From Escherichia phage W70, in the sequence record OP778610: DNA of 64,000 nucleotides, one strand, 5' to 3'. The position numbers were made by a program, and so were the translations under genes. The notes under the pieces are model-generated. The model worked only from the letters and a program-made list of their open reading frames with translations. It had not been told where the DNA came from and ran no database searches. This document shows, in pieces, positions 1-64,000 of the stretch. How positions within the stretch are numbered: position 1 is the first letter of the stretch; the number at the start of each line of letters is the position of its first letter.

Positions 1-404
1 CGGCGAATCTCTTCTTTCATCACTTCCTGCATCGTTAATTTAAGGATTTCTTTGTTTAATTTTGGCTTAACTTCATGAAGCTTGTCAAGAAGTTTTTCCA
101 TTTCTTCTTTTACTTTTTCTTCCTCATTTTCTATTTCTAATTGGTCCATCGCATCTTTGCAAACACAGCAATGACCTATTACTCTTAAAATGTGGTTTTG
201 TATAGGTAATGCTTTTCTACCACAATAACCACAAAGAATAGAACCACCAGAGTTTCGGGCATCCACTGTCAATGTAGGTTTGGCCCCTTTTGCCTGAGAA
301 TGCCAAGTCTTTTTGCCTTGGTAATCATACATAAAGAATTCATAGGATCTCTCATCAACGTGATCTTCGAGCATATGTAAAGTTCGTGTATTGAAATGTT
401 TCAT
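1..404 (-). CDS. hypothetical Cys-rich protein (CxxC...HCCVC), 3' end beyond window edge
   Basis: ATG at 402-404 with SD GAGAGG upstream; frame stays open to position 1; N-term MKHFNTRTLHMLEDH, Cys cluster CGYCGRK..HCCVC then Lys/Glu-rich tail. Confidence 0.5.
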   Translation of the reverse strand, partial: MKHFNTRTLHMLEDHVDERSYEFFMYDYQGKKTWHSQAKGAKPTLTVDARNSGGSILCGYCGRKALPIQNHILRVIGHCCVCKDAMDQLEIENEEEKVKEEMEKLLDKLHEVKPKLNKEILKLTMQEVMKEEIR

Positions 405-441
405 CTTTAAACCTCTCGTCGTTTGTATGAGCTAACTATAC

Positions 442-470
442 GAGAACTTGAGAGGAAGATCAATACTTGA
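442..470. repeat. isolated copy of GAGAACTTGAGAGG motif plus ATACTTGA half-site in divergent promoter region
   Basis: gagaacttgagagg at 442-455 matches the 20-bp unit repeated at 9135-9302; lies between divergent genes 1-404(-) and 527(+). Confidence 0.5.
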
Positions 471-526
471 TTTGCATTTTATTTTCATTATACTGTGCAC
501 ATCTAAAACGAGAAGGAGTGTAATAA

Positions 527-1090
527 ATGAGTCAAGATAAAGAGTTAGCCATTGCAATATCGACAGCAGCTTCTGCACACGTTAACCAGGTAGATAAAGG
601 AGGGAATATCTACATCCTTCATCCTTTACAGGTGATGCAGACACTGCAACAAAAAGGAAGAGAGGATTTAATGGCAGCAGGTGTTTTGCACGACGTGATT
701 GAAGACACTAATCTCACTATGGTAGATCTCTTTAGAATGGGTATTTCAGAAAGAACTCTGGAGATTGTCGATGCAGTAACAAAGAAACGTAAGCAATCTT
801 CATCTGATTACCTAGAGGGGATTTTAGAGAGTGAGGGTGCTTGTCATGTTAAGCTTGCGGATCTTAAACACAACTTAGATATTCTGCGAACTTGTAGCAC
901 CACAGAAAAAGACTTGCAACGGGTCAGGAAGTATGTAACAATGCACTTGTTGATTACGGAGATGGTTGATTGGTATGAAAGTATCGGAAGGTATCTCGAT
1001 TATTGTGATTCTTTTGCCTATTCTAGCTATCTCGACGAACGTAAAGAATTTGTTCAGAAACTTATTAAAAAATGGAAGGAGTTTAAATGA
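527..1090 (+). CDS. (p)ppGpp hydrolase, RelA/SpoT-type HD domain (small alarmone hydrolase)
   Basis: HD signatures AHVNQVDKGGNIYILHPL and AAGVLHDVIEDT; SD AAGGAG 8 nt upstream of ATG; 187 aa. Confidence 0.75.
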   Translation: MSQDKELAIAISTAASAHVNQVDKGGNIYILHPLQVMQTLQQKGREDLMAAGVLHDVIEDTNLTMVDLFRMGISERTLEIVDAVTKKRKQSSSDYLEGILESEGACHVKLADLKHNLDILRTCSTTEKDLQRVRKYVTMHLLITEMVDWYESIGRYLDYCDSFAYSSYLDERKEFVQKLIKKWKEFK

Positions 1091-1620
1091 AAAAGGTATT
1101 GAGTATTGAGCCGTTCACAACAACATACTTTGACGATTTGGAACGTCATGGTGATTATGGGGTACAAGACGCTGATGGTTGGAAAGAATTCCCTGAAGAA
1201 ACAAAAGGTGACATTACAAAGCTCGGTTGTAAGATCAATGGTGAAGAACCGAAAGGTGTTTACACCATGTTTTCTTTCCTTGAAGCTATGAATCCAACAT
1301 ACAAGGGGGATAGACAATTCGGTTTTTCTTTTGCATCATTCCTTACTTGCAGTTGTGGTCACGGGGGTTGTGCAGGCTATCATGATAATGTGGTTATTCG
1401 ACGTAAAAAGAACACGGTGATGGTCGTAGGGAAAAAGGAAGATGGTTACAACGAAGGTGTTGTATTGACAGGGGAGTCTGTTGTATACTTCGATAAAGAG
1501 CAATGGGACAGCGTTCTGGACCACTACCTTAAACTCTTTAAAGAAAATCCAGATGGTGTTTTTGAAGATACAGGTTTTATGTTCACTGGTCGTTGGGGGA
1601 CTAAAAATTTTTCAAAATAA
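1087..1620 (+). CDS. hypothetical protein
   Basis: ATGA start/stop overlap with upstream gene; Cys cluster CSCGHGGC; no recognised domain. Confidence 0.55.
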   Translation: MKKVLSIEPFTTTYFDDLERHGDYGVQDADGWKEFPEETKGDITKLGCKINGEEPKGVYTMFSFLEAMNPTYKGDRQFGFSFASFLTCSCGHGGCAGYHDNVVIRRKKNTVMVVGKKEDGYNEGVVLTGESVVYFDKEQWDSVLDHYLKLFKENPDGVFEDTGFMFTGRWGTKNFSK

Positions 1621-1690
1621 CTTAAAAACTGGTTGACTTAAGAAATAGAAAAGATATACTTATCACATCAAAAACAAGAGGAGATATAAA

Positions 1691-2920
1691 ATGCAAGCAA
1701 CTTATCAACGTATGGACCAAACCATGTTCAAAAAACGTATCAGTATCCGTGATATGGAACCACTGATCCGTCTGGGCGCTTCCATCGGTAAGACCGTGTT
1801 CTTTTTTGGTGGTGCAGGTCTTGGTAAGTCTGAAAAAGTAAAACAGATCGCGGACTCTATGTTCCCACATCGTGTAGGCAATAACCTGTGTGATGTTCGT
1901 CTGTCTGATAAAGAGCCACAAGATATTGCAGGCATTCCGATTCCGATCTCTTATCCAGATCCAAAGACTGGTGAAGAAGTTACCCGTACTGTATATGCTG
2001 TTCCAAACTTCTGGCCTACCGATCCTGATTGGGAAGGTATCGTGTTCCTGGATGAACTGCCGAACGCACCATTGGGTACTCAGCACTCTGCATATCAGGT
2101 TATTCTTGATCACGTTGCAGGTGAGCATAAGTTCCCGAAAGGTACTGTGTTTGTAGGTGCGGGTAACCGTGATACTGATGGAGCAGGGACAACATCTATG
2201 CCTGGTCCACTGGTTAACCGTATGATCATCGCCGAGGTTGATTATAATCTGGATGTGTGGATCGAAGATTATGCGATTCCGTTCCGTCTGCATCCGAACA
2301 TTATTGGTTTCTTGAAGCAGTTTCCAGAGCATTTCTATACTGGTGACGTAGAAAACCGAAGCACTCCGGTTTATTCATCTCCTCGTCAATGGAAAACAGC
2401 ATCTGACATTCTGTATAAGTACGATGCTGGCGAGATTAATGAATTTATCGCAGAGGTTGCCCTGGCAGGTACAGTTGGTGAAGGCTTGGAAGTACAGATC
2501 CTTGCTTACCATTTACGTGCTAAAGAACTTCCTCCGATTGAAGATATCTTTAGTGGTGCAGTTAAAGAACATAAACTTGATCGCAGTAAGAACGACCTTG
2601 TTTACGTACTGGCACAAACTGGTCTGCGTCGTATGGAAGATGAAGTTATGGATAACGATATGACTGATGATAAGTTCCTTGAACGTGCAGGTAACTTCCT
2701 TACGTTCATGTACAATAACTATTATGCAAACAACAAGGATACGATGATTGCTTTGATCTTGGGCGTGTTCCGTGGTCCAAACGATAAGCCATCTATCCTG
2801 ACTGTTAACCCGAAACGTCAGAAAATGATTCCGCTCATGCGTAAAAGTTGCCCGACTGTTTCTGCCGCAGTTATGGAATACATGACTCGCTATGGTCAAC
2901 TGATTAAAGAATTCGAATAA
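1691..2920 (+). CDS. AAA+ ATPase, MoxR/CbbQ-like
   Basis: Walker A GGAGLGKSE, Walker B FLDELPNA, sensor GAGNRD; SD AAGAGGAG upstream. Confidence 0.6.
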   Translation: MQATYQRMDQTMFKKRISIRDMEPLIRLGASIGKTVFFFGGAGLGKSEKVKQIADSMFPHRVGNNLCDVRLSDKEPQDIAGIPIPISYPDPKTGEEVTRTVYAVPNFWPTDPDWEGIVFLDELPNAPLGTQHSAYQVILDHVAGEHKFPKGTVFVGAGNRDTDGAGTTSMPGPLVNRMIIAEVDYNLDVWIEDYAIPFRLHPNIIGFLKQFPEHFYTGDVENRSTPVYSSPRQWKTASDILYKYDAGEINEFIAEVALAGTVGEGLEVQILAYHLRAKELPPIEDIFSGAVKEHKLDRSKNDLVYVLAQTGLRRMEDEVMDNDMTDDKFLERAGNFLTFMYNNYYANNKDTMIALILGVFRGPNDKPSILTVNPKRQKMIPLMRKSCPTVSAAVMEYMTRYGQLIKEFE

Positions 2921-3000
2921 TCTCTTGACAACGAAAAACAGTTAACTTAATATAAGGGCATCTCGAAAGAGGTGTCCTTTTTTAATTTGGAGAAAATGAA

Positions 3001-4539
3001 ATGGCAAAACTTACGATTGAAGAAAGCAATATGATTGAAATGCAAGTCTCTGAAGCAGAGCGTATCATCGAGGCTGCTAGTCTACAACTGATGCGGTTTA
3101 AGCCCTTCTACGGGGTAATGCTTTCTTCTATGCCTGTTAAAAAGGCGACGGAGTGGTGTAGTACAATGGCGACTGATGGACGTAACCTGTATTACCATCC
3201 AGAGTTCGTTGCAGGTATGACAGAAGAACGTAAAAAATTGGTACTTGATCGACTTTCCAAAACTGAGAAAGATCCTAAAAAGCTGAAAGAGTCCACTGAG
3301 TTTATTAATGTCTTCTATCGTCGCAAGACTGCCCGTGAGCTTGCTCTTATTCTTGAGCACGAATGTGATCATGTGATCTCTGATCATGCCTCTCGTGGTA
3401 AAGGATTTAATCATGAACTTTACAACATTGCGGCTGACCATCGTATCAATACAACGGCTGTGCTTATTCACCAAAAAGGGGATGAGTTAGGTAAAGCATG
3501 GTTCCCTGCCGGAGAGAGAACAGTATTTGATAAGAATGCTGAGTTTGGATTTATGGCCTGGTCTTACTGTGATTTCCGATTCAAAGATATGTATACTGAG
3601 CAGATCTATGAAATCCTGAATAAAGAGCAAGATGATAAAGAAAAATCCAAAGGACAAGGTTCTGGTTCTGGAAGTGGAGAGGGTGATGGTGAAGAGGGTG
3701 ATCAAGGTCGTAAAGGTGTTGATCAGCACATGGACCAGAACGGCGATCCAGAAGATTCAGAAGGCGATAGTGTCGAAGATGCGTTAGGAATCGACCGTAA
3801 AGCGAAGCCTAAGCAAACAGCAGAGGAACGCCAGTATAACGATGGGGTTATGCGTCGAGCCATTGAGAATGCCGTACAGGCAGCAGGAAGCGGTGCGCCG
3901 GAAGATGCTCGTCGTTTTGTAGAAGCAGCAGGTAAACCAAAGATTAACTATCTTCGTTTGTTGCGTAAAACTATTGAACGTCTGTTTAAAGATGATGTAT
4001 CATATCGTCGTTTGTCACGCCGTAGTCACTCGTTAACTCGAACTCTTCGTAGTTCTGGTTACTTGTCTGGACGACAGACGATTGGTTTACCATCGAAGAA
4101 CAAACAGAAGACTATTCGTGCGGGTGTCTTCTTCGACGTATCGGGATCATTTAACGATGATCTATTGCGTCCAACAATGCGTGAGATTCGTGGATTATGT
4201 AATCTTTACGACGAATTTGAGGTCACGATGGCTTGCTGGTCAACAAAGGTTGGTAACATCGAGACGTATACGAAAAGAAACGTTGGTGAGATTGCTGACT
4301 ATAAGATCAAAACGACATTTGGTACGGATGTTTCTTGTGTGTTTGAAGCATTAGATGAAATGGAAGACCCTATGGATCAGATCATCATCTATACTGACGG
4401 TTACTTTGCTGATGTATCCCAAAAGAAAGATTGGGCCAAAAAGTATGGTAAGAATGTTCTTTGGATCATCCTGGGCCGTGGGTCTTCGTTCACCCCACCT
4501 TTCGGCAAGGCAATTGATTTTGACAAGTATCTTAAATAA
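3001..4539 (+). CDS. DUF2201-like protein: putative HExxH metallopeptidase-like N-domain plus VWA-like C-domain
   Basis: HExxH in LEHECDH; Gly/Ser/acidic low-complexity linker (aa ~215-250); C-terminal half VWA-like; directly follows AAA+ gene. Confidence 0.55.
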   Translation: MAKLTIEESNMIEMQVSEAERIIEAASLQLMRFKPFYGVMLSSMPVKKATEWCSTMATDGRNLYYHPEFVAGMTEERKKLVLDRLSKTEKDPKKLKESTEFINVFYRRKTARELALILEHECDHVISDHASRGKGFNHELYNIAADHRINTTAVLIHQKGDELGKAWFPAGERTVFDKNAEFGFMAWSYCDFRFKDMYTEQIYEILNKEQDDKEKSKGQGSGSGSGEGDGEEGDQGRKGVDQHMDQNGDPEDSEGDSVEDALGIDRKAKPKQTAEERQYNDGVMRRAIENAVQAAGSGAPEDARRFVEAAGKPKINYLRLLRKTIERLFKDDVSYRRLSRRSHSLTRTLRSSGYLSGRQTIGLPSKNKQKTIRAGVFFDVSGSFNDDLLRPTMREIRGLCNLYDEFEVTMACWSTKVGNIETYTKRNVGEIADYKIKTTFGTDVSCVFEALDEMEDPMDQIIIYTDGYFADVSQKKDWAKKYGKNVLWIILGRGSSFTPPFGKAIDFDKYLK

Positions 4540-4548
4540 GGAGGGTCT

Positions 4549-4920
4549 TTGAGCGAGTATACTTACAAGTTGTCAGTTGGTAGGCGTGGTGTGGTTATGA
4601 CTATCAACATGATTAATGAGAGTGCGGAGGCTGTGAAGTGGTGGGCCTCCACCTTTAATGGGAAAGGTTTTACTTTATCGCGTCATAAGATTGAATCAGG
4701 AAAGCCGATAGATCTTGTCAAGGAGGACACTTTCTTGTATCCTGATCGTATCAGTGATGAAGACATTGATTTCCTGTCTGCCACGGTTGGTAGTTTGTTG
4801 GATGAAGAGCCGGATATTATAAGGTTGCTCTCTTTGCTTACGGCAATGTGGTCAGCAGGTCATGACGAGGAAAGTATGCACACGATGGTAAGGAATACGT
4901 TGAGACGTTGGTCTAAGTAA
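4549..4920 (+). CDS. hypothetical protein
   Basis: TTG start 5 nt after strong SD AAGGAGGG; 123 aa. Confidence 0.5.
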   Translation: MSEYTYKLSVGRRGVVMTINMINESAEAVKWWASTFNGKGFTLSRHKIESGKPIDLVKEDTFLYPDRISDEDIDFLSATVGSLLDEEPDIIRLLSLLTAMWSAGHDEESMHTMVRNTLRRWSK

Positions 4921-5240
4921 CAACATTTCCTTTATGCCCGTTTAGGCATACAATACTATATTAGATGATAAACCCCTCAACCTGCTCGGTTGCTTCGACG
5001 GGGTTTATATATCTATTAAAAAATTAACCACACTCACATTCGTTCGGTACTTAATTTTTTAAGTCCCCACAAAATTGTGTTGACACCACAATAGAACACA
5101 TGTAGAGTTAACAACAGAAGGAAAGTTACTTGGATAAGTTTTACGTATACTGTCTAACATTGGGATTGATACTCTTGATCGTTGGATCAATAGGTAAAGT
5201 TTTACTCAATAGTTTTGGAATTTATTAAGAGGAGATCGTA

Positions 5241-5483
5241 ATGAGAGTACGTCAACATCGTGGTACACTGATTGAGAGTTTGAAGACTGTTAAACAGATC
5301 GATAGTACAAAACAGGCTCTTGTGGATCATATCAATAAAGAGTTAGGTAAACCGTTTAACTTCTCTGTTGATTCGATCAGTATTGTGGAAAAGGGAGTTG
5401 ATGAGCGTATCAACTGGAACAACCATCTGATCCTGATTGATGGTTTTGGTGTATTTGGTTATTGTGATCAACATCCTGTTTAA
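5241..5483 (+). CDS. hypothetical protein
   Basis: SD AAGAGGAG upstream of ATG; 80 aa. Confidence 0.5.
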   Translation: MRVRQHRGTLIESLKTVKQIDSTKQALVDHINKELGKPFNFSVDSISIVEKGVDERINWNNHLILIDGFGVFGYCDQHPV

Positions 5484-5492
5484 GAGGTGGTT

Positions 5493-5594
5493 ATGGGTAT
5501 TAAATGGTGGTTGTTTGTAGTTCCTGCAAATGATAATGCAGGTGGTGATGGTAAACGTGCAGTCGCACAAACCTATGTCTATGGTCGTCGTTGA
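5493..5594 (+). CDS. hypothetical small protein (33 aa)
   Basis: ATG preceded by SD AAGAGGTGG; MGIKWWLFVVPANDNAGGDGKRAVAQTYVYGRR; not in ORF track (<60 aa). Confidence 0.35.
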   Translation: MGIKWWLFVVPANDNAGGDGKRAVAQTYVYGRR

Positions 5595-5603
5595 GGAGTT
5601 ATT

Positions 5604-6011
5604 ATGGATGCTTTTTTGAGTATGGTGTTTGCACTGACAGTGGTTGATTGGGTATTTATCGGTATCTATTTGCTGTGTATTCCTTTTGTGGTCTGGTTCT
5701 ACATTGACCTTTTGGCAGGTACTGGCAAGGTAAGTGGGATGGACTACTTCATGTTTATTGTTGTGATCCTGATGGGGCCTTTAGCTTTGTTGTCTTTCCT
5801 TATTGCAAACATTGTGGTAAGAGGGGGCGCTATCAAACAAGCCATTCTTTTAAAGGTGAGTGGAACTGATATCGGTAAGAAGATCATTGTCTGGAACATT
5901 ACACGTAAGCTTAAGAAGACTGATACCAAATGGGTTAATCCTTTAGAGCGAGCCGTTCAGAAACGTCACAAAGTCTTAATAGGGAGAAAACATGGGAAAT
6001 GCAATCCGTAA
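5604..6011 (+). CDS. hypothetical membrane protein
   Basis: SD TGAGGAG upstream; multiple hydrophobic helices (VVDWVFIGIYLLCIPFVVWFYI, FMFIVVILMGPLALLSFLIANIVV). Confidence 0.55.
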   Translation: MDAFLSMVFALTVVDWVFIGIYLLCIPFVVWFYIDLLAGTGKVSGMDYFMFIVVILMGPLALLSFLIANIVVRGGAIKQAILLKVSGTDIGKKIIVWNITRKLKKTDTKWVNPLERAVQKRHKVLIGRKHGKCNP

Positions 6012-6156
6012 AATCAAGTGGAAGTTTTGGGAATACGCGCTGGTTGTTGCTGGATATCTTTTCGGATACGGTCATGAAGTGTACTATGGTGTGAAGCATA
6101 ATCGAAACATGGCGTACTTCGCGTGGAAGTTTCCAGAGCGTAAGGAAAAGAAATGA
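5992..6156 (+). CDS. hypothetical small protein (54 aa)
   Basis: ATG with SD AGGGAG; stop overlaps next ATG (ATGA); overlaps 3' end of 5604-6011 in another frame, so one of the two termini is uncertain. Confidence 0.3.
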   Translation: MGNAIRKIKWKFWEYALVVAGYLFGYGHEVYYGVKHNRNMAYFAWKFPERKEKK

Positions 6157-6674
6157 AAGTCACAGAAAGCTTAGTTAAAAAGGTTCGAATAGAAGAACTC
6201 CAGGAAGAAAGACTCGACCCTATCGAGGTTATCATTGAGAACTACGAGAATGGCAGAGGTAAGCTTATAGTCACCTCAAGTGGCAAGTCTTGGGTAGGCC
6301 AATGGAATGCAATGGGAGGTAGTGTAGAGTCCTTCATCCAACGTGTAGATAATGACTACCTTATCGGATGTATGGGTCGAGCGCCTAAATTTATTGAAGA
6401 TAAGGATGAAGATCCTGTTTTCATTAAGAAGATGATCTTGAAGTATCGTCGGAATGATTCGATAACCGAAGAAAAGGCGAGAAGGGCTTGGGATTATATA
6501 GATACATATTCCCCTGATCGTGATGATATCTTTTATTGGGTTCCTTTTGCGCTTCAACCCCTGAAGGAGTTGGAAGAGCCTTGGTATCTTGACTGGCCTA
6601 CAAAAGTCAATACGGAGTATGTACACCAAAGTAAGATCCTAGATATTGTTCGTAAAGCAATAAGGCCAAATTAA
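6153..6674 (+). CDS. hypothetical protein
   Basis: ORF-track frame, 173 aa; GC-rich hairpin follows at 6672-6702. Confidence 0.55.
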   Translation: MKVTESLVKKVRIEELQEERLDPIEVIIENYENGRGKLIVTSSGKSWVGQWNAMGGSVESFIQRVDNDYLIGCMGRAPKFIEDKDEDPVFIKKMILKYRRNDSITEEKARRAWDYIDTYSPDRDDIFYWVPFALQPLKELEEPWYLDWPTKVNTEYVHQSKILDIVRKAIRPN

Positions 6675-6745
6675 TAACGAGAAGGGGTTGACGAGAGTCG
6701 CCCCTTGAGTTAAACTTCAGTTATCAAAACAAAGAGGAGAAAGAA

Positions 6746-7369
6746 ATGGCTATATATGCAAAACTGAAAGAAAGTAAGAAAAGTTATTTTATTTCGATGG
6801 ACCCATCTAACCGACGTATGATTGAAAATCATGGTGATCGATTCATTGTTCGACCTTCTGAGAATAACGATTCTTACTTACGTCCGGTGGGTCCACGTAT
6901 TGAGGGTCAGTTCTTAACATCCCGAGATATCGAAGAGTATTTTACATTCTTTCCTGAATGGTCAGCAGAGTCAGCAGAATACATCGTTAACTTGGCGATC
7001 CCGCAGGGTCAAGTGTCTATTGATGATCAGTATCTGTTGGGTGATTTAACTGGGGACTATAGAATTAAAACAAGCCACCCGAATATGTGGCGACTGTATA
7101 ACAACTCTACTAACCCTGATGATTATGTCCTAATCAAGCAGAGTAATTTGGAGAAATATTTTACCTTGCAAGAAGACTCCTTAAAGAAAGCACTGAAGAA
7201 GTTTGACAATTACACCCCTGCACCTGTAGAAAAAGAACAGGAAGTTGTAGATACGGATGTTTTTGAAGTGAACATTAAGCGCACAGTCAGGGTTAAGGAT
7301 GCGGAAGTCACAGAGGACAATCTGGATCAATTCATTGCACAGCTTACTAAACTGGTTAAAGGAGAATAA
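6746..7369 (+). CDS. hypothetical protein
   Basis: SD AAGAGGAG upstream; 207 aa. Confidence 0.55.
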   Translation: MAIYAKLKESKKSYFISMDPSNRRMIENHGDRFIVRPSENNDSYLRPVGPRIEGQFLTSRDIEEYFTFFPEWSAESAEYIVNLAIPQGQVSIDDQYLLGDLTGDYRIKTSHPNMWRLYNNSTNPDDYVLIKQSNLEKYFTLQEDSLKKALKKFDNYTPAPVEKEQEVVDTDVFEVNIKRTVRVKDAEVTEDNLDQFIAQLTKLVKGE

Positions 7370-7372
7370 AAG

Positions 7373-7687
7373 ATGATTATCGATGAAAGAACGCAAGTAG
7401 TTATTGACAAGACTTTCAGTGTACGTAAAAGTATCATTGCAGACATTAGTCTTGAGCGTATCACCGAGGAGGGTATTGATACTTCTGTAAACTACCCATT
7501 GGTGGAAGAAGACTTCTTACGTAAAATTATGAAGCAAAGTTTTACCGATCATGTGCAGGTAGAAACTAACGAAGAGATGTGGTTAGTCTTTAAACTATCT
7601 GCCGATACTGATCACGAACAAGAATTCAATGCGGCATTGGCATGGATTCTTAAATACTGTAATGACAATGATCTGGAGGTGATGTAA
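7373..7687 (+). CDS. hypothetical protein
   Basis: SD AAAGGAG in end of upstream gene; 104 aa. Confidence 0.5.
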   Translation: MIIDERTQVVIDKTFSVRKSIIADISLERITEEGIDTSVNYPLVEEDFLRKIMKQSFTDHVQVETNEEMWLVFKLSADTDHEQEFNAALAWILKYCNDNDLEVM

Positions 7688-7914
7688 TGCACAAGCTTCC
7701 AAAGAACTTTCGATTCTATCGTGATCTGAAATTAAAGTCTGTACTGTTTGTCGAGAATTTAGAGTTAGAGGAGTTTTATGGTTTTGAATGGTACAAAGGG
7801 GATATGGGAGAGATGAACTTAGAGAATGTTCTCAAATTTTGGGGCAATGATGATGGGGAAGGATACAGCCCCACACCAAAACACGAGCTTTCCCTTGTTG
7901 AGATCAGACAGTAA
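7687..7914 (+). CDS. hypothetical protein
   Basis: ATGTAATG-type overlap with upstream gene; 75 aa; hairpin AGGGGCC-N6-GGCCCCT at 7918-7940. Confidence 0.5.
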   Translation: MHKLPKNFRFYRDLKLKSVLFVENLELEEFYGFEWYKGDMGEMNLENVLKFWGNDDGEGYSPTPKHELSLVEIRQ

Positions 7915-8019
7915 CAAAAGAAGGGGCCTAAACAGGCCCCTGTAAGCATAAACAAGCACAAGACGATAAATGACCTTACCAAAGATAAAAGGTCCTCACA
8001 AACGCATACAGGAGCTTAC

Positions 8020-8838
8020 ATGGCCTATCGTAAATTTGACCCACTAATCATTTATGAAGTTGTCCCAATGAGTGTCTCCAATCCTCATGGTTTGCAATCA
8101 CCTACTCCACTTGACCATAAGACAATGATCAGGAATGCAGAGTACACCTTAAGAGATCTTGAGAACGAAGAGATTGAAAGTGCTGTGCATGGATTGAAAG
8201 ACCTGATCCGTGAACTTGATACGGATGATTCTGTTCAAGAATATATTGAAAAGTCAGAGGCGCTAATCACGAAGTTTCATGAGTACCGCACTAAGGTATC
8301 GCGTATTCTTGATGAAGCTTTTGATCCTTCATCAAAAGACCCGATAAATGATGACAAGGCAATAACCTTACTCAGCCAAATAGCTGACGCTACTGACAGC
8401 ATGGACCCTGGTTTTGTAAGGGCTGATCATACCTGTGTAGATCAGTTTCCTTTAGCCTATCTTAAATCCAAAAAAGCATTCGGTAGTCTGGCTTTTGTCT
8501 GGGAGTATGAGAAAGATTCCCTTACTCGTTACATCAATCGGGTAGGTAAGAAAGATACTTCAGTTACGTTAAATATCTTTTGTGATGGTTCCTTGATGGT
8601 CCATAACAACTGGACAAAAGAGAGCATCCTCTTTGGTAAAGAAAGAGATCAGAAATTTAAACTAGTAAACTATATCCGTTTCGCAACAGAGGATAGTAAA
8701 ATGGGTAAGTCATTTAAAGAGGAGGACTTTAAAACTTTCTTTGAGGATTGGCTTTCCCCAACAGAAGAAGAGATCCAACTCTTCAAGGCTGTGAATGGGG
8801 ATGTTTCATTTGACCTGTACACACTCTTTAACGAGTGA
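8020..8838 (+). CDS. hypothetical protein
   Basis: SD-like ACAGGAG upstream; 272 aa; last gene of left plus-strand block. Confidence 0.55.
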   Translation: MAYRKFDPLIIYEVVPMSVSNPHGLQSPTPLDHKTMIRNAEYTLRDLENEEIESAVHGLKDLIRELDTDDSVQEYIEKSEALITKFHEYRTKVSRILDEAFDPSSKDPINDDKAITLLSQIADATDSMDPGFVRADHTCVDQFPLAYLKSKKAFGSLAFVWEYEKDSLTRYINRVGKKDTSVTLNIFCDGSLMVHNNWTKESILFGKERDQKFKLVNYIRFATEDSKMGKSFKEEDFKTFFEDWLSPTEEEIQLFKAVNGDVSFDLYTLFNE

Positions 8839-8955
8839 TATTTGTTTGCTAAAACAAATTCAGATTTCAGATCCAAAATCTATTTGAGATATTTCCCTGT
8901 GATATTTGTTTCATGGGGAATTTTCAGATTTCAATTTGAAATTCTATTTGAGATA
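8836..8955. repeat. tandem imperfect ~56-bp direct repeat, period 64 bp, 2 copies
   Basis: TGATATTTGTTT..CAGATTTCA..TCTATTTGAGATA at 8836-8891 and 8900-8955. Confidence 0.7.
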
Positions 8956-9134
8956 AATTTAAGACTCTTGCCACCGTGTCACATCCATACTGTTTCATTC
9001 CTGCATACCCCGCACCACTAGATCAACTAAGCTGATGCCTCGCTTACAGACACACCCTTCAGATTCAATACGTTACTGCTCCAGTATACATACGATACAA
9101 AGCAAACATACGACACTCATGACCAGAATAATTT

Positions 9135-9302
9135 GAGAACTTGAGAGGTTTTTCATTTTTGAGATCGTAACCTGAAAACTGTGCACGAGAACTTGAGAGG
9201 TTTTTCGATACAGAGATTAGGAACTTGAGAGGTTTTTCATTTTTAAGTTTGCATTTGAAATTGAGAACTTGAGCTACAGGCCAGATACTTGAGGGGTTTT
9301 TC
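9135..9302. repeat. iteron-like array: 5 copies of GAGAACTTGAGAGGTTTTTC-type 20-bp unit
   Basis: copies at 9135-9154, 9187-9206, 9220-9238, 9263-9280 (degenerate), 9287-9302; irregular 30-60 bp spacing. Confidence 0.7.
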
Positions 9303-9666
9303 AAATTTCAGTTTCATTTCAAAATTGGAAAATTTTTTATATCCACAAAAATATAGGGCTTGTCAAGGTCTTTGATAAGAAATTTTCAGGAGGTGAGAAT
9401 TATTCTCATTTGCAGAATAACGGGCAGGGGTGGTGATTGCTTCGTGAAACCGTCCTCATCACCATGAATATATAATAGCACCGTTTTTGATTAGAAAGCA
9501 ACAACATTTTAAAAATATTTTTCGGTAAATTTTGGCCGAGCCACCGGCGATCCACCTTACAACCTGGCGGCGATGCCTGGTATGTTAGCCCCGCCTTTAC
9601 GCCGTGGGGATGGCGATTGTTTTCCTATGTAAGCATTATGGCCCCCTGGCGGGGCCGTTGTCAAGA

Positions 9667-9933
9667 TTATTTTTTGTTTTCTTGCCAGGCCAGGACACCT
9701 AACCAAAAAATAGGATAACCGCGTTTATCTTTTGGTATGTTGCTTTCCCCGCCACCGCCTTGCATCCATTCTACGCCACTGTTAAACATTTCAAGCTGAT
9801 AAAGGTCGGTTATCTTTGTATCCTTAAGGTTAAGGATTGTTTCAACCTTTAAGCCTGTTGCACTCGCCACTTGGTGGACCGTTCCACCTTGCCATTTTAA
9901 AGCGTGCATGAGGTGTAGTGTAGTAGTTGTCAT
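9667..9933 (-). CDS. hypothetical protein (uncertain)
   Basis: 88-aa ORF inside otherwise non-coding region; weak SD AAGGG 11 nt upstream; hairpin GGCCCC-N5-GGGGCC just downstream (9640-9657). Confidence 0.3.
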   Translation of the reverse strand: MTTTTLHLMHALKWQGGTVHQVASATGLKVETILNLKDTKITDLYQLEMFNSGVEWMQGGGGESNIPKDKRGYPIFWLGVLAWQENKK

Positions 9934-10045
9934 GTTGTGTTGCCCTTTCTTTTGTTGTGCGCCCTGGTTGTCGCGGTAAAAAGACTATAAATGATCTTCC
10001 TTTATATAGCAAGGAAAAAGAAATTAAAAAAGATTAAAAATAATG

Positions 10046-10074
10046 TTGACGTAGTGAATCTGGTAGCGTAGTAT
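10046..10074 (+). promoter_or_regulatory. sigma70-like promoter (TTGACG-N17-TAGTAT)
   Basis: -35/-10 hexamers with 17-bp spacer upstream of first small-gene cluster. Confidence 0.45.
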
Positions 10075-10131
10075 TCATCTCATCGAACGGCGACATGCCA
10101 ACAAGTAAACAAATAAAAGGGCAACAACAAA

Positions 10132-10317
10132 ATGAATAAAAGAATTACAAACGTAAATCCTGGCGAACGTTTCCAACATGAGGGGCATTTGCACACTGTA
10201 GTAAGCAACAAAGAGCATACTGTAAGAGTAAATAGAAATATCTTGCAACTTCGCGATCGTTTTGGTATCGTACAGACTTACACTTTCGAAGCAAATAAAA
10301 CAGTTAAAACTTTCTGA
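10132..10317 (+). CDS. hypothetical small protein
   Basis: 61 aa; SD AAAAGGG upstream. Confidence 0.45.
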   Translation: MNKRITNVNPGERFQHEGHLHTVVSNKEHTVRVNRNILQLRDRFGIVQTYTFEANKTVKTF

Positions 10318-10328
10318 GGATTTTTAAA

Positions 10329-10664
10329 ATGGCACTAGTCACTAAGTATTTCATTGAAGGCCAGCAAGCGGCGCAACAAGGTTACAGCCGTGTTACTCGT
10401 TACAAGAAAGAAGAAAACAAGATTGAATTTTTCAAGGGTTACGATAGTGTAAACCGTGATGCAATGGTCCTACGCTTCGAATCCGATCCAGTGGGCAAGC
10501 CTGTTACCTCTTACCAGGCATCACCGCAGATTGTTTATGTTGGTACTGTTAAAGAATGTAACGACAAGTTAATCACTTTGAAGCAGGCCGATCGTGCGGG
10601 TTACTTTGTTGTTTACACTGCTGACGGTAAGCCTTACCAGTACGAAAGCAAATATTTTAAATAA
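10329..10664 (+). CDS. hypothetical protein
   Basis: 111 aa; SD GAGGA upstream. Confidence 0.5.
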   Translation: MALVTKYFIEGQQAAQQGYSRVTRYKKEENKIEFFKGYDSVNRDAMVLRFESDPVGKPVTSYQASPQIVYVGTVKECNDKLITLKQADRAGYFVVYTADGKPYQYESKYFK

Positions 10665-10670
10665 AAAGTA

Positions 10671-10727
10671 TTGACAGAAAGAAAGAAGTAAATTAAATTA
10701 TACCACGTAACGCCGCAATCGTGCGGC
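10671..10727 (+). promoter_or_regulatory. promoter cassette TTGACA-N17-TAAATT plus 5'-UTR hairpin GCCGCA-ATCG-TGCGGC
   Basis: consensus -35; hairpin between -10 and SD of 10746 gene. Confidence 0.5.
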
Positions 10728-10745
10728 AATAAAAACTGATAGGAA

Positions 10746-10967
10746 TTGAACAAAATGGCTAAAATCATCATTAAAAAATCCCGTGTATCTTCTGTTGCTC
10801 GCGTCGAAATGGTAAACACTATGCCAGGTTACCGGACTCGCGAGGAAGCCCGAAGCGTTGCAAAACAGATTAAAGCCCGTGGCTTAACTGTAAGTGCACC
10901 GACCAAAACACAAGAAGGATGGAAGGTATCTATTAAATCCGGTACACTGTCGATCAATAAACACTAA
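10746..10967 (+). CDS. hypothetical small basic protein
   Basis: 73 aa, Lys/Arg-rich. Confidence 0.5.
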   Translation: MNKMAKIIIKKSRVSSVARVEMVNTMPGYRTREEARSVAKQIKARGLTVSAPTKTQEGWKVSIKSGTLSINKH

Positions 10968-10983
10968 TAGCCAAAACATTAAC

Positions 10984-10999
10984 GGGGCAACTTTGCCCC
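10984..10999 (+). terminator. hairpin GGGGCAA-CT-TTGCCCC, weak terminator
   Basis: perfect GC stem after stop of 10746 gene; no clean U-tract. Confidence 0.3.
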
Positions 11000-11030
11000 T
11001 CACTAAATAACATTATCCAGGAGTATTAAC

Positions 11031-11189
11031 ATGACTAGCCAAAACACTAACATTGAAAAAATCAACATTACTAAAGAGCGTAAAGCATGGAATGAAACAT
11101 TAAATCTGAAAGGTAAGAAGCTGAATAAAACTAAACGCGATCGCAGTACAAAGCGGGCCTTTTGTGAATTTACAGCGGATCAAGAATGA
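11031..11189 (+). CDS. hypothetical small protein (52 aa)
   Basis: SD CAGGAG 7 nt upstream; ATGA overlap with next gene; not in ORF track. Confidence 0.45.
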   Translation: MTSQNTNIEKINITKERKAWNETLNLKGKKLNKTKRDRSTKRAFCEFTADQE

Positions 11190-11485
11190 TGATTAAAGTT
11201 ATTGCACTTACTGCCTTATTGTGTATACCATTTTTGGCGCACGGTACTAAGTTTTACGGTGCTAACTTGATAGATTGTAAAGCTCATATGCTGGACCATG
11301 AAACAGGCAACAAATTTGTTAAGCCTTTCCAGATCAATCCGGCGGTGTTTACTGACGGTGTTTTATATCAGGAAGGTAAAGCCAGTACGCTGATAATCCA
11401 TTACGATCCAGCGACAAAGAAAGGTAGTTTATCAATCCAGGTTGAAGGCGCGGAAGAGTTTTCAGGTAAAATAATCTGCAATTAA
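11186..11485 (+). CDS. hypothetical secreted protein (N-terminal signal peptide)
   Basis: MMIKVIALTALLCIPFLAHG hydrophobic leader; 99 aa. Confidence 0.5.
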   Translation: MMIKVIALTALLCIPFLAHGTKFYGANLIDCKAHMLDHETGNKFVKPFQINPAVFTDGVLYQEGKASTLIIHYDPATKKGSLSIQVEGAEEFSGKIICN

Positions 11486-11493
11486 TATGTTAA

Positions 11494-11522
11494 GGCCCGC
11501 CATTGTGCGGGCCTTTCTTTTA
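11494..11522 (+). terminator. rho-independent terminator
   Basis: GGCCCGC-CATTGT-GCGGGCC followed by TTTCTTTT. Confidence 0.65.
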
Positions 11523-11545
11523 TGAAAATAATTTTGAAAATGTTG

Positions 11546-11660
11546 TTGACAGCACCGATTAAAAGCGTATGATGTATTACATCAGGACGGGGAACCAAAC
11601 AAGTAACTCCCCGTTAAGTAGTCCAGGAGTAAGACATACGAAAACCTCCCCTGATAAAAT
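11546..11660 (+). promoter_or_regulatory. orphan promoter/UTR cassette without ORF (possible decayed gene or short transcript)
   Basis: TTGACA(11546)-N16-TATGAT, hairpin CGGGGA..TCCCCG, SD AGGAGTAAGAC followed by ATA instead of ATG (compare AGGAGTAAGAGAAATG at 16112-16130). Confidence 0.4.
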
Positions 11661-11663
11661 AGT

Positions 11664-11722
11664 TTGACAATAGTTTTTAGTACTGTATAATACATTACAT
11701 CAAGGGGAGAATAGTTCTCCCC
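11664..11722 (+). promoter_or_regulatory. promoter cassette TTGACA-N16-TATAAT plus hairpin GGGGAGAA-TAG-TTCTCCCC
   Basis: consensus hexamers; perfect 8-bp stem at 11704-11722 in 5' UTR. Confidence 0.55.
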
Positions 11723-11742
11723 ACATCAAAGGAATCAAAACA

Positions 11743-11970
11743 ATGGCTATCGTAATCACTCGCGTATCTGGTACAGTTGGCAATGCGGCAGTAGTAGCGG
11801 TTATCACTAATAAGAAAGGTGCGGAACTACATTTTGCAATGTATAACTGGTCAGTTGATGAGTTTGGTCAGTACGCTAGTGTAGAATACATTGAAACCTA
11901 TCAAGTGCCGTCGATTAGTTTAACTGATTTGGGCGTTGAGCGTATCCTTTGCCTGGATGAATTAAATTAA
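11743..11970 (+). CDS. hypothetical small protein
   Basis: 75 aa; SD AAAGGAA. Confidence 0.5.
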   Translation: MAIVITRVSGTVGNAAVVAVITNKKGAELHFAMYNWSVDEFGQYASVEYIETYQVPSISLTDLGVERILCLDELN

Positions 11971-11978
11971 AAAAGTAC

Positions 11979-12038
11979 TTGCAAAGTAAAACGAATAACG
12001 TATAATACATTACATCAAGGGGAGAAATGATTCTCCCC
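11979..12038 (+). promoter_or_regulatory. promoter cassette TTGCAA-N16-TATAAT plus hairpin GGGGAGAA-ATGA-TTCTCCCC
   Basis: near-duplicate of 11664 cassette. Confidence 0.5.
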
Positions 12039-12055
12039 ACTAAGAGGAAACTAAG

Positions 12056-12196
12056 ATGAAAACTTGCCAGTGTGGTAAAAAGTCTATTGCTGGTCTGCGT
12101 CGCGGTGTTGCTTTATGCCAGTATCATTACAATAGTCAAGTATGGGGTAAAACGTGGGCTGACCAGGTTGAAGCAGCAAAGAAAGCAAAAAAGTAA
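12056..12196 (+). CDS. hypothetical small Cys-containing protein (46 aa)
   Basis: SD AAGAGGAAA; MKTCQCGKKSIAGLRRGVALCQYHY...; not in ORF track. Confidence 0.45.
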   Translation: MKTCQCGKKSIAGLRRGVALCQYHYNSQVWGKTWADQVEAAKKAKK

Positions 12197-12254
12197 TTGA
12201 CAGCAGGAAGAAAAAGAGTAAACTGTATTACGTAGGGCGGCAATAGCGCCGCCA
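12197..12254 (+). promoter_or_regulatory. promoter cassette TTGACA-N16-TAAACT plus hairpin GGCGGC-N6-GCCGCC
   Basis: related to 16047 cassette (shared GAGTAAACTGTATTAC). Confidence 0.5.
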
Positions 12255-12274
12255 CATCAAAGAGAGAAATCAAA

Positions 12275-12493
12275 ATGGCTAATATCCGCACACTGTTAAA
12301 AAATGCAAAAGAAGTTTTATTTTCTGACGATGAATATTTTAATCGCAATATCAAAGGCGTTCGGAACATTAAGGATATAAAGGAATTATTTGGAATCAAA
12401 GGTAACGTATATCGTAAAGGATTGCACGGTAATAATTTTGAATATAAGTTGGCTGATAGTGATTATAATTTTACACTGACCATCATTAGTTGA
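12275..12493 (+). CDS. hypothetical small protein
   Basis: 72 aa; SD AGAGAGAAA. Confidence 0.5.
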   Translation: MANIRTLLKNAKEVLFSDDEYFNRNIKGVRNIKDIKELFGIKGNVYRKGLHGNNFEYKLADSDYNFTLTIIS

Positions 12494-12512
12494 AAGTTTT
12501 AATCTAGCGCTA

Positions 12513-12541
12513 TTGACTTAAGCCGATAGTGCTGGCATAAT
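12513..12541 (+). promoter_or_regulatory. promoter TTGACT-N17-CATAAT
   Basis: shares CATAATAACTTTTAT with 12806 promoter. Confidence 0.5.
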
Positions 12542-12573
12542 AACTTTTATCAAGAACATCAAAGGAAAGTAAA

Positions 12574-12786
12574 ATGGCTATCATTACTAAAATCAAAGTA
12601 AACAAAACACTGGTTAAGCTGGAAGAAGTGAAAGCAGGTTATAAAGTATCTTGGTGTGGCATGTATCGGATGTTCACAGATATAGACGATGCAATCAATT
12701 ACTACACTAACACGATTAAAAACTTTGTTCGTGCTGATGTGATTATTGCAGTGGAAGCACATAAAGCATCGAAAGAAAGTAAGTAA
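12574..12786 (+). CDS. hypothetical small protein
   Basis: 70 aa; SD AAAGGAAAG. Confidence 0.5.
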   Translation: MAIITKIKVNKTLVKLEEVKAGYKVSWCGMYRMFTDIDDAINYYTNTIKNFVRADVIIAVEAHKASKESK

Positions 12787-12805
12787 AATTATTACCACAG
12801 TACTA

Positions 12806-12834
12806 TTGACAACTACTGATAGTACTGACATAAT
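12806..12834 (+). promoter_or_regulatory. promoter TTGACA-N17-CATAAT
   Basis: duplicate of 12513 promoter. Confidence 0.5.
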
Positions 12835-12879
12835 AACTTTTATTAAGTACTACAAATCAAACAAAGAGAGAATACAATC

Positions 12880-13119
12880 ATGGCTAACAACAAAACTTTT
12901 AACGGTCACAAAAACAAAACTCATTGGAATGTTTCCTTGTGGATTAATAACGATGCATCACTGTATCGACTGGCTAATGATTTCATCGTCGCTAACACTA
13001 ATCGTAACGATGCGGCCCGTCATATGATGTTATTTTTAGAACAAACCGGACAACATAAAACACCGGACGGATTCAAGTATAGTACTACTGCAATCCGTGC
13101 CGCGATGGTTGGGATGTAA
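12880..13119 (+). CDS. hypothetical small protein
   Basis: 79 aa; SD AAAGAGAGAA. Confidence 0.5.
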   Translation: MANNKTFNGHKNKTHWNVSLWINNDASLYRLANDFIVANTNRNDAARHMMLFLEQTGQHKTPDGFKYSTTAIRAAMVGM

Positions 13120-13138
13120 TATTCAGTACTGAATCAAT

Positions 13139-13164
13139 GGCGGGGAATAGTTCCCGCCTTTACT
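13139..13164 (+). terminator. terminator-like hairpin
   Basis: GGCGGGGAA-TAG-TTCCCGCC followed by TTTACT. Confidence 0.45.
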
Positions 13165-13176
13165 GAGGATTATCTA

Positions 13177-13461
13177 ATGAGCAAAGTAATTAATAGTAAA
13201 GTACTGAGTAAAACATTAACACTCACTGAGTGCACCAATGGCTTTTGGCTATACGATTCTACCCGTGGCATGAATATAGCTATGCAAGCGAAATCAGAGG
13301 AGGCTGCATTTGTTGAAGCCCTGGGATACTATCAGAGACGTCTACAGGAAGTAGAAAACAATTACACCAGCCTTAAAGCGAAAGTAGACCATTTCATCGG
13401 GCAAGTGGTAGAAGATGATGAGGATGGTCACTATTGCGAACGCTGCGGATCTTACAGCTAA
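13177..13461 (+). CDS. hypothetical protein with C-terminal CxxC
   Basis: 94 aa; SD GAGGA upstream. Confidence 0.5.
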   Translation: MSKVINSKVLSKTLTLTECTNGFWLYDSTRGMNIAMQAKSEEAAFVEALGYYQRRLQEVENNYTSLKAKVDHFIGQVVEDDEDGHYCERCGSYS

Positions 13462-13469
13462 AAAAGTAG

Positions 13470-13528
13470 TTGACACAAAGAAACAAAACAAGTAAATTAA
13501 TCACATCAGGCGGGGAATGGACCCGCTA
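13470..13528 (+). promoter_or_regulatory. promoter cassette AAAAGTAGTTGACA-N17-TAAATT plus hairpin GCGGGGAATGGACCCGC
   Basis: near-identical (~50 bp) to cassette at 15587. Confidence 0.55.
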
Positions 13529-13548
13529 AAAGAGAAGAGAGAAATCAA

Positions 13549-13881
13549 ATGAGCTTTTTATCTATCGTACAGACTAACTTTGAAAATGATTTCATTGCTC
13601 AAGCTATCAACATCGACAAAGGTATCCCAAATATCAATTTTGGTTACAATAGCGGTGGTTATGAAAGATACCAGTATTTTGTAACTGACGATGGAAGTGT
13701 TTTAGGTATCAATACAGTGATGGCTAATATCCAAAACATTAATTTCAATGATCCCGATGAGCGCTCATTTTATATCGTCGGTATCCAGGTAAACTATGAA
13801 GATGATACGTTAACCGATGATTACACAGGTGAAGTATTAGAAAGTGTTTACGGTGATGAATCAGAAGAAGAAGAAGAATAA
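13549..13881 (+). CDS. hypothetical acidic protein
   Basis: 110 aa; poly-Glu C-terminus. Confidence 0.5.
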   Translation: MSFLSIVQTNFENDFIAQAINIDKGIPNINFGYNSGGYERYQYFVTDDGSVLGINTVMANIQNINFNDPDERSFYIVGIQVNYEDDTLTDDYTGEVLESVYGDESEEEEE

Positions 13882-13896
13882 GATTAGAAAAAGTAG

Positions 13897-13955
13897 TTGA
13901 CGGAAAGAGTATAAAGAAGTAAGATAATTAACGAATAGGGGGAAACATCTTCCCC
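13897..13955 (+). promoter_or_regulatory. promoter cassette AAAAGTAGTTGACG-N17-TAAGAT plus hairpin GGGGGAA-ACATC-TTCCCCC
   Basis: same upstream AAAAGTAG element as 13470 and 15587. Confidence 0.5.
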
Positions 13956-13980
13956 CATAAACAAAAAGAGAGATTGAAAA

Positions 13981-14163
13981 ATGACAGAACTGATTGCAAC
14001 TACAAAGATCGAAGGCGTTAACGATGTTACTTTGTCCTATGATCCTTCTACTCTGGTTTATGTTGTGAAATATGGCAGAATGATCGCAGAACTTGATTGC
14101 ATTGATGAGGCTTTCGAAAAATATTTCGAACTTATCAATATTGCTTATGATGACTACCGTTAA
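13981..14163 (+). CDS. hypothetical small protein
   Basis: 60 aa; SD AAAGAGAGA. Confidence 0.5.
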   Translation: MTELIATTKIEGVNDVTLSYDPSTLVYVVKYGRMIAELDCIDEAFEKYFELINIAYDDYR

Positions 14164-14193
14164 TATACAACGTAAAAATAGAAAGGTGATAAA

Positions 14194-14403
14194 ATGATCA
14201 ATGAAAAAACAATCAATGATGTTCGCGAGGAAGTTTTAGCCGTTGCTGTAGAATCGGGTGCACGTCAGGCATTTTGGAAAGCTACTGATCTTTACCCCGA
14301 GCAAGCCGAAAATATTCTTAATCAGGTCAGCGTTAAACTTGAACAAATAGGCAAACTGAAAACAAGTGAGCGCCTCGACCAAATCATTAAAGAAAGTTTT
14401 TGA
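14194..14403 (+). CDS. hypothetical small protein
   Basis: 69 aa; SD AAAGGTGA; no separate promoter, co-transcribed with 13981 gene. Confidence 0.5.
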   Translation: MINEKTINDVREEVLAVAVESGARQAFWKATDLYPEQAENILNQVSVKLEQIGKLKTSERLDQIIKESF

Positions 14404-14445
14404 TTGACTTTTAACATTGCCCCTATTAGTATTCAGGGGCAAGAT
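14404..14445 (+). promoter_or_regulatory. promoter TTGACT-N17-TAGTAT overlapping inverted repeat GCCCCT..AGGGGC
   Basis: -10 hexamer lies inside the inverted repeat at 14419-14440. Confidence 0.4.
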
Positions 14446-14467
14446 TAAAAGAAACAAGGACACAAAG

Positions 14468-14779
14468 ATGAACGATATTGTTAGCATTATAGGTTTACTG
14501 GGCGTAGGCTACGTCGCCACATCAATTACAATGAGTTACTTCAATAAAAGGCGTGATAAAATGTTTTGTTACTTTGAATACCGTTACCGTGGTAAGGTTG
14601 GATCATCCCGTGACTATGGTCCGATGTTAGAGATTGATGCGGTTGGCGCTATGCAGTATCGCCAGTCACTAGGGGCTGAAATAATTTTTGAAGTGTACCG
14701 CAGTACAGAAGAAGAGATCCACGACATTATTGACGAGCGTCAATATTACCACGAACAACAAACTAAACGCAGGGCTTAA
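14468..14779 (+). CDS. hypothetical membrane-anchored protein
   Basis: start moved to internal ATG with SD AAGGACACAAAG; N-terminal TM helix IVSIIGLLGVGYVATSI; 103 aa. Confidence 0.5.
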   Translation: MNDIVSIIGLLGVGYVATSITMSYFNKRRDKMFCYFEYRYRGKVGSSRDYGPMLEIDAVGAMQYRQSLGAEIIFEVYRSTEEEIHDIIDERQYYHEQQTKRRA

Positions 14780-14782
14780 CAT

Positions 14783-14920
14783 ATGACTAATACAAACCGA
14801 CAAAAAATCATCAAAACTAAAAAACTTGATTTCAATACTTATCAAGAATGCAAGAAGAAAGTAAAAGATAAGCGAGAGAACAAGCGGCACGAATGGATAA
14901 GCAATACAATCGATCTTTAA
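14783..14920 (+). CDS. hypothetical small basic protein (45 aa)
   Basis: ATG overlapping upstream stop; MTNTNRQKIIKTKKLDF...; not in ORF track. Confidence 0.35.
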   Translation: MTNTNRQKIIKTKKLDFNTYQECKKKVKDKRENKRHEWISNTIDL

Positions 14921-14929
14921 TATCAACCT

Positions 14930-14953
14930 AAGCCCACTATGTGGGCTTTTCTT
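14930..14953 (+). terminator. rho-independent terminator
   Basis: AAGCCCAC-TAT-GTGGGCTT followed by TTTTCTT. Confidence 0.7.
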
Positions 14954-14966
14954 ATGGAGAACAGAC

Positions 14967-15194
14967 ATGATTAATATTCTTTCACTTACAGAAGTGATCC
15001 GCTTCCTCAAAAACAACGCCCTGGGAACGTCTATAACGTATCTAATCCCGCAAGGTAAGGATTATGCCAGCGTTACACGTTCAATCACTGCTACGGCTTC
15101 CAGAGAAGAAATAAAGGTCAGCGTAAGCCAATTGTTGATTGTTGATCCGTCATCTTGCGAGACTATCCAGGCAGTAAAGATAATTAGAAAATAA
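14967..15194 (+). CDS. hypothetical small protein
   Basis: 75 aa; SD GGAGAA upstream. Confidence 0.45.
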   Translation: MINILSLTEVIRFLKNNALGTSITYLIPQGKDYASVTRSITATASREEIKVSVSQLLIVDPSSCETIQAVKIIRK

Positions 15195-15279
15195 TTTAAA
15201 AAACTTCTTGCATCCATTATTGAGAAGATGTACATTAGTTTCATCAAGACGAGATGATGACAATCAAAAGGTGATTACT

Positions 15280-15573
15280 ATGTTATACGAAGTTTTTGCG
15301 GGATTTTGTTTTTATGGTGCTGCCGCCGTTCGCCAATGTGATGATTATGTAGTTGAGTCATTCGATGATCCTTTGGCGTGTGAGATTGTTACTACGGCGT
15401 ATGAGCAAGATCGCCGTTGGATTAATCCGGCCTGTATCGCATCGCCTGAGGTTGAACCTATGCCGGAAGGTGAGGAATTAACAGAGGAAGACTTGCAAGA
15501 AGTAAAAGAAGTTATGAGCTACATGATTGATAATCTGGACGCTGAAAACTTACAACGGGCTTTGCAAAAATAA
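15280..15573 (+). CDS. hypothetical protein
   Basis: start moved to ATG with SD AAAAGGTGA (track ORF starts further upstream at 15208); 97 aa. Confidence 0.45.
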   Translation: MLYEVFAGFCFYGAAAVRQCDDYVVESFDDPLACEIVTTAYEQDRRWINPACIASPEVEPMPEGEELTEEDLQEVKEVMSYMIDNLDAENLQRALQK

Positions 15574-15586
15574 TTTGAAAAAGTAG

Positions 15587-15643
15587 TTGACTCAAAGAAG
15601 CAAAACAAGTAAATTATTCACATCAGGCGGGGAATGGCCCCGC
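15587..15643 (+). promoter_or_regulatory. promoter cassette AAAAGTAGTTGACT-N17-TAAATT plus hairpin GCGGGGAATGGCCCCGC
   Basis: duplicate of 13470 cassette. Confidence 0.55.
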
Positions 15644-15659
15644 TAAACAAAAAGAGATT

Positions 15660-16040
15660 ATGAAAATGGCTAAAAATACTAACGTTTGTGATTACGCTAA
15701 CCTGGTTACTCTGAATGCAGATTCTAAAATTAAACTAAGCGAGGTTGAAGCTATTCATATTCTGGCCCGTCGTTGGTTCCAACAATCATACGGCAATACT
15801 TATTTCTCTTTAAGTGTAGACGTGGAGATCGCTGGTAAATTGGTTCAAGTGGTTAGCGTGCCGTTCCAATATGGTTATGGTGATCATTTCGATACCGTGG
15901 CACTAGAAGAATTTAGCAAGGTTATCAACATGGAAGGCAAGGAGTTTTCACGCGGTAGCTATCTATCCCGTTTTTGCCGTGACAACAATATCCCTGTTTA
16001 TTCGAACGCCGTTGATGTTAAACGCAAAAAAGATATGTAA
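15660..16040 (+). CDS. hypothetical protein
   Basis: 126 aa; SD AAAAAGAG upstream. Confidence 0.5.
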   Translation: MKMAKNTNVCDYANLVTLNADSKIKLSEVEAIHILARRWFQQSYGNTYFSLSVDVEIAGKLVQVVSVPFQYGYGDHFDTVALEEFSKVINMEGKEFSRGSYLSRFCRDNNIPVYSNAVDVKRKKDM

Positions 16041-16046
16041 TTATTA

Positions 16047-16106
16047 TTGACAGTACAAAGAAAACGAGTAAACTGTATTACATAGAAAGCGGGAACACTT
16101 CCCGCT
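16047..16106 (+). promoter_or_regulatory. promoter cassette TTGACA-N16-TAAACT plus hairpin AGCGGGAA-CAC-TTCCCGCT
   Basis: related to 12197 cassette. Confidence 0.5.
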
Positions 16107-16127
16107 TATATTCTAGGAGTAAGAGAA

Positions 16128-16481
16128 ATGATCGAACAAATCAAAACTACGACGGCTAATGTAACGGGAACGGTAGCACACTTTACTAGTGATGAATCGC
16201 GGGGCGTTCCCTATTGTGCTGTACATGTAAACACTGAGGGTAACTACTGGTTTACGGTTTACGGATCATATTCATTTGGACGGCCAGGGCATCAAAAAAT
16301 TCTGGATAAAGTACAACCAACGGGTAAAAATATTACCGCTGAGATGTTTAATAAATCACTTGCAAAGTTAAAAGCACTGAAAGATTTTGGCTTTAAAGAT
16401 CTAGTTATCAAACGTGATGAAAAATTCCGCTTCCGTAATGATCTGGCAAATCGCTACTATGAAATCTATGAAGCACTTTAA
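16128..16481 (+). CDS. hypothetical protein
   Basis: 117 aa; SD TAGGAG upstream. Confidence 0.5.
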   Translation: MIEQIKTTTANVTGTVAHFTSDESRGVPYCAVHVNTEGNYWFTVYGSYSFGRPGHQKILDKVQPTGKNITAEMFNKSLAKLKALKDFGFKDLVIKRDEKFRFRNDLANRYYEIYEAL

Positions 16482-16487
16482 TAAAAA

Positions 16488-16510
16488 GGGCCGCAATAGC
16501 GGCCTTTTCT
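16488..16510 (+). terminator. rho-independent terminator
   Basis: GGGCCGC-AATA-GCGGCC followed by TTTTCT; a diverged copy without U-tract at 16806-16826. Confidence 0.65.
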
Positions 16511-16511
16511 A

Positions 16512-16540
16512 TTGACACCTGCTAACCATTCCTTTAATAT
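16512..16540 (+). promoter_or_regulatory. promoter TTGACA-N17-TAATAT
   Basis: immediately after the terminator. Confidence 0.5.
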
Positions 16541-16591
16541 GCATCTTGTAGGGCAAGCAATAACGCAAGCCCACAAATAGGACAAACTATT

Positions 16592-16789
16592 ATGACCATC
16601 GCTAATGAACTGATCGCCGTATTGAATGAAGCCAAATCTAATGAAATCGATGTACAGATCAAGGAATTACCCAATGGCCTGATAGGTTGCACTTGCACCT
16701 GTATCGGAAGTGACTACACAGAGGTAAGCTCTCTAGAATCTCTCATTCGTCACTTGAAATCAATAGTTGAAGATTGGAGAATCATCTAA
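16592..16789 (+). CDS. hypothetical small protein
   Basis: 65 aa; last gene of small-ORF battery. Confidence 0.5.
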   Translation: MTIANELIAVLNEAKSNEIDVQIKELPNGLIGCTCTCIGSDYTEVSSLESLIRHLKSIVEDWRII

Positions 16790-16959
16790 TAAACCAGGGG
16801 CCGCAATAGTGGCCCTTGTCATGTCCATCGGTGCGACTCTCCCAACCCTATTAATCCCTTCCCCATTTGGATCATCATAACTTACCTCATCTAATCATTA
16901 ATCTAATCCCCTTTGGAATCTCTCCCCCACAAATCTAAACTAATCTGATAGCTTACCAT

Positions 16960-25977: not shown

Positions 25978-26316
25978 TTATAATTCTTCAGTATTTTCCA
26001 CAGCATGAGCCAGTTCGCTCAAGAAATCTTTCAAGCCAATGGTGTACGATTCAACAAGAGCCTCTGCAATTTGGCTCTTAAACTCCGAATCGGCTAACTC
26101 TTCCATCCGGCTATGTACGCTGATGTTCGTAATCAGAAACTTAACGATATAGCTCGCCTTGTAGAGCAAAGGGAAGTAATCTTCTACCATGTTTTCAATA
26201 CGGAAGTATTTTTCTGCGTTGTATTCCCACATAAAAACAGCCGTCAGTTCTTTGGCAAGTTCATGGTCTTTTTTAGCCATTGCAATCAGATGTTCGATCT
26301 CTGCTTGTTCAACCAT
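25978..26316 (-). CDS. hypothetical protein
   Basis: 112 aa; ORF-track frame. Confidence 0.5.
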   Translation of the reverse strand: MVEQAEIEHLIAMAKKDHELAKELTAVFMWEYNAEKYFRIENMVEDYFPLLYKASYIVKFLITNISVHSRMEELADSEFKSQIAEALVESYTIGLKDFLSELAHAVENTEEL

Positions 26317-26528
26317 TAAATGACCTCCTCTTTAAGAATCTCACGATGATCTGCGCTGTACCATCCTTTCATCGTATTAACTACACCAACAGCCTCGCTG
26401 TATGTTTCAAATTTTGATTCTTCATGTGGGCCAATACGGACAGTTACCCAAAACAAGTTAAATACTTTACGATGAACTTCGTAATGCGTTGATTCACCTT
26501 TCCGAACTTTAACGATCCGAACTTTCAT
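26316..26528 (-). CDS. hypothetical small protein
   Basis: start moved to ATG with SD GGAGGG; 70 aa. Confidence 0.45.
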   Translation of the reverse strand: MKVRIVKVRKGESTHYEVHRKVFNLFWVTVRIGPHEESKFETYSEAVGVVNTMKGWYSADHREILKEEVI

Positions 26529-26724
26529 TACACCACCCTCCAAAAGTCATAAATGCTTGATCAACCATATCTTTCCACTCAGGGTAGAGAGCACAAATCA
26601 TGATGTAGACCTCTTCATCAATGTCTTCACACTCCTCCATTTCCAAATACTCTACCACAGGTATGGGCAGAAGGCAATTTATTTCTTTACCCCTGAATTT
26701 CAGACCCTTAACTAATTTTAGCAT
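26509..26724 (-). CDS. hypothetical small protein
   Basis: SD AAGGA; 71 aa. Confidence 0.45.
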   Translation of the reverse strand: MLKLVKGLKFRGKEINCLLPIPVVEYLEMEECEDIDEEVYIMICALYPEWKDMVDQAFMTFGGWCNESSDR

Positions 26725-26725
26725 A

Positions 26726-26965
26726 TCAATCCTTAATCACGTAGAATCCTGATTCGTTCATCAGGACAAAGGACTTGCCGAAGAAATCCTTACGATTATC
26801 CAAAACAAGGTAGAATCTTCGCTCAGACGAGAGGTGATGTGGGTCAGCCATATAGCTTACCCTCGCCGTCATGCCCTTATTCTTCCCTCTTGTGATCCTT
26901 ACCCTTGTACCATTCTCATATTTAATATCCACCGAACCTCCATCGCAACTCTTTATGAATCTCAT
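26726..26965 (-). CDS. hypothetical small protein
   Basis: 79 aa; overlaps upstream gene end. Confidence 0.45.
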   Translation of the reverse strand: MRFIKSCDGGSVDIKYENGTRVRITRGKNKGMTARVSYMADPHHLSSERRFYLVLDNRKDFFGKSFVLMNESGFYVIKD

Positions 26966-27425
26966 CCAACCCTGGTTTCAGTTTTGGAAGATCTCTTATA
27001 AACTCAGGATAGAGGACATTAACGAAGTCAATCTCATCATCTGTGGGTTTTTGAATATCTTCGAAATACTCGTCAAGATTGAATATCTGCCAATCCTTAC
27101 ACCCTGCCTTTCGGACACCCATGAAGATTTCATTGTTACAGGTAGCCATCCAGGAGATCCTAGATCCTTTACCATTCGCATTCGGCAATGTTGAAACACA
27201 GAAGCGTGGTACTTCCTGAACCTTAAAACCCTCGTCATAGTATCCACGACCACGTTGAAATTTAAACTTGGTCTTTCCCACTCTTTGACTAATCTTCATA
27301 TCTCGGCGAAAGCTGTGGTCCCCCGTATAGATCAGTTGACGAAGACACTGAGTATATCTGATCTTTTTCCAATTCCAATCTCGAATGAGTATTTCATAGA
27401 CTTCCTTAAATGCTTCATACGCCAT
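26922..27425 (-). CDS. hypothetical protein
   Basis: 167 aa; ORF-track frame. Confidence 0.5.
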   Translation of the reverse strand: MAYEAFKEVYEILIRDWNWKKIRYTQCLRQLIYTGDHSFRRDMKISQRVGKTKFKFQRGRGYYDEGFKVQEVPRFCVSTLPNANGKGSRISWMATCNNEIFMGVRKAGCKDWQIFNLDEYFEDIQKPTDDEIDFVNVLYPEFIRDLPKLKPGLDEIHKELRWRFGGY

Positions 27426-27654
27426 CGGAGGATTCCTTATCTAGAGCACCAACAATCTCGAACTTTGCTACGCCTAAAACAACCACATGACCCAAGGATT
27501 GTACACCTGTCCACGGAGTACCATTCCTCTTAGGTCGCTTACCAGTTACATCGCAGAAATCATTCCGCATTTCTGTTGCATCAAACAACTCGCCTTTCGG
27601 AAAAACATCTTTGAAGTCAGCGATCACGTTAAGACATTTCAGTTTCATATTCAA
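27415..27654 (-). CDS. hypothetical small protein
   Basis: 79 aa. Confidence 0.45.
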   Translation of the reverse strand: MNMKLKCLNVIADFKDVFPKGELFDATEMRNDFCDVTGKRPKRNGTPWTGVQSLGHVVVLGVAKFEIVGALDKESSDGV

Positions 27655-27991
27655 ACACTCCTCTCTCTAATCTTTGTTTGGCAAGTAACTCCCTTTGTGC
27701 TCTAAGTGGCATCCTGAAAAATATCACAACATTCTCCAAATCCGCTGCCCGTTTTTTAAGCCCTTTGGTGAATTTACCTTCCCGCTTAATTGCATCATAT
27801 ATACCCCTGTACTCCTCTTCAATGGAGTTGTCTTCAAATATCTGGTTGGATACCATACTATCAATCTCCATACCGAGAGCTTCAAAGCTATACCAGTCTA
27901 CATGTTCTTCTGTAACAGGACCTCTTTCTTTGTACACTTGTCCAGTTATTTCATTAACTACGATCGTTGTCATTGGAGTATCTCCTTGCAT
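27629..27991 (-). CDS. hypothetical protein, FFRMP-motif paralog A
   Basis: C-terminal VVIFFRMPLRAQR shared with 27954 gene. Confidence 0.5.
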   Translation of the reverse strand: MQGDTPMTTIVVNEITGQVYKERGPVTEEHVDWYSFEALGMEIDSMVSNQIFEDNSIEEEYRGIYDAIKREGKFTKGLKKRAADLENVVIFFRMPLRAQRELLAKQRLERGVFEYETEMS

Positions 27992-28298
27992 TATACGGCA
28001 TCCTGAAAAAGTTTAAAAGGTTGTAGATAGCAGCAACCCTCTCTCTTACCTTTTCGTCAGAGAAACAATCAGGACCTTCGCTGCAAAGTTTAAAATCTAT
28101 ATCTTCCCACTCAGCGACCACAGATTCGTCTTCGAAAACTCCCTTTTCAAACATCATTCGAATCTCCATCTCCATACCCTTGAAGATTGTAAAAGTAACA
28201 TCTTCAGGATCAAGGTATGATACATTGTCTATAAAGAGGCCCCTTTCGGGATAAATGACCATATGCAAAATAATCCTCCTGTGTCCAATATAATCCAC
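27954..28298 (-). CDS. hypothetical protein, FFRMP-motif paralog B
   Basis: C-terminal LLNFFRMPYNARR. Confidence 0.5.
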   Translation of the reverse strand: MDYIGHRRIILHMVIYPERGLFIDNVSYLDPEDVTFTIFKGMEMEIRMMFEKGVFEDESVVAEWEDIDFKLCSEGPDCFSDEKVRERVAAIYNLLNFFRMPYNARRYSNDNDRS

Positions 28299-28386
28299 CC
28301 AGAAGCGATTTTGACGAGGTTTTCTTAAGATAATGATAAATCACCTTACCTCGTCGTAGACCTCGTTAGAATCGTTCTGAGAGCGT

Positions 28387-28641
28387 TTAAGCCATACCGA
28401 GCAAATTCATCTCTTTTAACAGGCCTTCCAAGGTAGCATTAAACAACACTGGCTTACCTTCCTCCAGCTTATTGAAGAAGATTTCATGAGTCTCATTGTC
28501 TATCTTCGCCATCTCTTTTACCACTTCTTCTGACAAAAAGATATCGCTACCTCTTAACCCAGGGAACATTAAGAGGATTGCCGTTTTTGAATCAGTTGCC
28601 CAACCCTTTCCACCATCCAGACTGAATACCTTGATCATCAT
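28387..28641 (-). CDS. hypothetical protein
   Basis: start moved to ATG right after upstream stop with SD GGAG; 84 aa. Confidence 0.45.
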   Translation of the reverse strand: MMIKVFSLDGGKGWATDSKTAILLMFPGLRGSDIFLSEEVVKEMAKIDNETHEIFFNKLEEGKPVLFNATLEGLLKEMNLLGMA

Positions 28642-28642
28642 T

Positions 28643-28939
28643 TTACTCCAAATTAGCCAGTGCAGTTCGGACTTCAAGAAGAGTTGCCTCTCTTGACTCA
28701 TTTCTTTCCGAGAAATCACGAATTATCATCTTGTACTTCATTTCTTCTTCAGTACGGAGAATCTTCTGTTCGATCAACTTGTAAACTTTGTCCGCTCTTT
28801 CTGGAAACAACGCTGCAAAGAGATTCCAGTCTTCCAATCGACCTTCGTAAGACTCTCCAGAGGTAAAGTACCGATCTCTTTCGATGCTGTCAACAAAATA
28901 ATAACCGAATTCACCATAACGCCAAGTTTCATTTTTCAT
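28643..28939 (-). CDS. hypothetical protein, YFTS..GR.EDWN paralog A
   Basis: motif RYFTSGESYEGRLEDWNLFAALFPE shared with 29101 gene. Confidence 0.5.
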   Translation of the reverse strand: MKNETWRYGEFGYYFVDSIERDRYFTSGESYEGRLEDWNLFAALFPERADKVYKLIEQKILRTEEEMKYKMIIRDFSERNESREATLLEVRTALANLE

Positions 28940-29097
28940 TTGATGTACCGCGCCGCAGCAGTGCCGATAAGGAATCCAGCAGGAACTGCGACGATGATAG
29001 CTTCAACCATTTTCAGGTCCGCTGCAACACAAGCTGCACCAACAACAACAGAACCAGCCCAGATAGCAATTACACGTTTCAAAAATTTAGTATTCAT
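28936..29097 (-). CDS. hypothetical small membrane protein (53 aa)
   Basis: MNTKFLKRVIAIWAGSVVVGAACVAADLKMVEAIIVAVPAGFLIGTAAARYIK; ATGA overlap with downstream gene; not in ORF track. Confidence 0.4.
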   Translation of the reverse strand: MNTKFLKRVIAIWAGSVVVGAACVAADLKMVEAIIVAVPAGFLIGTAAARYIK

Positions 29098-29100
29098 TCG

Positions 29101-29340
29101 TTAGTCTCCTGATTTTGTTAAGTTTTCTTTTATTTTTACGTATTCAATTAAAGAGTTTGCAAGTTCACCATCGATTTTCTCACAAACCATTAGTATCTCT
29201 CTTACCTTTTCGGGATGAACAGACTCATAAAAGTTCCAATCCTCTGTTCTTCCTTCTGGAGTTTTAGAAGTGAAGTATTCTTCTCTGTCTTGCTCCGGTA
29301 AGAGATAATATACAAGATTCAGCCTTTTATCGTCAAGCAC
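29101..29340 (-). CDS. hypothetical protein, YFTS..GR.EDWN paralog B
   Basis: motif EYFTSKTPEGRTEDWNFYESVHPE. Confidence 0.5.
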   Translation of the reverse strand: MLDDKRLNLVYYLLPEQDREEYFTSKTPEGRTEDWNFYESVHPEKVREILMVCEKIDGELANSLIEYVKIKENLTKSGD

Positions 29341-29349
29341 TTTATCACC

Positions 29350-29724
29350 TTATTCGTAAAAAAGTTTATCCGCTTGCTCATTCAACCAACCCTGGCGAAA
29401 AGCCCCCTTGAGTACCTCTGCCCACTTCGGATTTGCTGCCTCTAAGAGAAGAATTTCTTCTTTCTCTATGTTCATAGGATCAGCAAAGAAATCCAAAATC
29501 TGTTCATTAAATATACCCTCTATCAAGATCCCTTTATATTTCAACGTCAAACGTTTTGTCATAAAACCTTGAGATAACAAAGCCTCCTCCACATCGAGTT
29601 TCGTAGTTGGAGGGTTTGGAAAAGGAAAGCCCGTCATAGGTGTTGGCGATGCACCTGTCTTCACAAAGGTATTCCCTCCAGTATTATTGAAGAAACCTTT
29701 CGCATTTTTATCATAAAGCGACAT
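29350..29724 (-). CDS. hypothetical protein
   Basis: 124 aa. Confidence 0.5.
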   Translation of the reverse strand: MSLYDKNAKGFFNNTGGNTFVKTGASPTPMTGFPFPNPPTTKLDVEEALLSQGFMTKRLTLKYKGILIEGIFNEQILDFFADPMNIEKEEILLLEAANPKWAEVLKGAFRQGWLNEQADKLFYE

Positions 29725-29727
29725 ATT

Positions 29728-30165
29728 TCATACCCCCTCTTGAATTTTTATCTCTGCCTCGTCCAAAGCTTCACCCATTGCAAGGATATACCTTGAAATT
29801 TCAGGAAACAACGCTTCAAACATCTCTATCTCTTCTTCAAGTATATCCGTTGGATCGAGGAAATACTCTTCAAGGACTATCCGCTTTGTCCCACTCTTGT
29901 TGCCATAAGTAACAAAAACGAAACGATCAGGTTTGCCAATAGAATCTTTGGAGGTTCTCCATTGGAAAAGATGCCTGTTTGAACTTATGTTTATCCTTTT
30001 GTCAGCCTTGTCCAGCGGGATTCTAAAACTTACGGATGTTGACATTCCTTCGGATTGAGTCCATTTTTCACTCTTCTTAAAAATATTGTTCCGGTATCTG
30101 TTTTTACCTAAGGCATTAAAAGTCCACTGCCTGCTCAATCTCTCGATTATCTCTTTAGTTTTCAA
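29728..30165 (-). CDS. hypothetical protein
   Basis: 145 aa; ATGA overlap with upstream gene. Confidence 0.5.
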   Translation of the reverse strand: MKTKEIIERLSRQWTFNALGKNRYRNNIFKKSEKWTQSEGMSTSVSFRIPLDKADKRINISSNRHLFQWRTSKDSIGKPDRFVFVTYGNKSGTKRIVLEEYFLDPTDILEEEIEMFEALFPEISRYILAMGEALDEAEIKIQEGV

Positions 30166-30683
30166 AACGGTATGTCCTCGTCAACAATAAATTTTATAGC
30201 ATTCTTTACAGCCGCTTTATTCAGATGTTGAACACGCTGGAAGAACATTAGGTTCAAGTCAAGAAGAATATCATCATCTCCGTACAACGCCGTGAAAAGA
30301 TCAAGCTCTTCATCTGTCGGATGCGTGGGATTCTCAAATAAGCCCTCAAACACCACCTGGGCCTCATTTCTTTTAGCCAGCGTGGTTGAGTCTCGATAGA
30401 TATTTAATACCGTGTGTACATCATCTACGCTTAGGATTTTGACACATTCCAGATCTCCTGTGTCACCATCGAGATAAAGAGTGATCGCAGGAGTTGACCA
30501 ATTTGATTCACTTATTGCATAAACGTAGATGCTTTTGCGATTACCAACTGCAATAGACTCTTCAATTTTCTTTTCTGCCGCCTTAAAGAAAGGTTGGTGT
30601 TTGATCCAATGCTCCCAACCAATCCAACGAGCACCCTTACCATACGCATTCAGCACATGATTCTCAATGTTACGTTTACTCAT
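30162..30683 (-). CDS. hypothetical protein
   Basis: 173 aa. Confidence 0.5.
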   Translation of the reverse strand: MSKRNIENHVLNAYGKGARWIGWEHWIKHQPFFKAAEKKIEESIAVGNRKSIYVYAISESNWSTPAITLYLDGDTGDLECVKILSVDDVHTVLNIYRDSTTLAKRNEAQVVFEGLFENPTHPTDEELDLFTALYGDDDILLDLNLMFFQRVQHLNKAAVKNAIKFIVDEDIPF

Positions 30684-30735
30684 TTAAAACCCCCATAAAA
30701 GAAAAGCCAGCCACCTTTCGGTGACTGGCCTAGAG

Positions 30736-31203
30736 TTAGCTACTAATCACCACGAATGCAGTAACTATAGCATACAGAAATCCAATTGCAACAAAAATTA
30801 TCATAATGGGGTCAGAGGTTACTCGCTTAAGTTTTCCTAAGAAAGTTGATCGGTATTTGTGTTCCTTCTCCATTTTGTTTATCAAAATGATGAAAGAGTT
30901 GATATGAATATCTTCAGCACTCTCTGCAAAAGGTGTGTACTTGAACGTACCTTCTGTATTTGCAACAAAGCTGCGATGATACTTTTTACCGTCATAACTT
31001 TCTATAAGAAGACCATCCTTTGTCACCCGATAACTGACTGAACGGAACTTGTCATAAAAAACGTATGCCCTGAATCCATCTTGATCGGGAACAGCCTTTC
31101 TGACGTAGCCGTCAAAAAACTCCAATCTCTTTCCAGAATTCAGTTCCAAGTTGTCAGCTAACATAGGGAGTTGACTTACGTATGTAAAGTACATAATGAT
31201 CAT
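30736..31203 (-). CDS. hypothetical protein with C-terminal TM anchor
   Basis: C-term DPIMIIFVAIGFLYAIVTAFVVISS. Confidence 0.5.
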   Translation of the reverse strand: MIIMYFTYVSQLPMLADNLELNSGKRLEFFDGYVRKAVPDQDGFRAYVFYDKFRSVSYRVTKDGLLIESYDGKKYHRSFVANTEGTFKYTPFAESAEDIHINSFIILINKMEKEHKYRSTFLGKLKRVTSDPIMIIFVAIGFLYAIVTAFVVISS

Positions 31204-31395
31204 CCTTCCACTAAGCTGAAATCATTTTATCATATTATGAAAAAATACAACAGCGAAGATCGGTCATGAACACTATGTTGTTAATTTTTACAACAGGACT
31301 CCAAAAAAGTATTTAAATCACTTAAATCGATTTTAATACATAGAAAATACCTATGGACCAGATCTGACCCATAGGCTATACCTTAATGTGAAATT

Positions 31396-31974
31396 TTATT
31401 CATTTCCCCGATATTTTTGAATTGCGATCGAAGTCCTTGGTTCAGCCAGTCCAGTTCCATATGCATACCATTTGCCAGTGAGTGTTTTTCGAGCACCGTA
31501 GGACCCAATCTCCATGTCGTCACAATAAACATCGTAACCGATCGGGGTCTTAACTAAAAAGAGTACATTACGAGGAATCCCTAAGAGGGTAAACATCGAT
31601 ATGGCATCTTTTGCGATCTCGTGAGAAATCTTCTCTGCATTCTTTTTACTGGTTGCACTTCTAAACAGTTCCATCTTTAAGAAGATATTGAAATGAATAT
31701 CATCAAGAACCATCTCATCACGGAAGCATGGGGTCACAGCCATCCAACTGCCATCTTCCAACTTCCCTTCTTTGTCGAGTTGGAGGAATGATTGCTCTGC
31801 GGAAGCCACTGCATATTTCCCGTTCTGGACAATTCGAAGATCAGTAACATCTTCGGGGCATGTATGGTCCATAGCATCATCATCCACATAGCTTGGGACA
31901 ACCTTATCATTGAAACCTTTACATTTCCACCAACTGTGGGCATCAATAAACAATGTGAAGTCGATGTTTGACAT
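31396..31974 (-). CDS. hypothetical protein
   Basis: start moved to MSNIDF ATG adjacent to upstream stop; 192 aa. Confidence 0.45.
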   Translation of the reverse strand: MSNIDFTLFIDAHSWWKCKGFNDKVVPSYVDDDAMDHTCPEDVTDLRIVQNGKYAVASAEQSFLQLDKEGKLEDGSWMAVTPCFRDEMVLDDIHFNIFLKMELFRSATSKKNAEKISHEIAKDAISMFTLLGIPRNVLFLVKTPIGYDVYCDDMEIGSYGARKTLTGKWYAYGTGLAEPRTSIAIQKYRGNE

Positions 31975-31975
31975 T

Positions 31976-32479
31976 TTAGCCTCGCTTACCATTCTGGAAT
32001 GCACGTTTAGTAATTTTTGACATAACCATCAGGTCTTCTATTGAAGTGCTTGGATGATACTTATTCAGGTAGGCTTCCATAGCACCGACCAGATCAGAAA
32101 GCTCTACCAACTCCATGATCTTACATTTTTGTTTAGCTGCATCCTTGAGTTCATCAAGTTCTTCTTGAATCTTAGTGATCTCTCCAAGCTCTCCGCGAGG
32201 GAAAGTATCCAGATGATAACCAGGTTTTTGTTCTTCAATACCCTCATGTCCGACAACACGAAATTTTCCGGCAGCGAAACGCCAAACACCTTCAAAATAC
32301 ACAATGTAATGTTCCGACTCTACAATGAAGATAGTGTCGAAATTTTTAAATTTAAAAAATCCTTCGACAAGATTATCTTCTGTACTGAAACTTCCTAAGA
32401 AGTTGAGTTCTTGCTCCGTATGAAATTCCATAACCATATTTTCGTTCTGGAGTTTCGTCAGCAATTTTAAAATTTTCAT
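31976..32479 (-). CDS. hypothetical protein, possible MazG-like all-alpha NTP pyrophosphohydrolase
   Basis: start moved to MKILKL ATG with SD AGAGGAGAGAA; C-terminal GELGEITKIQEELDELKD..ELVELSDLVGAMEAYL. Confidence 0.35.
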   Translation of the reverse strand: MKILKLLTKLQNENMVMEFHTEQELNFLGSFSTEDNLVEGFFKFKNFDTIFIVESEHYIVYFEGVWRFAAGKFRVVGHEGIEEQKPGYHLDTFPRGELGEITKIQEELDELKDAAKQKCKIMELVELSDLVGAMEAYLNKYHPSTSIEDLMVMSKITKRAFQNGKRG

Positions 32480-32490
32480 TTTCTCTCCTC

Positions 32491-32979
32491 TTATGGGCAA
32501 CACCGTGGAGATCTTCCACAGAAGAATTGCCAATTGGTTTCTGAGTCTTTGTAATTTACAAACCCTATCCTTCCGCACCCTTGTCCACTACAAACAGCCT
32601 CACGAGGATGATAGTCTATACTACAAGAGTGTGGATGGTCAAATGCTTCTCGTATTTCAACACATAGTCGGCTTAACCAGGCGAACATTTTTGGCATAGA
32701 AGCCTCAAGAAGTTTAAGTTCGTCGATCGTAGGTTTGTCTTTCTCAAGGAAGAAGTCATCTATCTCGGAAAACAAAATAACGTTTTGAACTATCCCGTCA
32801 GTTACCTTGTAAGAGAACTCCTCAGTAAGCCTCACGGTAACTTCCTCTATCAGTTCTTTTTCATTATCTTGATCTTTTGCCAGTCTTTCCTCAATCCATC
32901 GGATAATGAAGAATCTTTCTCTCTGAACATCCATGTTCAAAGTGTTGATTATTTTTTCATAGATTAGGTTTCCTTCCAT
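32491..32979 (-). CDS. hypothetical Cys-rich protein
   Basis: C-terminal Cys/His cluster HPHSCSIDYH..CSGQGCGR..CGRSPRCCP. Confidence 0.5.
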   Translation of the reverse strand: MEGNLIYEKIINTLNMDVQRERFFIIRWIEERLAKDQDNEKELIEEVTVRLTEEFSYKVTDGIVQNVILFSEIDDFFLEKDKPTIDELKLLEASMPKMFAWLSRLCVEIREAFDHPHSCSIDYHPREAVCSGQGCGRIGFVNYKDSETNWQFFCGRSPRCCP

Positions 32980-34091
32980 ACCTTGTCTTGTGCCTCCAGG
33001 ATAAGTTTTTCAACAATCTTCAGATCTGTTTTCTTTGGTAAGCTCGATTGCTTATAAAGAACATCTGTGATCATTTTATCTTTTTCTTCAGCCCAGTCAA
33101 CAATTTCTTCATAGCGGTATTCACCATTTCGGATTGCGAGGAGTTCTTCAGCGTCTGGTCGATTCACTAAAACTTTACCTTCTGTGAGGATTTCTTCACC
33201 CATCCGAAGAAGCCGGACCAAATGCATAGCATGTTTAGTGTCGTAACCGAACTTCTCTTCCAGTTCATGACGCTTCTCGTTACGATTCTTAACCCATTCC
33301 CAATAGTTGTGGTGTTTCTCCTTGGCCCATTTATGATCGTCAGCACAATACTTAACAATCATCAGTGTCTTACCTCTTTTAACTTCATCTGGGATTTCTT
33401 CATAGTCCAGCTTACGGATAGAACCATCTTTGTTAAACATAGGTTCAACATTTTCACGACGATCCTCTACAACGCCGTAAATGTTACTGCCGTAATGAAC
33501 CAAAGTACAGAAGCCTTCCATGTTTTTAAATTTACGAACAAAGTCTTCGTACTTCAACTCACCTTCTCCGAGATAGCTCTGCACCAGACGGAAATAGTCA
33601 AATTGAGTTGGTGGCTCTTTTGGTTGCGGATTATTAATGTGTTTGTTGTGACCCTTGATCCGCTTTAACTGAGACATTGCATAACCACTGAAGCGAAATG
33701 CAACTTCACGAGACAGTAAGGAGTAGAAATGTTCTTTCATCTCTTTCCAAGCTTCGTGCTCGTACAATGTGGCTTTCGGATCAGTAAAACCCAGTTCAAT
33801 GATATTTGGGTTCATCTTCGAAAACAGTTGAAGGAAAGTTCCCAATTCGTAGATCTTAGCATCCTCTTCACCAGGGATGTTTAATTCAGTAACCTCTTTG
33901 AATGGGGTACGAACCACATTTGGGGTTGCAACAAAAACCCCACGGATATCAATATCACTACCTTCGTTATTCGTACCATACGCATGAGATCCTGCCAGAC
34001 TCAACATCAGTACCTTCGCCACGTCTGGATGATTTTCCATCTTCTCTACGATACTTTTTACCTTTCCAGCACTCACAACTGAATTTTCCAT
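32964..34091 (-). CDS. Pol-beta superfamily nucleotidyltransferase (GS-x9-DxD)
   Basis: LAGSHAYGTNNEGSDIDIRGVF motif near N-terminus; 375 aa with long helical C-terminal region. Confidence 0.5.
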   Translation of the reverse strand: MENSVVSAGKVKSIVEKMENHPDVAKVLMLSLAGSHAYGTNNEGSDIDIRGVFVATPNVVRTPFKEVTELNIPGEEDAKIYELGTFLQLFSKMNPNIIELGFTDPKATLYEHEAWKEMKEHFYSLLSREVAFRFSGYAMSQLKRIKGHNKHINNPQPKEPPTQFDYFRLVQSYLGEGELKYEDFVRKFKNMEGFCTLVHYGSNIYGVVEDRRENVEPMFNKDGSIRKLDYEEIPDEVKRGKTLMIVKYCADDHKWAKEKHHNYWEWVKNRNEKRHELEEKFGYDTKHAMHLVRLLRMGEEILTEGKVLVNRPDAEELLAIRNGEYRYEEIVDWAEEKDKMITDVLYKQSSLPKKTDLKIVEKLILEAQDKVWKET

Positions 34092-34181
34092 TTATCCTCC
34101 AATCATGTAAGTCACACAAGCCAACCCAGTTGGCCTGTTTAATCTTTATAAAGTTTACGCAGCTTGTGCAGTCTTTTTTAT

Positions 34182-34577
34182 TTATAGGCATTTCACACCA
34201 TAAATGATCATCAATACAACAAGTGTCAGTGTATAGATCAAACTCCCATAAAGTCCATGACTGGTGATTTTAAGCTTTTTCTTAAAGCACATCATTGTAC
34301 TATAAATTACACCAGTCCAGTGAATCACTAAAATCGCGGTGGCAATATCTGAAACATTACCCGCCCAAAGCATCAGAGAGTATGAGAGGTACATTGCAAA
34401 ACCTGATAGCAGGAATGTAAACAAATAACCAATTACACTTTTCTTTTTCTGATATACGATTTTATTTTTCATGGTATCGATGTTCAGATTGTAATAGGCA
34501 ACTGCCACTATCTGGATAATCAGCCCCAAGATAAAGAAAGAGATCAGTGTAACGTATTCAAAAATTGGTGCAGTCAT
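34182..34577 (-). CDS. hypothetical integral membrane protein
   Basis: 4 predicted TM helices. Confidence 0.5.
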   Translation of the reverse strand: MTAPIFEYVTLISFFILGLIIQIVAVAYYNLNIDTMKNKIVYQKKKSVIGYLFTFLLSGFAMYLSYSLMLWAGNVSDIATAILVIHWTGVIYSTMMCFKKKLKITSHGLYGSLIYTLTLVVLMIIYGVKCL

Positions 34578-34975
34578 TATAATTTCTCCTCAATAATTTC
34601 AGAAATGAGATTCGAGATCTCGAAAGTTTCTAACTCTTCGACGTGTGACAAGCGCTGGAGGCGCTCGATAACAAAGTCTTTCTTCACAAATACATCCGAC
34701 AAATGCTCAATGTCCTGCTTACCACGCATTCCGCTAACCAACTGCTTGTATCGGATGAGTTCAATATACTCCTCTTTAGACATTACTGTCAAGCGTTCAT
34801 CTGCACAAATATGCAAAAATACTTGCTTGCTGTCCCAGTCAAATCCTCTGTACACTGCCTCTACTTCACGGCGTGGTGTCCCGCCCAGTGTTACATGACC
34901 AACCTCAACAGGGATAGATACCTGATCATCAGGTCGGCACTGCTGCAACTCCTCAATCAATTCAGAAACTTTCAT
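34577..34975 (-). CDS. hypothetical protein
   Basis: 132 aa. Confidence 0.5.
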   Translation of the reverse strand: MKVSELIEELQQCRPDDQVSIPVEVGHVTLGGTPRREVEAVYRGFDWDSKQVFLHICADERLTVMSKEEYIELIRYKQLVSGMRGKQDIEHLSDVFVKKDFVIERLQRLSHVEELETFEISNLISEIIEEKL

Positions 34976-34977
34976 AG

Positions 34978-35433
34978 TTACCCCTGCTTAAGCTTGAAAG
35001 ATTTAAATGCTTCGATAAAGTCCATTTCTTTTTGCGTATACTTATGATCGATTGTATCAGCGAAAAGAGGGCAACGACCATCAACCAACTTCACATCCCA
35101 CAGATGTTGAGGGAGAATAAATGCAATGGCTGTAAGTGCACCATTCAAAGAATCATTCTCCTCGCAGAAAAATGCGTAAGGAATCTTCTCTATGTTTGGA
35201 GCTAAAAATCCTTCTGCAAAATTAAGCATCTTAGATTGATAGCCTCCGTTCAACAAGATCATTGTTTGGTCTTTGCTTTGCCACTGATCTACAAGGTTGT
35301 ATCTGTCATCATATCGATCGGCATAGGCAAAGCCATAATGACCTACAAGGTTTGCTGCTGCATGTGCTGCTTGGATACCTGCTTGGATTCCCATCATATA
35401 GCTGTTTACCAATACGTACATCCGAGTTTTCAA
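34978..35433 (-). CDS. hypothetical protein
   Basis: 151 aa. Confidence 0.5.
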   Translation of the reverse strand: MKTRMYVLVNSYMMGIQAGIQAAHAAANLVGHYGFAYADRYDDRYNLVDQWQSKDQTMILLNGGYQSKMLNFAEGFLAPNIEKIPYAFFCEENDSLNGALTAIAFILPQHLWDVKLVDGRCPLFADTIDHKYTQKEMDFIEAFKSFKLKQG

Positions 35434-35750
35434 TTCTTACCTCCGAAAATTCTTTTTGCAAATTTTTCATTACCTAACGTCATGTTGTAGAAAACTATAA
35501 TTGAATAGACAATCCACGCAAGGACATAAAATAAAATCAAGAAAGGCCAGCCCACAAACCAAAACACTGTCATTATTAACCAGCCCGTCATAAGGAGTTT
35601 ATAATTAACATTCCCGTGATTTAAAGGGTCAAGTAAGTTACTGTTCTCTGGCAGGGTGATACGAAACCCACCTTGACGAAGCTTGATCAAAAAGAACCAA
35701 GCAGCAGAACTTATAATGCAACATAAAATATATATCAGTAATCCTGTCAT
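35430..35750 (-). CDS. hypothetical membrane protein, tandem paralog B
   Basis: WFFLIKLRQGGF motif and TM helices shared with 35747 gene. Confidence 0.5.
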   Translation of the reverse strand: MTGLLIYILCCIISSAAWFFLIKLRQGGFRITLPENSNLLDPLNHGNVNYKLLMTGWLIMTVFWFVGWPFLILFYVLAWIVYSIIVFYNMTLGNEKFAKRIFGGKN

Positions 35751-36076
35751 TTTTTAACTCCGAAGATCTTAGATAGTAATTTATCATTCCCGATAGTTAC
35801 ACCACAAAAACTTTTTACTCCGTATACTAGATACGACCCGATTGTAACACAGATAATGATCGGATAAACAAGATACCAAAAGAATGTTGCAAGTATCCAC
35901 CCTGCCATCACCATACGTAAATTTACATTTTCGTTATTCAGTGGCTCCAGGATATAAATATCCTCACAATCTTTTGGGAAGGGGATGTTGAACCCCTTCT
36001 GCCGTAATTTGATCAGTAAGAACCAAAGTGGGCAACTAATAAGACAACCTATTAAATAACCTTCAACCATTTTCAC
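35747..36076 (-). CDS. hypothetical membrane protein, tandem paralog A
   Basis: WFLLIKLRQKGF motif; TM helices. Confidence 0.5.
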   Translation of the reverse strand: MKMVEGYLIGCLISCPLWFLLIKLRQKGFNIPFPKDCEDIYILEPLNNENVNLRMVMAGWILATFFWYLVYPIIICVTIGSYLVYGVKSFCGVTIGNDKLLSKIFGVKK

Positions 36077-37313
36077 TCTCCTTCAACTTGTCAAGATATT
36101 GTGTAACGTATCTTACTTTTACATTTCGGATTCTGCTCTTGATCTCATCTGGACGTCCCGCGAATTTTTCAGAAATCTCTTTACTTTCTTTTGAGATTGC
36201 AACACTGTTCTGAATAATCCCCGCCAGTGCTGAGAATAATACCAGTGGTTGACTGTAGTTGTCAAACATTTTTTCAGGTCCACGCCCACGAGCATCACAG
36301 ATGCAAGCGTCAATAAATTCAGAGAGGAATGCTTGGTCCTTTTCACCACGTAAGGCTACTAACAAGTCATAAACTTTCTTTGGCTTCATTTCTTTGATAC
36401 GGTGAAGTCGTGTATGATGCTCAGTTACAGCTAAAGCCAACTTCTTCCAATTATTGGGGACACCAAAGCGATCACAAACTTGTTCAGTTAACTTGATACC
36501 ATGTTCTTCGTGACCGTGCAGTTTACCCGTTAGCCAATAAATACATTTACCTAAGTCGTGACAAAGGACTGCCCACTTCACAGCCTCACTTGCACGAGTC
36601 GCCTGGGCATAATCCATGCAAAGTAAAGTGTGAACAAATGCATCACCTTCAGGATGGTGCTCCTTGGGTTGAACAACATCGTATAAATCCACAAGCTCAG
36701 GAAATTCTCCCAGTTGAGTCAACATACGGATCATTACCGAAGGTTTATTCATTTCTGACTGATCACTGAAGCATTTCTTAATCTCTGCAAATTTACGCTC
36801 TTTTGGCAATGCACTTAAATCCACACTCCGACACATTAGCCAAGTGTCAGGATCAATTGTAAACTCACCGCCGTATCTGGCATGTAATCTGGCTAGTCGG
36901 TACACACGTAAAGGGTCTTCGATAAATGCTTTAGTGGATACACAACGTAACCGACGAAGTTCAATATCCATTGCACCATTACAAGGGTCGATAATTTCGC
37001 CCGTGGAAATATCCTTGGCGATCGCATTAATGGTTAAATCTCTTCGCATCAGGTCTTGTTCAATTGTAACGTCTGGAGAGAACACAACTTCGAAATCGTG
37101 ATAACCAGGGCCTGTTGATCTTTCCGTTCGAGCAAGAGCATACTCTTCTTTAGTGTTCGGTTCAAGGTACACAGGGAAAGCTGCACCAACCTTAGTAAAT
37201 CCCTTCTCAATCATTTCTTCATGGGTCGCTCCAACTACAACGTAGTCACGATCCTTGCTTTCAACACTCATTAGTTCATCGCGAACTGCACCACCTACCA
37301 AGTAAACTTTCAT
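36063..37313 (-). CDS. cca: tRNA nucleotidyltransferase (CCA-adding enzyme) with HD domain
   Basis: MKVYLVGGAVRDELM, DRDYVV, RRDLTINAIA head-domain motifs; SD GGGAG 6 nt upstream of chosen ATG; track ORF extends to 37361. Confidence 0.7.
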   Translation of the reverse strand: MKVYLVGGAVRDELMSVESKDRDYVVVGATHEEMIEKGFTKVGAAFPVYLEPNTKEEYALARTERSTGPGYHDFEVVFSPDVTIEQDLMRRDLTINAIAKDISTGEIIDPCNGAMDIELRRLRCVSTKAFIEDPLRVYRLARLHARYGGEFTIDPDTWLMCRSVDLSALPKERKFAEIKKCFSDQSEMNKPSVMIRMLTQLGEFPELVDLYDVVQPKEHHPEGDAFVHTLLCMDYAQATRASEAVKWAVLCHDLGKCIYWLTGKLHGHEEHGIKLTEQVCDRFGVPNNWKKLALAVTEHHTRLHRIKEMKPKKVYDLLVALRGEKDQAFLSEFIDACICDARGRGPEKMFDNYSQPLVLFSALAGIIQNSVAISKESKEISEKFAGRPDEIKSRIRNVKVRYVTQYLDKLKESENG

Positions 37314-37351
37314 TCCTTCTTCTCCCATTCTTTCCAATTCTGCATGTCCGC

Positions 37352-37516
37352 TCATAGCCATCCCCTTTCTTTATACCCTTTTGTAAATCCTGATTCCCAA
37401 TCTTGAAATTGCTCCGGCATGGTGTTTGGATTATACGGGTTGTTTCTCTTGAACATCCCAAACTTGAATCCAGCGGCTCGGCCCTTCTCGTATGCTGAAC
37501 TGCTTTTTCTTGTCAT
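37352..37516 (-). CDS. hypothetical small basic protein
   Basis: internal ATG overlapping upstream stop; 54 aa. Confidence 0.35.
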   Translation of the reverse strand: MTRKSSSAYEKGRAAGFKFGMFKRNNPYNPNTMPEQFQDWESGFTKGYKERGWL

Positions 37517-37842
37517 ACTCTTTCTCCTCTTAAATTTAAAGACCAATCTTTTATTTCTTCTTTCCAGTTCGTATTTCTCTTAATGTCTTGCTTTTGACCG
37601 CGAAGATAGTTAATGATCTCAAGCGGGTCTTGCTTAACAAAAGAAATATTGTCGATCGGGCACTCAACTAACTTAAGCATCCTTTCAAAACGATTATACT
37701 CATCTTCTGATTTCGGTGCAACAGGAATAACATCATAATCTTCAAGATTGTCGAGAGTTTCAAGGGTAACCCTCATCTCGTAGCCTTCTAATCTCTTTGT
37801 CTTGATACCAAACACTCTTCGAAAGTAAATGTAATATTTCAT
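37513..37842 (-). CDS. hypothetical protein
   Basis: 109 aa. Confidence 0.5.
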   Translation of the reverse strand: MKYYIYFRRVFGIKTKRLEGYEMRVTLETLDNLEDYDVIPVAPKSEDEYNRFERMLKLVECPIDNISFVKQDPLEIINYLRGQKQDIKRNTNWKEEIKDWSLNLRGERV

Positions 37843-37902
37843 TATGTTCTCCTACTTAATGATCATCATTATACACATCCCTGAATTCAAGTCAACAAAA
37901 AA

Positions 37903-37920
37903 GGCCACCCGAAGGTGACC
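37903..37920 (-). terminator. rho-independent terminator (minus strand)
   Basis: GGTCACC-TTCG-GGTGGCC on minus strand followed by TTTTTT. Confidence 0.55.
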
Positions 37921-37927
37921 TTTAAAT

Positions 37928-38437
37928 TTAAGGGTGAATCCAGTAAAAAGGTTTTGTTAAACCAAGTTTACCTTTCGGGTCCCAAATGAAGTAGGCATAC
38001 GCCGCACCATCTGTTTTCCCATCCTCAGTAAAAGAGGGTCGCTTGGATAGAGTAACCAAGTGATCAACAGGATATTCCTTCCAGAACTCCACACGTTTGG
38101 TACTCTCAAGGAAACCTAAACGAAGCAGCATTATCACCACATCAGCATCCTTGTGAGCCTTCTCTACAAACTCTTGAGCTAAATTATAAGGTGGGTTAGT
38201 TAACACACAATCTACCTTATTGTATTTAGTTGCAAGATAATCAACACCTTCTTGAATCTCTCCCCAAGCTGAACCAATTGGCATTTCATTATAAAAACGT
38301 CCAGAGGCTCTGCAAGGTTCCAGATAAGTCCAATCCTGACGGATTGGAACTAAATTCAAGAAAGCATCTACTGCCCATTTCGGAGTTTCATAGCGATCAT
38401 TTTCACGGCGCTCTGCTTTAGGTTTCAATGCTGCCAC
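37928..38437 (-). CDS. DNA N6-adenine methyltransferase (Dam-like, NPPY motif)
   Basis: DRYETPKWAVDAF and VDCVLTNPPYNLAQEF motifs; 169 aa. Confidence 0.65.
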   Translation of the reverse strand: MAALKPKAERRENDRYETPKWAVDAFLNLVPIRQDWTYLEPCRASGRFYNEMPIGSAWGEIQEGVDYLATKYNKVDCVLTNPPYNLAQEFVEKAHKDADVVIMLLRLGFLESTKRVEFWKEYPVDHLVTLSKRPSFTEDGKTDGAAYAYFIWDPKGKLGLTKPFYWIHP

Positions 38438-38439
38438 TC

Positions 38440-39285
38440 TTATTTGCCCCCTTCTTTCGCCGCAGTGATGATCTGTTCAATTAACTCATCACGATAATAA
38501 ACGTACTGTTCAACACCGAAACATTCCGCAATCTCGTCTAGTTCGTCGAGGTTGTACTCGTCAAAGTCTCGTGGGTTAAGAGTAAAGATGTTGAATTTTT
38601 TGGCGTAGCCTTCGTCGAGGACGATTTCAAATTCTCCCTCTCCGATTTCCTTCGCATCATCAACATCACTCGATTCGATTGACCCTTCAACCTTAATCCC
38701 CCCTGTATTTTGTTGATCGGCTTCCATTTGCTTTTTAATTGCTTCATCTTCAGCGGTCAAACGGGCTTGCATCTGAGAGGAAGTGAAGTAAATTTCGCCA
38801 GCACGATCAAACAGTTCAACGAGTTCATCTTCTGTCATAACACCCTTGTACAGATCGTAGTATTTCTCTTTGAACAGGTCTTTGTAGAAATCGCTACGTT
38901 TAAATACCAGTGCTGAATCACCACCCATACTCATCTGAACGTTGTGGAACATGTAATGAGAACCTGGACGACAAATTCGAACATGACCAGACAAGAAGAT
39001 CATTGTTGCAGCACTTGCCACTTCACCAATACCGTGTGTTACAACAGTCGCCTTTGTTTCAGAGATCGCTGTCATGTACATATCTGCGATATCACAATAA
39101 CCACCACAAGAAGTAATGTACAGATTTACAATATCACCTTCAGGTGCTGAACGAATCAGGTCAACAGCCTCGATATGTGCTTCAGGTGAATTGTGCAGAT
39201 CCGTAACATAAATACGCCAATCGTTAGAAGTTACTGGAGACACCCAAATGTTTTTTGCCGGACCATTCATTACGATTTCTTCCAT
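38440..39285 (-). CDS. ClpP-like serine peptidase (S14 family)
   Basis: ITSCGGY..GEVASAATMIFLSG..MFHNVQ resembles ClpP catalytic core; acidic C-terminal extension. Confidence 0.55.
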   Translation of the reverse strand: MEEIVMNGPAKNIWVSPVTSNDWRIYVTDLHNSPEAHIEAVDLIRSAPEGDIVNLYITSCGGYCDIADMYMTAISETKATVVTHGIGEVASAATMIFLSGHVRICRPGSHYMFHNVQMSMGGDSALVFKRSDFYKDLFKEKYYDLYKGVMTEDELVELFDRAGEIYFTSSQMQARLTAEDEAIKKQMEADQQNTGGIKVEGSIESSDVDDAKEIGEGEFEIVLDEGYAKKFNIFTLNPRDFDEYNLDELDEIAECFGVEQYVYYRDELIEQIITAAKEGGK

Positions 39286-39297
39286 ATTAATTCCCCC

Positions 39298-39768
39298 TTA
39301 GCTAATTAAAGTACGGATGCGGGTAGCGTTTTGCAGAACCCAGTCTACTACGACAGAATGATCAGAGTCAACAATTACTTCATGATGACGTTTGAACATA
39401 TCAAGAATCTTTGCTGCTTCGGCAGTATAAAGTGCCGCACGATCTAAAAAGATAATCTGCTCTTTAAGTTCTTCTGTAATCGGACATAACTTACTTGGGA
39501 CCTTGATGGCTGACAAATGTTCTACCAACTCTTTTCGAGTAGAGAACATAATATCAACTTCCTGATCGATACTAAGAGAGCCTAAGAATAAGCGAGAAAA
39601 CCATCCACGATACTCATCGTTGTTTTTACGCAAAGTCTTAATTCCAAATATTAACTCTTCGAACAGGGCTGTTGCAATTTCTTCAATACGATCAGGAACA
39701 ATAGCCCCACAATTTTTCAATTCCATCAGTTTACGATGATCAACTGTTGCGTACATACCCTTATCCAT
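39298..39768 (-). CDS. hypothetical protein
   Basis: 156 aa. Confidence 0.5.
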   Translation of the reverse strand: MDKGMYATVDHRKLMELKNCGAIVPDRIEEIATALFEELIFGIKTLRKNNDEYRGWFSRLFLGSLSIDQEVDIMFSTRKELVEHLSAIKVPSKLCPITEELKEQIIFLDRAALYTAEAAKILDMFKRHHEVIVDSDHSVVVDWVLQNATRIRTLIS

Positions 39769-39776
39769 ATCACCCC

Positions 39777-40094
39777 TTAAATTCCGATTAAATATTTAAA
39801 CTTCCCGTCGTTCTCTGCGATCTTGTGGATTACATAGAACCAATTTTCAATTCCGTCTTCATCTTCCTCTTTCACACGATCACCAGTTTTTAACTCAACC
39901 TCGGAAACGTACTCCTTACTTTCAAGGAAATACTTCCACTGAACCATGTCTTTAAAATTACAGATTAGTTTATTTTTGCCATCTGTCGTCCAAAGGTCCT
40001 GATTGACCCACATACCAACAACGAAATTCTTTTCTTTCTTAGGACGACCAAGTGCATAAGTGTTGTTTAACATCTTTGCTTTATCTAAGACCAC
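39777..40094 (-). CDS. hypothetical protein
   Basis: 105 aa. Confidence 0.5.
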   Translation of the reverse strand: MVLDKAKMLNNTYALGRPKKEKNFVVGMWVNQDLWTTDGKNKLICNFKDMVQWKYFLESKEYVSEVELKTGDRVKEEDEDGIENWFYVIHKIAENDGKFKYLIGI

Positions 40095-40713
40095 GTTTTG
40101 ACTCCAAGTTAACTAAGAAACTCTCAAGCACTGCGATGTTGTCTTCTTTCCAAAGATTAAGTGTTCTTACACCATTCTTCTTTGCCAGATTGACTGCTGT
40201 TGCAGTGCCGCCTTTAGGATTACCCGTCTTTGTTTCCTTTGCGTAGTATATCACAAATTTACTTTGCATCAAGTAGGCATTTGAAAGATTTTTACCAAAA
40301 ATTTGGTGTACGTTTCTTTCGTGTAATTTCCTTGCCCCTTGACTCAACTTGTCCCATCCACCATGAACTTCCTTTATCCATTCCCATCGCATTTCTGTAT
40401 GTTCTGGAAATTCTTTATCAATCGTGTTCAGGGAGATATTATACAGATCTTTAAGTCCTTGTCCACCTTTAAAGTTGTCCCAAGGAACATATATCTCTGC
40501 AAGTTTGCTCGGTGATTGAGTCATATTGCAATCTTCATGAAACTTCTGCATACCTCTTTGGAAAGCTGCATCTGCACCATCTGCACCGCCAGATCGTAAT
40601 GTATATCCGACCCTTGCTAATCTCCAACCCGCATCTTCCATAATTTTTAATACTTCTTCAGGGGCCTCCCTTGAACCTATTCCTGTATAAGCTGGCACTT
40701 TAACCTCCTTCAT
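40081..40713 (-). CDS. SLOG/DprA-like Rossmann-fold protein (start uncertain)
   Basis: TGIGSR and RSGGADGADAAF motifs; track ORF extends to 40812, overlapping nrdG; no SD at any candidate start. Confidence 0.4.
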   Translation of the reverse strand: MKEVKVPAYTGIGSREAPEEVLKIMEDAGWRLARVGYTLRSGGADGADAAFQRGMQKFHEDCNMTQSPSKLAEIYVPWDNFKGGQGLKDLYNISLNTIDKEFPEHTEMRWEWIKEVHGGWDKLSQGARKLHERNVHQIFGKNLSNAYLMQSKFVIYYAKETKTGNPKGGTATAVNLAKKNGVRTLNLWKEDNIAVLESFLVNLESKRGLR

Positions 40714-41182
40714 CTTCAGTTGACCAGTACCCATTAACTTTTTTCCAAAGTCTTTGGTTATCTGATCCCCTGAATCTTTTAGTTGTAGGTTTGTTTTCAT
40801 CATACTTGCCATCCATGATTAAGTCAACGTATTTCTTTATTTCCTCATCTAAGTCTTGAAAAAGATACCCTGTCCACACCATGATATCTTTACTCTCACC
40901 AAAGCACGACTTTACTTCCTTGATAATTCTTTTTACAACATCAATATTCTCAGGGTCAAGAGGTTCTCCACCCATAATTGACAATCCACTGATAAAATTT
41001 CGAGAAAGATCTTTTTTCAAACTCTCCATATCTTCATCTGTGAATTCTTTCCCATACCTGTATGACCAAGCCTTTTGGTTAAAACAACCCTTACACTTAT
41101 GACTGCATCCACTAACCCAGAGAGAGGTTCTTACCCCCTCTCCATTGATGAAGTCTGTTCTTTCATATCCGCAAATGTTCAA
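40700..41182 (-). CDS. nrdG: anaerobic ribonucleotide reductase activating protein (radical SAM)
   Basis: CSHKCKGC cluster; ATGA overlap with nrdD stop. Confidence 0.85.
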   Translation of the reverse strand: MNICGYERTDFINGEGVRTSLWVSGCSHKCKGCFNQKAWSYRYGKEFTDEDMESLKKDLSRNFISGLSIMGGEPLDPENIDVVKRIIKEVKSCFGESKDIMVWTGYLFQDLDEEIKKYVDLIMDGKYDENKPTTKRFRGSDNQRLWKKVNGYWSTEDEGG

Positions 41183-43257
41183 ACGTGTTTTTCCCTTTGT
41201 AAGACCTCCTGCATCTTACCTTTGTTATAAGGTCTTGCATTTGGTGCAGATAAATAACCAGAAACCCTTCGGATTACTGAAATTGTTCCCTCTTCTTTGT
41301 TACCGCAACAAGGGCATTCAAAACCTTTAGCCGTTGCATCGAACTCCCCGCTAAAGTTACATTTAAAGCACTGGTCTACAGGTTGATTAACACCGAAGTA
41401 AGGTATGGTTTTATAACCGTAATCGATCAACGTTTCAAGTGCCTTCATATTATTTTTCAAGTTTGGCGTTTCAACATAACCAATATTACCGCCTGAACTT
41501 ATTGTTGCGAAACCGGATTCATACTTCCACTTAGCGAAAGGATCTGAATGTTCCCAAACAGGTGCATGAAAAGAGTTTGTAAGATAGTCTCGCTTAATGG
41601 CTTCTGGATATTTTTCCTTAAGCTTGGTGGCGAAACGATAACATAAACTCTCAGCGGGTGTTCCGTAGAGGCTAAAGGAAATACGTGAACGCTCTTTAAA
41701 TTCATCACATTTGATTTTCATGTGATTGAGGATCATTACCGCTAAAGCCTTATGCTTTTGCCCCACCATAATATCAACTGCTTCCGATAAGCCTACATAT
41801 CCAATACTGATCGATGCGTACCCGTCATAGAATAACTTACTAATCTTTTCATCAGCACCCAATCTTGCTAAAGCACCCTCCATAAACAGGGTTGGGTTTT
41901 GAGATGCTTTCACATTCTTGAGTCTATTGACACGAACCATATGCGATTCATATGCGTTTTCCATGTGCTGGTCAAGAAGTGCATAAAAATTACCACCTTT
42001 GGCTTTATACTCTGCCGCAATCAATGGGAGGTTGATCGACACAACACCAAGGTTGAACCTTCCATCATACTTCTCTCCATGTTCTGTCGTAAATTTGGAA
42101 AGGAAGCTCCTACAACCCATACTTGTAACTTTCCCATCTGAAGATCCAGTAACCTCTTTATTTAATGGCACAGAGATGAAGTCAGGATAGATCCTTTCAA
42201 CACAGCACTGCATTGCTATTTGTTTAAGGTCATAATTAACATCACCAGGTTTCAGGTTTACACCATCTTGCAAAAAGAAGACAACCTTCGGAAAAACTGG
42301 AGTTACCTTATCCTTGCCAAGCCCCTCAGTATGGACCTTTAGATAGTTTTTGGTAATCATCCTACCAAACTCTGAAGTTTCAAGACCCATACTGATCGTA
42401 ATGAAAGGCGATTGACCGTTAACACTCATTAAAGTATTAACCTGATAAACCAGAGTCTGCATTGCATCATACACATCTCGGTCTGTCATTTCCATTGCTA
42501 AAGATTCATTAGGTTTTCCGATCTTTTCTAAAAACTCGATATTCTTTTTGTGACTCATCTCAACATATGTTTTCAAACCCTCATCGATATGAGCACATGT
42601 TTGTCCTCCGTATTGACTGGATGCTACAGCCTGAATGATTTGAGTCAGAACTGTTGTTGCAACACCAATCGACTTAGGTTTTTCGATCTTCGCATTTCCA
42701 ATCTTAAAACCATTTTCAAGCATGTCCCGATAGTTAACAAGACAACAGTTAGTTAATGGACTAACCAAATAATCCAAGTCGTGAATGTGACCATAACCTT
42801 CATTGTGCCAAGCAGCGAGGTCTTTTGGCAAGATCTGATTAATACTGACATGCTTGCTTAAAATACCTGCCAGCAAGTCCCGATGAGTATTTACCAAATT
42901 GCTAGGTTTGTTTGCATTCTCACGAGTAAATTCTTCAGCCGTTTGATCCAAAAATCCGCTAATATCTGAATAAAGTTTACCTTTGCCTTCACGAACTGAA
43001 TCCCGATCATGACGGTATTCAATATAGCATCTGGCAACATCTTGAAGATTTTTCTGACTCATTAAGGTATTCTCAACAACCTTATGAATCTCTTCTACAG
43101 ATATACGATCTTTATCTTCAATCTGACTAACGACTTCAGTAATGAGTTTATCAACATCGGCTTTAGTGCCTGCGGATAAAAGAGCGCCCCGAAGGGCTGC
43201 TCCGATCTTATCCGTGCACAAGGTTTCTTCACGCCCGTCACGTTTTGCAATAATCAA
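41179..43257 (-). CDS. nrdD: anaerobic ribonucleoside-triphosphate reductase
   Basis: 692 aa; C-terminal Zn ribbon CFKC..CPCC and glycyl-radical motif RVSGYL. Confidence 0.9.
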   Translation of the reverse strand: MIIAKRDGREETLCTDKIGAALRGALLSAGTKADVDKLITEVVSQIEDKDRISVEEIHKVVENTLMSQKNLQDVARCYIEYRHDRDSVREGKGKLYSDISGFLDQTAEEFTRENANKPSNLVNTHRDLLAGILSKHVSINQILPKDLAAWHNEGYGHIHDLDYLVSPLTNCCLVNYRDMLENGFKIGNAKIEKPKSIGVATTVLTQIIQAVASSQYGGQTCAHIDEGLKTYVEMSHKKNIEFLEKIGKPNESLAMEMTDRDVYDAMQTLVYQVNTLMSVNGQSPFITISMGLETSEFGRMITKNYLKVHTEGLGKDKVTPVFPKVVFFLQDGVNLKPGDVNYDLKQIAMQCCVERIYPDFISVPLNKEVTGSSDGKVTSMGCRSFLSKFTTEHGEKYDGRFNLGVVSINLPLIAAEYKAKGGNFYALLDQHMENAYESHMVRVNRLKNVKASQNPTLFMEGALARLGADEKISKLFYDGYASISIGYVGLSEAVDIMVGQKHKALAVMILNHMKIKCDEFKERSRISFSLYGTPAESLCYRFATKLKEKYPEAIKRDYLTNSFHAPVWEHSDPFAKWKYESGFATISSGGNIGYVETPNLKNNMKALETLIDYGYKTIPYFGVNQPVDQCFKCNFSGEFDATAKGFECPCCGNKEEGTISVIRRVSGYLSAPNARPYNKGKMQEVLQREKHV

Positions 43258-43259
43258 CC

Positions 43260-44006
43260 TTAATTACCTCCTTTAAGATCCTTTTCACGAGCCTTGACAA
43301 CTGCCTTACAGAATGGACTACGAACGATTTCTTCACTAGTCGCTTCAACATAATCGGCAAAGTCGTAAAGTTCATGACGATCAATGAATTCGATTGCCCA
43401 TTCTAATCCAGTTTCACGATTACGCATATCGTTCTGTGTGATATCGCCTAAGCAGAACAGCTTAGAACTTTCACCTTTACGAGTCATGATCGTGTAAGCC
43501 GTATCTTCATCTGTGTTCTGAAACTCATCGACAATAACAACCGCATTATCGAAAGAACGCCCACGGATATATTCCAGAGGAACAAATTCAATGTTACCAC
43601 AACCCAACTGAGTTTCAAAGAAACCGTGACCGTAGCGTTGCTGAATAACCTGAATAAGTGCCTGAAGGAAAGGCTCGAATTTCTCACGGATAGTCCCAGG
43701 TAGTAACCCGAGGCTGTTCCCCATTCCCAATGTTGGTCGAGTAAGGACGATCTTTTCAATCTTACCTTGCTTCAGCCAATCAATAACGGTACTCATAATG
43801 ACAAATGTCTTACCTGTACCCGCCGGAGCGTTAACGAAAACAACTTCCTTCTCGTTAACCAGAGATAACAATTCCTTTTGGAATCGGTTCTTTGGAGTAA
43901 TAGGTTTTTTCAACTCTTCATAGGCTTTAGGTGTTACCTGACGGCCTTTTGAACGCTTCTCTTCACGACGATCCTGACGAGATTTACGATTAGTATGACG
44001 TTGCAT
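43260..44006 (-). CDS. phoH: PhoH-like ATPase
   Basis: Walker A APAGTGKT; Walker B VVIVDEFQN. Confidence 0.85.
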   Translation of the reverse strand: MQRHTNRKSRQDRREEKRSKGRQVTPKAYEELKKPITPKNRFQKELLSLVNEKEVVFVNAPAGTGKTFVIMSTVIDWLKQGKIEKIVLTRPTLGMGNSLGLLPGTIREKFEPFLQALIQVIQQRYGHGFFETQLGCGNIEFVPLEYIRGRSFDNAVVIVDEFQNTDEDTAYTIMTRKGESSKLFCLGDITQNDMRNRETGLEWAIEFIDRHELYDFADYVEATSEEIVRSPFCKAVVKAREKDLKGGN

Positions 44007-44021
44007 AGAGTACCTCGCTTC

Positions 44022-44405
44022 TTAAGGGTAGAGTTTATGAGGGAGTTGGAAATGAGGACCATCTTTAAATGAAGTCCAATCACCGCCCCACTCAATCGGG
44101 ATGTTTAATTCTTTTGCTGCATCCTTAACAGCTTCTGCCATCGGGTAATAATATTTCCAGTCCCAAGTAACCGATCCGTTAACCAAAGGCCACAAATCTA
44201 CAGCATGTCCGGTCAGATGACGACTATTCATCGTTTTACTCTTACCTTCTGCAACATACTTACGTTGGGTTTCTATTGTACGTAGACCTTCACCAACAGT
44301 AAAGTCAATCGTACTCTTTTTGATTGCCAGTTTCACAACTTCAACCAAGTCGGGATGAACGCCCTTAAGACGTTCAATACTCCGTTTACCTAATACAAAT
44401 CCCAT
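44022..44405 (-). CDS. peptidase M15-family cell-wall hydrolase (putative endolysin, L-alanyl-D-glutamate peptidase-like)
   Basis: SRHLTGHAVDL and GGDW motifs of the M15/VanY-like fold; 127 aa. Confidence 0.65.
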   Translation of the reverse strand: MGFVLGKRSIERLKGVHPDLVEVVKLAIKKSTIDFTVGEGLRTIETQRKYVAEGKSKTMNSRHLTGHAVDLWPLVNGSVTWDWKYYYPMAEAVKDAAKELNIPIEWGGDWTSFKDGPHFQLPHKLYP

Positions 44406-44413
44406 TAAGTCTC

Positions 44414-44824
44414 CTAGTGAGTAACTTCAGTTTTTACATACCCCAAGATCAAATCATCTTGGATCTCTTTCATCGCCACAGACATTTTCAACTGAACTTC
44501 AGCGATAGCTTCTGAATATTCAATTTCGTCTACAAAGCGTTGAAGATGTTCAGTGGATAACGAATCCATATTTTCCACGATCGCATTCTGCATTACCTTT
44601 TCGTAATTTTCAGAAGTCATCGCTTCAACGATCTTCTGTTGATTTCGGACCTTAATGATATCTTCTTCTGTCTTATCTTCAATACCTTTCAGGAAGTCCA
44701 GCGTCATCACTGCCACTTCAAGGTTTGCGTCAATTGCCTTACCAACAACGTACTTTGCAATTTTATGAAGCAGACGCTCACGATCAGTCAGTTCTTTTTC
44801 AATTTTATCAACGGTATTAGTCAT
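44414..44824 (-). CDS. hypothetical protein
   Basis: 136 aa; no TM segments, so not an obvious holin. Confidence 0.5.
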   Translation of the reverse strand: MTNTVDKIEKELTDRERLLHKIAKYVVGKAIDANLEVAVMTLDFLKGIEDKTEEDIIKVRNQQKIVEAMTSENYEKVMQNAIVENMDSLSTEHLQRFVDEIEYSEAIAEVQLKMSVAMKEIQDDLILGYVKTEVTH

Positions 44825-45117
44825 TACAGATCTCCCAGGTCATCGTTATTGAAGTCAAGTTCTACTTTGCTCGGCAAATTCTTTGCTACCAGTTCAGTGT
44901 AGCCACCAACGTACTCACTGTCAATAAAAATCTGAGGAACTGTACGTGGAACATAACCAACAGCATCGCTTACCTTTTTAACCATCTCTTGCAGATTGCC
45001 AGAGTTTGCACCCACGTCAATATACTCATACTCATAACCTTTCTGATCAAGGAGGGTTTTTGCATTGTCACAGAATGGGCAGTTTACTTTACCAAAAATC
45101 ACATTACTCATTATCAA
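44824..45117 (-). CDS. glutaredoxin (NrdH/NrdC-like redoxin)
   Basis: CPFC active site; TVPQIFI..VGG motif. Confidence 0.75.
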   Translation of the reverse strand: MIMSNVIFGKVNCPFCDNAKTLLDQKGYEYEYIDVGANSGNLQEMVKKVSDAVGYVPRTVPQIFIDSEYVGGYTELVAKNLPSKVELDFNNDDLGDL

Positions 45118-45148
45118 TCTCCTTTATCCAGAAAACAAAACTATTTAA

Positions 45149-45412
45149 TCACACTTCTTTGAACGTTGCAAGCACTGTTGATTCAATTTCGTAATAATTT
45201 TCACGAACTTTGATATCTTCATTCAATGCCCAAGGTACACCAAGGTCAGTGCTTACATATTGGAGATCATCTGATCCATCATAAACAGAATTCTGTTCAA
45301 ACACAAAACCTTCCACTGCAAAAGTACAAATAAGTTTTTTCACTTTTAGAATCTCCAGGTTAAGGGCCTTTCGGCCCAGCTTATTAAAGTTCGAAATCGA
45401 AGTCAGATGCAC
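45149..45412 (-). CDS. hypothetical protein (uncertain)
   Basis: 87 aa; overlaps 3' end of nrdB by 29 nt; no SD. Confidence 0.3.
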
Positions 45413-46481
45413 TTACTGAAGAGTCAACCTGACCAGACAGATATTGACCATTTTCTAGTTCCTGTGGAGTCACCTGGACGTTTTTAGTATTCAGGTGGCT
45501 ATTGATCCAAGGGATCGGATTCTTCAGTGGCTTACTGATGAAACTATCTAAACCAACTGCTCGCATACGTTGGTCAGCCATATAATCTACGTATTGCCAC
45601 AGGATCTCTTTATTCAGTCCAACCATCGAACCATCTTTGAACAGGTATTCTGCCCAATCACGTTCTTGCTGTCGTGCCTGTAAGAACAACTCACGGGCTT
45701 CATCTTTACAATCTTCTGCAACTCGTGCAATAAGGTCACCTTCACGACCACTCTGCATTTCGTTCAGAATATACTGAGTACCCGACAAATGCAAGGCTTC
45801 ATCACGAGCGATCAGTTCAATAATGTTGGTGTTACCAGTCATGATACTACGCTCACCAAATGCAAACGAACATGCAAAGCTCACATAGAAACGGATTGCT
45901 TCCAGAGCATTAATGCTGTGCATACACAGATACAGTGCTCGTGCATGTGCATAACGATCAACTGACAAGTTCAAAGCGTAACGACTGTTCAACTGGAATA
46001 AATCGTCATACAGCCTCGTAACCGCATCTGCACGTTCCAGAATTTCTGGAGTTTTCATGATCTCATCAAGAATTGCAGAAGGATCACTAAATACATTTCG
46101 AATAATGTGTGTATATGAACGGCTGTGGATTGTTTCACTGAAACCCCAAGTCTCAATCCAAGTTTCCAAAGCTGGATCAGAAACAATTGGAAGTAATACT
46201 GCATTCGGGCCACGCCCTTGAACTGAATCAAGCAATGTTTGATACTTAAGGTTACTAATGAAAATATGTTTTTCATGATCAGGTAATCCCATAAAGTCAA
46301 TTCGGTCGCGGGTCACATCGATCTCTTCCGGCCGCCAGAAGAATGCCAACTGCTTTTCTGTCAGCTTTTCAAATTTGTTGTGTTTTTGCTTGTCGTAACG
46401 AGAAACGTTAACAGACTCGCCAAAGAACATCGGTTGTTCCATAAAATCAAACTGGTTTTTGTTAAAAGTTGTGTAACTCAC
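45384..46481 (-). CDS. nrdB: ribonucleotide reductase class I beta subunit
   Basis: 365 aa; di-iron ligand and Tyr-radical region motifs; uninterrupted. Confidence 0.9.
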
Positions 46482-46536
46482 TTATTATCTCCTCTTCGCT
46501 AATCTGAAAACCATTATACCTAAACTTACCAGGAAA

Positions 46537-46878
46537 TCAATAGTTATTTCTTAAAATTTCAATCCCATACCGCTTAAAGACTTCCTTTGCTGCCATAAAC
46601 TTTTGTGCTGCACTTGGATTTGAAGTGTGAACAAACAGAACAGCAGGATACAGGATCGGTTTGCCAAACACAAGTTTTTCTTCTAACATTTCTAAGCAAC
46701 GGTAACCTTCTTTTGAATCTTCACCAAGATCATTGTCGAAATGCCATTCTGTTACCCGACGATACATTTTATTAGGGTCCTCAAGGAACTCTATAAACTG
46801 GTCAGAATTTTTAAACCAGATGGCATCATCATGCCCGTAATCTTTCGGATCTCTCAAATCATCAAGCCAAATCTTCAT
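46537..46878 (-). CDS. hypothetical protein, possible receiver-like fold
   Basis: MKIWLDDLRDP N-terminus and FDNDLGED acidic motif. Confidence 0.4.
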   Translation of the reverse strand: MKIWLDDLRDPKDYGHDDAIWFKNSDQFIEFLEDPNKMYRRVTEWHFDNDLGEDSKEGYRCLEMLEEKLVFGKPILYPAVLFVHTSNPSAAQKFMAAKEVFKRYGIEILRNNY

Positions 46879-46940
46879 CCTTTCCTCCTGTCTCGTTTAT
46901 GTGATTTATTATACGGATTACTTTACCAAAGTCAATAAAA

Positions 46941-46960
46941 AACCGCCCCAAAGGGCGGTT
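46941..46960 (-). terminator. rho-independent terminator (minus strand)
   Basis: AACCGCCC-TTTG-GGGCGGTT on minus strand followed by TTTTTT; shared terminator element. Confidence 0.7.
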
Positions 46961-46964
46961 AATT

Positions 46965-47153
46965 TCAATTGTACTTGTTGAGAATCTTAAACATATCTTT
47001 TGCAATATATTTATTGTCTCGACAACCAGCAAGGTTGTTACGAAGTGCAGCCATATAGATCTCTGTACCACAACCTGGGTATTTCGTTCCGAATCTTTTT
47101 GCCTGCCGTTTAAATGTCCAACGATCAATAAAGAACCACGAGATAAACTTCAT
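46965..47153 (-). CDS. hypothetical small protein
   Basis: ATG with SD GAGGAGG; 62 aa; track frame extends to GTG at 47171. Confidence 0.4.
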   Translation of the reverse strand: MKFISWFFIDRWTFKRQAKRFGTKYPGCGTEIYMAALRNNLAGCRDNKYIAKDMFKILNKYN

Positions 47154-47193
47154 ATTCCTCCTCAGAACCACCCCAAAGGGTGGCTATTCATTG

Positions 47194-49452
47194 TCACAAT
47201 TTGCAAGCACCTGATTCGCAACCATCATCCTCTTCATCTTCACCATCGCGAGTTTCTTGATAGTAAACAGTTTTCAAGCCAATCTTGTAAGCATACATCA
47301 GGTCACGCAGTACAATCTTAATTGGCAGTTTGCCACCTGGATAATCCCAAGGTTTGTAGAAGGTATTGGTCGAGATCGACTGGTCAATAAACTTCTGGAT
47401 GATAGCCATCAGGTTAAGATAAGCTGTCGGTCCGTTCATATCCCATTTGTACTCGTACACCACACCTTCCTCACCAACACCAGGAACCAGCGTCGGAAGC
47501 ATACCCGCAGGTGACTTCTTAAACGTCACCGGACCACGAGGAGGTTCAATCCCGTTGGTAGAGTTGGTGATCTGGCTTGATGTTTCACAAGGCATCATTG
47601 TGGACAACGTTGAGTTACGTAATCCGTGCAATGCGATATCCAGACGCAAACTTTCCCAATCTTGTTGCAATTCTGCGGTATGCAACTGATCAACTTCTTT
47701 CTTGTAGCGATCGATAGGTAAGATGCCACGAGAATAAGATGTTTGATCGTACCACTCACAAGAACCACGCTCTTTTGCCAACTGAACAGAAGCTTTCAGC
47801 AGGTAGAACTGGAATGCTTCCGCGAGTTTATGAACTTCATTGGCAGCTTCTGGCGAACTATATTTGAGTCCACGTTTAGCTAAGTAATACGCCAAGTTAG
47901 TCCAGCCAATACCCAAAGTACGACGCAGTAACGTTTTCTCTGCTGCAAGAACAGGGTAGTTCTGATAATCAAGCAGGTTATCAAGAGCACGTACCGTGAT
48001 CATAACAGGTTCTTCTAAATCTTCAAGCTTCTCGATCTTTCCGAGGTTGATTGCTGATAAAGTACACAGTGCAACTTCACCAGAATCTTTCGGGTCCTTA
48101 ATGTTATTGATCGGGGCCGTAGGTAATGCAATTTCCATACACAGATTAGACTGCTTAATCGGAGCCACATCAGGAAGGAACGGACTGTTGCTATTGCAGT
48201 GGTCAACGTTCTGAATATAAATACGACCTGTCTGGCTACGTTCTTGAGCTAAACGAGTGAAAGCATCCGTCGCTTCAAGCTCTTTGCGAGGAATGGAAGG
48301 GTCTGCTTCCAATTTCTCATACAGTTCTGCAAATGCTTCTTGATCCGAGAAGAAGTGTTTATACAGATCGCCGTTTGCTACGTTTGGATGGAAGAAACTG
48401 ATCTTGCCACCTTTCTGTAAACGAGTATAGAAGAACTTGTTGATCTGAACACCATAGTCAACATGTCGTGCACGGGTGCTTTCAGTACCACGGTTGTTCT
48501 TCATTACGATCAGATTTTCAAAGTCCCAGTGCCAAATCGGGTAGAAGTAGTTAGCTGAAGCTTTACGCAGACCACCTTGAGATGCCCAACCTAAAGATTC
48601 TTGATACATTCGAACAATGCCGACCGTACCTGCATGTTTAACTTCCCCGCCGCGAATAGGAGCGTCCTGTCCACGAATAGCACCAAAGTTCAAACCGATA
48701 CCTGCTCGCTGTGCTGCATACTTACCTTGTGCTTCAACTGCGGCAAAGATCTGGTTAATATCATCACCAGATTCAATCAGTACACAAGAACTGAATTGGC
48801 GAGTCGGAGTTCGTACACCACCCATAATCGGAGTAGGCAGAGAAACCTTCATGGTAGAAACCATATTGTACAGATCAATCACTTTTTGTAGACGCTTCTT
48901 AGGATCTTCTTTACTCATCAAGCACATTGCGATCAGCATCAGTGCTGTCTGAGGAGATTCAAAGATTTCACCTGTTACACGATCCTTGACCAGATATTTA
49001 TCTTCGTACTGACGCATAGCTGCGTAAGTGTAATCAAAATCACGGTCATGATCGATAACTGTATCTAAAAATTCAATCTCTTCTTTCGTGTAATCTGAAA
49101 TCAGATGTTCATCGTATTTACCGCGAGCCACAGTCATAAGAATGTGAGCGTACAGTGGACGAGGTTCAAAACCACCATAAGCCTGCTTACGCAGTTTAAA
49201 CAGAAGCAGACGTGCTGCTGGATACTGATAGTTTGGACTTTCTACACTAATTAGGTCCGCTGCGGACTTGATCAGGGTATCGTGGATCGCGTCTGTTTCT
49301 ACACCATCATACATCTGAATCTGAGATTTCATCAGGATATCAGAAGGACTTACATCATTAACCCCTTCACAAGACCAAACTACAACACGGTTGATTTTCT
49401 CAGCTTCGAATTTCTCTACAGAACCATTACGCTTACGAACAGTAATACCCAA
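47194..49452 (-). CDS. nrdA: ribonucleotide reductase class I alpha subunit
   Basis: 752 aa; ATP-cone N-terminus, C-terminal CESGACKL thiol pair; uninterrupted. Confidence 0.9.
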   Translation of the reverse strand: MGITVRKRNGSVEKFEAEKINRVVVWSCEGVNDVSPSDILMKSQIQMYDGVETDAIHDTLIKSAADLISVESPNYQYPAARLLLFKLRKQAYGGFEPRPLYAHILMTVARGKYDEHLISDYTKEEIEFLDTVIDHDRDFDYTYAAMRQYEDKYLVKDRVTGEIFESPQTALMLIAMCLMSKEDPKKRLQKVIDLYNMVSTMKVSLPTPIMGGVRTPTRQFSSCVLIESGDDINQIFAAVEAQGKYAAQRAGIGLNFGAIRGQDAPIRGGEVKHAGTVGIVRMYQESLGWASQGGLRKASANYFYPIWHWDFENLIVMKNNRGTESTRARHVDYGVQINKFFYTRLQKGGKISFFHPNVANGDLYKHFFSDQEAFAELYEKLEADPSIPRKELEATDAFTRLAQERSQTGRIYIQNVDHCNSNSPFLPDVAPIKQSNLCMEIALPTAPINNIKDPKDSGEVALCTLSAINLGKIEKLEDLEEPVMITVRALDNLLDYQNYPVLAAEKTLLRRTLGIGWTNLAYYLAKRGLKYSSPEAANEVHKLAEAFQFYLLKASVQLAKERGSCEWYDQTSYSRGILPIDRYKKEVDQLHTAELQQDWESLRLDIALHGLRNSTLSTMMPCETSSQITNSTNGIEPPRGPVTFKKSPAGMLPTLVPGVGEEGVVYEYKWDMNGPTAYLNLMAIIQKFIDQSISTNTFYKPWDYPGGKLPIKIVLRDLMYAYKIGLKTVYYQETRDGEDEEDDGCESGACKL

Positions 49453-49463
49453 TTTATTTCTCC

Positions 49464-49712
49464 TTATTTAGTTTCAGTTTTAGTTGCAGACTTGTTGATC
49501 AGGGTATCATATTTATCGACATTTTCAAGTGTCGGTTCACCTAATCGAACAGTTAATCCAGAATATTGATCGTGGTAAGTGTCGTCATAACCAAACGAGT
49601 CATCAACCAGATCATTAAACTGCAACCAACCTAAGTATTCATGCTTGCTTGCAAAACCACGCTGGAACCATTTAGTTTGTTCAACCGGAACTGTTAATTT
49701 AGATTTACCCAT
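49464..49712 (-). CDS. hypothetical protein
   Basis: 82 aa. Confidence 0.5.
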   Translation of the reverse strand: MGKSKLTVPVEQTKWFQRGFASKHEYLGWLQFNDLVDDSFGYDDTYHDQYSGLTVRLGEPTLENVDKYDTLINKSATKTETK

Positions 49713-49726
49713 AATATCTCTCCTTA

Positions 49727-50200
49727 TTATTTAATCAGTGTTTCAGAAAACTCAGGAAGATCCATAACGATTGTTTCGGAACGATCTTCTTTTCGTGTGT
49801 ACTTACGGGTATTCACCTTTTCAACAACCGGAATATCAAAATCTAAAGAGTTAACAAAAGCTGTTGCTTTTGAACTTCTAACATCCAGAATGTCCATCTT
49901 TTCATAGATATCTACCAGCGGGAATTCTGATTTGTCACGTAGACGTCCAGAAAACACTGTTGTTTCACGGCAAAGGTACGGCTTGTCGATACAACGCACA
50001 TTCACTCGGTTAATTCGGTCAATCTGGCAAGGTTTATATTCACCAGTCTCTTCATTCAGAATTGAAACTTGGAAACCGATCAGGTGAAGGACTTTACGAA
50101 GAGTTTTGTCATCCTTCGGGTCGAAGTTCATGATTTTTGCACATTCCAAAATGAAATCCAGAGTTACTGCACCGTATTTAACTTCTTTCTTAAAACCCAT
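49727..50200 (-). CDS. hypothetical protein
   Basis: start moved to ATG with SD GAGGAG 6 nt upstream; 157 aa. Confidence 0.5.
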   Translation of the reverse strand: MGFKKEVKYGAVTLDFILECAKIMNFDPKDDKTLRKVLHLIGFQVSILNEETGEYKPCQIDRINRVNVRCIDKPYLCRETTVFSGRLRDKSEFPLVDIYEKMDILDVRSSKATAFVNSLDFDIPVVEKVNTRKYTRKEDRSETIVMDLPEFSETLIK

Positions 50201-50287
50201 TTTAATCTCCTCGTACAACATTTTAAAAGTGGGGCAACATGCCCCAGCGCCGATAATGATATAAAATTAACTAACCAATGTCAATAA

Positions 50288-51310
50288 TTATTTTGCAACA
50301 TGTCCAGGAATTAACTGACGATGTTGAACAAACCCTTTCAGGTTACCACTCCAGAAGTTACCGTCGCGATCTACGTGAGTAATGCCTTCTTCCCAAGATT
50401 CTGGACACCACGGCACGTTCACCATGCTCTGCCCTTCTTCAACATCCTCACACGTTTCCTGGATCTCCTTCGCCTGATGCTCGAATGGAGAAGCGTGAAC
50501 CTTTTTACCCGATACAAGCTTGGCATAAATATCCAGAGCCTTATCTTTCGTATTGTTAAGACGACGATAACTTACCTGCCCACAACAAGAGGAAGAGATA
50601 GACAAAGCTTCTTCTTCAGACAGCATAATATGATTACCATCTTCATCCTGTACACAATACCCTGCGAAAATATGTCCATCGCCCAAAGGTCCAGAGTCGA
50701 AGCAATGATCTACGTAAGGAGTATGCCACACCCCAGGCTGTAACCATTCTGGAGTAGAAGCTTTATAAGCTTCGTGCATTTTCTTAGCCAATACTTCGAT
50801 CGTTGGATCTGCATCTGCATCAACACGTAGCCAGAAGAAGTTTTCAAATTCCGTTGCTGTAACGATAGTCTTCATCATCTGGAACGGTTCGATCAATCGG
50901 TTAGCAATCTGCTTATGGAACCCTGCCGTCTCGAAACGTTCTGCCCATTCACAGGCATTTTCCGCAGCCTTGGCCCAAGCTTCTCGTCCGGTACAGTACA
51001 GTTCATGACACACGCCACTTGTATCTTCCACCCAATCATACCATACTTTACCATCATGTTCTGTTCCTTTATCCTGCATACCAGGTTGGTTAGCACCAAA
51101 TCGAACAGGCATTGCCATATTTTCACGGATCAGTTTAACCATTGTCTTGATCGGCACTGCACGAGAAGACATTGCATTTCGGCTAAACAGTCGGTGCGTC
51201 ATAAGTTCTGAGTGAATGAATCGAGGATAGGTCAATTCAAACGTGGTGATACGAGCTTTACTACGGTAGCCAACAGAATCTGCAATAATACGGGCTTCAA
51301 TCATGGACAT
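50288..51310 (-). CDS. ThyX-like (flavin-dependent thymidylate synthase family) protein
   Basis: SELMTHRLFSRNAMSSR resembles ThyX RHR..S..R signature; SD GAGGAG; 340 aa is longer than typical ThyX. Confidence 0.45.
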   Translation of the reverse strand: MSMIEARIIADSVGYRSKARITTFELTYPRFIHSELMTHRLFSRNAMSSRAVPIKTMVKLIRENMAMPVRFGANQPGMQDKGTEHDGKVWYDWVEDTSGVCHELYCTGREAWAKAAENACEWAERFETAGFHKQIANRLIEPFQMMKTIVTATEFENFFWLRVDADADPTIEVLAKKMHEAYKASTPEWLQPGVWHTPYVDHCFDSGPLGDGHIFAGYCVQDEDGNHIMLSEEEALSISSSCCGQVSYRRLNNTKDKALDIYAKLVSGKKVHASPFEHQAKEIQETCEDVEEGQSMVNVPWCPESWEEGITHVDRDGNFWSGNLKGFVQHRQLIPGHVAK

Positions 51311-51326
51311 TCAAATCTCCTCTCTA

Positions 51327-51533
51327 TTAATTTAAATCTTCAACAAATTGTGGCAAGTAATCTTCAATTGGGCGACTCAAATCATTTTCTCTTACAATTT
51401 CCAAGTTAGCAAGTCTTTTCTTTGCCAAGTAAGAAATAAATTCCTTAGTATCTACCCTGTGCCCTTCTAGTGCCAACTTACCGTCAATATAAACACCTTC
51501 CCAATCTTCACCTTCGAAAAATACTATTTTCAT
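51327..51533 (-). CDS. hypothetical small protein
   Basis: 68 aa. Confidence 0.45.
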   Translation of the reverse strand: MKIVFFEGEDWEGVYIDGKLALEGHRVDTKEFISYLAKKRLANLEIVRENDLSRPIEDYLPQFVEDLN

Positions 51534-51715
51534 TTTATTTTCCTGATTTTGTAATCAACACGAACATCATACATAACGTGAAGATACATGTCAAACATTT
51601 CTTTGCACATATCGCTTTTTACTTTGAAGGAAGCCAAAAGGCTTCCATTTTCTTTAGAAAGGATCTCTACATAATCCCCTTCCCTAACTACCCACCTTCC
51701 TTTACCACATCTCAA
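51530..51715 (-). CDS. hypothetical small protein
   Basis: 61 aa; ATGA overlaps on both sides. Confidence 0.45.
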   Translation of the reverse strand: MRCGKGRWVVREGDYVEILSKENGSLLASFKVKSDMCKEMFDMYLHVMYDVRVDYKIRKIK

Positions 51716-52317
51716 GATTCTCTCTCCAAAATAAATTCAGCAATCGATGCCCAATCGCTAGTTACCAAGTCGTAACATCCGATCTCTTCTTCATCTTGAC
51801 TGAAGGGTGTATCATACTTGATTTTTACTACCTTGTCACTAAATTGATTCAAAAATTTATTACGATCATCAATGATGTAATCACCCGAAACTCCAGCCTT
51901 GTACTTTGTAGCATAAAATCCACACCCGTCTGTTCCATTTTCAAGGTCCAGGTTAGGGAAGTGTCTCTTCAAGAAACGAACCTTACTGCTAAAATGACCT
52001 TTCTTGCAATAAGAAACAAACCGAATAGGGAATCCTGCGGCATGTAACTTGTTGATTGCATCTACCGCCCCCGCAATAGGGAACATCTTATCATACAAGA
52101 AAGGATCTTCCCAATAATCATAAGGAGGGATAGCCTTCTTACAGCGATCAGGGAAGTACCGAGAAAGATTGTAATCAAAATACCCATTCTCGCTAATGTC
52201 CTTGTCCATAAGGTCAGAATCAGCCTCCATATTATAGATGCTTTCCATCCAGTGCAACCAAGGCCATCCAGAATCAACGATAGTTAAGTCAACATCCACA
52301 ATGATCGCTTTTTTCAT
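51712..52317 (-). CDS. HAD-family phosphatase, 5'(3')-deoxyribonucleotidase-like
   Basis: motif I IIVDVDLTIVDS and motif IV YIIDDR. Confidence 0.55.
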   Translation of the reverse strand: MKKAIIVDVDLTIVDSGWPWLHWMESIYNMEADSDLMDKDISENGYFDYNLSRYFPDRCKKAIPPYDYWEDPFLYDKMFPIAGAVDAINKLHAAGFPIRFVSYCKKGHFSSKVRFLKRHFPNLDLENGTDGCGFYATKYKAGVSGDYIIDDRNKFLNQFSDKVVKIKYDTPFSQDEEEIGCYDLVTSDWASIAEFILERES

Positions 52318-52956
52318 TTACTCTTTCCCCTCTGAGAGTTTGATAATTAATTTTGCAGTTTCAGTTAGCTTACCATTAACGTTTTCAACGTCGAAATCTC
52401 TAGGTCGTGCACTTTCAGGGAAATTCTCAGAGTAAATATAATTACGAGAATCACCTTCAAAAGTTAATTTATTACCTGTTCGTGGATCAGTACGATGTAA
52501 ACGGATCAGGGTGTAATCACCATTTACCGCTTTAACTACCGGAACACTTTCATGAATAAATCCACCATCAGAGCTAATAAATGTACAAGTATAACCATCC
52601 ATTTCCATACTTTTCGCAATATCTTTAACACGCTTGGCAAGAGCAACACCGAAGTATTCTTCCCCGAAGAGAGGCTTCGCAACATTCTCCGAGATGTGGA
52701 TCAGCCAGTTACGTGGGGACACTTGTTTACCTGCAACATTAAAATATGGTTGAGGTACTTCTTTATAATCACGGTGGTAAAGTGCATCCCACAGTTCACG
52801 ATTAATACCTGCAATACGAATAGCTAGATCGATAAGGGAACCTTTAAACTCCACATGAATACCCACGTTGTTGCCTACGGTAACTAACTGAGCGATCTCA
52901 CCAGCAAGAGCATCTTTACCAGAAAAAGCAGGACCATTCAAATTGATAAATTTCAT
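52318..52956 (-). CDS. deoxynucleoside monophosphate kinase
   Basis: P-loop-like NGPAFSGKD near N-terminus as in phage dNMP kinases. Confidence 0.6.
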   Translation of the reverse strand: MKFINLNGPAFSGKDALAGEIAQLVTVGNNVGIHVEFKGSLIDLAIRIAGINRELWDALYHRDYKEVPQPYFNVAGKQVSPRNWLIHISENVAKPLFGEEYFGVALAKRVKDIAKSMEMDGYTCTFISSDGGFIHESVPVVKAVNGDYTLIRLHRTDPRTGNKLTFEGDSRNYIYSENFPESARPRDFDVENVNGKLTETAKLIIKLSEGKE

Positions 52957-52985
52957 ATTAATCTCCTCTCAGTTTCACAATAAAA

Positions 52986-53005
52986 AACCGCCCCGAAGGG
53001 CGGTT
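52986..53005 (-). terminator. rho-independent terminator (minus strand)
   Basis: AACCGCCC-TTCG-GGGCGGTT on minus strand followed by TTTTTT. Confidence 0.7.
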
Positions 53006-53014
53006 AAATCAAAA

Positions 53015-54109
53015 TTACAGAATGTTTGCCAGCGTTTTCTTCATCGCTGCCTTCTCGCGAACATTCTGACGATCTCGTGCACAAGAACCACATTCTTGAC
53101 AACGATAAATCTTGAACTTAGACAAGAACGTTACTGCTGACTTACCTTCCTCAATAACCAGGTCGTCACTACCACAACGAACACAACGCATTGCCGTCTG
53201 ATCTTTGTGGAACAATGCAATGTTCGGATGTTTACGCATGAAAGGTCGTACAGTCAGATACAGTTCTTCCAGCGTTGGAATATCACCAATGTTATATTCT
53301 TCCATCTCTTCAAATGCGGTTGGGTCACCTTCAACACAACGTCGCCACAGACTGAAACCTTCGTGCGACAGCTTACGACTATCAAGTTCAAAATAGTTAC
53401 ATGCTGCTTCAAGTGCATTTGAAGGAAGAGAGAAAGCTTCTTTCAGTGCAGCCAATGTATCGATCGTAATGTAAGGACTTGGTGGTTGCATACCGTAGTA
53501 TGCGAAACGCTGATTTGCCCAACCACGGTCAAAGCGAGCATTATGTGCGATGAAGATATCACATTCATCCAGAACTTTCCACAGGTCTTCGATCAACTTA
53601 CGATCTGACTGGTGATCTCGTGCAAACTCTTCTGGATAATCCGTCAGCTTACGGCTGAAGATCGACGGGTTGTGCAACCACTTACCAGCGAATGTCAGCA
53701 TGTACGGTTCCATAATTACCTGCTTCGGTGCAATGAACTGTTTAAATCGTCCAAACGAATATGCAACAGAAGGAGATGTTTCAACGTCACCAAGGAAAAC
53801 TTTAGCACCTGGGTTCTGCTCTTTGATCTTTTCAATGAAATCTTTTTGAATCTTAGCAACAGGTTCACCACTCGACTCTTTCTGCTGCATATATTCCGCA
53901 TAGTTTTCGTAATCTTCATAGGCCGGAGTAATTTCAAGGAGTTCCTTAACACTTGAAACATCATTCTTTTCAATTTCACGACGGATCATATTACGAACCG
54001 TGGATTCCTGAGACTCTTTACCCAATTGGCGAGCTACTTCACGCTGAGACAGACCGTGTTTCATCAGTTGCAGAACTTGTTCAACAGTAAAAGTTACTTT
54101 ATTAGTCAC
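53015..54109 (-). CDS. DnaQ-like 3'-5' exonuclease with N-terminal HTH and C-terminal Zn ribbon
   Basis: Exo I GDVETSP, Exo II AHNARFD; C-terminal CVRCGSDD..CQECGSC. Confidence 0.6.
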   Translation of the reverse strand: MTNKVTFTVEQVLQLMKHGLSQREVARQLGKESQESTVRNMIRREIEKNDVSSVKELLEITPAYEDYENYAEYMQQKESSGEPVAKIQKDFIEKIKEQNPGAKVFLGDVETSPSVAYSFGRFKQFIAPKQVIMEPYMLTFAGKWLHNPSIFSRKLTDYPEEFARDHQSDRKLIEDLWKVLDECDIFIAHNARFDRGWANQRFAYYGMQPPSPYITIDTLAALKEAFSLPSNALEAACNYFELDSRKLSHEGFSLWRRCVEGDPTAFEEMEEYNIGDIPTLEELYLTVRPFMRKHPNIALFHKDQTAMRCVRCGSDDLVIEEGKSAVTFLSKFKIYRCQECGSCARDRQNVREKAAMKKTLANIL

Positions 54110-54119
54110 TAAAAACTCC

Positions 54120-54347
54120 TTATTTAAAAAATTCGATTACATCGGCAACAGCAAAGTCACGGATATCTTGTTTATCTACATCATACGCTTTCATAAACCA
54201 CTGTTCGCCACGATGATAGGGCGATTCACCATACCACATCACTGGCGTTCCAGTTACAGTACGATAACCACACTCACCTTTCCAATTGCGATAATAAAAC
54301 CGCAGGGTTGGTAAACCGTAGGTGTTATGGTCAACTTCTTGACTCAT
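54120..54347 (-). CDS. hypothetical small protein
   Basis: internal ATG with SD GAGGAGGG; 75 aa. Confidence 0.45.
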   Translation of the reverse strand: MSQEVDHNTYGLPTLRFYYRNWKGECGYRTVTGTPVMWYGESPYHRGEQWFMKAYDVDKQDIRDFAVADVIEFFK

Positions 54348-54909
54348 ACAAATAACCCTCCTCAAGTTTATCGATAAACGCTTTTACATAAAGAGTTATC
54401 ATCTCTCCTTTATCCAAGCTCTCATCGATAACTACATTGTATCTCAATAAAGCGTTCGTTGCAATTGTTTCTTTCTTTAATCTCTTCAAATATTTTTTCA
54501 GGTCAGCAACAATCTCACCATGAAATTTCCTTGAAGAGTAATCCCTTTCGAGATAGTCAGCCATTCTACGCAGAACTTCACTCATTGTCAAGTCTGTTTT
54601 ATCTTCCATATGTTTAGACCAAAGTTTTTGTACACCACCTTCGAAAAGGTTAAGAGTGCTTCCAATAACGCCCCTTACCTTTCCGTCGAAGTGGTCATGG
54701 TCCAAACAAGGCTTCTCCATAACTTCACCCAGTATAGCACAAACTCCTTGTTGGTCAAGCAATATTTCATCACGATATTTTGCTATTTCTTTTGACCCAC
54801 TTACCCAAAGATCCTTATTTAGTTTCACACGGATAGGTGTAGTCGCCTTATCCTTTGCTGTGAATAGAGGCTTCTTTGACCGCCGCTTCCTCACTCTCGG
54901 TACTCGCAT
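54331..54909 (-). CDS. recombination endonuclease VII-like Holliday junction resolvase
   Basis: CAILGEVMEKPCLDHDHFDGKVRG matches the EndoVII Cys and DHDH core; possible alternative GTG start at 54828. Confidence 0.65.
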   Translation of the reverse strand: MRVPRVRKRRSKKPLFTAKDKATTPIRVKLNKDLWVSGSKEIAKYRDEILLDQQGVCAILGEVMEKPCLDHDHFDGKVRGVIGSTLNLFEGGVQKLWSKHMEDKTDLTMSEVLRRMADYLERDYSSRKFHGEIVADLKKYLKRLKKETIATNALLRYNVVIDESLDKGEMITLYVKAFIDKLEEGYLYESRS

Positions 54910-55516
54910 GTACTCCCTCCAAGGCTAAAGCCATTAATAACTCACCATGTGTTGGTTCAAGAGGGTTTTCAAAATACTCTTCCATTCCGAAACGATAAAG
55001 TGACATTGGGAAGTTTATACTACTAAACAAGCTGTTGTCAACATTATTTTTAAATTCCGGTGGAACGTTCGTATCAAATTCCCTAAAGAATTCAGATCGA
55101 CTAGAGTTTATAAAAACCCTTAGAGCATTATCAAAAATTGGATTACCTTTTTGCTTAGTCAGATAAAGCAATTCTTTTAGCGAAGCCTTATCAGAAACAG
55201 ACTTAAAAGAATATCCACTGATGATGATCTCGTCAAAACACATACCCCTGACTTTTTGCCAGAAAGACCACTGTGCAGAACTGATCGTCTGAATGTGCAT
55301 GTTCAGCTTAGATCGTTCATTAAACAGGTTTATATCGTAACCACTACGATCTTTCTGATAAGAACCAAACCCCAAGCTATTTGCAGTGTGCTTCAGTTTA
55401 GCAATGAAATCCCCCCTTTCGAGGGTATTCCAACAGATCACTAATTTCTTACTCTGGTAAAACTCTTCAGATTCATAGCGTTCAATAACCGTTTCGTTCA
55501 AGGTAGCATCTCCCAA
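54848..55516 (-). CDS. hypothetical protein
   Basis: 222 aa. Confidence 0.5.
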   Translation of the reverse strand: MGDATLNETVIERYESEEFYQSKKLVICWNTLERGDFIAKLKHTANSLGFGSYQKDRSGYDINLFNERSKLNMHIQTISSAQWSFWQKVRGMCFDEIIISGYSFKSVSDKASLKELLYLTKQKGNPIFDNALRVFINSSRSEFFREFDTNVPPEFKNNVDNSLFSSINFPMSLYRFGMEEYFENPLEPTHGELLMALALEGVHASTESEEAAVKEASIHSKG

Positions 55517-56060
55517 TTAAGTAGGCATCTGCAAGATCTGTAGACCCGCCGTTCTTACCCGTCTTTGAATATCCAGCTAAAAACCCAGGTTCCATCAACT
55601 CGCAAACCTTCATCATTTGATCTTTATCCATTTTAATTTTTTCCATCTTCGTACCTTTTGCATTCATCACTTCTTGTTCTTCACCAGGTAACTTACCTCG
55701 TGCCCAAGATTTAACGGATGTTGGTGCAATTGTGTGTATGTTGTCCATACTATACCCATCTCGAAGCAGTGTCAACTGAATACAGAAAAATAATCCTGCA
55801 AGATCCCTTGTCGCATTACCAGCAGAGCCGAAACTCAAAGACTCCAATACGATCTTCTCAACCTTAAAAGATTCACAAATATCTGCAATGTGTCTAGAGA
55901 TGTATGCCATCTGCTCGACAGGGTTGTCAAATCGAATCTGCCAGTCCTTGGCATTTGCAGATCCAGTGGTTTTTAATACCTCTTTAAAGATCGGTTCATT
56001 ACCGTCAAAAACTACACATGCACAAGAAGCCATACTCTGATCGATGGATAAAATTTTCAC
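55482..56060 (-). CDS. RuvC-like crossover junction endonuclease
   Basis: N-terminal MKILSIDQSMASCACVVF resembles RuvC motif I. Confidence 0.5.
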   Translation of the reverse strand: MKILSIDQSMASCACVVFDGNEPIFKEVLKTTGSANAKDWQIRFDNPVEQMAYISRHIADICESFKVEKIVLESLSFGSAGNATRDLAGLFFCIQLTLLRDGYSMDNIHTIAPTSVKSWARGKLPGEEQEVMNAKGTKMEKIKMDKDQMMKVCELMEPGFLAGYSKTGKNGGSTDLADAYLIGRCYLERNGY

Positions 56061-56368
56061 GCTGATTCCCCTTCTTCGGTATTATCAAGATAATGATACT
56101 GGTCGATTAAGAACACATAGTTCTTTACTTCTCCGTCCATGTAAACCATAAAAGTTACATATTTCTCATCATAGAACGGATCACCAACAACATAGATCTG
56201 GCAGATAGAATCAACACGTTTGTCAAACCACTGGATTCGCCAAGGCTCCTCAAGCATAGTCCAAGGTTCTTCAATCTTGTAGACCTGGCGCTTTGCGCCA
56301 GGAACGAGTGCTGCACGAATTTCGTCAGCGATCATAACATCATCAAAACTCTCAGAAAAACCCGACAT
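56057..56368 (-). CDS. hypothetical protein
   Basis: 103 aa. Confidence 0.5.
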   Translation of the reverse strand: MSGFSESFDDVMIADEIRAALVPGAKRQVYKIEEPWTMLEEPWRIQWFDKRVDSICQIYVVGDPFYDEKYVTFMVYMDGEVKNYVFLIDQYHYLDNTEEGESA

Positions 56369-57477
56369 TAAATACCTACCCGTTTTAAAGTTGAGGCTAA
56401 TGTTGTCTTATCATTTTCTGTACGCTTCATATAAACACACTGGAAAATGACAGAAGCCCACTGACCCGCCGAAAACTTACGATGATTACCTAAATGATCT
56501 GTGTATTCAACACCATCAGGAAACCACTTCTTATATTGATCAATAATAGCCAACCACATACTCTTCTCGTCTGCACAAGGGGAGATGACCTGGAAAGCCG
56601 ATGTTTCACCAAAGCGAAGACCCTCGAAGGTTTGATATGGTTTAACGTTATCCGCTGCATCACCAAATAGCATTTGGTAACCGAAGAATTTCTTACCCCA
56701 ACCTTTTACCTTACCAGACTCCATCCAGATCTCACCCATAGAATCATCGATCAACCAAAGTTCAGGATGTTTCCATGTACGCTCTGTTGAGTCACGCATT
56801 GTGTTAAACAACAAAGAAGGAACCTGAACCTGATCCTTATCGAATGATGCCACAATATGACTAAACTTTCCAGTCTTCCGATAATTTAAATATCCTTTAT
56901 ATCCAAGGATCGATAAATAATCATCTGCCTCAATACCATCCACAATGATCGCACCATACTTCTGCTGAACATATCGACGAGTCTCCCCAAGCAACAGAGG
57001 ACGTAAAGTATCTTCACGGTTACCCTTATAGATCTCAGGGGTCGGGAGTGCAAGACGGAAGTTACCACTCCCACCTAAAACACCAAGCCCGTTTGCTGAT
57101 CCTACGTGTTCAAGAATAGCATTGATCTTAATCTTCAATAAGTGAAGACAGTTCTCCACTGGTTCTGGAGTTTGCTTTTCAATGATCTCGAAATCATCAC
57201 GGGTCCACGGAGTAAATTCTTTTCCGCGAGCAACCGCTTTTGCTTCCATATTAATGTTTTGGTCTTTTAACCATCCACCAACAACATTCTTTTGGCGACC
57301 CCAGAATTCTGTTCGATTTTTAAACTCTTTCTCTCGGCCTGTTTCTTTGTGCCGAGCAATGATCGTTCGCTTCTCTGCACCTGCCGCAGCCACGTATGCT
57401 GTCTGGTCCAGATCCAATGCCACGACAACATTATCTTCGACAATACCTGACCAATCTTTAATTACCGGATAACCCAT
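56368..57477 (-). CDS. 5'-3' exonuclease / flap endonuclease (PIN-like)
   Basis: PEIYKGNRE, GIEADDYLSILG and FGDAADNVKP motifs of the FEN family. Confidence 0.65.
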   Translation of the reverse strand: MGYPVIKDWSGIVEDNVVVALDLDQTAYVAAAGAEKRTIIARHKETGREKEFKNRTEFWGRQKNVVGGWLKDQNINMEAKAVARGKEFTPWTRDDFEIIEKQTPEPVENCLHLLKIKINAILEHVGSANGLGVLGGSGNFRLALPTPEIYKGNREDTLRPLLLGETRRYVQQKYGAIIVDGIEADDYLSILGYKGYLNYRKTGKFSHIVASFDKDQVQVPSLLFNTMRDSTERTWKHPELWLIDDSMGEIWMESGKVKGWGKKFFGYQMLFGDAADNVKPYQTFEGLRFGETSAFQVISPCADEKSMWLAIIDQYKKWFPDGVEYTDHLGNHRKFSAGQWASVIFQCVYMKRTENDKTTLASTLKRVGI

Positions 57478-57491
57478 GAAATCTCCCCTTA

Positions 57492-58010
57492 TTAAAATGC
57501 TTCGCCGTAATCTTCGTCTTCTTTAACTTCTTTTACTGGTCGCTTAAATTTGAAATCTTGACCCATGTATTCATACAGATAATCAATATTCAAAGACCAT
57601 TCTTGCTTACTTCTTTGTCGCCATAAACTAAATTCTTCTTTCAAATAATCAATCGCCTGATCACGAGTGATGTTGTTAACCTTCATGAATTGACGAATTG
57701 CCCTTTCAAGGTGTCCATTCTTTTGTGCTAACCCAGGATGCATGAATTCATGACAAGGTGGGCAAAGACACATAAGGCCGACAAGTTTAACCTCTCCATT
57801 TTCAAAAGTCCACTCTTCATGACATTCTACCGCATGTTTTCTTCCATTACCTCCCTGACCGTTACATATCTGACAATGCCAGTTGTGCTCTGCATAACTT
57901 TTCTTGCGGATCTTATCCCATTGGGACTGAGTAAGATATGAACGTAAATTGTTATTCCATGCTGTCTGTGGGATTATGCAAATTTTATGTTTTATATCTA
58001 CCATTTTCAT
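57492..58010 (-). CDS. HNH/His-Me-finger nuclease-like zinc-binding protein
   Basis: HCQICNG..RKHAVECHEEW and CPPCHEFMHPG. Confidence 0.4.
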   Translation of the reverse strand: MKMVDIKHKICIIPQTAWNNNLRSYLTQSQWDKIRKKSYAEHNWHCQICNGQGGNGRKHAVECHEEWTFENGEVKLVGLMCLCPPCHEFMHPGLAQKNGHLERAIRQFMKVNNITRDQAIDYLKEEFSLWRQRSKQEWSLNIDYLYEYMGQDFKFKRPVKEVKEDEDYGEAF

Positions 58011-58516
58011 TTTCCTCTAAAGTTGCCTTCCAGTTCAGGGTATTTTTCATTTTTTAGATCGAGGTAAGCTTGTTTTGCTTCCTCTTCTGTTTTGCAATAC
58101 TTCACGTACTCTCGACCACCCCTGTTAAGTCTTGCTTGCCAGCAATTACTCTTTTTATGCCAACGATAACCTTTACTCAGTGACCTGTTTACGTTGTTTG
58201 CAGATCTATCGACTTCTCGCAGATTCCAACCTGCATTATTTTGTCTATTCCCGTCTATGTGATCAATATCTCCAAGAGGCCAATACCCATTAAGAATGAA
58301 AAACACAACTCTATGCGCCCTATAAGTTTTGTCATTAAGATTCCCGTAAAAATAATTACGATCTCCTTTCTTACATGTTGTGAAGGCGGGATCTCCTATC
58401 TCAGACCTTATTCTCTTTATCTTCCAACGAAGACCTGTATAACTTGACTCATCAACCCCCAGCGATAACTTTATATTTTCAAGTTCCTCCTCGGTTGGGA
58501 CTCTAACTTTTGTCAT
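58007..58516 (-). CDS. HNH homing endonuclease (HNH_3 type)
   Basis: GDIDHIDGNRQNNAGWNLREVDRSAN; paralog of 17955 and 62199 genes. Confidence 0.7.
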   Translation of the reverse strand: MTKVRVPTEEELENIKLSLGVDESSYTGLRWKIKRIRSEIGDPAFTTCKKGDRNYFYGNLNDKTYRAHRVVFFILNGYWPLGDIDHIDGNRQNNAGWNLREVDRSANNVNRSLSKGYRWHKKSNCWQARLNRGGREYVKYCKTEEEAKQAYLDLKNEKYPELEGNFRGK

Positions 58517-59068
58517 TTAATATGCCTCACATTTACCAATCATATTCATAGCTTCAGAAACATCGATAATCATATCGGTTGCTTCGTCCCAAGCTTTCCC
58601 CAAGAGATTCTCACCATACCAGAAACTTTCATCATCTACCATAGGGTGATTCTCATCCATACCGATCCCCCATATACGATCTCTCGGAGAAGCCTCTACA
58701 AACTTTAAACCCTTTTTACGGTAACCTACCGCAAGTTCACGGAGATTACCATTATCACACATACGACTATACACTAAACGGGTTACAATGTTAAATTTAT
58801 TTTCATCCCAAACTGCCTGATCAAAATCCTTAACTTTACGACCTAGCCTTTTAGCACCTTGTGGAGTTACAGATTTAAGGATTCTTTCCGCTGAAGCTTT
58901 GTCACCGAAAAGCATAGCCTTTTCATACATCATGTAATGCTCACCTGTGTGGAAATAAACCCCTTTCATCTTCTGGTCGAAGTTTGAAAACGGAGAGATC
59001 TCCTGGTAATGATTACTAAAAACATCACGAAAAGAATAAAAGAACACATGTTTATCAGTGACTCGCAT
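58517..59068 (-). CDS. NADAR-domain protein (YbiA-like ADP-ribose N-glycosidase fold)
   Basis: FFYSFRDVFSNHYQ, GEHYMMYEKAMLFGD, LKFVEASPRDRIWGIG motifs; start moved to internal ATG with SD AGGAG (track ORF to 59161). Confidence 0.65.
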   Translation of the reverse strand: MRVTDKHVFFYSFRDVFSNHYQEISPFSNFDQKMKGVYFHTGEHYMMYEKAMLFGDKASAERILKSVTPQGAKRLGRKVKDFDQAVWDENKFNIVTRLVYSRMCDNGNLRELAVGYRKKGLKFVEASPRDRIWGIGMDENHPMVDDESFWYGENLLGKAWDEATDMIIDVSEAMNMIGKCEAY

Positions 59069-59204
59069 AAAAACTCCTATAGATCTAATGCAGATATTGA
59101 AATCAAGAATAGCACTACCGAAAGTAATCCGTCCGGCGTACTGAAAAATCCAATCCAGCACGCTCTTGTGAACAGGTAGAATGCCAGTATTAAAACGATA
59201 ACCC

Positions 59205-59441
59205 CTAAGAATGTTTCGATTTTTCTAACTCCCGAGCCATAATCTTCGTAATGTCAGCAAACGCAACATAAGCATGTTTGTAACAACCTACATCAACATT
59301 GAGAGACTTGATCTCCTCTTCTAATGAATTTATTACATGAAGTGTTTGACGAATAAGATCAACATCCTTAGTCGTTACATTGGGCGAAGCTGTCATCAAC
59401 TTAAGCCTTTCTTTAATCGTTTCGATATCTTGATTATACAT
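59205..59441 (-). CDS. hypothetical small protein
   Basis: 78 aa. Confidence 0.45.
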   Translation of the reverse strand: MYNQDIETIKERLKLMTASPNVTTKDVDLIRQTLHVINSLEEEIKSLNVDVGCYKHAYVAFADITKIMARELEKSKHS

Positions 59442-59766
59442 TCACAATCTCCAGTAAAGATCCAGGAATTGAAACAGAACAGTTTTCTGCCATCGGGAAT
59501 TTAGCAATCCAATCTGAAAGGCTGCAATAGGCAGACCAATCAAAGTCTTCGTCGAAAACGACAATATTATTAAATTCCACACCATCAAGATTAACAATCT
59601 TTTTAATAATCAGGTCTTCGATCTGACTTGCCTTAAAAAGACCACAGATTTTGGATGGCAAGTTAAGTCCCCACCGTTCACGAAATTCAGAATCTTCAAA
59701 CTTGAAGAAACCAACTGCCTTTGCCAAGTCTGCTGCACGGACCTCTAAAATAACCAATTTACTCAT
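59434..59766 (-). CDS. hypothetical protein
   Basis: 110 aa. Confidence 0.5.
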   Translation of the reverse strand: MSKLVILEVRAADLAKAVGFFKFEDSEFRERWGLNLPSKICGLFKASQIEDLIIKKIVNLDGVEFNNIVVFDEDFDWSAYCSLSDWIAKFPMAENCSVSIPGSLLEIVNV

Positions 59767-60015
59767 TTAATTTTCTCCTCGATCTGTGTAGTGCTGTATA
59801 ATCTCATTTAAACATTTACCTGTCAACGAAAATTTCTTAGCTACGTAGCATTCGAGAATATGCTCTTTCAAGTCTTCAGAGTCAGTGTATCCCATCTTCA
59901 CAATGAAGTTGCGAATCTTAGCCTTATCTTTATCATTTAAAGAATTAAAATAATCACTTTTAGAATTAATTATCCTCATTTTCAAGTTTCCTGATCTGAT
60001 AGTAAAGAGAGTCAA
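59767..60015 (-). CDS. hypothetical small protein
   Basis: 82 aa; alternative start at 59979. Confidence 0.45.
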   Translation of the reverse strand: MTLFTIRSGNLKMRIINSKSDYFNSLNDKDKAKIRNFIVKMGYTDSEDLKEHILECYVAKKFSLTGKCLNEIIQHYTDRGEN

Positions 60016-60238
60016 TGATCTCTTCGTTGGCCTTAATGTACATATCCCGTAAGAAAGGTTTCAACCCATCACGCAAAATATTTCCATCACAAGCATCGTT
60101 CAGGTATGGATGACCTAGAGCCTCCCAGGCAGGTTGATTGGTATAAGTGCCCCAGCCTTCATTCATCATCTGGTTAAGATACTCGATTTGTTTTATCTTA
60201 AGCTGCAAAGCTTCAATAGTAAGCTGTTTAATGTTCAT
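59966..60238 (-). CDS. hypothetical small protein
   Basis: 90 aa. Confidence 0.45.
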   Translation of the reverse strand: MNIKQLTIEALQLKIKQIEYLNQMMNEGWGTYTNQPAWEALGHPYLNDACDGNILRDGLKPFLRDMYIKANEEIIDSLYYQIRKLENEDN

Positions 60239-60702
60239 CAGTAAAGGTCCTCCGAGTAAAGTTCTTTCTCACTTCCACCACGTTCGATACGTACCTGTCC
60301 GGCATAAGTTGCAATAACCATTGCTTCTTCACGAGTCCAGTAATTTGAATATTGATCAATAAAGCCTTGATCATCACCACAAACTTGTTGTGAAACTAAT
60401 TGGGGACCAACCACATCAAGCACTTCAGCCATATCTTTAGAGTAATGACGAGCACCAGGAATGACTATAGTTCCACCATCCTTCAATTTAAACCGATTAG
60501 CAGCACATACAATAGTACGTTGAACTTTTTGATCATTATTCCAATGACATGTTTGCCAACAGATCTCAGGAATATCGTCCATCATATCTTCGAAAGAGTA
60601 ATCAGCATTTCCGTATGACTGTAGTTTTTCAAACAAACTCTCTGGAGTTTCACGAGACAAAGCTTTATCCAATAATTCCAGACGTTCTTTAAAAGTTTTC
60701 AA
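60238..60702 (-). CDS. hypothetical protein
   Basis: 154 aa. Confidence 0.5.
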
Positions 60703-60706
60703 TTGA

Positions 60707-60895
60707 TCACCCCTCTGTAGTAGAATCTTGCTTGGTCATTTCACGAAGAATAAGTGCTCCAACATTTTCAAGAAGTGTTACGAGAGAGTCAACTTCAGGT
60801 AACTTAATACTCTTAGATTCTTTACTCATCCCATCACGAACTGACGAAATTTGCATAAACACGGCGATCATTTCTTTTGTAAGCTTAATATTCAT
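60707..60895 (-). CDS. hypothetical small protein
   Basis: 62 aa. Confidence 0.4.
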
Positions 60896-60970
60896 TTTAT
60901 CCTCTTTAGTTAGTAGATGAATCGTTGATCATGGTTGTGGCCCAAGTTGAACAATCTGAAGTAATTTATA

Positions 60971-61192
60971 TCAATTTCTCTTGATGTGTTTACTAGGACA
61001 GGCTCCCGCACCGTCTTTATATACCACAGCAGACGATCGACCGTTGCTATAAACGCATACAGTTTGGCTACCGTCGCGGTATGAATCTTCTAAGTCTAAC
61101 GTCTGACTGGCGTGAGCCTCAGGGAAGTTTAGTACACTCGTAATTAGGCAACCAAGTGCAAAACCCATAATCAGTGCTCTATTTTTGCGCAT
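60971..61192 (-). CDS. hypothetical small secreted protein (signal peptide)
   Basis: basic N-terminus, hydrophobic core ALIMGFALGCLITSVL, AHA-S cleavage-like site. Confidence 0.5.
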   Translation of the reverse strand: MRKNRALIMGFALGCLITSVLNFPEAHASQTLDLEDSYRDGSQTVCVYSNGRSSAVVYKDGAGACPSKHIKRN

Positions 61193-61270
61193 TATTTCAT
61201 ATCCTCTTCGTTGGTTGATATAAGGATTATACAGGATTGGTGGCAGGTGTCAATAGATAGATAAAGAAAA

Positions 61271-61289
61271 ACCGCCCCGAAGGGCGGCT
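61271..61289 (-). terminator. rho-independent terminator (minus strand)
   Basis: AGCCGCCC-TTCG-GGGCGGT on minus strand followed by TTTTTCTTT. Confidence 0.7.
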
Positions 61290-61298
61290 TAAAAATTT

Positions 61299-61541
61299 TT
61301 ACCAATTTGCGTAACCATCTTGTTCATCAGTGTCACGATCTACGATTCGTGGCTTTGGAGTTAGATCCATATGAGCAAGAGGCGTACCTTCTGGAATATC
61401 ATTCAGTGAATATTCAACATTTACCAGTTGACCTGTAAGCTCATCCATCTTTTGGGAGATATACGCTGCAACTGATCGACCTTCCAGAGTAGCCAGGTAT
61501 TTCAGTTTTTCGTAAGTCGCGTCATTAAAATTGATATTCAT
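61299..61541 (-). CDS. hypothetical protein
   Basis: 80 aa. Confidence 0.5.
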   Translation of the reverse strand: MNINFNDATYEKLKYLATLEGRSVAAYISQKMDELTGQLVNVEYSLNDIPEGTPLAHMDLTPKPRIVDRDTDEQDGYANW

Positions 61542-61603
61542 ATTTGTATCTCCTTTTTGTATTTTTCATTATAAGGGCCACACTAACGTGGCCCGATCGT
61601 TAC

Positions 61604-61825
61604 TTAAGCTACCAGTTCTAAATCTTCAGCTTCTGCGTAGAAACCATCAACGATAACACCATCCTGACGTGTGAATGCAACAATAACATCTCCCCAATCT
61701 TCATCGACGAATTCAACAACGCCAATATCTCCAAATCGAACACCAGACAAACTGTAGCGGTCTTCATAATTACCTAACGGACTGAACTTAACTGTCTGAC
61801 CTGGATTAACTTCTTTGATATTCAC
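61604..61825 (-). CDS. hypothetical protein
   Basis: 73 aa. Confidence 0.5.
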   Translation of the reverse strand: MNIKEVNPGQTVKFSPLGNYEDRYSLSGVRFGDIGVVEFVDEDWGDVIVAFTRQDGVIVDGFYAEAEDLELVA

Positions 61826-61867
61826 AGAATTTCTCCTTATACAACTTTAAGATATTAGCTTTCTATA

Positions 61868-62182
61868 TTATTCACCAAAAGCAACTTCACGACCCATCAG
61901 GATATCAAGCTCATTCAGTTGCTCAATCTGACTTTCAAGCGCTGCACGTTTCTTCTCTGCTGCATCTTGCTTATCGTATTCACCGTTGATCAGGGTACGC
62001 AGGAATTTAGGGTCGATGTTCAGGTCTTCTTTAGTGATCGCCAGTATGCTTTTCAGATCTTCAGCGGCATCTTTCTGACGACGAACAGCTTCAACACCTT
62101 CCTGAACAATGTTAGCCAGACGCTTACGAACTTCCAGGTCAGAAGGCAGGGTAGTGATCAGATCAGTTTTAGATTTAGCCAT
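61868..62182 (-). CDS. hypothetical protein
   Basis: start moved to MAKSKTDL ATG; SD AGGAG 10 nt upstream; 104 aa. Confidence 0.45.
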   Translation of the reverse strand: MAKSKTDLITTLPSDLEVRKRLANIVQEGVEAVRRQKDAAEDLKSILAITKEDLNIDPKFLRTLINGEYDKQDAAEKKRAALESQIEQLNELDILMGREVAFGE

Positions 62183-62198
62183 TTTTTTATTTCTCCTA

Positions 62199-62699
62199 TT
62201 ATTTCCAATAAAATTTACCATTAAGATGAGGGTAGAGTTCAAGTTTCTTTTTCTCGTACCACTCCCTCGCTTCTTTTTCACTTAAGGTGTTTTTAGTATA
62301 CACCCTAACTCCGCACTTTACAACACTTCTCCAACAATTTTTCTCTGTACACCAAAAATAACCACGAGCTATTTTATTAGCACCGTTATCCAAATGATCA
62401 ACCTCTCGGAGATTATCAGGATTGTTGTTACTTTTATCTCTGTCTATATGGTCTATTATACCACTAGGCCAATAGCCTCTGTCAAGAAAAAATACAACTC
62501 GGTGACAAAGATACGGCTTATTCAAAAATCTACCAGAGAAATACCCACTCTTTGTTACTGTGGTCATTGCTGGGTCACCAACCAAAGCCCTTGGCCCAGG
62601 TGATAACTTCCAACGAAGAAAACTTATACTTGTGTCATCTACGAAAAGATAATCATTGATTGCATAAAGTTCCTTATCACTTGGGATGTATATTTTCAT
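62199..62699 (-). CDS. HNH homing endonuclease (HNH_3 type)
   Basis: GIIDHIDRDKSNNNPDNLREVDHLDN; paralog of 17955 and 58007 genes. Confidence 0.7.
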   Translation of the reverse strand: MKIYIPSDKELYAINDYLFVDDTSISFLRWKLSPGPRALVGDPAMTTVTKSGYFSGRFLNKPYLCHRVVFFLDRGYWPSGIIDHIDRDKSNNNPDNLREVDHLDNGANKIARGYFWCTEKNCWRSVVKCGVRVYTKNTLSEKEAREWYEKKKLELYPHLNGKFYWK

Positions 62700-62759
62700 A
62701 AAATAACACCTCTATCTTTGCTTCGATGGGGTAAATAATACCCCATTCAATATCTTCTG

Positions 62760-63104
62760 TCAAGCAGGATTTTTAAGTTCTTTAAAAACAACCTGAAAGA
62801 CTGGAATTTCATCACTGATCTCTGACACAAGCAGAGCTACAGTTTCACAAGGTAAAGTACACGTTGCAAATGTTTCATAACCCGTATGGATCTTCAAGGT
62901 TAAATTACCTTTTAGTCCAATTTGGAACTGACGGACAAAAGGACTTAATGCACTGACATAGATCTCATGATAACCGTTTGGACGACGAGCATATTTTTTA
63001 CCACTCGCAAGACCTGTAATAACTAAACCATCAAAAGAAATTTTAGTCTGAGAACCATCATACACAGGTAAGCCAGGTTTTTCAACATCTTTTTCTTGAT
63101 TCAT
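62760..63104 (-). CDS. hypothetical protein
   Basis: 114 aa. Confidence 0.5.
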   Translation of the reverse strand: MNQEKDVEKPGLPVYDGSQTKISFDGLVITGLASGKKYARRPNGYHEIYVSALSPFVRQFQIGLKGNLTLKIHTGYETFATCTLPCETVALLVSEISDEIPVFQVVFKELKNPA

Positions 63105-63112
63105 AATTCCCC

Positions 63113-63289
63113 CTATCGTACAAACATTTTACCCTGGTCACAATAACCGTTTTTAATTCCTCGTGGAGCAGACAAACATTTTACTGCAATCTCTCCACAC
63201 TTGCAAGGAGCATTTTCACGTTCTGCAATCTTTCGATTCTGATCGAAAACTTCACCACATTTTTCACATTTGTAAGAATACAACGGCAT
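63113..63289 (-). CDS. FmdB-like zinc-ribbon protein (58 aa)
   Basis: MPLYSYKCEKCGEVFDQ...CKCGE..VKC; hand-translated, not in ORF track. Confidence 0.5.
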   Translation of the reverse strand: MPLYSYKCEKCGEVFDQNRKIAERENAPCKCGEIAVKCLSAPRGIKNGYCDQGKMFVR

Positions 63290-63292
63290 TAA

Positions 63293-63982
63293 TTACATAC
63301 CCTCCAGGTTTGCTTCAAAATAAGTGATTGGCTTCATGATCTTGCCATTCTTATCTTTAAATACTACACGATCCATACCATCACCACCTTTTACGATGCT
63401 TCCCTTTACACCTTGATAACGGTTACGGTTACGCAGTTCAATCTGTTCAGCTTCCAAACGCAACATGGCATCAATATCAAAATCAGCTTCTGCAAAAAAG
63501 TAATACGTCTTGTAGAAACATTCCGTAAATTCTTTCACGGTTGGGATCTTGGAATCATTTGAATCCAAAACCTCATTTAAAGCACGACGAGCATTAAAGT
63601 TGGAGTTCTGCATGATTGCAACAACCGCCATAACGATCCCGTTTGTATTGTCACTCTCGATAAATTGATCAAGAGTTCGATAAAGCGAAGTCAGATTATA
63701 CGTACCAACATTGTCAGCAGGACAGATGTTTTCAGAACCACCTTTCAGGAAGTTGTAATATGATCCAACTACAAACAGGTCGCAAAGTGCATCTATGATT
63801 TCCTTACGATTCTTTTTAGTTAAACCAAGATCATAAAGTTCATTGTACTCTTCCATAACAAGAGTTTTTTGGAATTTTGAAACATCTTCAGAGAAGTCAT
63901 GAAAACCACGAGCAACAAAATTCCAATTTTTTACTCGCTCTGCTGCTTCCCGAAAGAAGCTATTGCCCTTAACATCAATCAT
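63293..63982 (-). CDS. hypothetical protein, possible MazG-like NTP pyrophosphohydrolase
   Basis: VMEEYNELYDLGLTKKNRKEIIDALCDLFVV resembles the all-alpha NTP-PPase EExxE..D motif. Confidence 0.35.
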   Translation of the reverse strand: MIDVKGNSFFREAAERVKNWNFVARGFHDFSEDVSKFQKTLVMEEYNELYDLGLTKKNRKEIIDALCDLFVVGSYYNFLKGGSENICPADNVGTYNLTSLYRTLDQFIESDNTNGIVMAVVAIMQNSNFNARRALNEVLDSNDSKIPTVKEFTECFYKTYYFFAEADFDIDAMLRLEAEQIELRNRNRYQGVKGSIVKGGDGMDRVVFKDKNGKIMKPITYFEANLEGM

Positions 63983-64000
63983 CTCGGAAATAAAGGTTTT

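Follow-up and report, generated by a model that had tools for sequence, protein, structure and literature searches.

A predicted Aph1/PbcSpo-type small alarmone hydrolase in Escherichia phage W70 and its proposed role against toxic alarmone synthetases

A RelA/SpoT-like hydrolase encoded at positions 527 to 1090 of a 64,000-nucleotide stretch of Escherichia phage W70 (sequence record OP778610; the whole stretch is called the window here) raises the question of which 3'-pyrophosphorylated substrate a phage enzyme of this kind would attack, and in what setting. An earlier note, made from the letters alone, had described a phage-encoded "SpoT-type (p)ppGpp hydrolase" without a synthetase domain, which could dismantle either host alarmone signaling or the defenses built on toxic small alarmone synthetases (toxSAS). 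The phage origin is clear, as positions 1 to 6000 of the window are 93 to 96% identical to ~142-kb Escherichia myoviruses (A73, A7_1, LTH01, A5-4, and UPEC06; n = 5), with 96% identity to A73. The records of A73 and UPEC06 are classed as Vequintavirinae, and A73 was isolated on E. coli K-12. Relative to A73 the window is a mosaic, with 93 to 95% identity over 1 to 16375 and 99.9% over 18755 to 64000, and ~6.7 kb of small A73 open reading frames (ORFs) are absent from the window between 16375 and 18755. The hydrolase gene is the first one rightward of a 120-bp divergent intergenic region (406-526), in an early-type region (Table 1). Its ORF runs from an ATG to a TGA on the plus strand and codes for 187 aa. 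Compared with the A73 orthologue (95% identical), 24 codon differences are synonymous and 9 are nonsynonymous, and third positions hold 25 of the 37 nucleotide differences. Given this synonymous excess and third-position bias, the ORF is a real coding gene on which purifying selection acts.

Table 1. Coordinates of the hydrolase gene, its coded landmarks, and neighboring features in the window
Feature	Position	Strand	Basis
Mirror promoter candidate, divergent region	463-435	-	Consensus match only
Sigma-70-like promoter candidate TTGATT-16-TATACT, in the 406-526 region	467..494	+	Consensus match (9/12) only
Shine-Dalgarno AAGGAG, 8 nt before the ATG	513..518	+	Read from sequence
Small alarmone hydrolase gene (Aph1/PbcSpo type)	527..1090, including stop codon	+	Domain, sequence, and fold matches
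D23 codon, equivalent to Aph1 D24, in place of the guanine-stacking Arg (RelSeq R44, SpoT)	593..595	+	Alignment; PMC10083569
H32 codon, first metal-binding His of HPLQV (RelSeq H53)	620..622	+	Alignment
H55-D56-V-I-E59-D60, HD metal-binding motif and ED catalytic diad	689..706	+	Invariant columns
D112 (fourth metal ligand) to N116-L-D118-I-L-R121; N116 is the conserved Asn	860..889	+	Alignment
D118 and R121, Aph-type two-residue insertion (Aph1 D116, R119)	within 860..889	+	Alignment
K135-Y136, equivalent to Aph1 K133-Y134	929..934	+	Alignment
C-terminal extension, residues 145-187 (~45 residues)	959..1087	+	Model; covered by 2/150 nearest representatives
Gene overlapping the hydrolase gene by ATGA, phrog_8242	1087..1620		Profile match
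MoxR-like ATPase	1691..2920		Pfam/PHROG
DUF2201 metallopeptidase/VWA protein	3001..4539		Pfam/PHROG
CCA-adding enzyme of the phage	36063..37361	-	

The domain content of the protein agrees with the earlier description. Both signature halves, noted there as HPL.V and LHDVIEDT, are present (HPLQV at residues 32 to 36 and LHDVIEDT at residues 54 to 61), HD_4 (PF13328) is the sole Pfam match (32 bits; gathering score, 27.2), and the NCBIfam model TIGR00691 (spoT_relA) is matched over its first 85 positions alone. Since the TIGR00691 match stops at position 85, no synthetase or regulatory region is present, and no such domain was found with Pfam or TIGR00691. The predicted model is all-helical, with the HD fold and C-terminal helices accounting for the whole chain. 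Furthermore, chance does not account for the similarity: PHROG 990 ("metal-dependent phosphohydrolase") matches the protein at 2e-53, and 14,760 cluster representatives of a 50%-nonredundant library match it at an E value of ≤1e-3. In an alignment with SpoT, RelSeq, and Aph1, residues Y29, H32, H55, D56, E59, D60, K109, D112, and N116 are invariant. RelSeq H53/H77/D78/D144, E81/D82, and N148 align with H32/H55/D56/D112, E59/D60, and N116, respectively; from published RelSeq work, we take the first four to be Mn ligands and E81/D82 to be the catalytic diad. By its sequence, the protein is a stand-alone, single-HD-domain small alarmone hydrolase (SAH) of the RelA/SpoT-homologue (RSH) superfamily, and its activity is predicted from that membership.

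The type of SAH can be read from the signature that Ahmad et al. (2023; PMC10083569) defined for Aph enzymes, namely, Aph1 residues D24, R96, D116, R119, K133, and Y134. The corresponding residues here are D23, G98, D118, R121, K135, and Y136, so that five of the six are kept, including both specificity residues (D23 for D24 and R121 for R119). In Aph1, D24 and R119 exclude ppGpp, and the double replacement D24R+R119A admits it; ppGpp hydrolysis is undetectable for the wild type and ~3 per minute for D24R+R119A, versus ~478 per minute for ppApp (PMC10083569). The features of the Rel/SpoT type are replaced or missing. The guanine-stacking Arg (R44 in RelSeq, R43 in TtRel, and within "TRSSG" in SpoT) is an Asp, the HNM-RTL segment of the Rel type is interrupted by a two-residue insertion that yields N-x-D-x-x-R after HN, a K-Y pair stands where SpoT and RelSeq have R-E, and the 11-residue internal helix segment of SpoT and RelSeq is missing. 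Among 71 word-index homologues, the Aph-type residues are widely shared (D23 in 66, R121 in 67, and Y136 in all 71), and D23 and R121 occur together in 141 of the 150 nearest representatives of the 50%-nonredundant library. The sixth position is more variable, as Arg is found at the Aph1 R96 site in 40 of the 71 homologues and the Gly seen here recurs in all of the Vequintavirinae clade (PVP-SE1, CR3, and ABPH49 among them). R96 of Aph1 sits away from the active site (PMC10083569).

The Aph family was defined by searching with the C-terminal 53 residues of Aph1, a part that lacks the HD motif, and the W70 protein is homologous to this part as well, with 47% identity over 34 residues between Aph1 Y90-L141 and the W70 protein (pairwise E value, 2e-8). 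In the assays of Ahmad et al. (PMC10083569), ppApp was hydrolyzed by Aph1 and by 12 of 12 homologues, and 2 of these 12 also showed modest ppGpp hydrolysis. Judged by its sequence and its predicted structure, the phage protein nests within the Aph-type clade, outside the Rel/SpoT and MESH1 clades, and we consider it very probably an active Aph-type SAH. Its signature residues suggest a preference for (p)ppApp over (p)ppGpp, and hydrolysis of ppGpp appears unlikely on the same grounds. Thus, of the label "SpoT-type (p)ppGpp hydrolase" in the earlier note, the stand-alone hydrolase of the RSH superfamily stands, but the SpoT type gives way before the Asp at the Arg site, the Aph-type insertion, the K-Y pair, and the closer likeness to Aph1.

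Structural comparisons point in the same direction. The best PDB sequence match is Aph1 of Bacteroides caccae (7smg; 3e-19), followed by RelSeq at 1.8e-11 and MESH1 at ~1e-7. An AlphaFold2 model built from 71 sequences (mean pLDDT, 91; pTM, 0.88) retrieved the four 7smg chains as the top Foldseek matches in the PDB, with Aph1-normalized TM scores of 0.89 to 0.92 and rmsd values of 1.3 to 1.6 Å over ~140 columns. MESH1 came next (TM score, 0.64 to 0.67; rmsd, 3.7 Å), and MESH1, SpoT, RelH, and PaSAH together span TM scores of 0.6 to 0.67, with rmsd values larger than those of the Aph1 chains. The compact eight-helix protomer without helix 9 that is a trait of Aph1 is not matched by the model of the 187-aa protein. 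The C-terminal extension consists of the prolonged end of one helix (residues 127 to 157) and an added helix (residues 162 to 186), and neither part is found in Aph1 or in most homologues; CR3 and a metagenomic relative (P0002) do have the extension, as does Pectobacterium phage phiTE, in a fusion protein of 413 aa. According to Ahmad et al. (PMC10083569), the Aph1 tetramer could not accommodate an extra helix at the C terminus without a clash, so the quaternary structure of a protein modeled with such a helix may differ from that tetramer. We also considered the extension as a basic tRNA-binding tail and found this idea unsupported, as the calculated pI is 5.2 and the CR3 counterpart is acidic and poorly conserved.

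The nearest relative with experimental data is the SAH of Salmonella phage PVP-SE1 (gp220), and the evidence for it is in vivo. It shares 48% identity with the W70 protein over 154 residues (E value, 4e-42) and is the sole match in PVP-SE1; gp108 of phage SSE121 is 100% identical to it. Both SAHs belong to Vequintavirinae, carry the D-K-G-G, N-x-D-x-x-R, and K-Y signature, and are encoded upstream of a MoxR ATPase; the orthology and the synteny are plain. They differ at both ends. The PVP-SE1 protein is 169 aa long, with a shorter C-terminal tail, and the extra helix 162-186 is present in the W70 protein alone of the two. On the other hand, PVP-SE1 SAH is longer by 11 residues at its N terminus, where it overlaps an upstream gene for 342 aa, and this gene is missing from the window phage. 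Jimmy et al. (2020) placed PVP-SE1 SAH in the "PbcSpo" subfamily (PMC7229694), and the W70 protein takes this label through its orthology to that member. In E. coli, PVP-SE1 SAH neutralizes all five of the five validated toxSAS (CapRel, PhRel, PhRel2, FaRel2, and FaRel), which include both ppApp-making and tRNA-pyrophosphorylating toxins (PMC7229694).

The other characterized relatives are more distant in sequence or in setting. Aph1 (7SMG) shares with the W70 protein an identical HD/ED catalytic core, five of the six signature residues, and the D24/R119 pair, but it is a compact eight-helix tetramer encoded by a temperate phage beside its cognate MuF-Apk2 toxin (PMC10083569), whereas the W70 protein has Gly at the R96 site and ~45 added C-terminal residues and is encoded by a lytic myovirus with no adjoining toxin. 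PaSpo of Salmonella phage SSU5 belongs to a different subfamily (29% identity; E value, 3e-8). It has a Rel-like Arg at the D23 site and the Rel-type internal insertion and lacks the N-x-D-x-x-R insertion. This stand-alone phage SAH neutralizes all toxSAS assayed (PMC7229694) and, by its authors' account, takes off the tRNA modification (PMC11245113). Finally, the hydrolase domains of the long RSHs (E. coli SpoT, RelSeq 1VJ7, and Thermus thermophilus Rel 6S2T) are 24 to 25% identical to the W70 protein. They have in common with it the HD fold, the metal ligands, the ED diad, and the HN motif, but they differ in having the guanine-contacting Arg and the 11-residue internal segment and in lacking the two-residue insertion.

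Related genes were found by tblastn in 328 phage records. The Aph-type signature also occurs in the Vequintavirinae examined (including ABPH49), in a Vibrio jumbo phage, and in Aeromonas T4-like phages; in the alignment, it is absent from the SAH of Pseudomonas Pakpunavirus SPA01. According to a recent genome paper, the substrate preference of phage SAHs is hard to predict (PMC12846349). For the Vequintavirinae SAH clade, the Aph signature allows such a prediction to be drawn from sequence.

The arrangement of a divergent region, the SAH gene, zero to three small genes, and the ATPase gene recurs in UPEC06/A73, CR3 (a Cronobacter phage), SSE121 (Salmonella), ABPH49 (Acinetobacter), and a metagenomic relative, and for the DUF2201/VWA gene that follows the ATPase gene, confirmation by domain searches covers the window and the metagenomic relative only. 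The gene that overlaps the end of the hydrolase gene, and is translationally coupled to it, was rejected as an obligatory partner, as it is absent between the SAH and ATPase genes of the metagenomic relative (L009); its product has two word-index homologues only and an AlphaFold2 pLDDT of 52.7. The "thymidylate kinase" gene that precedes and overlaps the SAH gene in PVP-SE1/SSE121 was likewise set aside as a conserved partner, having no Pfam or PDB support as a kinase. Homologues of it are missing from both the window and A73, and the gene upstream in ABPH49 does not resemble it. A PADLOC scan of the SAH and the four downstream proteins returned no matches. No tRNA genes were found within the window, and the five tRNAs of the A73 genome all lie in the part beyond it. 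The phage is also rich in nucleotide-metabolism genes, for example, those for ribonucleotide reductases (RNRs) and thymidylate synthase.

Taken as a whole, our proposal is that the protein is an Aph1/PbcSpo-type adenosine 3'-pyrophosphohydrolase acting as a counter-defense against toxSAS, and we hold this full reading, role included, to be reasonably probable. Host RNA polymerase would probably transcribe the SAH gene early, as the first gene of the rightward operon. The enzyme, a metal-dependent (Mn2+ or Mg2+) HD-fold SAH, would then cut the 3'-pyrophosphate off adenosine-based substrates. [quoted passage not shown] With the pyrophosphate gone, the ATP pool would recover and tRNAs could be charged again, so that infection could run to its end. 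The early timing of expression and the action as a counter-defense during infection are both inferred.

Several published observations bear on the second substrate set. Four of five toxSAS make no alarmones and instead pyrophosphorylate the tRNA 3'-CCA end, and MESH1 and ATfaRel remove this pyrophosphate in vitro and restore aminoacylation (bioRxiv 10.1101/2021.04.30.441581; PMC11245113). CapRelSJ46 acts by tRNA pyrophosphorylation and has its gene in E. coli prophages, and cells tolerate it if a phage SAH is coexpressed (PMC9712102). Prophages of E. coli and of related hosts carry CapRel systems (PMC9712102). Since ppApp and the modified tRNA both carry an adenosine 3'-pyrophosphate, an adenine-selective pocket would be compatible with both. 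By analogy, the PbcSpo phage clade may remove pyrophosphate from tRNA; we infer this step because the PVP-SE1 SAH data are from in vivo work only.

One alternative is a (p)ppGpp hydrolase with which the phage would shut down the stringent response of its host, letting the synthesis of rRNA, tRNA, and ribosomes go on during infection. Besides membership in the RelA/SpoT hydrolase superfamily, this idea can draw on the GenBank name of orthologues (guanosine-3',5'-bis(diphosphate) 3'-pyrophosphohydrolase), on ATfaRel, which is placed in the PbcSpo subfamily and lowers ppGpp in vivo, and on the two Aph clusters with modest ppGpp activity (PMC10083569). However, the W70 protein has Asp for the guanine-stacking Arg together with an Aph-type N-x-D-x-x-R insertion and K-Y pair, wild-type Aph1 has no detectable ppGpp hydrolysis (PMC10083569), and the Rel, SpoT, and MESH1 structures are clearly poorer fold matches than Aph1. 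We therefore regard this alternative as unlikely. Of the two functions offered by the earlier note, support is strongest for action against toxic small alarmone synthetases, as the PVP-SE1 orthologue does this in E. coli (PMC7229694), and the dismantling of host (p)ppGpp signaling is the less likely half, given that the D23/R121 pair is of the Aph1 type, which excludes ppGpp in Aph1 (PMC10083569). The same orthologue result weighs against a general nucleotide or cofactor phosphohydrolase, either a MESH1-like NADPH phosphatase or an enzyme of the pAp/PAPS type removing 3'-phosphates for phage nucleotide metabolism. The fold matches do include human MESH1, of which crystal structures with NADPH and PAPS exist, and the phage does encode many nucleotide-metabolism enzymes (RNRs, thymidylate synthase), but MESH1 is a far weaker match than Aph1 and the signature residues are those of assayed ppApp hydrolases (PMC10083569); we judge such a function improbable.

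The least credible of the alternatives, and to us a very improbable one, is immunity to a (p)ppApp-synthetase toxin that the phage itself carries, as in the MuF-Apk2/Aph1 pair of temperate phages. Aph1 was indeed discovered in the MuF-Apk2 setting (PMC10083569), and Streptococcus phage IPP46 encodes a MuF protein followed by an HD protein that is 46% identical to the W70 protein over residues 9 to 136 (tblastn). The toxin domain at the C terminus of this MuF protein escapes Pfam and was recognized only by its match to 8vx3, a SaSAS structure (1e-10). In W70, on the contrary, no MuF gene lies beside the SAH gene, and the phage is a large lytic myovirus whose SAH gene falls within an early-type region. 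Moreover, a phmmer search that took the toxin domain of IPP46 and the synthetase domain of SpoT as queries found no synthetase-like ORF among the six-frame ORFs of the window and the complete A73 genome (best E value, 1.8); its sensitivity to very divergent synthetases is limited.

Within the proposed counter-defense against toxSAS, a narrower possibility can be raised, which we put forward tentatively. The Aph-type hydrolases of large lytic phages might be primarily repair enzymes of the tRNA acceptor end and not alarmone hydrolases, with the "adenine-specific" signature recognizing the A76 3'-pyrophosphate. This possibility covers Vequintavirinae, Aeromonas T4-like phages, and a Vibrio jumbo phage. 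If it were true, the SAH would work as a pair with the phage CCA-adding enzyme, a two-enzyme kit by which tRNA 3' ends stay chargeable under both CapRel-type and CCA-damaging defenses, and the rare helical extension at the C terminus would suit the SAH to a macromolecular substrate or to another oligomeric state.

Published work already covers phage SAHs and their action against toxSAS as well as the Aph family, and phage SAHs are a proposed counter-defense against the toxSAS (CapRel/FaRel/PhRel) abortive-infection systems. That known picture is unchanged by our results, which add a refined substrate prediction and a minor architectural variant, the C-terminal extension; their value lies in annotation and in an experimental handle. 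Vequintavirinae SAHs, including that of PVP-SE1, bear a specificity signature of the (p)ppApp type and not of the ppGpp type, and this signature fits adenosine 3'-pyrophosphate chemistry, as in ppApp and tRNA A76-PP. For the genetics, the membership of the W70 phage in a lineage that infects E. coli K-12 offers a handle for a test of the counter-defense idea. For annotation, the labels "GTP pyrophosphokinase," "(p)ppGpp synthase," and "guanosine-3',5'-bis(diphosphate) 3'-pyrophosphohydrolase" are probably wrong for the Vequintavirinae SAH clade. Proteins 95% identical to the one described here are listed in GenBank as "hypothetical protein" or "GTP pyrophosphokinase."

The GenBank labels carried by orthologues of the small alarmone hydrolase (SAH) vary between the records of phages UPEC06 (L002:3520-4083), pEp_SNUABM_01, Ro1, KP12 and ABPH49, and include "GTP pyrophosphokinase", "putative (p)ppGpp synthase" and "guanosine-3',5'-bis(diphosphate) 3'-pyrophosphohydrolase". 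Since the SAH orthologues lack a synthetase domain, the first two labels are incorrect. The third is doubtful in view of the Aph-type signature, that is, the residues characteristic of the (p)ppApp hydrolase Aph1. A fused form of SAH is found in Pectobacterium phage phiTE (BFVD K9L4V7, 413 aa; phrog_30929), in which N-terminal sequence of about 230 residues precedes the SAH region. This region matches the entire model of the window SAH, C-terminal extension included, with a TM score of 0.92 and 42% identity.

Compared with the related Escherichia phage A73, the window is a mosaic, with 93-95% identity over positions 1-16375 and 99.9% over 18755-64000, while approximately 6.7 kb of A73 containing small ORFs (78694-85449) is missing from the window. 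This pattern suggests that the early region bearing SAH was replaced by recent recombination.

The CCA-adding enzyme and the genes surrounding SAH (window coordinates unless a locus is named)
Feature	Location	Strand	Description
Divergently transcribed gene upstream of SAH	3..404	-	Continues past the window edge
phrog_8242 protein	1087..1620	+	177 aa; PHROG match 1.9e-56
MoxR-like ATPase	1691..2920	+	phrog_1297
DUF2201_N metallopeptidase + VWA-like protein	3001..4539	+	phrog_1314
CCA-adding enzyme / tRNA nucleotidyltransferase	36063..37361	-	432 aa; PolyA_pol head domain + HD domain
"Thymidylate kinase" by annotation, SSE121 / PVP-SE1	L001:2976-4004		342 aa; phrog_10920; upstream of SAH

The divergent gene upstream of SAH has no Pfam match, its translation contains CxxC-type cysteine pairs, and its orthologue A73_54 is 162 aa long. 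In Salmonella phages SSE121 and PVP-SE1, the annotated thymidylate kinase gene shares 37 nt with the start of SAH, and neither the window nor A73 contains a homologue of it. Its annotation looks unsupported, since the protein gave neither a Pfam match nor a PDB sequence match.

Directly 3' of SAH, the ATG of the phrog_8242 gene overlaps the SAH stop codon (ATGA). Its product carries an invariant C-S-C-G-x-x-G-C-A-G-Y motif, and a word-index search retrieved only two homologues; the AF2 model, with a pLDDT of 52.7, is too poor for use. Phages CR3 and SSE121 have genes of comparable size in the SAH-ATPase interval, and the interval of a metagenomic relative (L009) holds no counterpart. The ATPase itself lies downstream of SAH in five phage lineages, in two of which a domain search confirmed the adjoining DUF2201/VWA protein. 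For the window copy of the latter, the PHROG label "HNH endonuclease" is at odds with the Pfam result.

With both SAH and the CCA-adding enzyme, the phage encodes a pair of candidates for activity at the 3' ends of tRNA. In Vibrio phage 2.275.O, a CCA enzyme is encoded two genes upstream of that phage's own Aph-type SAH, and NUDIX and cNMP-binding proteins adjoin it.

Two short stretches are shared with A73 in inverted orientation: an exact 38-bp repeat (4929..4966; A73 137329-137366, beyond the extent of the window) and a 54-bp match (22137..22190; A73 86559-86612). Both may be repeated regulatory elements.

Follow-up and report, generated by a model that had tools for sequence, protein, structure and literature searches.

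The window analyzed here is a stretch of 64,000 nucleotides from Escherichia phage W70 (OP778610), a non-jumbo, rV5-like coliphage of the Vequintavirinae with a genome of 140 kb. On its plus strand lie two neighboring genes, one coding for a MoxR-class AAA+ ATPase similar to gp24 of phage N4 (positions 1691–2920, 409 aa), and the other for a gp25-like protein composed of a zincin, a linker, and a VWA domain (3001–4539, 512 aa; 100% identical to W70_33 of Escherichia phage W70), hereafter the adaptor. The initial annotation described these as an adjacent, co-directional pair in which the first protein bears Walker A and B motifs, and this is borne out: both open reading frames are there, and the motifs are invariant, or nearly so, in 35 homologues.

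The Walker A motif of the ATPase, GGAGLGKS (1808–1831, residues 40–47), has invariant G40, G43, G45, K46, and S47 among the 35 homologues, as has the Walker B motif, FLDELP (2045–2062, residues 119–124), for D121 and E122. Downstream of Walker B, A157-G158-N159-R160, N176-R177, and the pair P231-R232 are likewise invariant in the 35 sequences. AGNR is a candidate sensor 1 followed by an arginine, and the arginines may serve as finger or sensor 2. The protein matches PHROG 1297 (“ATPase”) at 7.5e-101, and the profile of the 35 homologues, compared with PDB, matches the AAA modules of midasin at 7e-12. The AlphaFold model (pLDDT 88.6) has as best Foldseek matches the folds of NorQ, CbbQ2, the MoxR protein CHU_0153, and dynein. 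In the model, helix 2 is followed by a β-hairpin (strands 82–89 and 96–103), and short strands precede the strand 152–158 as a pre-sensor-1 β-hairpin. This predicted layout agrees with that of MoxR/dynein-type AAA+ proteins.

Domain databases gave a different picture. Pfam-A and NCBIfam scans of the 409-aa protein returned zero matches, even at E = 0.1, and none of 77 database relatives has a precomputed Pfam domain. Searches of PDB sequences by phmmer with either protein of the pair gave nothing, or matches to the low-complexity linker only. BLAST nonetheless ties the ATPase to ATPases adjacent to DUF2201 genes (1e-34 to 3e-42), and two of these, when scanned directly, passed the thresholds of Pfam AAA, AAA_3, and AAA_5. 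Because these linked homologues pass the cut-offs, the failure of the ATPase to match the Pfam AAA models reflects divergence of its sequence and not absence of the fold. Hence, the MoxR-like AAA+ assignment of the initial annotation stands on the midasin match, the NorQ/CbbQ2 fold, and the BLAST links, whereas the check proposed for it, a search with AAA_5/MoxR profiles, fails. The family profile, the predicted fold, and the similarity to Pfam-positive partners support the placement of the protein in the MoxR/dynein-related branch of AAA+ proteins. For annotation, this means that Pfam and NCBIfam are blind to this ATPase subfamily.

The 512-aa protein is recognized by two Pfam models above their gathering scores, DUF2201_N (4.4e-25, 89.3 bits, cut-off 23.2) preceding DUF2201 (1e-7, 32.6 bits, cut-off 26.4), and its AlphaFold model has a pLDDT of 82.3. 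The DUF2201_N match is much stronger than chance could give. The putative zinc-binding and catalytic motif, HECDHVISDH (3358–3387; H120, E121, H124, and H129), includes most of the sequence LEHECDH at residues 118–124. All three histidines are invariant among 34 homologues, with identities down to 22%, while 90% or more of these retain E121. In profile searches, the zincin domain matches MJ1213, a minigluzincin (3e-4), and BepA and HtpX, which are M48 peptidases (0.03–0.25); the alignments span a strand and the HExxH helix. The resemblance to minigluzincins (MJ1213, projannalysin) and M48 is thus weak and local, concerning the edge strand and this helix. The phage domain differs from them by an invariant third histidine placed five residues past HExxH (HExxHxxxxH), by its solubility, and by its fusion to a VWA domain. 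It is followed by a low-complexity linker of Gly, Ser, Asp, and Glu (3637–3810, about residues 213–270), which differs greatly in length and sequence between homologues and in which residues 221–235 have pLDDT <50 and are predicted to be disordered. The VWA domain (4114–4530, about residues 372–510) has the NorD VWA among its closest solved structures and a complete MIDAS, formed by D379-x-S381-G382-S383 (nt 4135–4149), T442, and T465-D466. This DxSGS...T...TD pattern is invariant among adaptor homologues. The order HExxH, Gly/Ser/acidic linker, VWA, and the relationship to DUF2201, had both been proposed from the letters of the DNA and are confirmed by the profile matches and the invariant motifs. 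The protein is therefore a DUF2201 zincin joined to a VWA domain with a complete MIDAS, and it is predicted to be a protease.

This protein is often mislabeled in databases as “HNH endonuclease” or “anti-sigma factor.” The former is the name of PHROG 1314 and of the RefSeq entry for N4 gp25, and is a mis-annotation, as there is no Pfam or NCBIfam HNH match in the 512-aa protein; true HNH_3 genes are separate open reading frames inserted beside the adaptor in CB7 and A7_1. The latter label sits, in phage isim, on a different, upstream gene that lacks a Pfam match and is not related to the ATPase (hhalign probability of 0.2%), and it is without support.

The pair has a counterpart in phage N4. 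Profile comparisons with hhalign match the ATPase to gp24 at 1.1e-33 over 295 columns, extending past the AAA+ core, and the adaptor to gp25 at 4.8e-46 over 358 columns. The two N4 genes belong to the same families and have the same order and orientation, and gp25 shares the DUF2201_N + DUF2201 architecture. Pairwise identity is about 21–28%, and the window proteins are longer (409 versus 352 aa for the ATPase, 512 versus 380 aa for the adaptor). Two clade-specific insertions in the zincin (about residues 75–112 and 157–190) and the long Gly/Ser/acidic linker are found in the window adaptor and not in that of N4. With the Pfam AAA models, N4 gp24 is borderline while the window ATPase falls below all of them. 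These similarities indicate that the window pair is homologous to gp24/gp25 and is their counterpart in the Vequintavirinae. The homologues of gp24/gp25 are core genes of N4-like phages, where they are labeled “unknown” and “vWFA domain” (PMC4193335, PMC7650795). A MoxR AAA+ ATPase paired with a metallopeptidase-vWA protein has also been described in the “group 2.2” jumbo phages (Iyer et al. 2021, PMC7824862), with domain architecture and pairing identical to those of the window, and both window proteins directly match the Rak2-like jumbo phages CBB and K64-1. The locus is an ordinary member of a known module, with nothing unexpected in it. The initial annotation was right in calling the module known genomically and uncharacterized in phages, and a literature search found no experimental work on DUF2201 proteins or on gp24/gp25 homologues.

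Genes of this module systematically co-occur. In all 74 Clostridia loci, and in 65 of the 66 IMG/VR viral contigs, the ATPase gene lies 5′ of the adaptor gene in the same orientation. These counts are drawn from two subfamilies and not from the whole family. The same pairing is found in N4, in the environmental contig L002, in phage CB7, and in the jumbo phage CBB. Because linkage is conserved across all these viral and bacterial loci, the ATPase and the adaptor are expected to be functionally coupled. The module is present in every relative of the phage analyzed here. In one of them, isim (genus Vequintavirus), the ATPase ortholog (37% identity) is encoded on the other strand at a distance of 3.6 kb, so strict co-transcription of the pair is not required. 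The families are large: among 50,697 phage records the adaptor occurs in 345 and the ATPase in 841, and the adaptor family comprises 30,639 clusters at 50% identity.

The sequences flanking the ATPase gene are consistent with partly separate expression. A σ70-like promoter, TTGACT-16-TATACT (1633–1660, plus strand), lies 31 nt 5′ of the ATPase start codon, and a second one, TTGACA-17-TAATAT (2925–2953, plus strand), lies in the intergenic spacer; each matches 10 of the 12 consensus positions. The second abuts an intrinsic-terminator-like hairpin found by a terminator scan (2954–2979, plus strand), with an 11-bp stem, a GAAA loop, and a T-run, which lies 34 nt past the ATPase stop codon. The predicted RNA fold of the spacer has −19.4 kcal/mol (z = −2.97). 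In Pectobacterium phage CB7, TTGACT...TATAAT occupies the equivalent place 5′ of the MoxR gene, the TTGACA of the spacer is also found, and a hairpin with a T-run stands at the matching position, although its stem sequence and loop differ. The region has 22 promoter-like sites, against 22.6 expected from shuffled sequence, so that beyond the consensus match both promoter calls depend on this position and on conservation in one other genus. For the same reason, an early block cannot be argued from counts of such sites. The immediate-early timing proposed initially is one of the weaker points of that annotation: conserved σ70-like promoters would fit early expression, but the N4 homologues are reported as middle genes (PMC4193335). 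With a conserved host-type promoter-like site before it and a conserved terminator-like hairpin after it, the ATPase gene looks like a transcription unit of its own, and the adaptor could then be made at a lower level than the ATPase. A lower amount could be expected if there were one adaptor per ATPase hexamer, as is described for NorQ-NorD.

The pair is located in a divergent arm of small nonstructural genes. Next to it, the open reading frame at 527–1090 codes for a RelA/SpoT-type small alarmone hydrolase. It had been called a (p)ppGpp hydrolase; the alarmone hydrolase part of that name holds, whereas (p)ppGpp is just one of the possible substrates, as the closest solved relative, 7smg (3e-19), is a (p)ppApp hydrolase. 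Two flanking open reading frames, PHROG 8242 and PHROG 12385, have no Pfam match, and their conservation is limited to this clade and Certrevirus. The flanking small open reading frames were considered as a possible third partner, but they are not shared with the isim, N4, and environmental loci. The antisense open reading frames at 1622–2332, 2513–2899, and 3082–3474 match no phage protein family.

The reading that we favor, and consider probable, is that the two proteins form a two-part, ATP-driven remodeling protease of the MoxR-VWA type, the counterpart of N4 gp24/gp25. The 409-aa protein would assemble as an AAA+ hexamer, onto which the 512-aa protein would dock as an adaptor. The MIDAS of the VWA domain would grip an acidic side chain on a target protein, and ATP hydrolysis would pull or twist the adaptor together with the flexible, acidic linker. 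As a result, either the tethered zinc protease would be presented with the captured protein or it would be unmasked, leading to cleavage. By annotation, the module does not belong to the virion. The pair is probably expressed before the late genes, and its target is most likely an intracellular protein complex of the early-to-middle (replication) phase.

NorQ-NorD provides a possible precedent for the mechanism. There, an extension of the VWA domain enters the pore of the hexamer and the ATPase remodels the NorD linker (PMC13036017). The analogy has its limits. NorQ-NorD, CbbQ-CbbO, and RavA-ViaA mature or reactivate metalloenzymes and lack a peptidase domain, whereas the window adaptor has a zincin. 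The pore-entering extension of NorD is not evident in the compact window VWA, of about 140 residues, and because this domain is minimal, without an obvious NorD-like finger, docking may differ. Relative to NorQ-type systems, the phage ATPase is also extended at its C-terminus by some 120–150 residues of helical structure. Another group sharing the MoxR and vWA core is that of the ternary conflict systems (Kaur et al. 2020), in which a peptidase is sometimes fused to the vWA protein (PMC7159879). However, no equivalent of their third component (VMAP, iSTAND, FtsH, or β-propeller) is conserved at the window locus. The window peptidase is N-terminal to the VWA domain and predicted to be active, whereas the peptidases in the effector position of conflict systems are mostly of trypsin or caspase types and often inactive, metallopeptidases being rare (PMC7159879).

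The genomic contexts of the pair point in different directions: virion genes, an alarmone hydrolase, and nucleotide or DNA metabolism. In CBB, the pair closes a run of co-directional genes for the tail tube, head completion, and virion structure, and some genes for virion proteins are found close to the gp24/gp25 homologues of roseophage RPP1 (PMC4193335). Such neighbors would suit a chaperone-protease of virion morphogenesis, in which the pair helps to assemble and process head or tail proteins. This was proposed for the jumbo phages, as a prediction and not a result, by analogy with a MoxR/VWA pair needed for tail development in the Acidianus two-tailed virus (PMC7824862). We regard it as unlikely for the window pair, which lies in the nonstructural arm, beside the alarmone hydrolase and behind host-type promoter-like sites. 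Moreover, gp24/gp25 of N4 are reported as middle and not late transcripts (PMC4193335), and the same pair, whose family has many thousands of clusters, is abundant in bacteria away from any viral context, as in a fixed Clostridia operon with an SNF2-family helicase.

The adjacent alarmone hydrolase, a plausible counter to alarmone-based host responses, and the location of the pair in a probable early arm would suit host takeover or counter-defense. The VWA domain would then capture a host protein, such as a defense effector or a regulator, for the ATPase to unfold and the zincin to destroy. MoxR-vWA proteins with peptidase effectors are indeed central in predicted bacterial conflict systems (PMC7159879, PMC12839542). 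Yet the alarmone hydrolase travels with the pair only in this clade and in Certrevirus, and PADLOC detected no significant match to the pair, whether in the window, in N4 (gp24/gp25), or in the Clostridia operon, whose SNF2 protein has only generic helicase matches. Counter-defense genes are usually patchy in their distribution. The broad conservation of the pair, found in hundreds of phage records from many families and hosts and in the core of N4-like genomes, is unlike such a pattern and counts against this role, which is quite unlikely.

The remaining contexts relate to DNA. A large SNF2-family helicase precedes the pair in all 55 Clostridia loci with enough sequence. Elsewhere, the neighbors include an AddAB-like helicase-nuclease (locus L006), gyrase B (L002), and ThyX. 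In N4, the neighbors are dCTP deaminase, then rIIA/B, helicase, and polymerase, and in CBB they include DprA and thymidylate synthase. Together with the middle-class expression of the N4 homologues, this would fit a role in remodeling or clearing DNA-bound protein complexes during phage DNA metabolism, resembling the removal of proteins from DNA by AAA+-assisted metalloproteases. However, the support is purely contextual, many unrelated early and middle genes cluster in large phages, the SNF2 linkage is one of Clostridia, and Pfam, PHROG, and NCBIfam scans detect a DNA-binding domain in neither protein; we find this role decidedly doubtful. In a stronger and very unlikely form, gp24/gp25-type modules would be dedicated ATP-driven proteases that strip or cut DNA-bound proteins as a core replication step in several phage families, with the host nucleoid, a stalled polymerase, or a replisome-blocking complex as candidate targets. 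Their bacterial relatives, in an SNF2-translocase operon that is fixed across hundreds of species of Clostridia, would act likewise on chromosomes. If this were true, the module would be a new and widespread protein-DNA clearance machine of prokaryotes and viruses.

Finally, it is highly improbable that the pair is a metal-cofactor insertion chaperone like NorQ/NorD, CobS/CobT, or BchI/BchD, with a zincin that handles metal and is not proteolytic: NorQ and the NorD VWA are among the closest solved structures, and metalloenzyme maturation is common among MoxR-VWA pairs (PMC13036017), but at least 90% of homologues keep the catalytic Glu of HExxH, the domain can be aligned with minigluzincin and M48, which are true peptidases, and no client metalloenzyme is consistently linked to the pair across the contexts examined.

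A remodeling protease remains the probable function of the pair, which is common to large lytic phages of very different kinds: N4-like podoviruses, rV5-like and phAPEC8-like myoviruses, and Rak2-like jumbo phages. Few gene sets span so wide a range of such phages. Knowing the target would account for a core step in the infection cycle of phages that serve in therapy and biocontrol, and would also characterize a new mode in which a MoxR motor is coupled with a protease.

The ATPase gene (1691-2920, + strand, 409 aa) and the adaptor gene (3001-4539, + strand, 512 aa) of Escherichia phage W70 are read in the same direction and are parted by an 80-nt spacer. Coding on the + strand is in keeping with the GC skew of the region, and the antisense ORFs across the pair match no phage protein family. 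The adaptor is identical (100%) to protein W70_33 of this phage. The window shares 93-96% DNA identity with Escherichia phages A73, A7_1, LTH01, A5-4, and UPEC06, which are placed in Vequintavirinae, and the presence of the module in an rV5-like phage is expected. The initial annotation had seen here a MoxR-like ATPase paired with an HExxH/VWA protein; the two-gene observation is confirmed and its interpretation supported.

The description of the adaptor was right throughout. Its sequence matches the Pfam families DUF2201_N ("putative metallopeptidase domain", 4.4e-25) and then DUF2201 ("VWA-like domain", 1e-7), both above the curated cut-offs. In an alignment of 34 homologs, with identities down to 22%, H120, H124, and H129 are invariant and E121 is at least 90% conserved, the HExxHxxxxH motif sitting within the LEHECDH originally noticed. 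D379, S381, G382, S383, T442, T465, and D466 are also invariant and make up a complete MIDAS (metal-ion-dependent adhesion site) signature. The AlphaFold model (pLDDT 82.3) has four regions: a helical N-terminal domain, a disordered Gly/Ser/acidic linker (pLDDT <50 at residues 221-235), a helical middle part, and a compact α/β C-terminal domain. The profile of the N-terminal domain alone matches the minigluzincin MJ1213 (3e-4) and the M48 peptidases BepA and HtpX (0.03-0.25), in alignments that span a strand and the HExxH helix. The name "HNH endonuclease", given to this protein in PHROG 1314, in RefSeq for gp25 of phage N4 (L007 3165-4307), and in many GenBank records, is unsupported, as is "anti-sigma factor" for DUF2201 proteins; these names and "tail protein", used in some phage records, are annotation errors.

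The ATPase is less readily classified. It has no match in Pfam-A or NCBIfam even at E 0.1, so that the AAA_5/MoxR models named in the initial annotation do not recognize it; no precomputed Pfam domain is recorded for any of its 77 relatives in the database, and its sole family match is PHROG 1297 ("ATPase", 7.5e-101). One relative bears the erroneous name "ribosomal protein uS19". The Walker A (GGAGLGKS, residues 40-47) and Walker B (FLDELP, 119-124) motifs pointed out earlier are invariant in 35 homologs, and so are AGNR (157-160), NR (176-177), and PR (231-232). The profile of these 35 sequences matches midasin AAA modules at 7e-12, followed by ClpB and p97. The AlphaFold model (pLDDT 88.6) shows the AAA+ strand order, with a β-hairpin after helix 2 and short strands ahead of sensor 1, and its top structural neighbors are NorQ, CbbQ2, the MoxR protein CHU_0153, and dynein. 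BLAST links the protein (1e-34 to 3e-42) to ATPases adjoining distant DUF2201 genes, two of which, scanned directly, clear the Pfam thresholds for AAA, AAA_3, and AAA_5. Because these three independent routes agree, the 409-aa protein is a divergent MoxR-class AAA+ ATPase, with some 120-150 extra helical residues at its C-terminus; the MoxR-like assignment thus stands on profile, predicted fold, and BLAST, not on curated HMMs.

Profile comparisons match the ATPase with N4 gp24 (1.1e-33, 295 columns) and the adaptor with N4 gp25 (4.8e-46, 358 columns), which have the same order and orientation; by sequence, the two proteins are homologs of gp24 and gp25. Both are counted among the 14 genes that make up the core of N4-like phages, gp24 as "unknown" and gp25 as "vWFA domain" (PMC4193335; also PMC7650795), and both are described as middle transcripts (PMC4193335). 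Among 50,697 phage records searched with tblastn, 345 contain a homolog of the adaptor and 841 one of the ATPase, in Vequintavirinae, Certrevirus, phAPEC8-like, Rak2-like jumbo, and N4-like phages, and PBS1. When 1.84 billion representatives were searched with a profile, 30,639 clusters matched at E ≤1e-3 and 11,636 at ≤1e-30.

The two genes are closely linked. A same-strand ATPase homolog lies upstream of the adaptor in 65 of 66 IMG/VR loci (one subfamily) and in 74/74 Clostridia loci (another), as well as in environmental contigs L002, L004/L005, and L006, Pectobacterium phage CB7 (a Certrevirus), and jumbo phage CBB. In one environmental viral subfamily (IMG/VR loci L098-L177) the genes are parted by a small ORF, and the ATPase and adaptor BLAST matches lie a median of 572 nt apart (n = 65); L004 has a 105-aa ORF in this position (5639-5956), with no Pfam hit. 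The linkage can be broken: 3.6 kb lie between the adaptor gene of Vequintavirus phage isim and its ATPase ortholog (37% identity), isim_67, which is encoded on the other strand. Within the genus Vequintavirus the ATPase gene has shifted to the opposite arm, where SleB and rIIA/rIIB are close by (L013/L014), and directly upstream of the isim adaptor is an unrelated 346-aa ORF labeled "anti-sigma factor", with no Pfam hit.

In Clostridia, where at least 299 species-representative loci match (among them L006, L008-L010, and L016-L095), a large SNF2-family helicase (~1170 aa; Pfam WH_1, DUF8437, SNF2-rel, and Helicase_C) precedes the pair in 55/55 loci, and the three genes form a fixed operon. A WYL regulator is found nearby in some loci, and an Mrr-like gene in L008-L010. 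The operon matches no PADLOC system.

A near-consensus σ70-like promoter (1633-1660) precedes the ATPase gene, with an equivalent site at the same place in CB7, and downstream of the gene is a strong hairpin of terminator type, with a T-run (2954-2979; spacer RNA fold -19.4 kcal/mol, z -2.97). CB7 has a hairpin and T-run at the matching position; because its stem and loop sequences differ, one can argue that the structure is under selection. Immediately before the hairpin comes another promoter-like site (2925-2953), and the succession of TTGACA box, hairpin, and T-run is common to W70 (2925-2979) and CB7 (L012 3437-3490). Transcripts begun at this site would be missing the hairpin's 5′ arm; since the -10 box abuts it, upstream transcripts could stop there while those begun there read on. 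Overall, promoter-like sites do not exceed their frequency in shuffled sequence, and hence these regulatory readings are suggestions only. The spacer is also a recurrent insertion site of an HNH homing endonuclease gene, present in A7_1 (L015 2994-3488), CB7 (L012 3472-3984), and, by annotation, A5-4, and absent from W70 (2921-3000), A73, LTH01, and UPEC06.

The gene contexts bear on the role of the pair. Upstream in W70 is an HD-domain protein (527-1090, + strand, 187 aa), initially called a (p)ppGpp hydrolase. It is indeed a small alarmone hydrolase of RelA/SpoT type; among solved structures its closest relative is a (p)ppApp hydrolase (7smg, 3e-19), with Rel/SpoT hydrolase domains and MESH1 ranking below, and its substrate may be ppApp in place of, or besides, ppGpp. 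The label "GTP pyrophosphokinase" on the UPEC06 ortholog is wrong, the protein being hydrolase-only. The flanking ORFs of PHROG 8242 (1087-1620, + strand, 177 aa) and PHROG 12385 (4549-4920, + strand, 123 aa; true start probably ATG 4597) keep their positions in CB7 (57% and 36% identity), and no counterpart of either was detected near the pair in isim, in N4, or at the environmental loci. Iyer et al. proposed a role in virion assembly with proteolytic processing (PMC7824862), and such a role in morphogenesis is consistent with CBB, where the pair adjoins structural genes. The neighbors in W70 are the alarmone hydrolase and small non-structural ORFs, and elsewhere the pair is found with functions in the metabolism of DNA or nucleotides, namely dCTP deaminase (N4), ThyX, gyrase B, an AddAB-like pair, and thymidylate synthase. 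Counter-defense, DNA-protein clearance, and metal insertion are further rivals. Over these, we favor a role that is non-structural and precedes the late stage, exerted on an intracellular complex, given the gene contexts, the middle-gene N4 homologs, and the SNF2 helicase of Clostridia.

The nearest understood machines are MoxR-VWA pairs such as NorQ-NorD, in which a VWA extension enters the hexamer pore and the ATPase remodels the linker of the VWA protein (PMC13036017). By analogy, a hexamer of the gp24-like ATPase would dock the gp25-like adaptor, whose MIDAS site would hold the client protein by an acidic residue; hydrolysis of ATP would pull the adaptor and its flexible linker, and the tethered zincin, with catalytic residues that at least 90% of homologs retain, would then cut the client or become unmasked. 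A leaky terminator behind the ATPase gene would be in keeping with more ATPase than adaptor.

A 2021 paper described this domain architecture and pairing in phages (PMC7824862), the N4 homologs have for years figured in lists of core genes, and "MoxR ATPase" already stands on GenBank records of close relatives. The literature searched yielded no functional study of the module. The present analysis equates the pair explicitly with N4 gp24/gp25, shows that curated HMMs miss this ATPase clade, and puts numbers on the linkage; it also adds the conserved promoter-gene-terminator unit, the insertion site of the homing endonuclease, and the SNF2-MoxR-DUF2201 operon of Clostridia.

Follow-up and report, generated by a model that had tools for sequence, protein, structure and literature searches.

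A conserved, probably protein-binding repeat array in non-coding DNA of a Vequintavirinae-like coliphage as a candidate replication origin

What use does a coliphage make of five copies of one short word, all reading in the same direction, in a stretch of DNA that carries no functional gene? The question was raised by a sequence-only reading of Escherichia phage W70 (record OP778610), in which an iteron-like array of a 20-bp motif was described at positions 9135-9302 of the window (the whole 64,000-nucleotide stretch of DNA analysed, to which all coordinates refer unless another genome is named). The window comes from a Vequintavirinae-like (rV5-like) coliphage: positions 8000-11000 are 93-95% identical to Escherichia phages A73, A7_1, A5-4 and UPEC06 (unclassified Vequintavirinae of 142-145 kb), and positions 8000-9541 (1,542 bases) are 95.9% identical to vB_EcoM-LTH01, whose record boundary falls at that point, inside the module described below. 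Comparison of this locus with its relatives indicates that the array is a real, conserved and probably protein-binding cis element.

A motif scan of the window recovered the exact 20-mer GAGAACTTGAGAGGTTTTTC at two positions and a version with two mismatches at a third, and matches to it in 100 dinucleotide-preserving shuffles of the window numbered zero. A further copy, AGATACTTGAGGGGTTTTTC, differs from the 20-mer at 5 of 20 positions, with the degeneracy at its 5′ end, and keeps 14 of the 15 bases of the core CTTGAGAGGTTTTTC. The array and its surroundings comprise the following features.

9135-9154, plus strand: copy 1, exact; opens unit 1; kept in five relatives with a single A/G change.
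9187-9206, plus strand: copy 2, exact; a secondary copy (box A′) within unit 1, followed by GATACAG; invariant in six of six genomes.
9219-9238, plus strand: copy 3, with two mismatches at its 5′ end (motif scan); opens unit 2.
9263-9273, plus strand: an 11-nt half copy only, GAGAACTTGAG; a secondary copy within unit 2; invariant in relatives.
9283-9302, plus strand: degenerate copy, with one mismatch over the 15-nt core; opens unit 3.
9135-9345, plus strand: the whole array, as three homologous units (9135-9218, 9219-9282 and 9283-9345; unit spacings of 84 and 64).
9296-9365, no strand: AT-rich stretch that follows the last copy immediately, with A+T reaching 85% in 40 bp.

The five direct copies of the sequence-only reading are therefore real, and none is expected by chance, but their uniformity was overstated, since two are exact, one has two mismatches, one is degenerate and one is a half. 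Every copy, including the remote one considered below, lies on the plus strand, and the array thus contains three near-exact 20-mers, one degenerate copy and one half copy in a single orientation in non-coding DNA, as iteron arrays do (at least three direct repeats of approximately 17-22 bp). The spacings, which had been called irregular (30-60 bp), are indeed uneven, at 52, 32, 44 and 20 bp from start to start; what changes is the picture of a free-standing 20-mer, for the motif is where constraint is strongest within three ancient units of 63-84 bp whose homology extends across genera. The four full copies lie 52, 32 and 64 bp apart, or 4.95, 3.05 and 6.10 helical turns, a near-integral phasing that is a post hoc observation and is not seen in other lineages (spacings of 78/63, 74/67 and 68/75 bp). 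The stretch was also correctly read as non-coding: an open reading frame over the array (79 aa, minus strand, 9065-9304; annotated in A73) is composed of the repeats themselves, and no open reading frame is annotated over the corresponding DNA in the arrays of CR3, phi92 and phiTE, so that we rejected a coding function and treat the array as non-coding in practice. The earlier exclusion of a CRISPR array likewise holds, as the repeat is at most 20 bp long, against 24-48 bp for the regular repeats of CRISPR, the gaps are irregular (0-32 bp), the would-be spacers are conserved and homologous across phage genera, and no cas-like domain was found among the neighbouring proteins searched against Pfam, in keeping with the reported lack of cas genes.

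Each unit carries the lineage-specific word, here termed box A, together with the T tract TTTTTC(A)TTTTT and what is left of two further boxes, of which the box B remnant GATCGTAAC lies at 9163-9171 and the box C remnant GGAAAATTTTTT at 9325-9336. Alignment of units from four lineages, including those of SSBI34, CR3 and Bas58, gave the consensus TTT-GG-ACTCGATCG-TTTTTCATTTTC-AGATCGTATTCT, against which the 20-mer can be read as the window lineage's version of box A plus the T tract, with boxes B and C decayed in this lineage. The copies at 9187 and 9263 match partial second copies in CR3 and phiTE (for example, GGGTCTCGGTACAG; the CR3 counterpart of copy 2 is GGGGTCTCGGTACAG), and the shared GATACAG behind the secondary copies confirms their homology. 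In the Salmonella phage SSBI34 the cores of the three units differ from one another, and in Mt1B1_P17 (Phapecoctavirus) the array is AT-rich.

The array occupies part of a larger gap, flanked by a 272-aa plus-strand gene and an 88-aa minus-strand gene, within a long run of small plus-strand early genes, and the genes on both sides share one direction. The 88-aa open reading frame (9667-9933) contains a stretch that resembles a helix-turn-helix by eye, and is absent from CR3, which has the array. The following features define the module.

8839-9666, no strand: non-coding module (approximately 830 bp) containing the array, from the open-reading-frame list and a six-genome alignment.
9394-9408, no strand: Fur-box-like palindrome TGAGAATTATTCTCA, with one copy here and up to five in other lineages.
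9409-9625, no strand: conserved block with an almost invariant core of approximately 70 nt at 9540-9615, from database matches and alignment.
9635-9664, minus strand: predicted promoter TTGACA-18-CATAAT with a G+C-rich palindromic spacer, matching 11 of 12 consensus positions.

Sensitive DNA searches matched parts of this module to between 227 and 438 phage records, spanning Vequintavirus, Certrevirus, Seunavirus, Mydovirus, Phapecoctavirus, Justusliebigvirus and others, in which the matching DNA almost always lacks annotation. Syntenic modules were located in CR3, phiTE, phi92, Bas58 (HeinrichReichert), SSBI34, POP15 and Mt1B1_P17, and the gaps of these seven phages and of 15 IMG/VR loci all share one left-to-right layout. 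Repeats of the form GATATTTG and TTCAGATTTCA...ATTTGAGAT come right after the upstream gene and are followed by a variable spacer; three units of 63-84 bp then begin approximately 490, 410 and 345 bp upstream of the invariant anchor GTTAGCCCCGCC; after the array come one to five palindromes of the form TGAGAATnATTCTCA and the conserved block, whose core is nearly invariant across very divergent phages; and the right end is formed by a conserved minus-strand promoter (TTGACA or TTGCAA, 17-18 nt, then CATAAT, TATACT or TATAGT) whose palindromic spacer is rich in G+C. In the window this promoter reads leftward from 9664 to 9635, toward the conserved block and the array, and its −35 and −10 elements are kept in all lineages of the module alignment, as judged by eye. 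Transcription starts are predicted near 9628 on the minus strand and near 9420 on the plus strand. A BLAST search of the phi92 cluster of Fur-like palindromes against E. coli genomes used a query too short for a database of such size.

Two further observations bear on what is being conserved. First, the three-unit array was found at a constant offset from the invariant anchor in Certrevirus, Seunavirus, Mydovirus-like, Vequintavirus and Stephanstirmvirinae phages, and has therefore been retained over a long evolutionary distance. The sequence-only reading had named absence of the motif from related phages, together with a lack of any protein that binds it, as what would refute it, and on the first of these the opposite was found, with the motif itself in close relatives and lineage-specific words at the same place elsewhere. 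Second, in the six-genome alignment of the window lineage, 4 of 93 columns within the motif copies were variable, as compared with 11 of 75 in the DNA between copies (Fisher P = 0.03) and 29 of 173 in the spacer upstream of the array (P = 0.003), which identifies the copies as the constrained part of the array. The stretch that follows the last copy is also exceptional in composition, in that only 0.07% of 40-bp windows across the 64-kb window are as AT-rich, and the DNA after the arrays of other lineages looks AT-rich by eye as well.

The same word recurs 8.7 kb from the array. At 440-455, ACGAGAACTTGAGAGG has 15-16 nt in common with the array copy at 9185-9200, whereas only 1 of 5,000 random 17-mers from the window shares at least 13 nt with the array. 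This sixth copy had been placed at 442-455 between divergent genes; it is real, slightly longer than first described, and lies between a minus-strand gene starting at 404 and a plus-strand gene starting at 527, in a gap between operons for which a consensus scan predicts back-to-back promoters.

440-455, plus strand: remote copy ACGAGAACTTGAGAGG; by homology, the sole non-array copy in the 142-kb A73 genome.
435-463, minus strand: predicted leftward sigma-70-type promoter TTGATC-17-TATAGT, matching 9 of 12 consensus positions.
467-494, plus strand: predicted rightward promoter TTGATT-16-TATACT of the early operon, from the consensus scan.

The genome-wide motif search that had been proposed was run on A73, the closest complete relative, and placed the word at the array (72068-72235 in that genome) and once at 63380 (equivalent to window position 442), and nowhere else. 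In A73, the leftward operon opens with a zinc-ribbon protein and extends to primase/helicase and DNA polymerase genes, and the rightward operon opens with an HD phosphohydrolase gene. Positions 441-457, which form the spacer of the predicted leftward promoter, enclose the remote copy, with 442-455 wholly within them, and a protein bound there, between −35 and −10, would be expected to repress this replication-operon promoter. The same site would be centred approximately 50 bp upstream of the expected start of the rightward promoter, and might act on that promoter too.

The identity of the word varies among lineages, and it is this variation that best suggests what reads it. The core word is ACTTGAGAGG in the window and CTCGATCG in most other lineages, and outside the window lineage it takes the forms TCTCGATCG, TTCTCGATCG or ACTCGATC; box A is GGGTCTCGATCG in CR3 and phiTE, GGGTTCTCGATCG in POP15 and Klebsiella-type phages, and GTACTCGATC in Bas58 and PVP-SE1. 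Several of the lineages share E. coli as a host and yet differ in their word, which makes reading by a host protein unlikely; the binder should be encoded by the phage. The window lineage and Certrevirus have homologous divergent promoter regions, in which the −10 and −35 elements align, and the homologous leftward promoter of CR3 (TTGATT-17-TATAGT) carries in its spacer AAGTCTCGATCGAGA, which is CR3's own array motif. Promoter spacers share 15 nt (window), 13 nt (CR3) and 10 nt (POP15 and phiTE, each) with the array of the same phage, but only 4-7 nt in cross comparisons between the window lineage and Certrevirus, and only 2 of 5,000 random 17-mers from the CR3 locus share at least 13 nt with the CR3 array. 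If one co-evolving protein reads both sites, the word should be replaced in parallel at the array and at the promoter 8.7 kb from it, and we consider this joint change at two loci the strongest sequence-based argument for a common protein reader.

This link between array and promoter is not universal. A repeat copy at the replication-operon promoter, as autoregulation would predict, was found in the window lineage and in Certrevirus, but SSBI34 has the same gene arrangement without an array word in the promoter spacer, and the promoter spacer of Mt1B1_P17 also lacks a match to its array word. The HD phosphohydrolase gene, which served as an anchor for the promoter region in Certrevirus and SSBI34, lies inside an operon in KB57 and PVP-SE1 and does not mark the promoter region there. 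Around the arrays of Bas58, PVP-SE1 and phiTE, further matches to the motif were sought and turned up inside coding sequence only; these are probably due to chance.

Together, the joint change at two loci, the conservation of the copies relative to the intervening DNA and the adjoining, extremely AT-rich stretch point to putative binding sites for a phage-encoded protein, and we propose that the copies most likely bind a sequence-specific DNA-binding protein made by the phage. The earlier suggestion of binding sites for a phage or host protein thus appears sound as to protein sites, and comparative evidence favours the phage over the host as the source of the protein, given that the word varies among phages of the same host. 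As for what the binding accomplishes, the general reading as a replication origin or regulatory region was also favoured by the comparisons, although sequence does not separate an origin from an operator array. Our leading reading, to which we assign a probability of roughly 0.4, is that the module is a replication origin, in which origin iterons are combined with a linked operator. Under this model, the array of three ancient units, with its five copies, would form the core of a conserved non-coding control module; the iteron-like sites would be bound by an origin-recognition protein; the adjoining AT-rich stretch would be the site of DNA opening; and the flanking promoters for host RNA polymerase could activate or prime initiation. 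At the one further site, in the leftward promoter spacer, this protein would obstruct RNA polymerase and thereby tie replication-gene expression to its own abundance, in the manner of the Rep proteins of iteron plasmids.

Features that favour an origin are the single orientation of the copies, the helical spacing of the full copies, the AT-rich neighbour, the inward promoter and the linked site at the operon. Other indicators of an origin were sought with less success. Searches of Pfam, PHROGs and PDB recognised no initiator or DNA-binding domain in ten neighbouring proteins or in the zinc-ribbon protein at the head of the leftward operon, a negative result limited by the fact that most of the neighbouring proteins searched have no assigned function. 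GC and AT skew keep their sign at the locus, and skew in these phages follows transcription (rV5 paper). The search for sites of the host factors DnaA and IHF gave a single DnaA-like site (9339-9347, 8 of 9 positions) that is not conserved in relatives, and clustering of DnaA boxes was not significant at the array locus or at 18.5-18.75 kb. The origin could equally lie in another non-coding region of the window, at 18480-18990.

The best surviving alternative, which we regard as possible but on the whole somewhat unlikely, is an operator array for a phage transcription factor without any origin function. An early protein that binds the word would shut off or retune the leftward promoter at 435-463 and may activate the rightward one; bound to the array, it would either govern nearby promoters or keep transcription from running on from one half of the early operon into the other, and the five sites might also serve as a sink that determines how much regulator is free. 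The remote copy occupies a classic repressor position in the promoter spacer, and the word changes jointly at promoter and array; an operator array would account for the promoter copy as well as the origin model does. Consistent with regulation at the module itself are its other operator-like elements (the Fur-like palindrome and the promoter at 9664-9635), the common direction of the flanking genes and a weak promoter-like sequence, TTGAGA-17-GATACT at 9261-9289, which is built from copies 4 and 5 and matches 9 of 12 consensus positions. However, apart from that weak site the array copies overlap no convincing promoter, known operator arrays are simpler than three long multi-box units beside a stretch of extreme A+T content, and no regulator gene was recognised among the neighbours. 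Tandem promoters were rejected as an identity for the repeats, since apart from this one 9/12 site the copies lack −35/−10 pairs and inspection of either strand by eye gives no consistent promoter.

It is improbable that the array is a relic of tandem duplication, or bent or otherwise structural DNA without a sequence-specific partner. The differing cores of the three units in SSBI34 and the decay of boxes B and C in the window lineage are what a relic might look like, and the T tracts could bend DNA, but the position of the array is kept across several genera and two subfamilies, its copies are more conserved than the DNA between them, and decay explains neither the 15-nt match to the promoter spacer nor the parallel match in Certrevirus.

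Still more doubtful is a role for the repeats as RNA, in which the module would be transcribed from the promoter at 9664-9635 or by read-through from upstream to give, for example, a protein sponge or a processed repeat RNA. A strong predicted promoter does read into the module, one base pair in the neighbouring block covaries in 7 of 17 sequences, and the relative phiTE encodes a repeat RNA, pseudo-ToxI, from a short repeat array in an intergenic stretch of a genome of the same subfamily (PMC3475682). Against this, there was no Rfam match (at E ≤ 1 in 8000-11000, or at gathering score in the whole window), the units are irregular in length with no inverted repeat common to the lineages by eye, shuffled sequences fold as well as the conserved block does (z = −0.09 and +0.39), and a copy inside a promoter spacer is left unexplained. 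The phiTE pseudo-ToxI also lies outside the homologous module, at a different locus (106,714-106,772, as compared with 38,959-40,253 for the module), and has no sequence resemblance to it; the repeats of ToxI are regular 36-nt tandem units, unlike the irregular units of the array. We accordingly rejected a ToxI-type (type III) antitoxin RNA, on the irregularity of the units and the 67 kb that separate the phiTE escape locus (106.7 kb) from the module (39-40 kb), as well as known RNAs more generally, given the lack of an Rfam match and of any tRNA or tmRNA.

Packaging (pac) sites can be arrays of short repeats, and the P1 pac site contains GATC, as does the ancestral array word. That the array is a pac site bound by the small terminase is nonetheless the least credible of these readings, for although circular permutation and terminal redundancy have been reported for phiTE and PVP-SE1 (PMC3475682) and the LTH01 record boundary falls inside the module, the A73 module sits among the early genes, with the large terminase gene (at position 1) approximately 70 kb away, a rough estimate shows no clear excess over chance of records that begin close to the module, and the promoter copy would go unexplained. 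The remaining probability belongs to something not considered here.

Comparison with known systems places the array among elements of a known kind. Iteron systems, including lambda ori with O, P1 oriR with RepA, and the plasmids pSC101, F and R6K, autoregulate their initiator. Like the window array, their origins consist of several direct copies of approximately 20 bp in one orientation, in non-coding DNA beside an AT-rich stretch, with a further copy in the promoter of the replication operon and a word that varies between related replicons. The window array differs from them in having neither a recognised adjacent initiator gene nor conserved DnaA or IHF sites, in having its copies set in multi-box units of 63-84 bp rather than packed at intervals of approximately 22 bp, and in that its remote copy is a direct full word and not an inverted half-iteron. 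T4, a phage with several origins and recombination-dependent replication, is like the window phage a large lytic myovirus, and its origins combine direct repeats (the oriE iterons, with RepEB) or a host-polymerase promoter (oriF and oriG, with a downstream unwinding element) with easily melted DNA, but they have no sequence similarity to the window. Phage repressor operators (lambda OR/OL and the dispersed C1 operators of P1) resemble the locus in that one word is present both at a promoter and in a distant cluster, and in that a site between −35 and −10 implies repression; in contrast to these, the window has five copies in the same orientation in a gene-free module with no convincing overlapping promoter, and its phage is virulent, with, to our knowledge, no repressor gene. 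The Vibrio phage satellite PLE, whose helper is ICP1, reportedly has an origin with iterons in a non-coding region, studied by sequencing during infection; there too, replication of a lytic-phage-associated element is tied to a non-coding, repeat-bearing stretch, although the phages and sequences are unrelated.

Arrays of iterons or operators are well known as a class; the version in this phage family, like the module that surrounds it, seems to be new to the literature. We found no published origin, transcriptome or Fur boxes on this locus for this phage group, and the array, the module and the Fur-like palindromes are not described in the literature that we found. On the map in the rV5 genome paper one box is labelled 'non-coding', and the skew analysis in that paper revealed no origin; the paper on the Certrevirus phage CB7 describes sigma-70-like promoters only. 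In the HIDEN-SEQ preprint, an interval of approximately 2 kb in Bas54 tolerated no transposon insertions; that interval separates oppositely transcribed genes, whereas the Bas58 module is flanked by genes on the same strand, and so it is probably a different locus.

A broader proposal, which we hold to be unlikely as a whole, is that the module (approximately 0.8-1 kb) is both the replication origin and the control centre of the rV5, phi92, phAPEC8, PVP-SE1 and CR3 group of large virulent enterobacterial phages, in which Fur-like sites could tie initiation or a transcript to the iron status of the host, and in which a novel type of origin-binding protein would make the word the determinant of replicon specificity. 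The control centre so proposed comprises the GATATTTG repeats, the three-unit array, one to five Fur-box-like palindromes, the core of approximately 70 nt and the inward-facing promoter.

These findings make the surrounding module of more interest than the 20-mer alone. Phages like rV5, phi92, phAPEC8 and PVP-SE1, although little studied, are widely isolated and are used as broad-host-range therapeutic and biocontrol agents, and a conserved, single-copy module with a lineage-specific putative protein-binding word offers a concrete and cheap experimental target in them, as well as a stretch that genome engineers should spare and that annotators should stop filling with small hypothetical open reading frames. 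If the word and its binder do define replicon specificity, they would bear on co-infection, recombination and exclusion among these phages.

To the right of the three-unit repeat array (9135-9345), the non-coding module (8839-9666) holds a block, approximately 71-82% conserved in phage records that number in the hundreds and span two subfamilies, that is preceded by Fur-box-like palindromes and followed by a predicted minus-strand promoter.

Features in and around the module (window coordinates unless another phage is named)
2-404, continuing beyond the window start, minus strand: zinc-ribbon protein gene (~162 aa, phrog_13698)
1691-4539: conserved gene pair, encoding a MoxR-like ATPase (phrog_1297) and a DUF2201 metallopeptidase-like/VWA-like protein
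8835-8955: 64-bp tandem duplication, GTGATATTTGTTT...TTCAGATTTCA...CTATTTGAGATA
9065-9304, minus strand: annotated small hypothetical ORF over the array and module (in the relatives A73 and UPEC06, 71998-72237 and 126786-127451, respectively)
9394-9408: Fur-box-like palindrome of the form TGAGAATnATTCTCA (phi92 locus L007, 2409-2519; CR3 locus L006, 2990-3108)
9409-9625, core 9540-9615: conserved non-coding block
9635-9664, minus strand: predicted near-consensus promoter, TTGACA-18-CATAAT
9667-9933, minus strand: 88-aa ORF (phrog_19316) adjoining the module
18480-18990: second gene-free stretch, where plus- and minus-strand gene blocks converge

The core of the block (~70 nt, CCGGCGATCCACCTT...GTTAGCCCCGCCTTTNCGCCGTGGGG) is nearly invariant. 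The block had no match in Rfam, its folding energy was not better than that of shuffled sequence, and RNAalifold returned stems with one pair covarying in 7 of the 17 sequences; two possible readings of the block are a DNA-level site and an RNA that has not been described. In the promoter beyond it, the -35 and -10 elements are kept across all lineages, as is the palindromic character of the spacer (a G+C-rich palindrome, GGCCCCCTGGCGGGGCC, in the window), with the spacer sequence itself varying, and this element could double as a terminator hairpin.

At its other end, the module opens in every lineage with two to four copies of GATATTTG, and in the window the 64-bp duplication lies immediately 3' of the upstream gene's stop codon. 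Two further copies of GATATTTG (at 18827 and 18850) fall in the second gene-free stretch, and four of the nine occurrences in the window lie within approximately 1.3 kb of non-coding DNA. This second stretch also contains repeated TGTGG-type words (CTGTGGACAAT; ATTGTGGAAA and AACCAAAATGGTTTA, twice each; and a 20-nt word, three times) and four DnaA-box-like sites (at most one mismatch) inside 160 bp, a density that is not exceptional compared with the rest of the window. It may be the counterpart of an insertion-intolerant interval in the related phage Bas54.

The small hypothetical proteins that public records place over the array and module are very probably spurious ORFs, and the label 'HNH endonuclease' that such records give to the DUF2201/VWA-like protein is unsupported by Pfam matches. 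Position 1 of the vB_EcoM-LTH01 record (PP430345.1) corresponds to window position ~9541, inside the conserved block, and the EC152, phi1_175008 and A112b records start within ~0.05-1.5 kb of the module; by a rough estimate, any excess of such starts over chance is not clear.

The 88-aa ORF, with counterparts in phi92, phiTE, SSBI34 and Mt1B1_P17 (absent from CR3 and POP15), includes a helix-turn-helix-like stretch, GGTVHQVASATGLKVETIL, as judged by eye. The zinc-ribbon gene, which heads the leftward operon and has homologues in Certrevirus, Phapecoctavirus and Pseudomonas PAK_P3- and KPP10-like phages, encodes a protein with no Pfam match, whose cysteine pattern (CGYCGR...HCCVCK) gives the impression of DksA/TraR-type zinc fingers.

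Finally, the Fur-box-like palindromes always lie immediately upstream of the conserved block, in one copy in the window, four in CR3 and phiTE, and five in phi92-like phages. Of the 14 positions that the 7-1-7 Fur-box consensus TGATAATnATTATCA specifies, the palindromes match 12-13. PMC2189734 discusses the 7-1-7 model; we found no literature on Fur-like palindromes in these phages. The palindromes suggest that virulent phages may use iron- or Fur-responsive control, or may titrate Fur.

Follow-up and report, generated by a model that had tools for sequence, protein, structure and literature searches.

T4-like phages have the nearest known system to the locus described here, the PeSL (promoter-early stem-loop) cassette, which the first-pass annotation did not mention. 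One G(n)-loop-C(n) PeSL hairpin from RB49/phi1, placed between a promoter and lacZ, was reported to cut read-through and expression like rrnB T1 (PMC2839356). Clusters of sigma70 promoters in short-ORF regions of CB7 and CBB have been read as early regions (PMC7344957, PMC5259590).

The window, the whole 64-kb stretch of the virulent E. coli phage W70 that we analysed, contains at 10040-16810 (6.7 kb) an array of 21 plus-strand ORFs of 45-126 aa that span 10132-16789, in good agreement with the ~22 tiny genes counted at first. PHROG matches were obtained for 18 of the 20 ORFs tested, indicating that these are real genes; all the matched families are of unknown function, and none of the ORFs has a known one. 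ORF 11031-11189 (52 aa) belongs to Pfam Phage_1_1 and is a homologue of the T7 gene 1.1 family, and ORF 12880-13119 (79 aa) is a DUF7249 protein. The array is the ORFan region of an E. coli myovirus of Vequintavirinae type whose nearest phages are A73 and A7_1, and phage Muenster has a homologous array within its 20-kb terminal repeat. The gene 1.1 homologue, the terminal-repeat position in Muenster and the parallel with CB7 and CBB together suggest an early context; we infer that host RNA polymerase, on which the array would depend, initiates early at its promoters. A host-takeover role would be plausible in view of the sigma70 promoters, the gene 1.1 homologue and the position in Muenster.

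The modular layout proposed earlier, small genes each with a duplicated promoter/leader cassette, is evident from the parts below, where promoter scores are matches, out of 12, to TTGACA-N16-18-TATAAT.

10046-10074 (+): first promoter, TTGACG-N17-TAGTAT, 9/12, no hairpin, conserved in A7_1 and UPEC06; drives ORFs 10132-10317 (61 aa) and 10329-10664 (111 aa).
10662-10754 (+): cassette with A-tract, promoter 10671-10699 (TTGACA-N17-TAAATT), hairpin 10712-10727 (GCCGCA atcg TGCGGC) and SD; drives ORF 10755-10967 (70 aa).
10984-10999 (+): promoter-less hairpin, GGGGCA actt TGCCCC, no T-tract, 31 nt before ORF 11031-11189, which ORF 11186-11485 (99 aa) follows.
11492-11524 (+): canonical intrinsic terminator, AAGGCCCGC cattgt GCGGGCCTT then TCTTTTAT.
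11546-11662 (+): orphan cassette, promoter 11546-11573 (TTGACA-N16-TATGAT, 11/12), drives no ORF.
11655-11742 (+): cassette, promoter 11664-11691 (12/12), hairpin 11704-11722 (GGGGAGAA tag TTCTCCCC); drives ORF 11743-11970 (75 aa).
11970-12055 (+): cassette, promoter 11979-12006 (TTGCAA-N16-TATAAT), hairpin 12019-12038 (GGGGAGAA atga TTCTCCCC); drives ORF 12056-12196 (46 aa).
12188-12274 (+): cassette, promoter 12197-12224 (TTGACA-N16-TAAACT), hairpin 12236-12253 (GGCGGC aatagc GCCGCC); drives ORF 12275-12493 (72 aa).
12493-12573 (+): hairpin-less cassette, promoter 12513-12541 (TTGACT-N17-CATAAT, TG extension), unstructured leader; drives ORF 12574-12786 (70 aa); whole module absent from A73.
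12786-12879 (+): hairpin-less cassette, promoter 12806-12834, direct repeat of cassette 12493-12573; drives ORF 12880-13119.
13139-13158 (+): promoter-less hairpin, GGCGGG gaatagtt CCCGCC then TTTACTG, possibly a weak terminator; precedes ORF 13177-13461 (94 aa).
13461-13548 (+): cassette, promoter 13470-13498, hairpin 13510-13526 (GCGGG gaatgga CCCGC); drives ORF 13549-13881 (110 aa).
13888-13980 (+): cassette, promoter 13897-13925 (TTGACG-N17-TAAGAT), hairpin 13938-13956 (GGGGGAA acatc TTCCCCC); drives ORFs 13981-14163 (60 aa) and 14194-14403 (69 aa).
14417-14442 (+): hairpin, TTGCCCCT (10-nt loop) AGGGGCAA, overlapping a weak promoter-like site at 14404-14432; followed by ORFs 14468-14779 (103 aa) and 14783-14920 (45 aa).
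14930-14956 (+): canonical terminator, AAGCCCAC tat GTGGGCTT then TTCTTATG; ORF 14967-15194 (75 aa) is next.
15208-15279 (+): degenerate hairpin-less cassette, TTGCAT-N17-TACATT (8/12), initial transcribed sequence ..TTCATCAAG, identified by eye and missed by the promoter scan; drives ORF 15280-15573 (97 aa).
15578-15665 (+): cassette, copy of 13461-13548, promoter 15587-15615, hairpin 15627-15643 (GCGGGG aatgg CCCCGC); drives ORF 15660/15666-16040 (124-126 aa).
16046-16127 (+): cassette, promoter 16047-16074 (copy of 12196), hairpin 16087-16107 (AAGCGGGAA cac TTCCCGCTT); drives ORF 16128-16481 (117 aa), which is chimeric and spans a deletion junction at 16363-16375.
16489-16591 (+): terminator at 16489 (GGCCGC aata GCGGCC + TTTTCT) abutting promoter 16512-16540 (TTGACA-N17-TAATAT) with an imperfect hairpin at 16548-16574; drives ORF 16592-16789 (65 aa).
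16798-16815 (+): array-end hairpin, GGGCC gcaatagt GGCCC.

The orphan cassette contains a non-coding element of ~85 nt (about 11581-11662) with its own promoter at 11546; it abuts the next -35 box and is 92-95% conserved in three phage lineages.

The cassettes are repeated and statistically non-random. Ten plus-strand sites score at least 10/12 (10671, 11546, 11664, 11979, 12197, 12513, 12806, 13470, 16047 and 16512), compared with 1.64±1.30 expected from 200 dinucleotide shuffles (maximum 6), and the same scan gave no such site on the minus strand of the array. Weaker sites (8-9/12) are at 10046, 13897, 14404, 15208 and 15587. In all, about 13-14 genes out of 21 have a promoter of their own, so that the earlier statement that most genes follow a near-consensus promoter holds only in a loose sense. 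Cassettes had also been called almost verbatim duplicates. All three pairs named are repeats, with identities of 87% (13461-13551 and 15578-15668, 91 nt), 88% (12196 and 16046, 40 nt) and 71% (12493 and 12786, 76 nt); 11685 and 12000 are 76% identical over 55 nt.

Nine G+C hairpins of the array start 11-12 nt past a -10 box. For promoters 10671, 11664, 11979, 12197, 13470, 13897, 15587 and 16047, a perfect G+C stem of 5-9 bp lies 11 or 12 nt past the -10 box; the 11546 cassette has a long-loop version and the 16512 cassette an imperfect one. When the whole window was scanned from -40 to +60 around promoter-like -10 boxes, plus-strand hairpins started only at +11 (three), +12 (four), +15 (one) and -16 (one). 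Thus the placing of many hairpins between -10 box and SD is confirmed for most cassettes, except that 12513 and 12806 have no hairpin and that the hairpins at 10984, 13139 and 14417 have no convincing promoter. Across 95 cassettes from 10 loci the distance from -10 box to hairpin averages 11.7 nt with an sd of 1.55. The spacing between hairpin end and ATG varies more (sd 3.3), which means that the promoter constrains hairpin placement more closely than the start codon does. Of these 95 cassettes, 53 have CAT and 14 have CGT at positions 7-9 past the -10 box; transcription is predicted to start at the A of C-A-T-C-A, which is the 8th nt past that box. T7 A1 is annotated as starting at the A of CATCGAGAGGG, again the 8th nt past its -10 box, and the sequence ATCGAGAG of the T7 A1 start region is common to several cassettes. 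Because the hairpin lies just after this predicted start, it should be transcribed, with 3-5 unpaired nt before it (mode 3, mean 3.4), which would put it at the extreme 5' end as first suggested. Folding gives a single hairpin per leader (z = -2.3 to -4.5) with the SD and AUG unpaired.

Compensatory changes preserve the stem-loop, whose spacing from the -10 box is fixed. Among 68 distinct hairpins, paired cells were 82.9% (58.7±1.3 in shuffles), double changes 134 (42.6±5.6) and the covariation score 0.61 (0.19 in shuffles, none of 500 reaching 0.61; slid controls 0.09-0.23), figures that overstate independence because this set was chosen for at least five perfect pairs and includes related sequences. 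In orthologous cassettes the base of the stem switches from G.U to A-U and G-C, a 1-bp deletion is compensated on both arms (GGGGGAA/TTCCCCC to GGGGGA/TCCCCC), and the inner stem is exchanged between unchanged flanks, all with the structure preserved. Hence stems are preserved by changes on both sides, the outcome for which the first-pass annotation had proposed looking in relatives. G.T pairs occur 20 times at the first outer position, compared with 10 expected, and A.C plus C.A pairs 8 times (8.3 expected; not enriched); at interior mismatches, with five C.A/A.C and three G.T, the plus sense is not clearly favoured.

We find the same architecture ~90 times, both among relatives and among unrelated jumbo phages (Asteriusvirus, Alcyoneusvirus and Stephanstirmvirinae), with stem sequences that vary and pairing that is retained. 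Compared with Asteriusvirus, cassettes together with their genes show 80-88% identity; a 10-kb core segment of the window gives no match there, and the groups with the common cassette share no core genome. A73 lacks window positions 12555-12802, and the one cassette that it retains there is a chimera: window cassettes 9 and 10 are joined in it within their common CATAATAACTTTTATCAAG. Another module, 13120-13459, is extra relative to A73 and A7_1; its boundaries are a stop codon and a cassette. Homologous genes stand behind differing cassettes in different phages. Judged from these comparisons, the cassettes serve as portable homology through which recombination deletes, inserts and re-pairs modules, within the lineage and between unrelated families. 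This is their best-documented function here, and it was passed over in the first account.

On balance we lean towards an array of PeSL-like mobile cassettes with early host-RNAP promoters, in which the hairpin is an RNA end structure and neither a terminator nor an operator. Each intergenic cassette (~85-95 bp) opens with the stop codon of the upstream gene in an A-tract, continues with a near-consensus sigma70 promoter and the conserved C-A-T-C-A initial transcribed sequence, carries a stem-loop of the form G(n)A-loop-TC(n) from +4 to +6 (so in some two thirds of clear cassettes), and ends in an A-rich unstructured leader with SD and ATG. The most likely role of the hairpin is that of an mRNA end structure: in its own transcript it may tune mRNA lifetime or yield as a 5'-proximal structure, and on read-through transcripts from the upstream gene it may act as a 3' exonuclease barrier; it would neither terminate efficiently nor serve as an operator read by its sequence. 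RppH and the RNase E 5' sensor need only at least 2 unpaired nt and prefer at least 3 (PMC8833179), and RNase E readily scans past simple orthogonal stem-loops (PMC9943677). Classical 5' protection of the ompA type is therefore doubtful, since 3-5 unpaired nt would not block these enzymes.

An attenuator or terminator as proposed for the original PeSLs, damping upstream transcription so that modules run mainly on their own promoter and strong tandem promoters are not additive, has the RB49/phi1 lacZ result as a precedent, and the cassette hairpins are intergenic and, at -10 to -17 kcal/mol, as stable as terminators. Promoter-less hairpins also follow stop codons at 10984 and 13139, and the G17 copy of the latter is called a terminator by ARNold; none of the ARNold terminators annotated in G17, however, coincides with a cassette hairpin. 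The 8 nt after cassette stems are 50% A and 22% T, and at least 5 T in the 8 nt past the stem were found for 1 of 87 promoter-proximal hairpins but for 18 of 65 other hairpins of the same arrays (window plus relatives), so the hairpins are distinct from the genuine T-tract terminators beside them. The earlier claim that hairpins without U-tracts are not terminators holds in that they are not canonical ones, with the addition that the array also contains three T-tract terminators (11492, 14930 and 16489). RB49 PeSL hairpins lack T-tracts too, and hence their absence does not fully exclude attenuation. But in ~90 cassettes the hairpin lies past the start site and never upstream, so attenuation would strike the cassette's own transcript equally, opposite to the RB49 layout, and an efficient terminator at +5 to +25 is unlikely because that transcript would abort. 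Moreover, the first promoter of the nepoznato array has a hairpin with no co-directional gene upstream to terminate, and the tight spacing from the -10 box is left without a rationale. We therefore regard attenuation as unlikely.

The idea of a shared control element, a protein or RNA that reads the hairpin and co-ordinately stabilises, translates, antiterminates or shuts off early transcripts (cf. nut/boxB, RegA), draws on the constant position by the start site, the G-rich arm being first in all hairpins and the AU closing pair next to the loop in 56 of 68, features that exceed the needs of stability alone, and on an architecture kept in four diverged phage groups. As one recognition sequence it fails, since there are 25 different loops of 3-8 nt among 72 hairpins (TAG, ATGG, AATGG, ATGA, CAC and ACATC, for example) and stems vary per cassette. 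Homologous genes carry differing hairpins, or none, in different phages, and the hairpin is dispensable, which also speaks against the end structure that we favour; this variation, swapping and loss fits a generic structural role better than a specific operator. With no RNA-binding protein candidate among the array ORFs and no core genome common to the groups, a factor-read element seems quite improbable. We give equally little credence to a function at the DNA level only, with the palindrome as a recombination hot spot or cruciform for cassette exchange and its transcription incidental. Cassettes demonstrably mediate recombination, and between A7_1 and UPEC06 orthologues the inner stem is swapped with both flanks identical, which looks like micro-conversion, but the only resolved crossover falls within the -10 box and initial transcribed sequence of a pair of cassettes without hairpins, showing that homology alone suffices. 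Stems of 5-9 bp are also short for cruciform extrusion, and neither the G-arm-first asymmetry nor the plus-sense G.T excess is expected of a symmetric DNA structure. A hitch-hiking remnant without own function, for example an old terminator stem that multiplied along with the cassettes, would suit an optional hairpin, hairpin-less cassettes driving homologous genes and cassettes clearly copied as units; it is at odds with hairpin sequences replaced within one promoter family while pairing and position are kept, with compensatory changes and compensated indels between orthologues, and with persistence in four diverged groups, and we consider it highly improbable.

The RNA end structure that we favour has a parallel in T7, where the mapped A1 and A2 transcripts also open with predicted hairpins, at +2 and +1. 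Like PeSLs, the cassettes recombine with one another, and gene modules are lost or exchanged as a result. In RB49, by the same scan, every PeSL hairpin precedes the start site and is part of the promoter region, whereas in W70 it lies just after the predicted start; these ~90-bp promoter-hairpin units are thus new in hairpin position relative to known PeSL cassettes.

The window comes from a virulent E. coli myovirus of ~142 kb, filed under Vequintavirinae, and its small-gene array (plus strand, 10046 to about 16815) is flanked by a divergent, repeat-rich non-coding region on the 5′ side and, on the 3′ side, an ORF-poor stretch that is followed by minus-strand genes. Phage A73 is 100% identical to the window over 36000–46000; over the array region, identity to A73, A7_1, A5-4 and UPEC06 is only 93–95%, with insertions and deletions between these phages as well. 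The first-pass annotation had described about 22 tiny ORFs of 45–126 aa here; the array and the size range held up, and the count was corrected to 21 plus-strand ORFs. The features discussed below are as follows.

8859–9313: non-coding region upstream of the array, with iteron-like direct repeats
10046 to about 16815, plus strand: array of small ORFs and promoter/hairpin cassettes
11031–11189, plus strand: ORF of 52 aa, homologue of T7 gene 1.1
11186–11485, plus strand: ORF
11546–11662, plus strand: promoter followed by a conserved non-coding element
12513–12541 and 12806–12834, plus strand: promoters of cassettes 9 and 10, hairpin-less direct repeats
12880–13119, plus strand: ORF with DUF7249
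13120–13459: extra module
16128–16481, plus strand: chimeric ORF
16810–19000: ORF-poor stretch after the array
17955–18443: HNH_3 homing-endonuclease gene
50284–50230, minus strand: the one cassette-like site outside the array

Within 8859–9313, four copies of GAGAACTTGAGAGGTTTTTC are spaced by 32–64 bp and accompanied by two copies of TTCAGATTTCA..ATTTGAGATA; it is possibly an origin, or else regulatory sequence that separates divergent transcription units. The ORF-poor stretch carries short repeats (CCACAAAGA..TTGCCCACAAA and GGCACAACATTTTTG) and the one homing-endonuclease gene, and a search of it for tRNAs found none. The UPEC06 record begins within this stretch, at the equivalent of window ~17389, and this stretch could therefore include a genome end or a packaging site. 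In the A7_1 record, the terminator, orphan promoter and conserved 85-nt element are all covered by an annotated minus-strand CDS of 132 aa (7244–7642); the plus-strand ORF 11186–11485 is what the corresponding window region encodes, and the A7_1 CDS is probably a spurious call.

PHROG families were matched by 18 of the 20 ORFs tested, every family being of unknown function. In Pfam, only the DUF7249 ORF and the 52-aa ORF gave matches above threshold, the latter to Phage_1_1 (T7 gene 1.1 protein) with 36.3 bits against a cut-off of 21. Phage_1_1 is an early-region gene of unknown function common to T7-like podoviruses. A PDB search with four array ORFs found no relatives. The ORF at 16128–16481 is chimeric, with residues 1–76 matching phrog_9227 and residues 82–117 matching phrog_12277, and it bridges the site at which the window is missing 6.75 kb of A73 and A7_1 sequence, about 17 genes. 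The junction (16363–16375) shows a 13-nt overlap, hence this deletion arose within genes and not in cassettes.

The near-consensus promoters proposed in the first pass were recovered in clear excess, with 10 plus-strand sites scoring at least 10/12 compared with 1.64 ± 1.30 in dinucleotide shuffles, and none on the minus strand. A conserved motif, AAAAAGTA(N)TTGACA, lies upstream of the cassette promoters, and the combination of a strong sigma70-like promoter with an AT-rich upstream region is that of the promoter-early stem-loop (PeSL) cassettes known from T4-like phages. The promoter at 11546 is an orphan without an ORF of its own. The same scan on the loci of relatives (A7_1, UPEC06 and A73; Phapecoctavirus nepoznato and DIJ07P2; Justusliebigvirus EmilieFrey; Asteriusvirus G17 and UE-S1; Alcyoneusvirus Muenster) gave about 90 further cassettes. 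Positions 7–9 after the −10 box are CAT or CGT in 67 of 95 cassettes. Transcription from T7 promoter A1 is annotated to start at the 8th nt after the −10 box, which is the A of CATCGAGAGGG; the initial sequence of A1, ATCGAGAG, is also present in several cassettes. Thus, from the CAT/CGT preference and the A1 geometry, we placed the cassette start at that purine, which would leave 3–5 unpaired nt before the stem (mode 3, mean 3.4, range 0–7). From the match to the sigma70 consensus and the T7 gene 1.1 homologue we infer that the promoters function and that the array is expressed early. An early timing is further suggested by the homologous array in the Muenster terminal repeat and by published readings of similar promoter clusters: sigma70 promoters with UP elements cluster in short-ORF ‘early regions’ of the Vequintavirinae CB7 and CR3 (PMC7344957), and similar clusters are present in rV5 (PMC3606486) and in the RaK2-like jumbo phage CBB (PMC5259590). 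A literature search, limited by its search terms, found no published transcriptomes for these phage groups. In the Klebsiella jumbo phage Muenster the cassette-driven small-gene array fills a 20-kb direct terminal repeat (1–20030) and includes genes annotated as a YeeU-like antitoxin, a YafQ-like toxin and a protein kinase.

Eight window cassettes carry perfect G+C stems of 5–9 bp that start 11 or 12 nt after the −10 box; promoter 11546 has a long-loop version of the hairpin and promoter 16512 an imperfect one. At other offsets from −40 to +60 around plus-strand promoter-like sites in the whole window, only one hairpin at +15 and one at −16 were present. In total, nine stable G(n)-loop-C(n) stem-loops occur in the window and about 90 in the relatives. 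Over 95 cassettes, the stem begins 11.7 ± 1.55 nt (8–16 nt overall) after the −10 box, and its end lies 20.9 ± 3.3 nt before the ATG. The G-rich arm comes first in every cassette hairpin, with 297 G and 64 C in the 5′ arms. On folding, each hairpin leader formed one hairpin (z = −2.3 to −4.5) that left the SD and AUG open, and the two hairpin-less window leaders formed no structure at all. The cassette therefore exists in two forms, with and without a hairpin, and the ATG is 32 nt after the −10 box in the hairpin-less cassette at 12513 and 49–57 nt after it in hairpin cassettes. Three canonical T-tract terminators and three promoter-less hairpins are also found in the array. The loop-adjacent pairs of cassette hairpins (for example 11704–11722 and 16087–16107) are almost always A.U, with an AU closing pair in 56/68. 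Stability alone does not explain this closing pair and the fixed order of the arms. Outside the array, the minus-strand site at 50284–50230 has TTGACA-N17-TATCAT and, 9 nt after the −10 box, the hairpin TGGGGCA tgt TGCCCCA, followed by CTTTTAAAATG..SD..ATG; it has the only promoter-proximal hairpin among 25 promoter sites of at least 10/12 on the minus (coding) strand of 19001–64000.

Compensatory change in the stems, which the first-pass annotation had set as the check on a shared RNA element, was observed. When 68 distinct hairpins were aligned at the loop, 82.9% of cells were paired compared with 58.7 ± 1.3 when the 3′ letters were shuffled, double changes numbered 134 compared with 42.6 ± 5.6, and the covariation score was 0.61 compared with 0.19 in shuffles and 0.09–0.23 in slid controls; because these hairpins were picked for at least 5 perfect pairs and are related to one another, the comparative evidence is more telling. 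Within one promoter family the hairpin sequence is swapped and its position kept. Orthologous cassettes of the window, A7_1 and UPEC06 show structure-preserving differences: basal pairs switch from G.U to A-U and G-C, 1 bp is deleted from both arms, and an inner stem is exchanged between identical flanks. Two changes weaken a stem. At the first position outside the perfect stem, G.T was found 20 times where 10 were expected, and A.C and C.A together 8 times compared with 8.3. This outer-pair test is more informative than the interior mismatches (C.A/A.C 5 vs G.T 3), which are small, non-independent numbers. The G.T excess and the G-arm-first order favour a plus-sense RNA over a DNA structure, only modestly.

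The cassette duplications named in the first pass were all found, and recombination between cassettes has inserted, deleted or replaced modules in the way known for PeSL. A73 is without window 12555–12802, and the one cassette left there is a hybrid: its 5′ half is that of window cassette 9, its 3′ half that of cassette 10, and the join falls within the −10 box and initial transcribed sequence common to both. The extra module at 13120–13459 has a stop codon at one border and a cassette at the other. Across phages, homologous genes stand behind different cassettes, with different hairpins or none. Moreover, cassettes and genes are 80–88% identical to those of jumbo Asteriusvirus genomes, with which the rest of the window phage has nothing else detectable in common. 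Insertion of the hairpin as a tiny mobile element with target-site duplication (ACATCAA flanks 11704–11722) was considered and rejected, as flanking repeats did not exceed the permuted-flank control.

Promoter 11546 (sigma70, TTGACA-N16-TATGAT) is followed by a segment of ~85 nt that has no ORF and extends to the next −35 box. This element is 92–95.5% identical in 44 phage records, comprising all Asteriusvirus and A73-like phages, with 2–4 places per Asteriusvirus record when terminal-repeat copies are included, and 85–89% identical in Justusliebigvirus EmilieFrey, outra and muut. Its conservation exceeds that of adjacent genes, and the spacer of its own promoter varies freely among phages. 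Its predicted fold has −19.6 kcal/mol, and nine copies, too similar to one another, gave no compensatory pairs and two G.U changes. An Rfam search of the whole window returned nothing at gathering score, with only sub-threshold, chance-level matches around 11480–11760. A host-sequence mimic or antisense was rejected, as 5,426 E. coli genomes held no match, and so was homology to the T7 A1–A2 inter-promoter region, with which only collinear 7–8-mers are shared (Smith–Waterman 17 vs 15.8 ± 2.5 in shuffles). In a scan of viral contigs for diverged copies only phage 121Q matched, the zero from a looser pattern being unreliable. Candidate roles for the element are a small RNA, a structured leader in a tandem-promoter unit, and a DNA site.

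The cassette hairpins resemble intrinsic terminators in being G+C-rich, intergenic stem-loops of similar stability. However, the first-pass statement that U-tracts are missing proved accurate: at least 5 T in the next 8 nt follow 1 of 87 promoter-proximal hairpins compared with 18 of the 65 other hairpins in the same arrays, and the 8-nt tail directly after the stem-loop is A-rich (50% A). Arm polarity is opposite to that of these 65 hairpins and of real terminators, the cassette hairpins lie downstream of a promoter and not upstream of one, and none of the ARNold terminators annotated in G17 coincides with a cassette hairpin. A serious rival explanation is nevertheless that the hairpin is an attenuator, stopping or damping transcription that arrives from upstream. 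The hairpins of the T4-like phage RB49 also lack T-tracts, which speaks for it, but efficient termination right behind a cassette's promoter would cancel that promoter's output. A sequence-specific operator read by a factor is unlikely, because 25 different loops among 72 hairpins are too great a variety; this is also not the pattern of nut/boxB sites, where a single protein binds a loop and stem of conserved sequence and a boxA-like element is present, and the only shared flanking motif is the initial transcribed sequence. We give little credence to a more elaborate proposal, in which a hairpin at +4 to +6 (G arm first, A.U by the loop) would mark early transcripts and be read by a phage or host factor that governs how long they last or when they are shut off, as a plug exchanged with ORFan genes between unrelated coliphage families, the 85-nt element separately being a new phage small RNA or leader.

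Most likely, the hairpin is a generic RNA end structure. It would be 5′-proximal on the transcript of its own cassette, and the same hairpin would form a 3′ barrier on transcripts arriving from upstream, thus tuning yield and not switching expression on or off. An end structure of this kind is suggested by the tight coupling of the hairpin to the start site, by its sequence-independence, by the open ribosome binding site after it and by the occurrence of a hairpin at the promoter that opens the nepoznato array. Mapped T7 A1 and A2 RNAs also start with predicted hairpins. Against a simple ompA-type mechanism, 3–5 unpaired nt suffice for RppH and RNase E (PMC8833179), and RNase E scans past simple stem-loops (PMC9943677).

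The cassettes are a real and well-structured finding, and what is new is a PeSL-type element in further phage families, with a hairpin predicted to be transcribed. Early ORFan arrays are where virulent phages keep host-takeover and anti-defence genes, and how genes are gained and lost in them is poorly understood beyond the T4-like phages. The PeSL principle now extends to Vequintavirinae-like phages, Stephanstirmvirinae and two jumbo-phage genera, between which cassettes and genes move at 80–95% nucleotide identity while the core genomes are unrelated. Combining a promoter with a 5′ structure and an accessible ribosome binding site within ~90 bp, the cassettes are compact, portable and very strong expression units, and they mark possible points at which engineered genes could be inserted into therapeutic-type phages with neighbouring genes undisturbed.

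Among known systems, the T7 promoters A1, A2 and A3 are likewise strong, of sigma70 type and arranged in tandem, at the early end of a virulent coliphage. A1 shares start-site geometry and initial sequence with several cassettes, stable hairpins are predicted at the start of the A1 and A2 RNAs, and a T7 gene 1.1 homologue is in the array. However, the three T7 promoters feed one long transcript processed by RNase III instead of one gene each, and their 5′ hairpins start at +1/+2, compared with +4 to +6 in the cassettes; a comparison of sequences gave no significant homology. Stabilising 5′-terminal stem-loops were reportedly described by Emory, Bouvet and Belasco in 1992 for ompA, papA and the T7 gene 10 leader. 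These are also stable stem-loops near the 5′ end, of unimportant sequence, followed by an unstructured ribosome binding site; such stabilisers need the stem within about 0–4 nt of the end and lengthen mRNA half-life in dependence on RNase E and RppH. The cassettes are predicted to have 3–5 unpaired nt, a length that suffices for RppH and RNase E (PMC8833179). Dense arrays of small unknown genes, each with a host-type promoter and an A-rich upstream element, are shared with the early regions of CB7, CR3, rV5 and CBB and with SPO1. The host-takeover module of SPO1 is a comparable small-gene array. The CB7/CR3, rV5 and CBB arrays have been interpreted as early or host-takeover genes, in papers that are confined to the promoters and mention neither a hairpin behind the −10 box nor duplicated cassettes or shuffling through them (PMC7344957, PMC3606486, PMC5259590).

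The PeSL cassettes of the T4-like phages RB49/phi1, T4/PST and KVP40/nt-1 (Arbiol et al. 2010, PMC2839356; Comeau et al. 2014, PMC4122927) occupy hyperplastic ORFan regions; each has a strong sigma70 promoter, a G(n)-loop-C(n) stem-loop and, at its end, an SD with an ATG. Their stem-loop was proposed to block upstream transcription, with one case shown by a reporter assay, and recombination between PeSLs shuffles genes (PMC2839356, PMC4122927); formation of excised mini-circles is a further PeSL trait. The present cassettes share the intergenic unit of ~100 bp, with its AT-rich upstream part, near-consensus sigma70 promoter, G(n)-loop-C(n) stem-loop, and SD and start codon of the downstream ORFan. 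They too are concentrated in a hyperplastic region, which differs from that of A73 by module insertions and deletions, and single gene modules are lost or exchanged by recombination between them, as in the chimeric A73 cassette, a parallel to the case in Fig. 3 of the PeSL work. However, the host phages belong to different families, and no sequence homology to the RB49 cassettes was detectable beyond the promoter. Moreover, the hairpin is inside the promoter in RB49 and just upstream of it in PST/nt-1, whereas it lies 8–16 nt after the −10 box here; by the same scan, hairpins in the RB49 hyperplastic region start at −24, −16, −14 and −67 relative to the end of the −10 box, with none downstream, and the cassette hairpins are neither within nor upstream of their promoter. 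The RB49 hairpin can act on read-through transcripts only, whereas the hairpin downstream of the start would be part of the cassette's own mRNA, and this opposite placement makes it possible to distinguish cleanly between action on the own mRNA and action on read-through transcripts.
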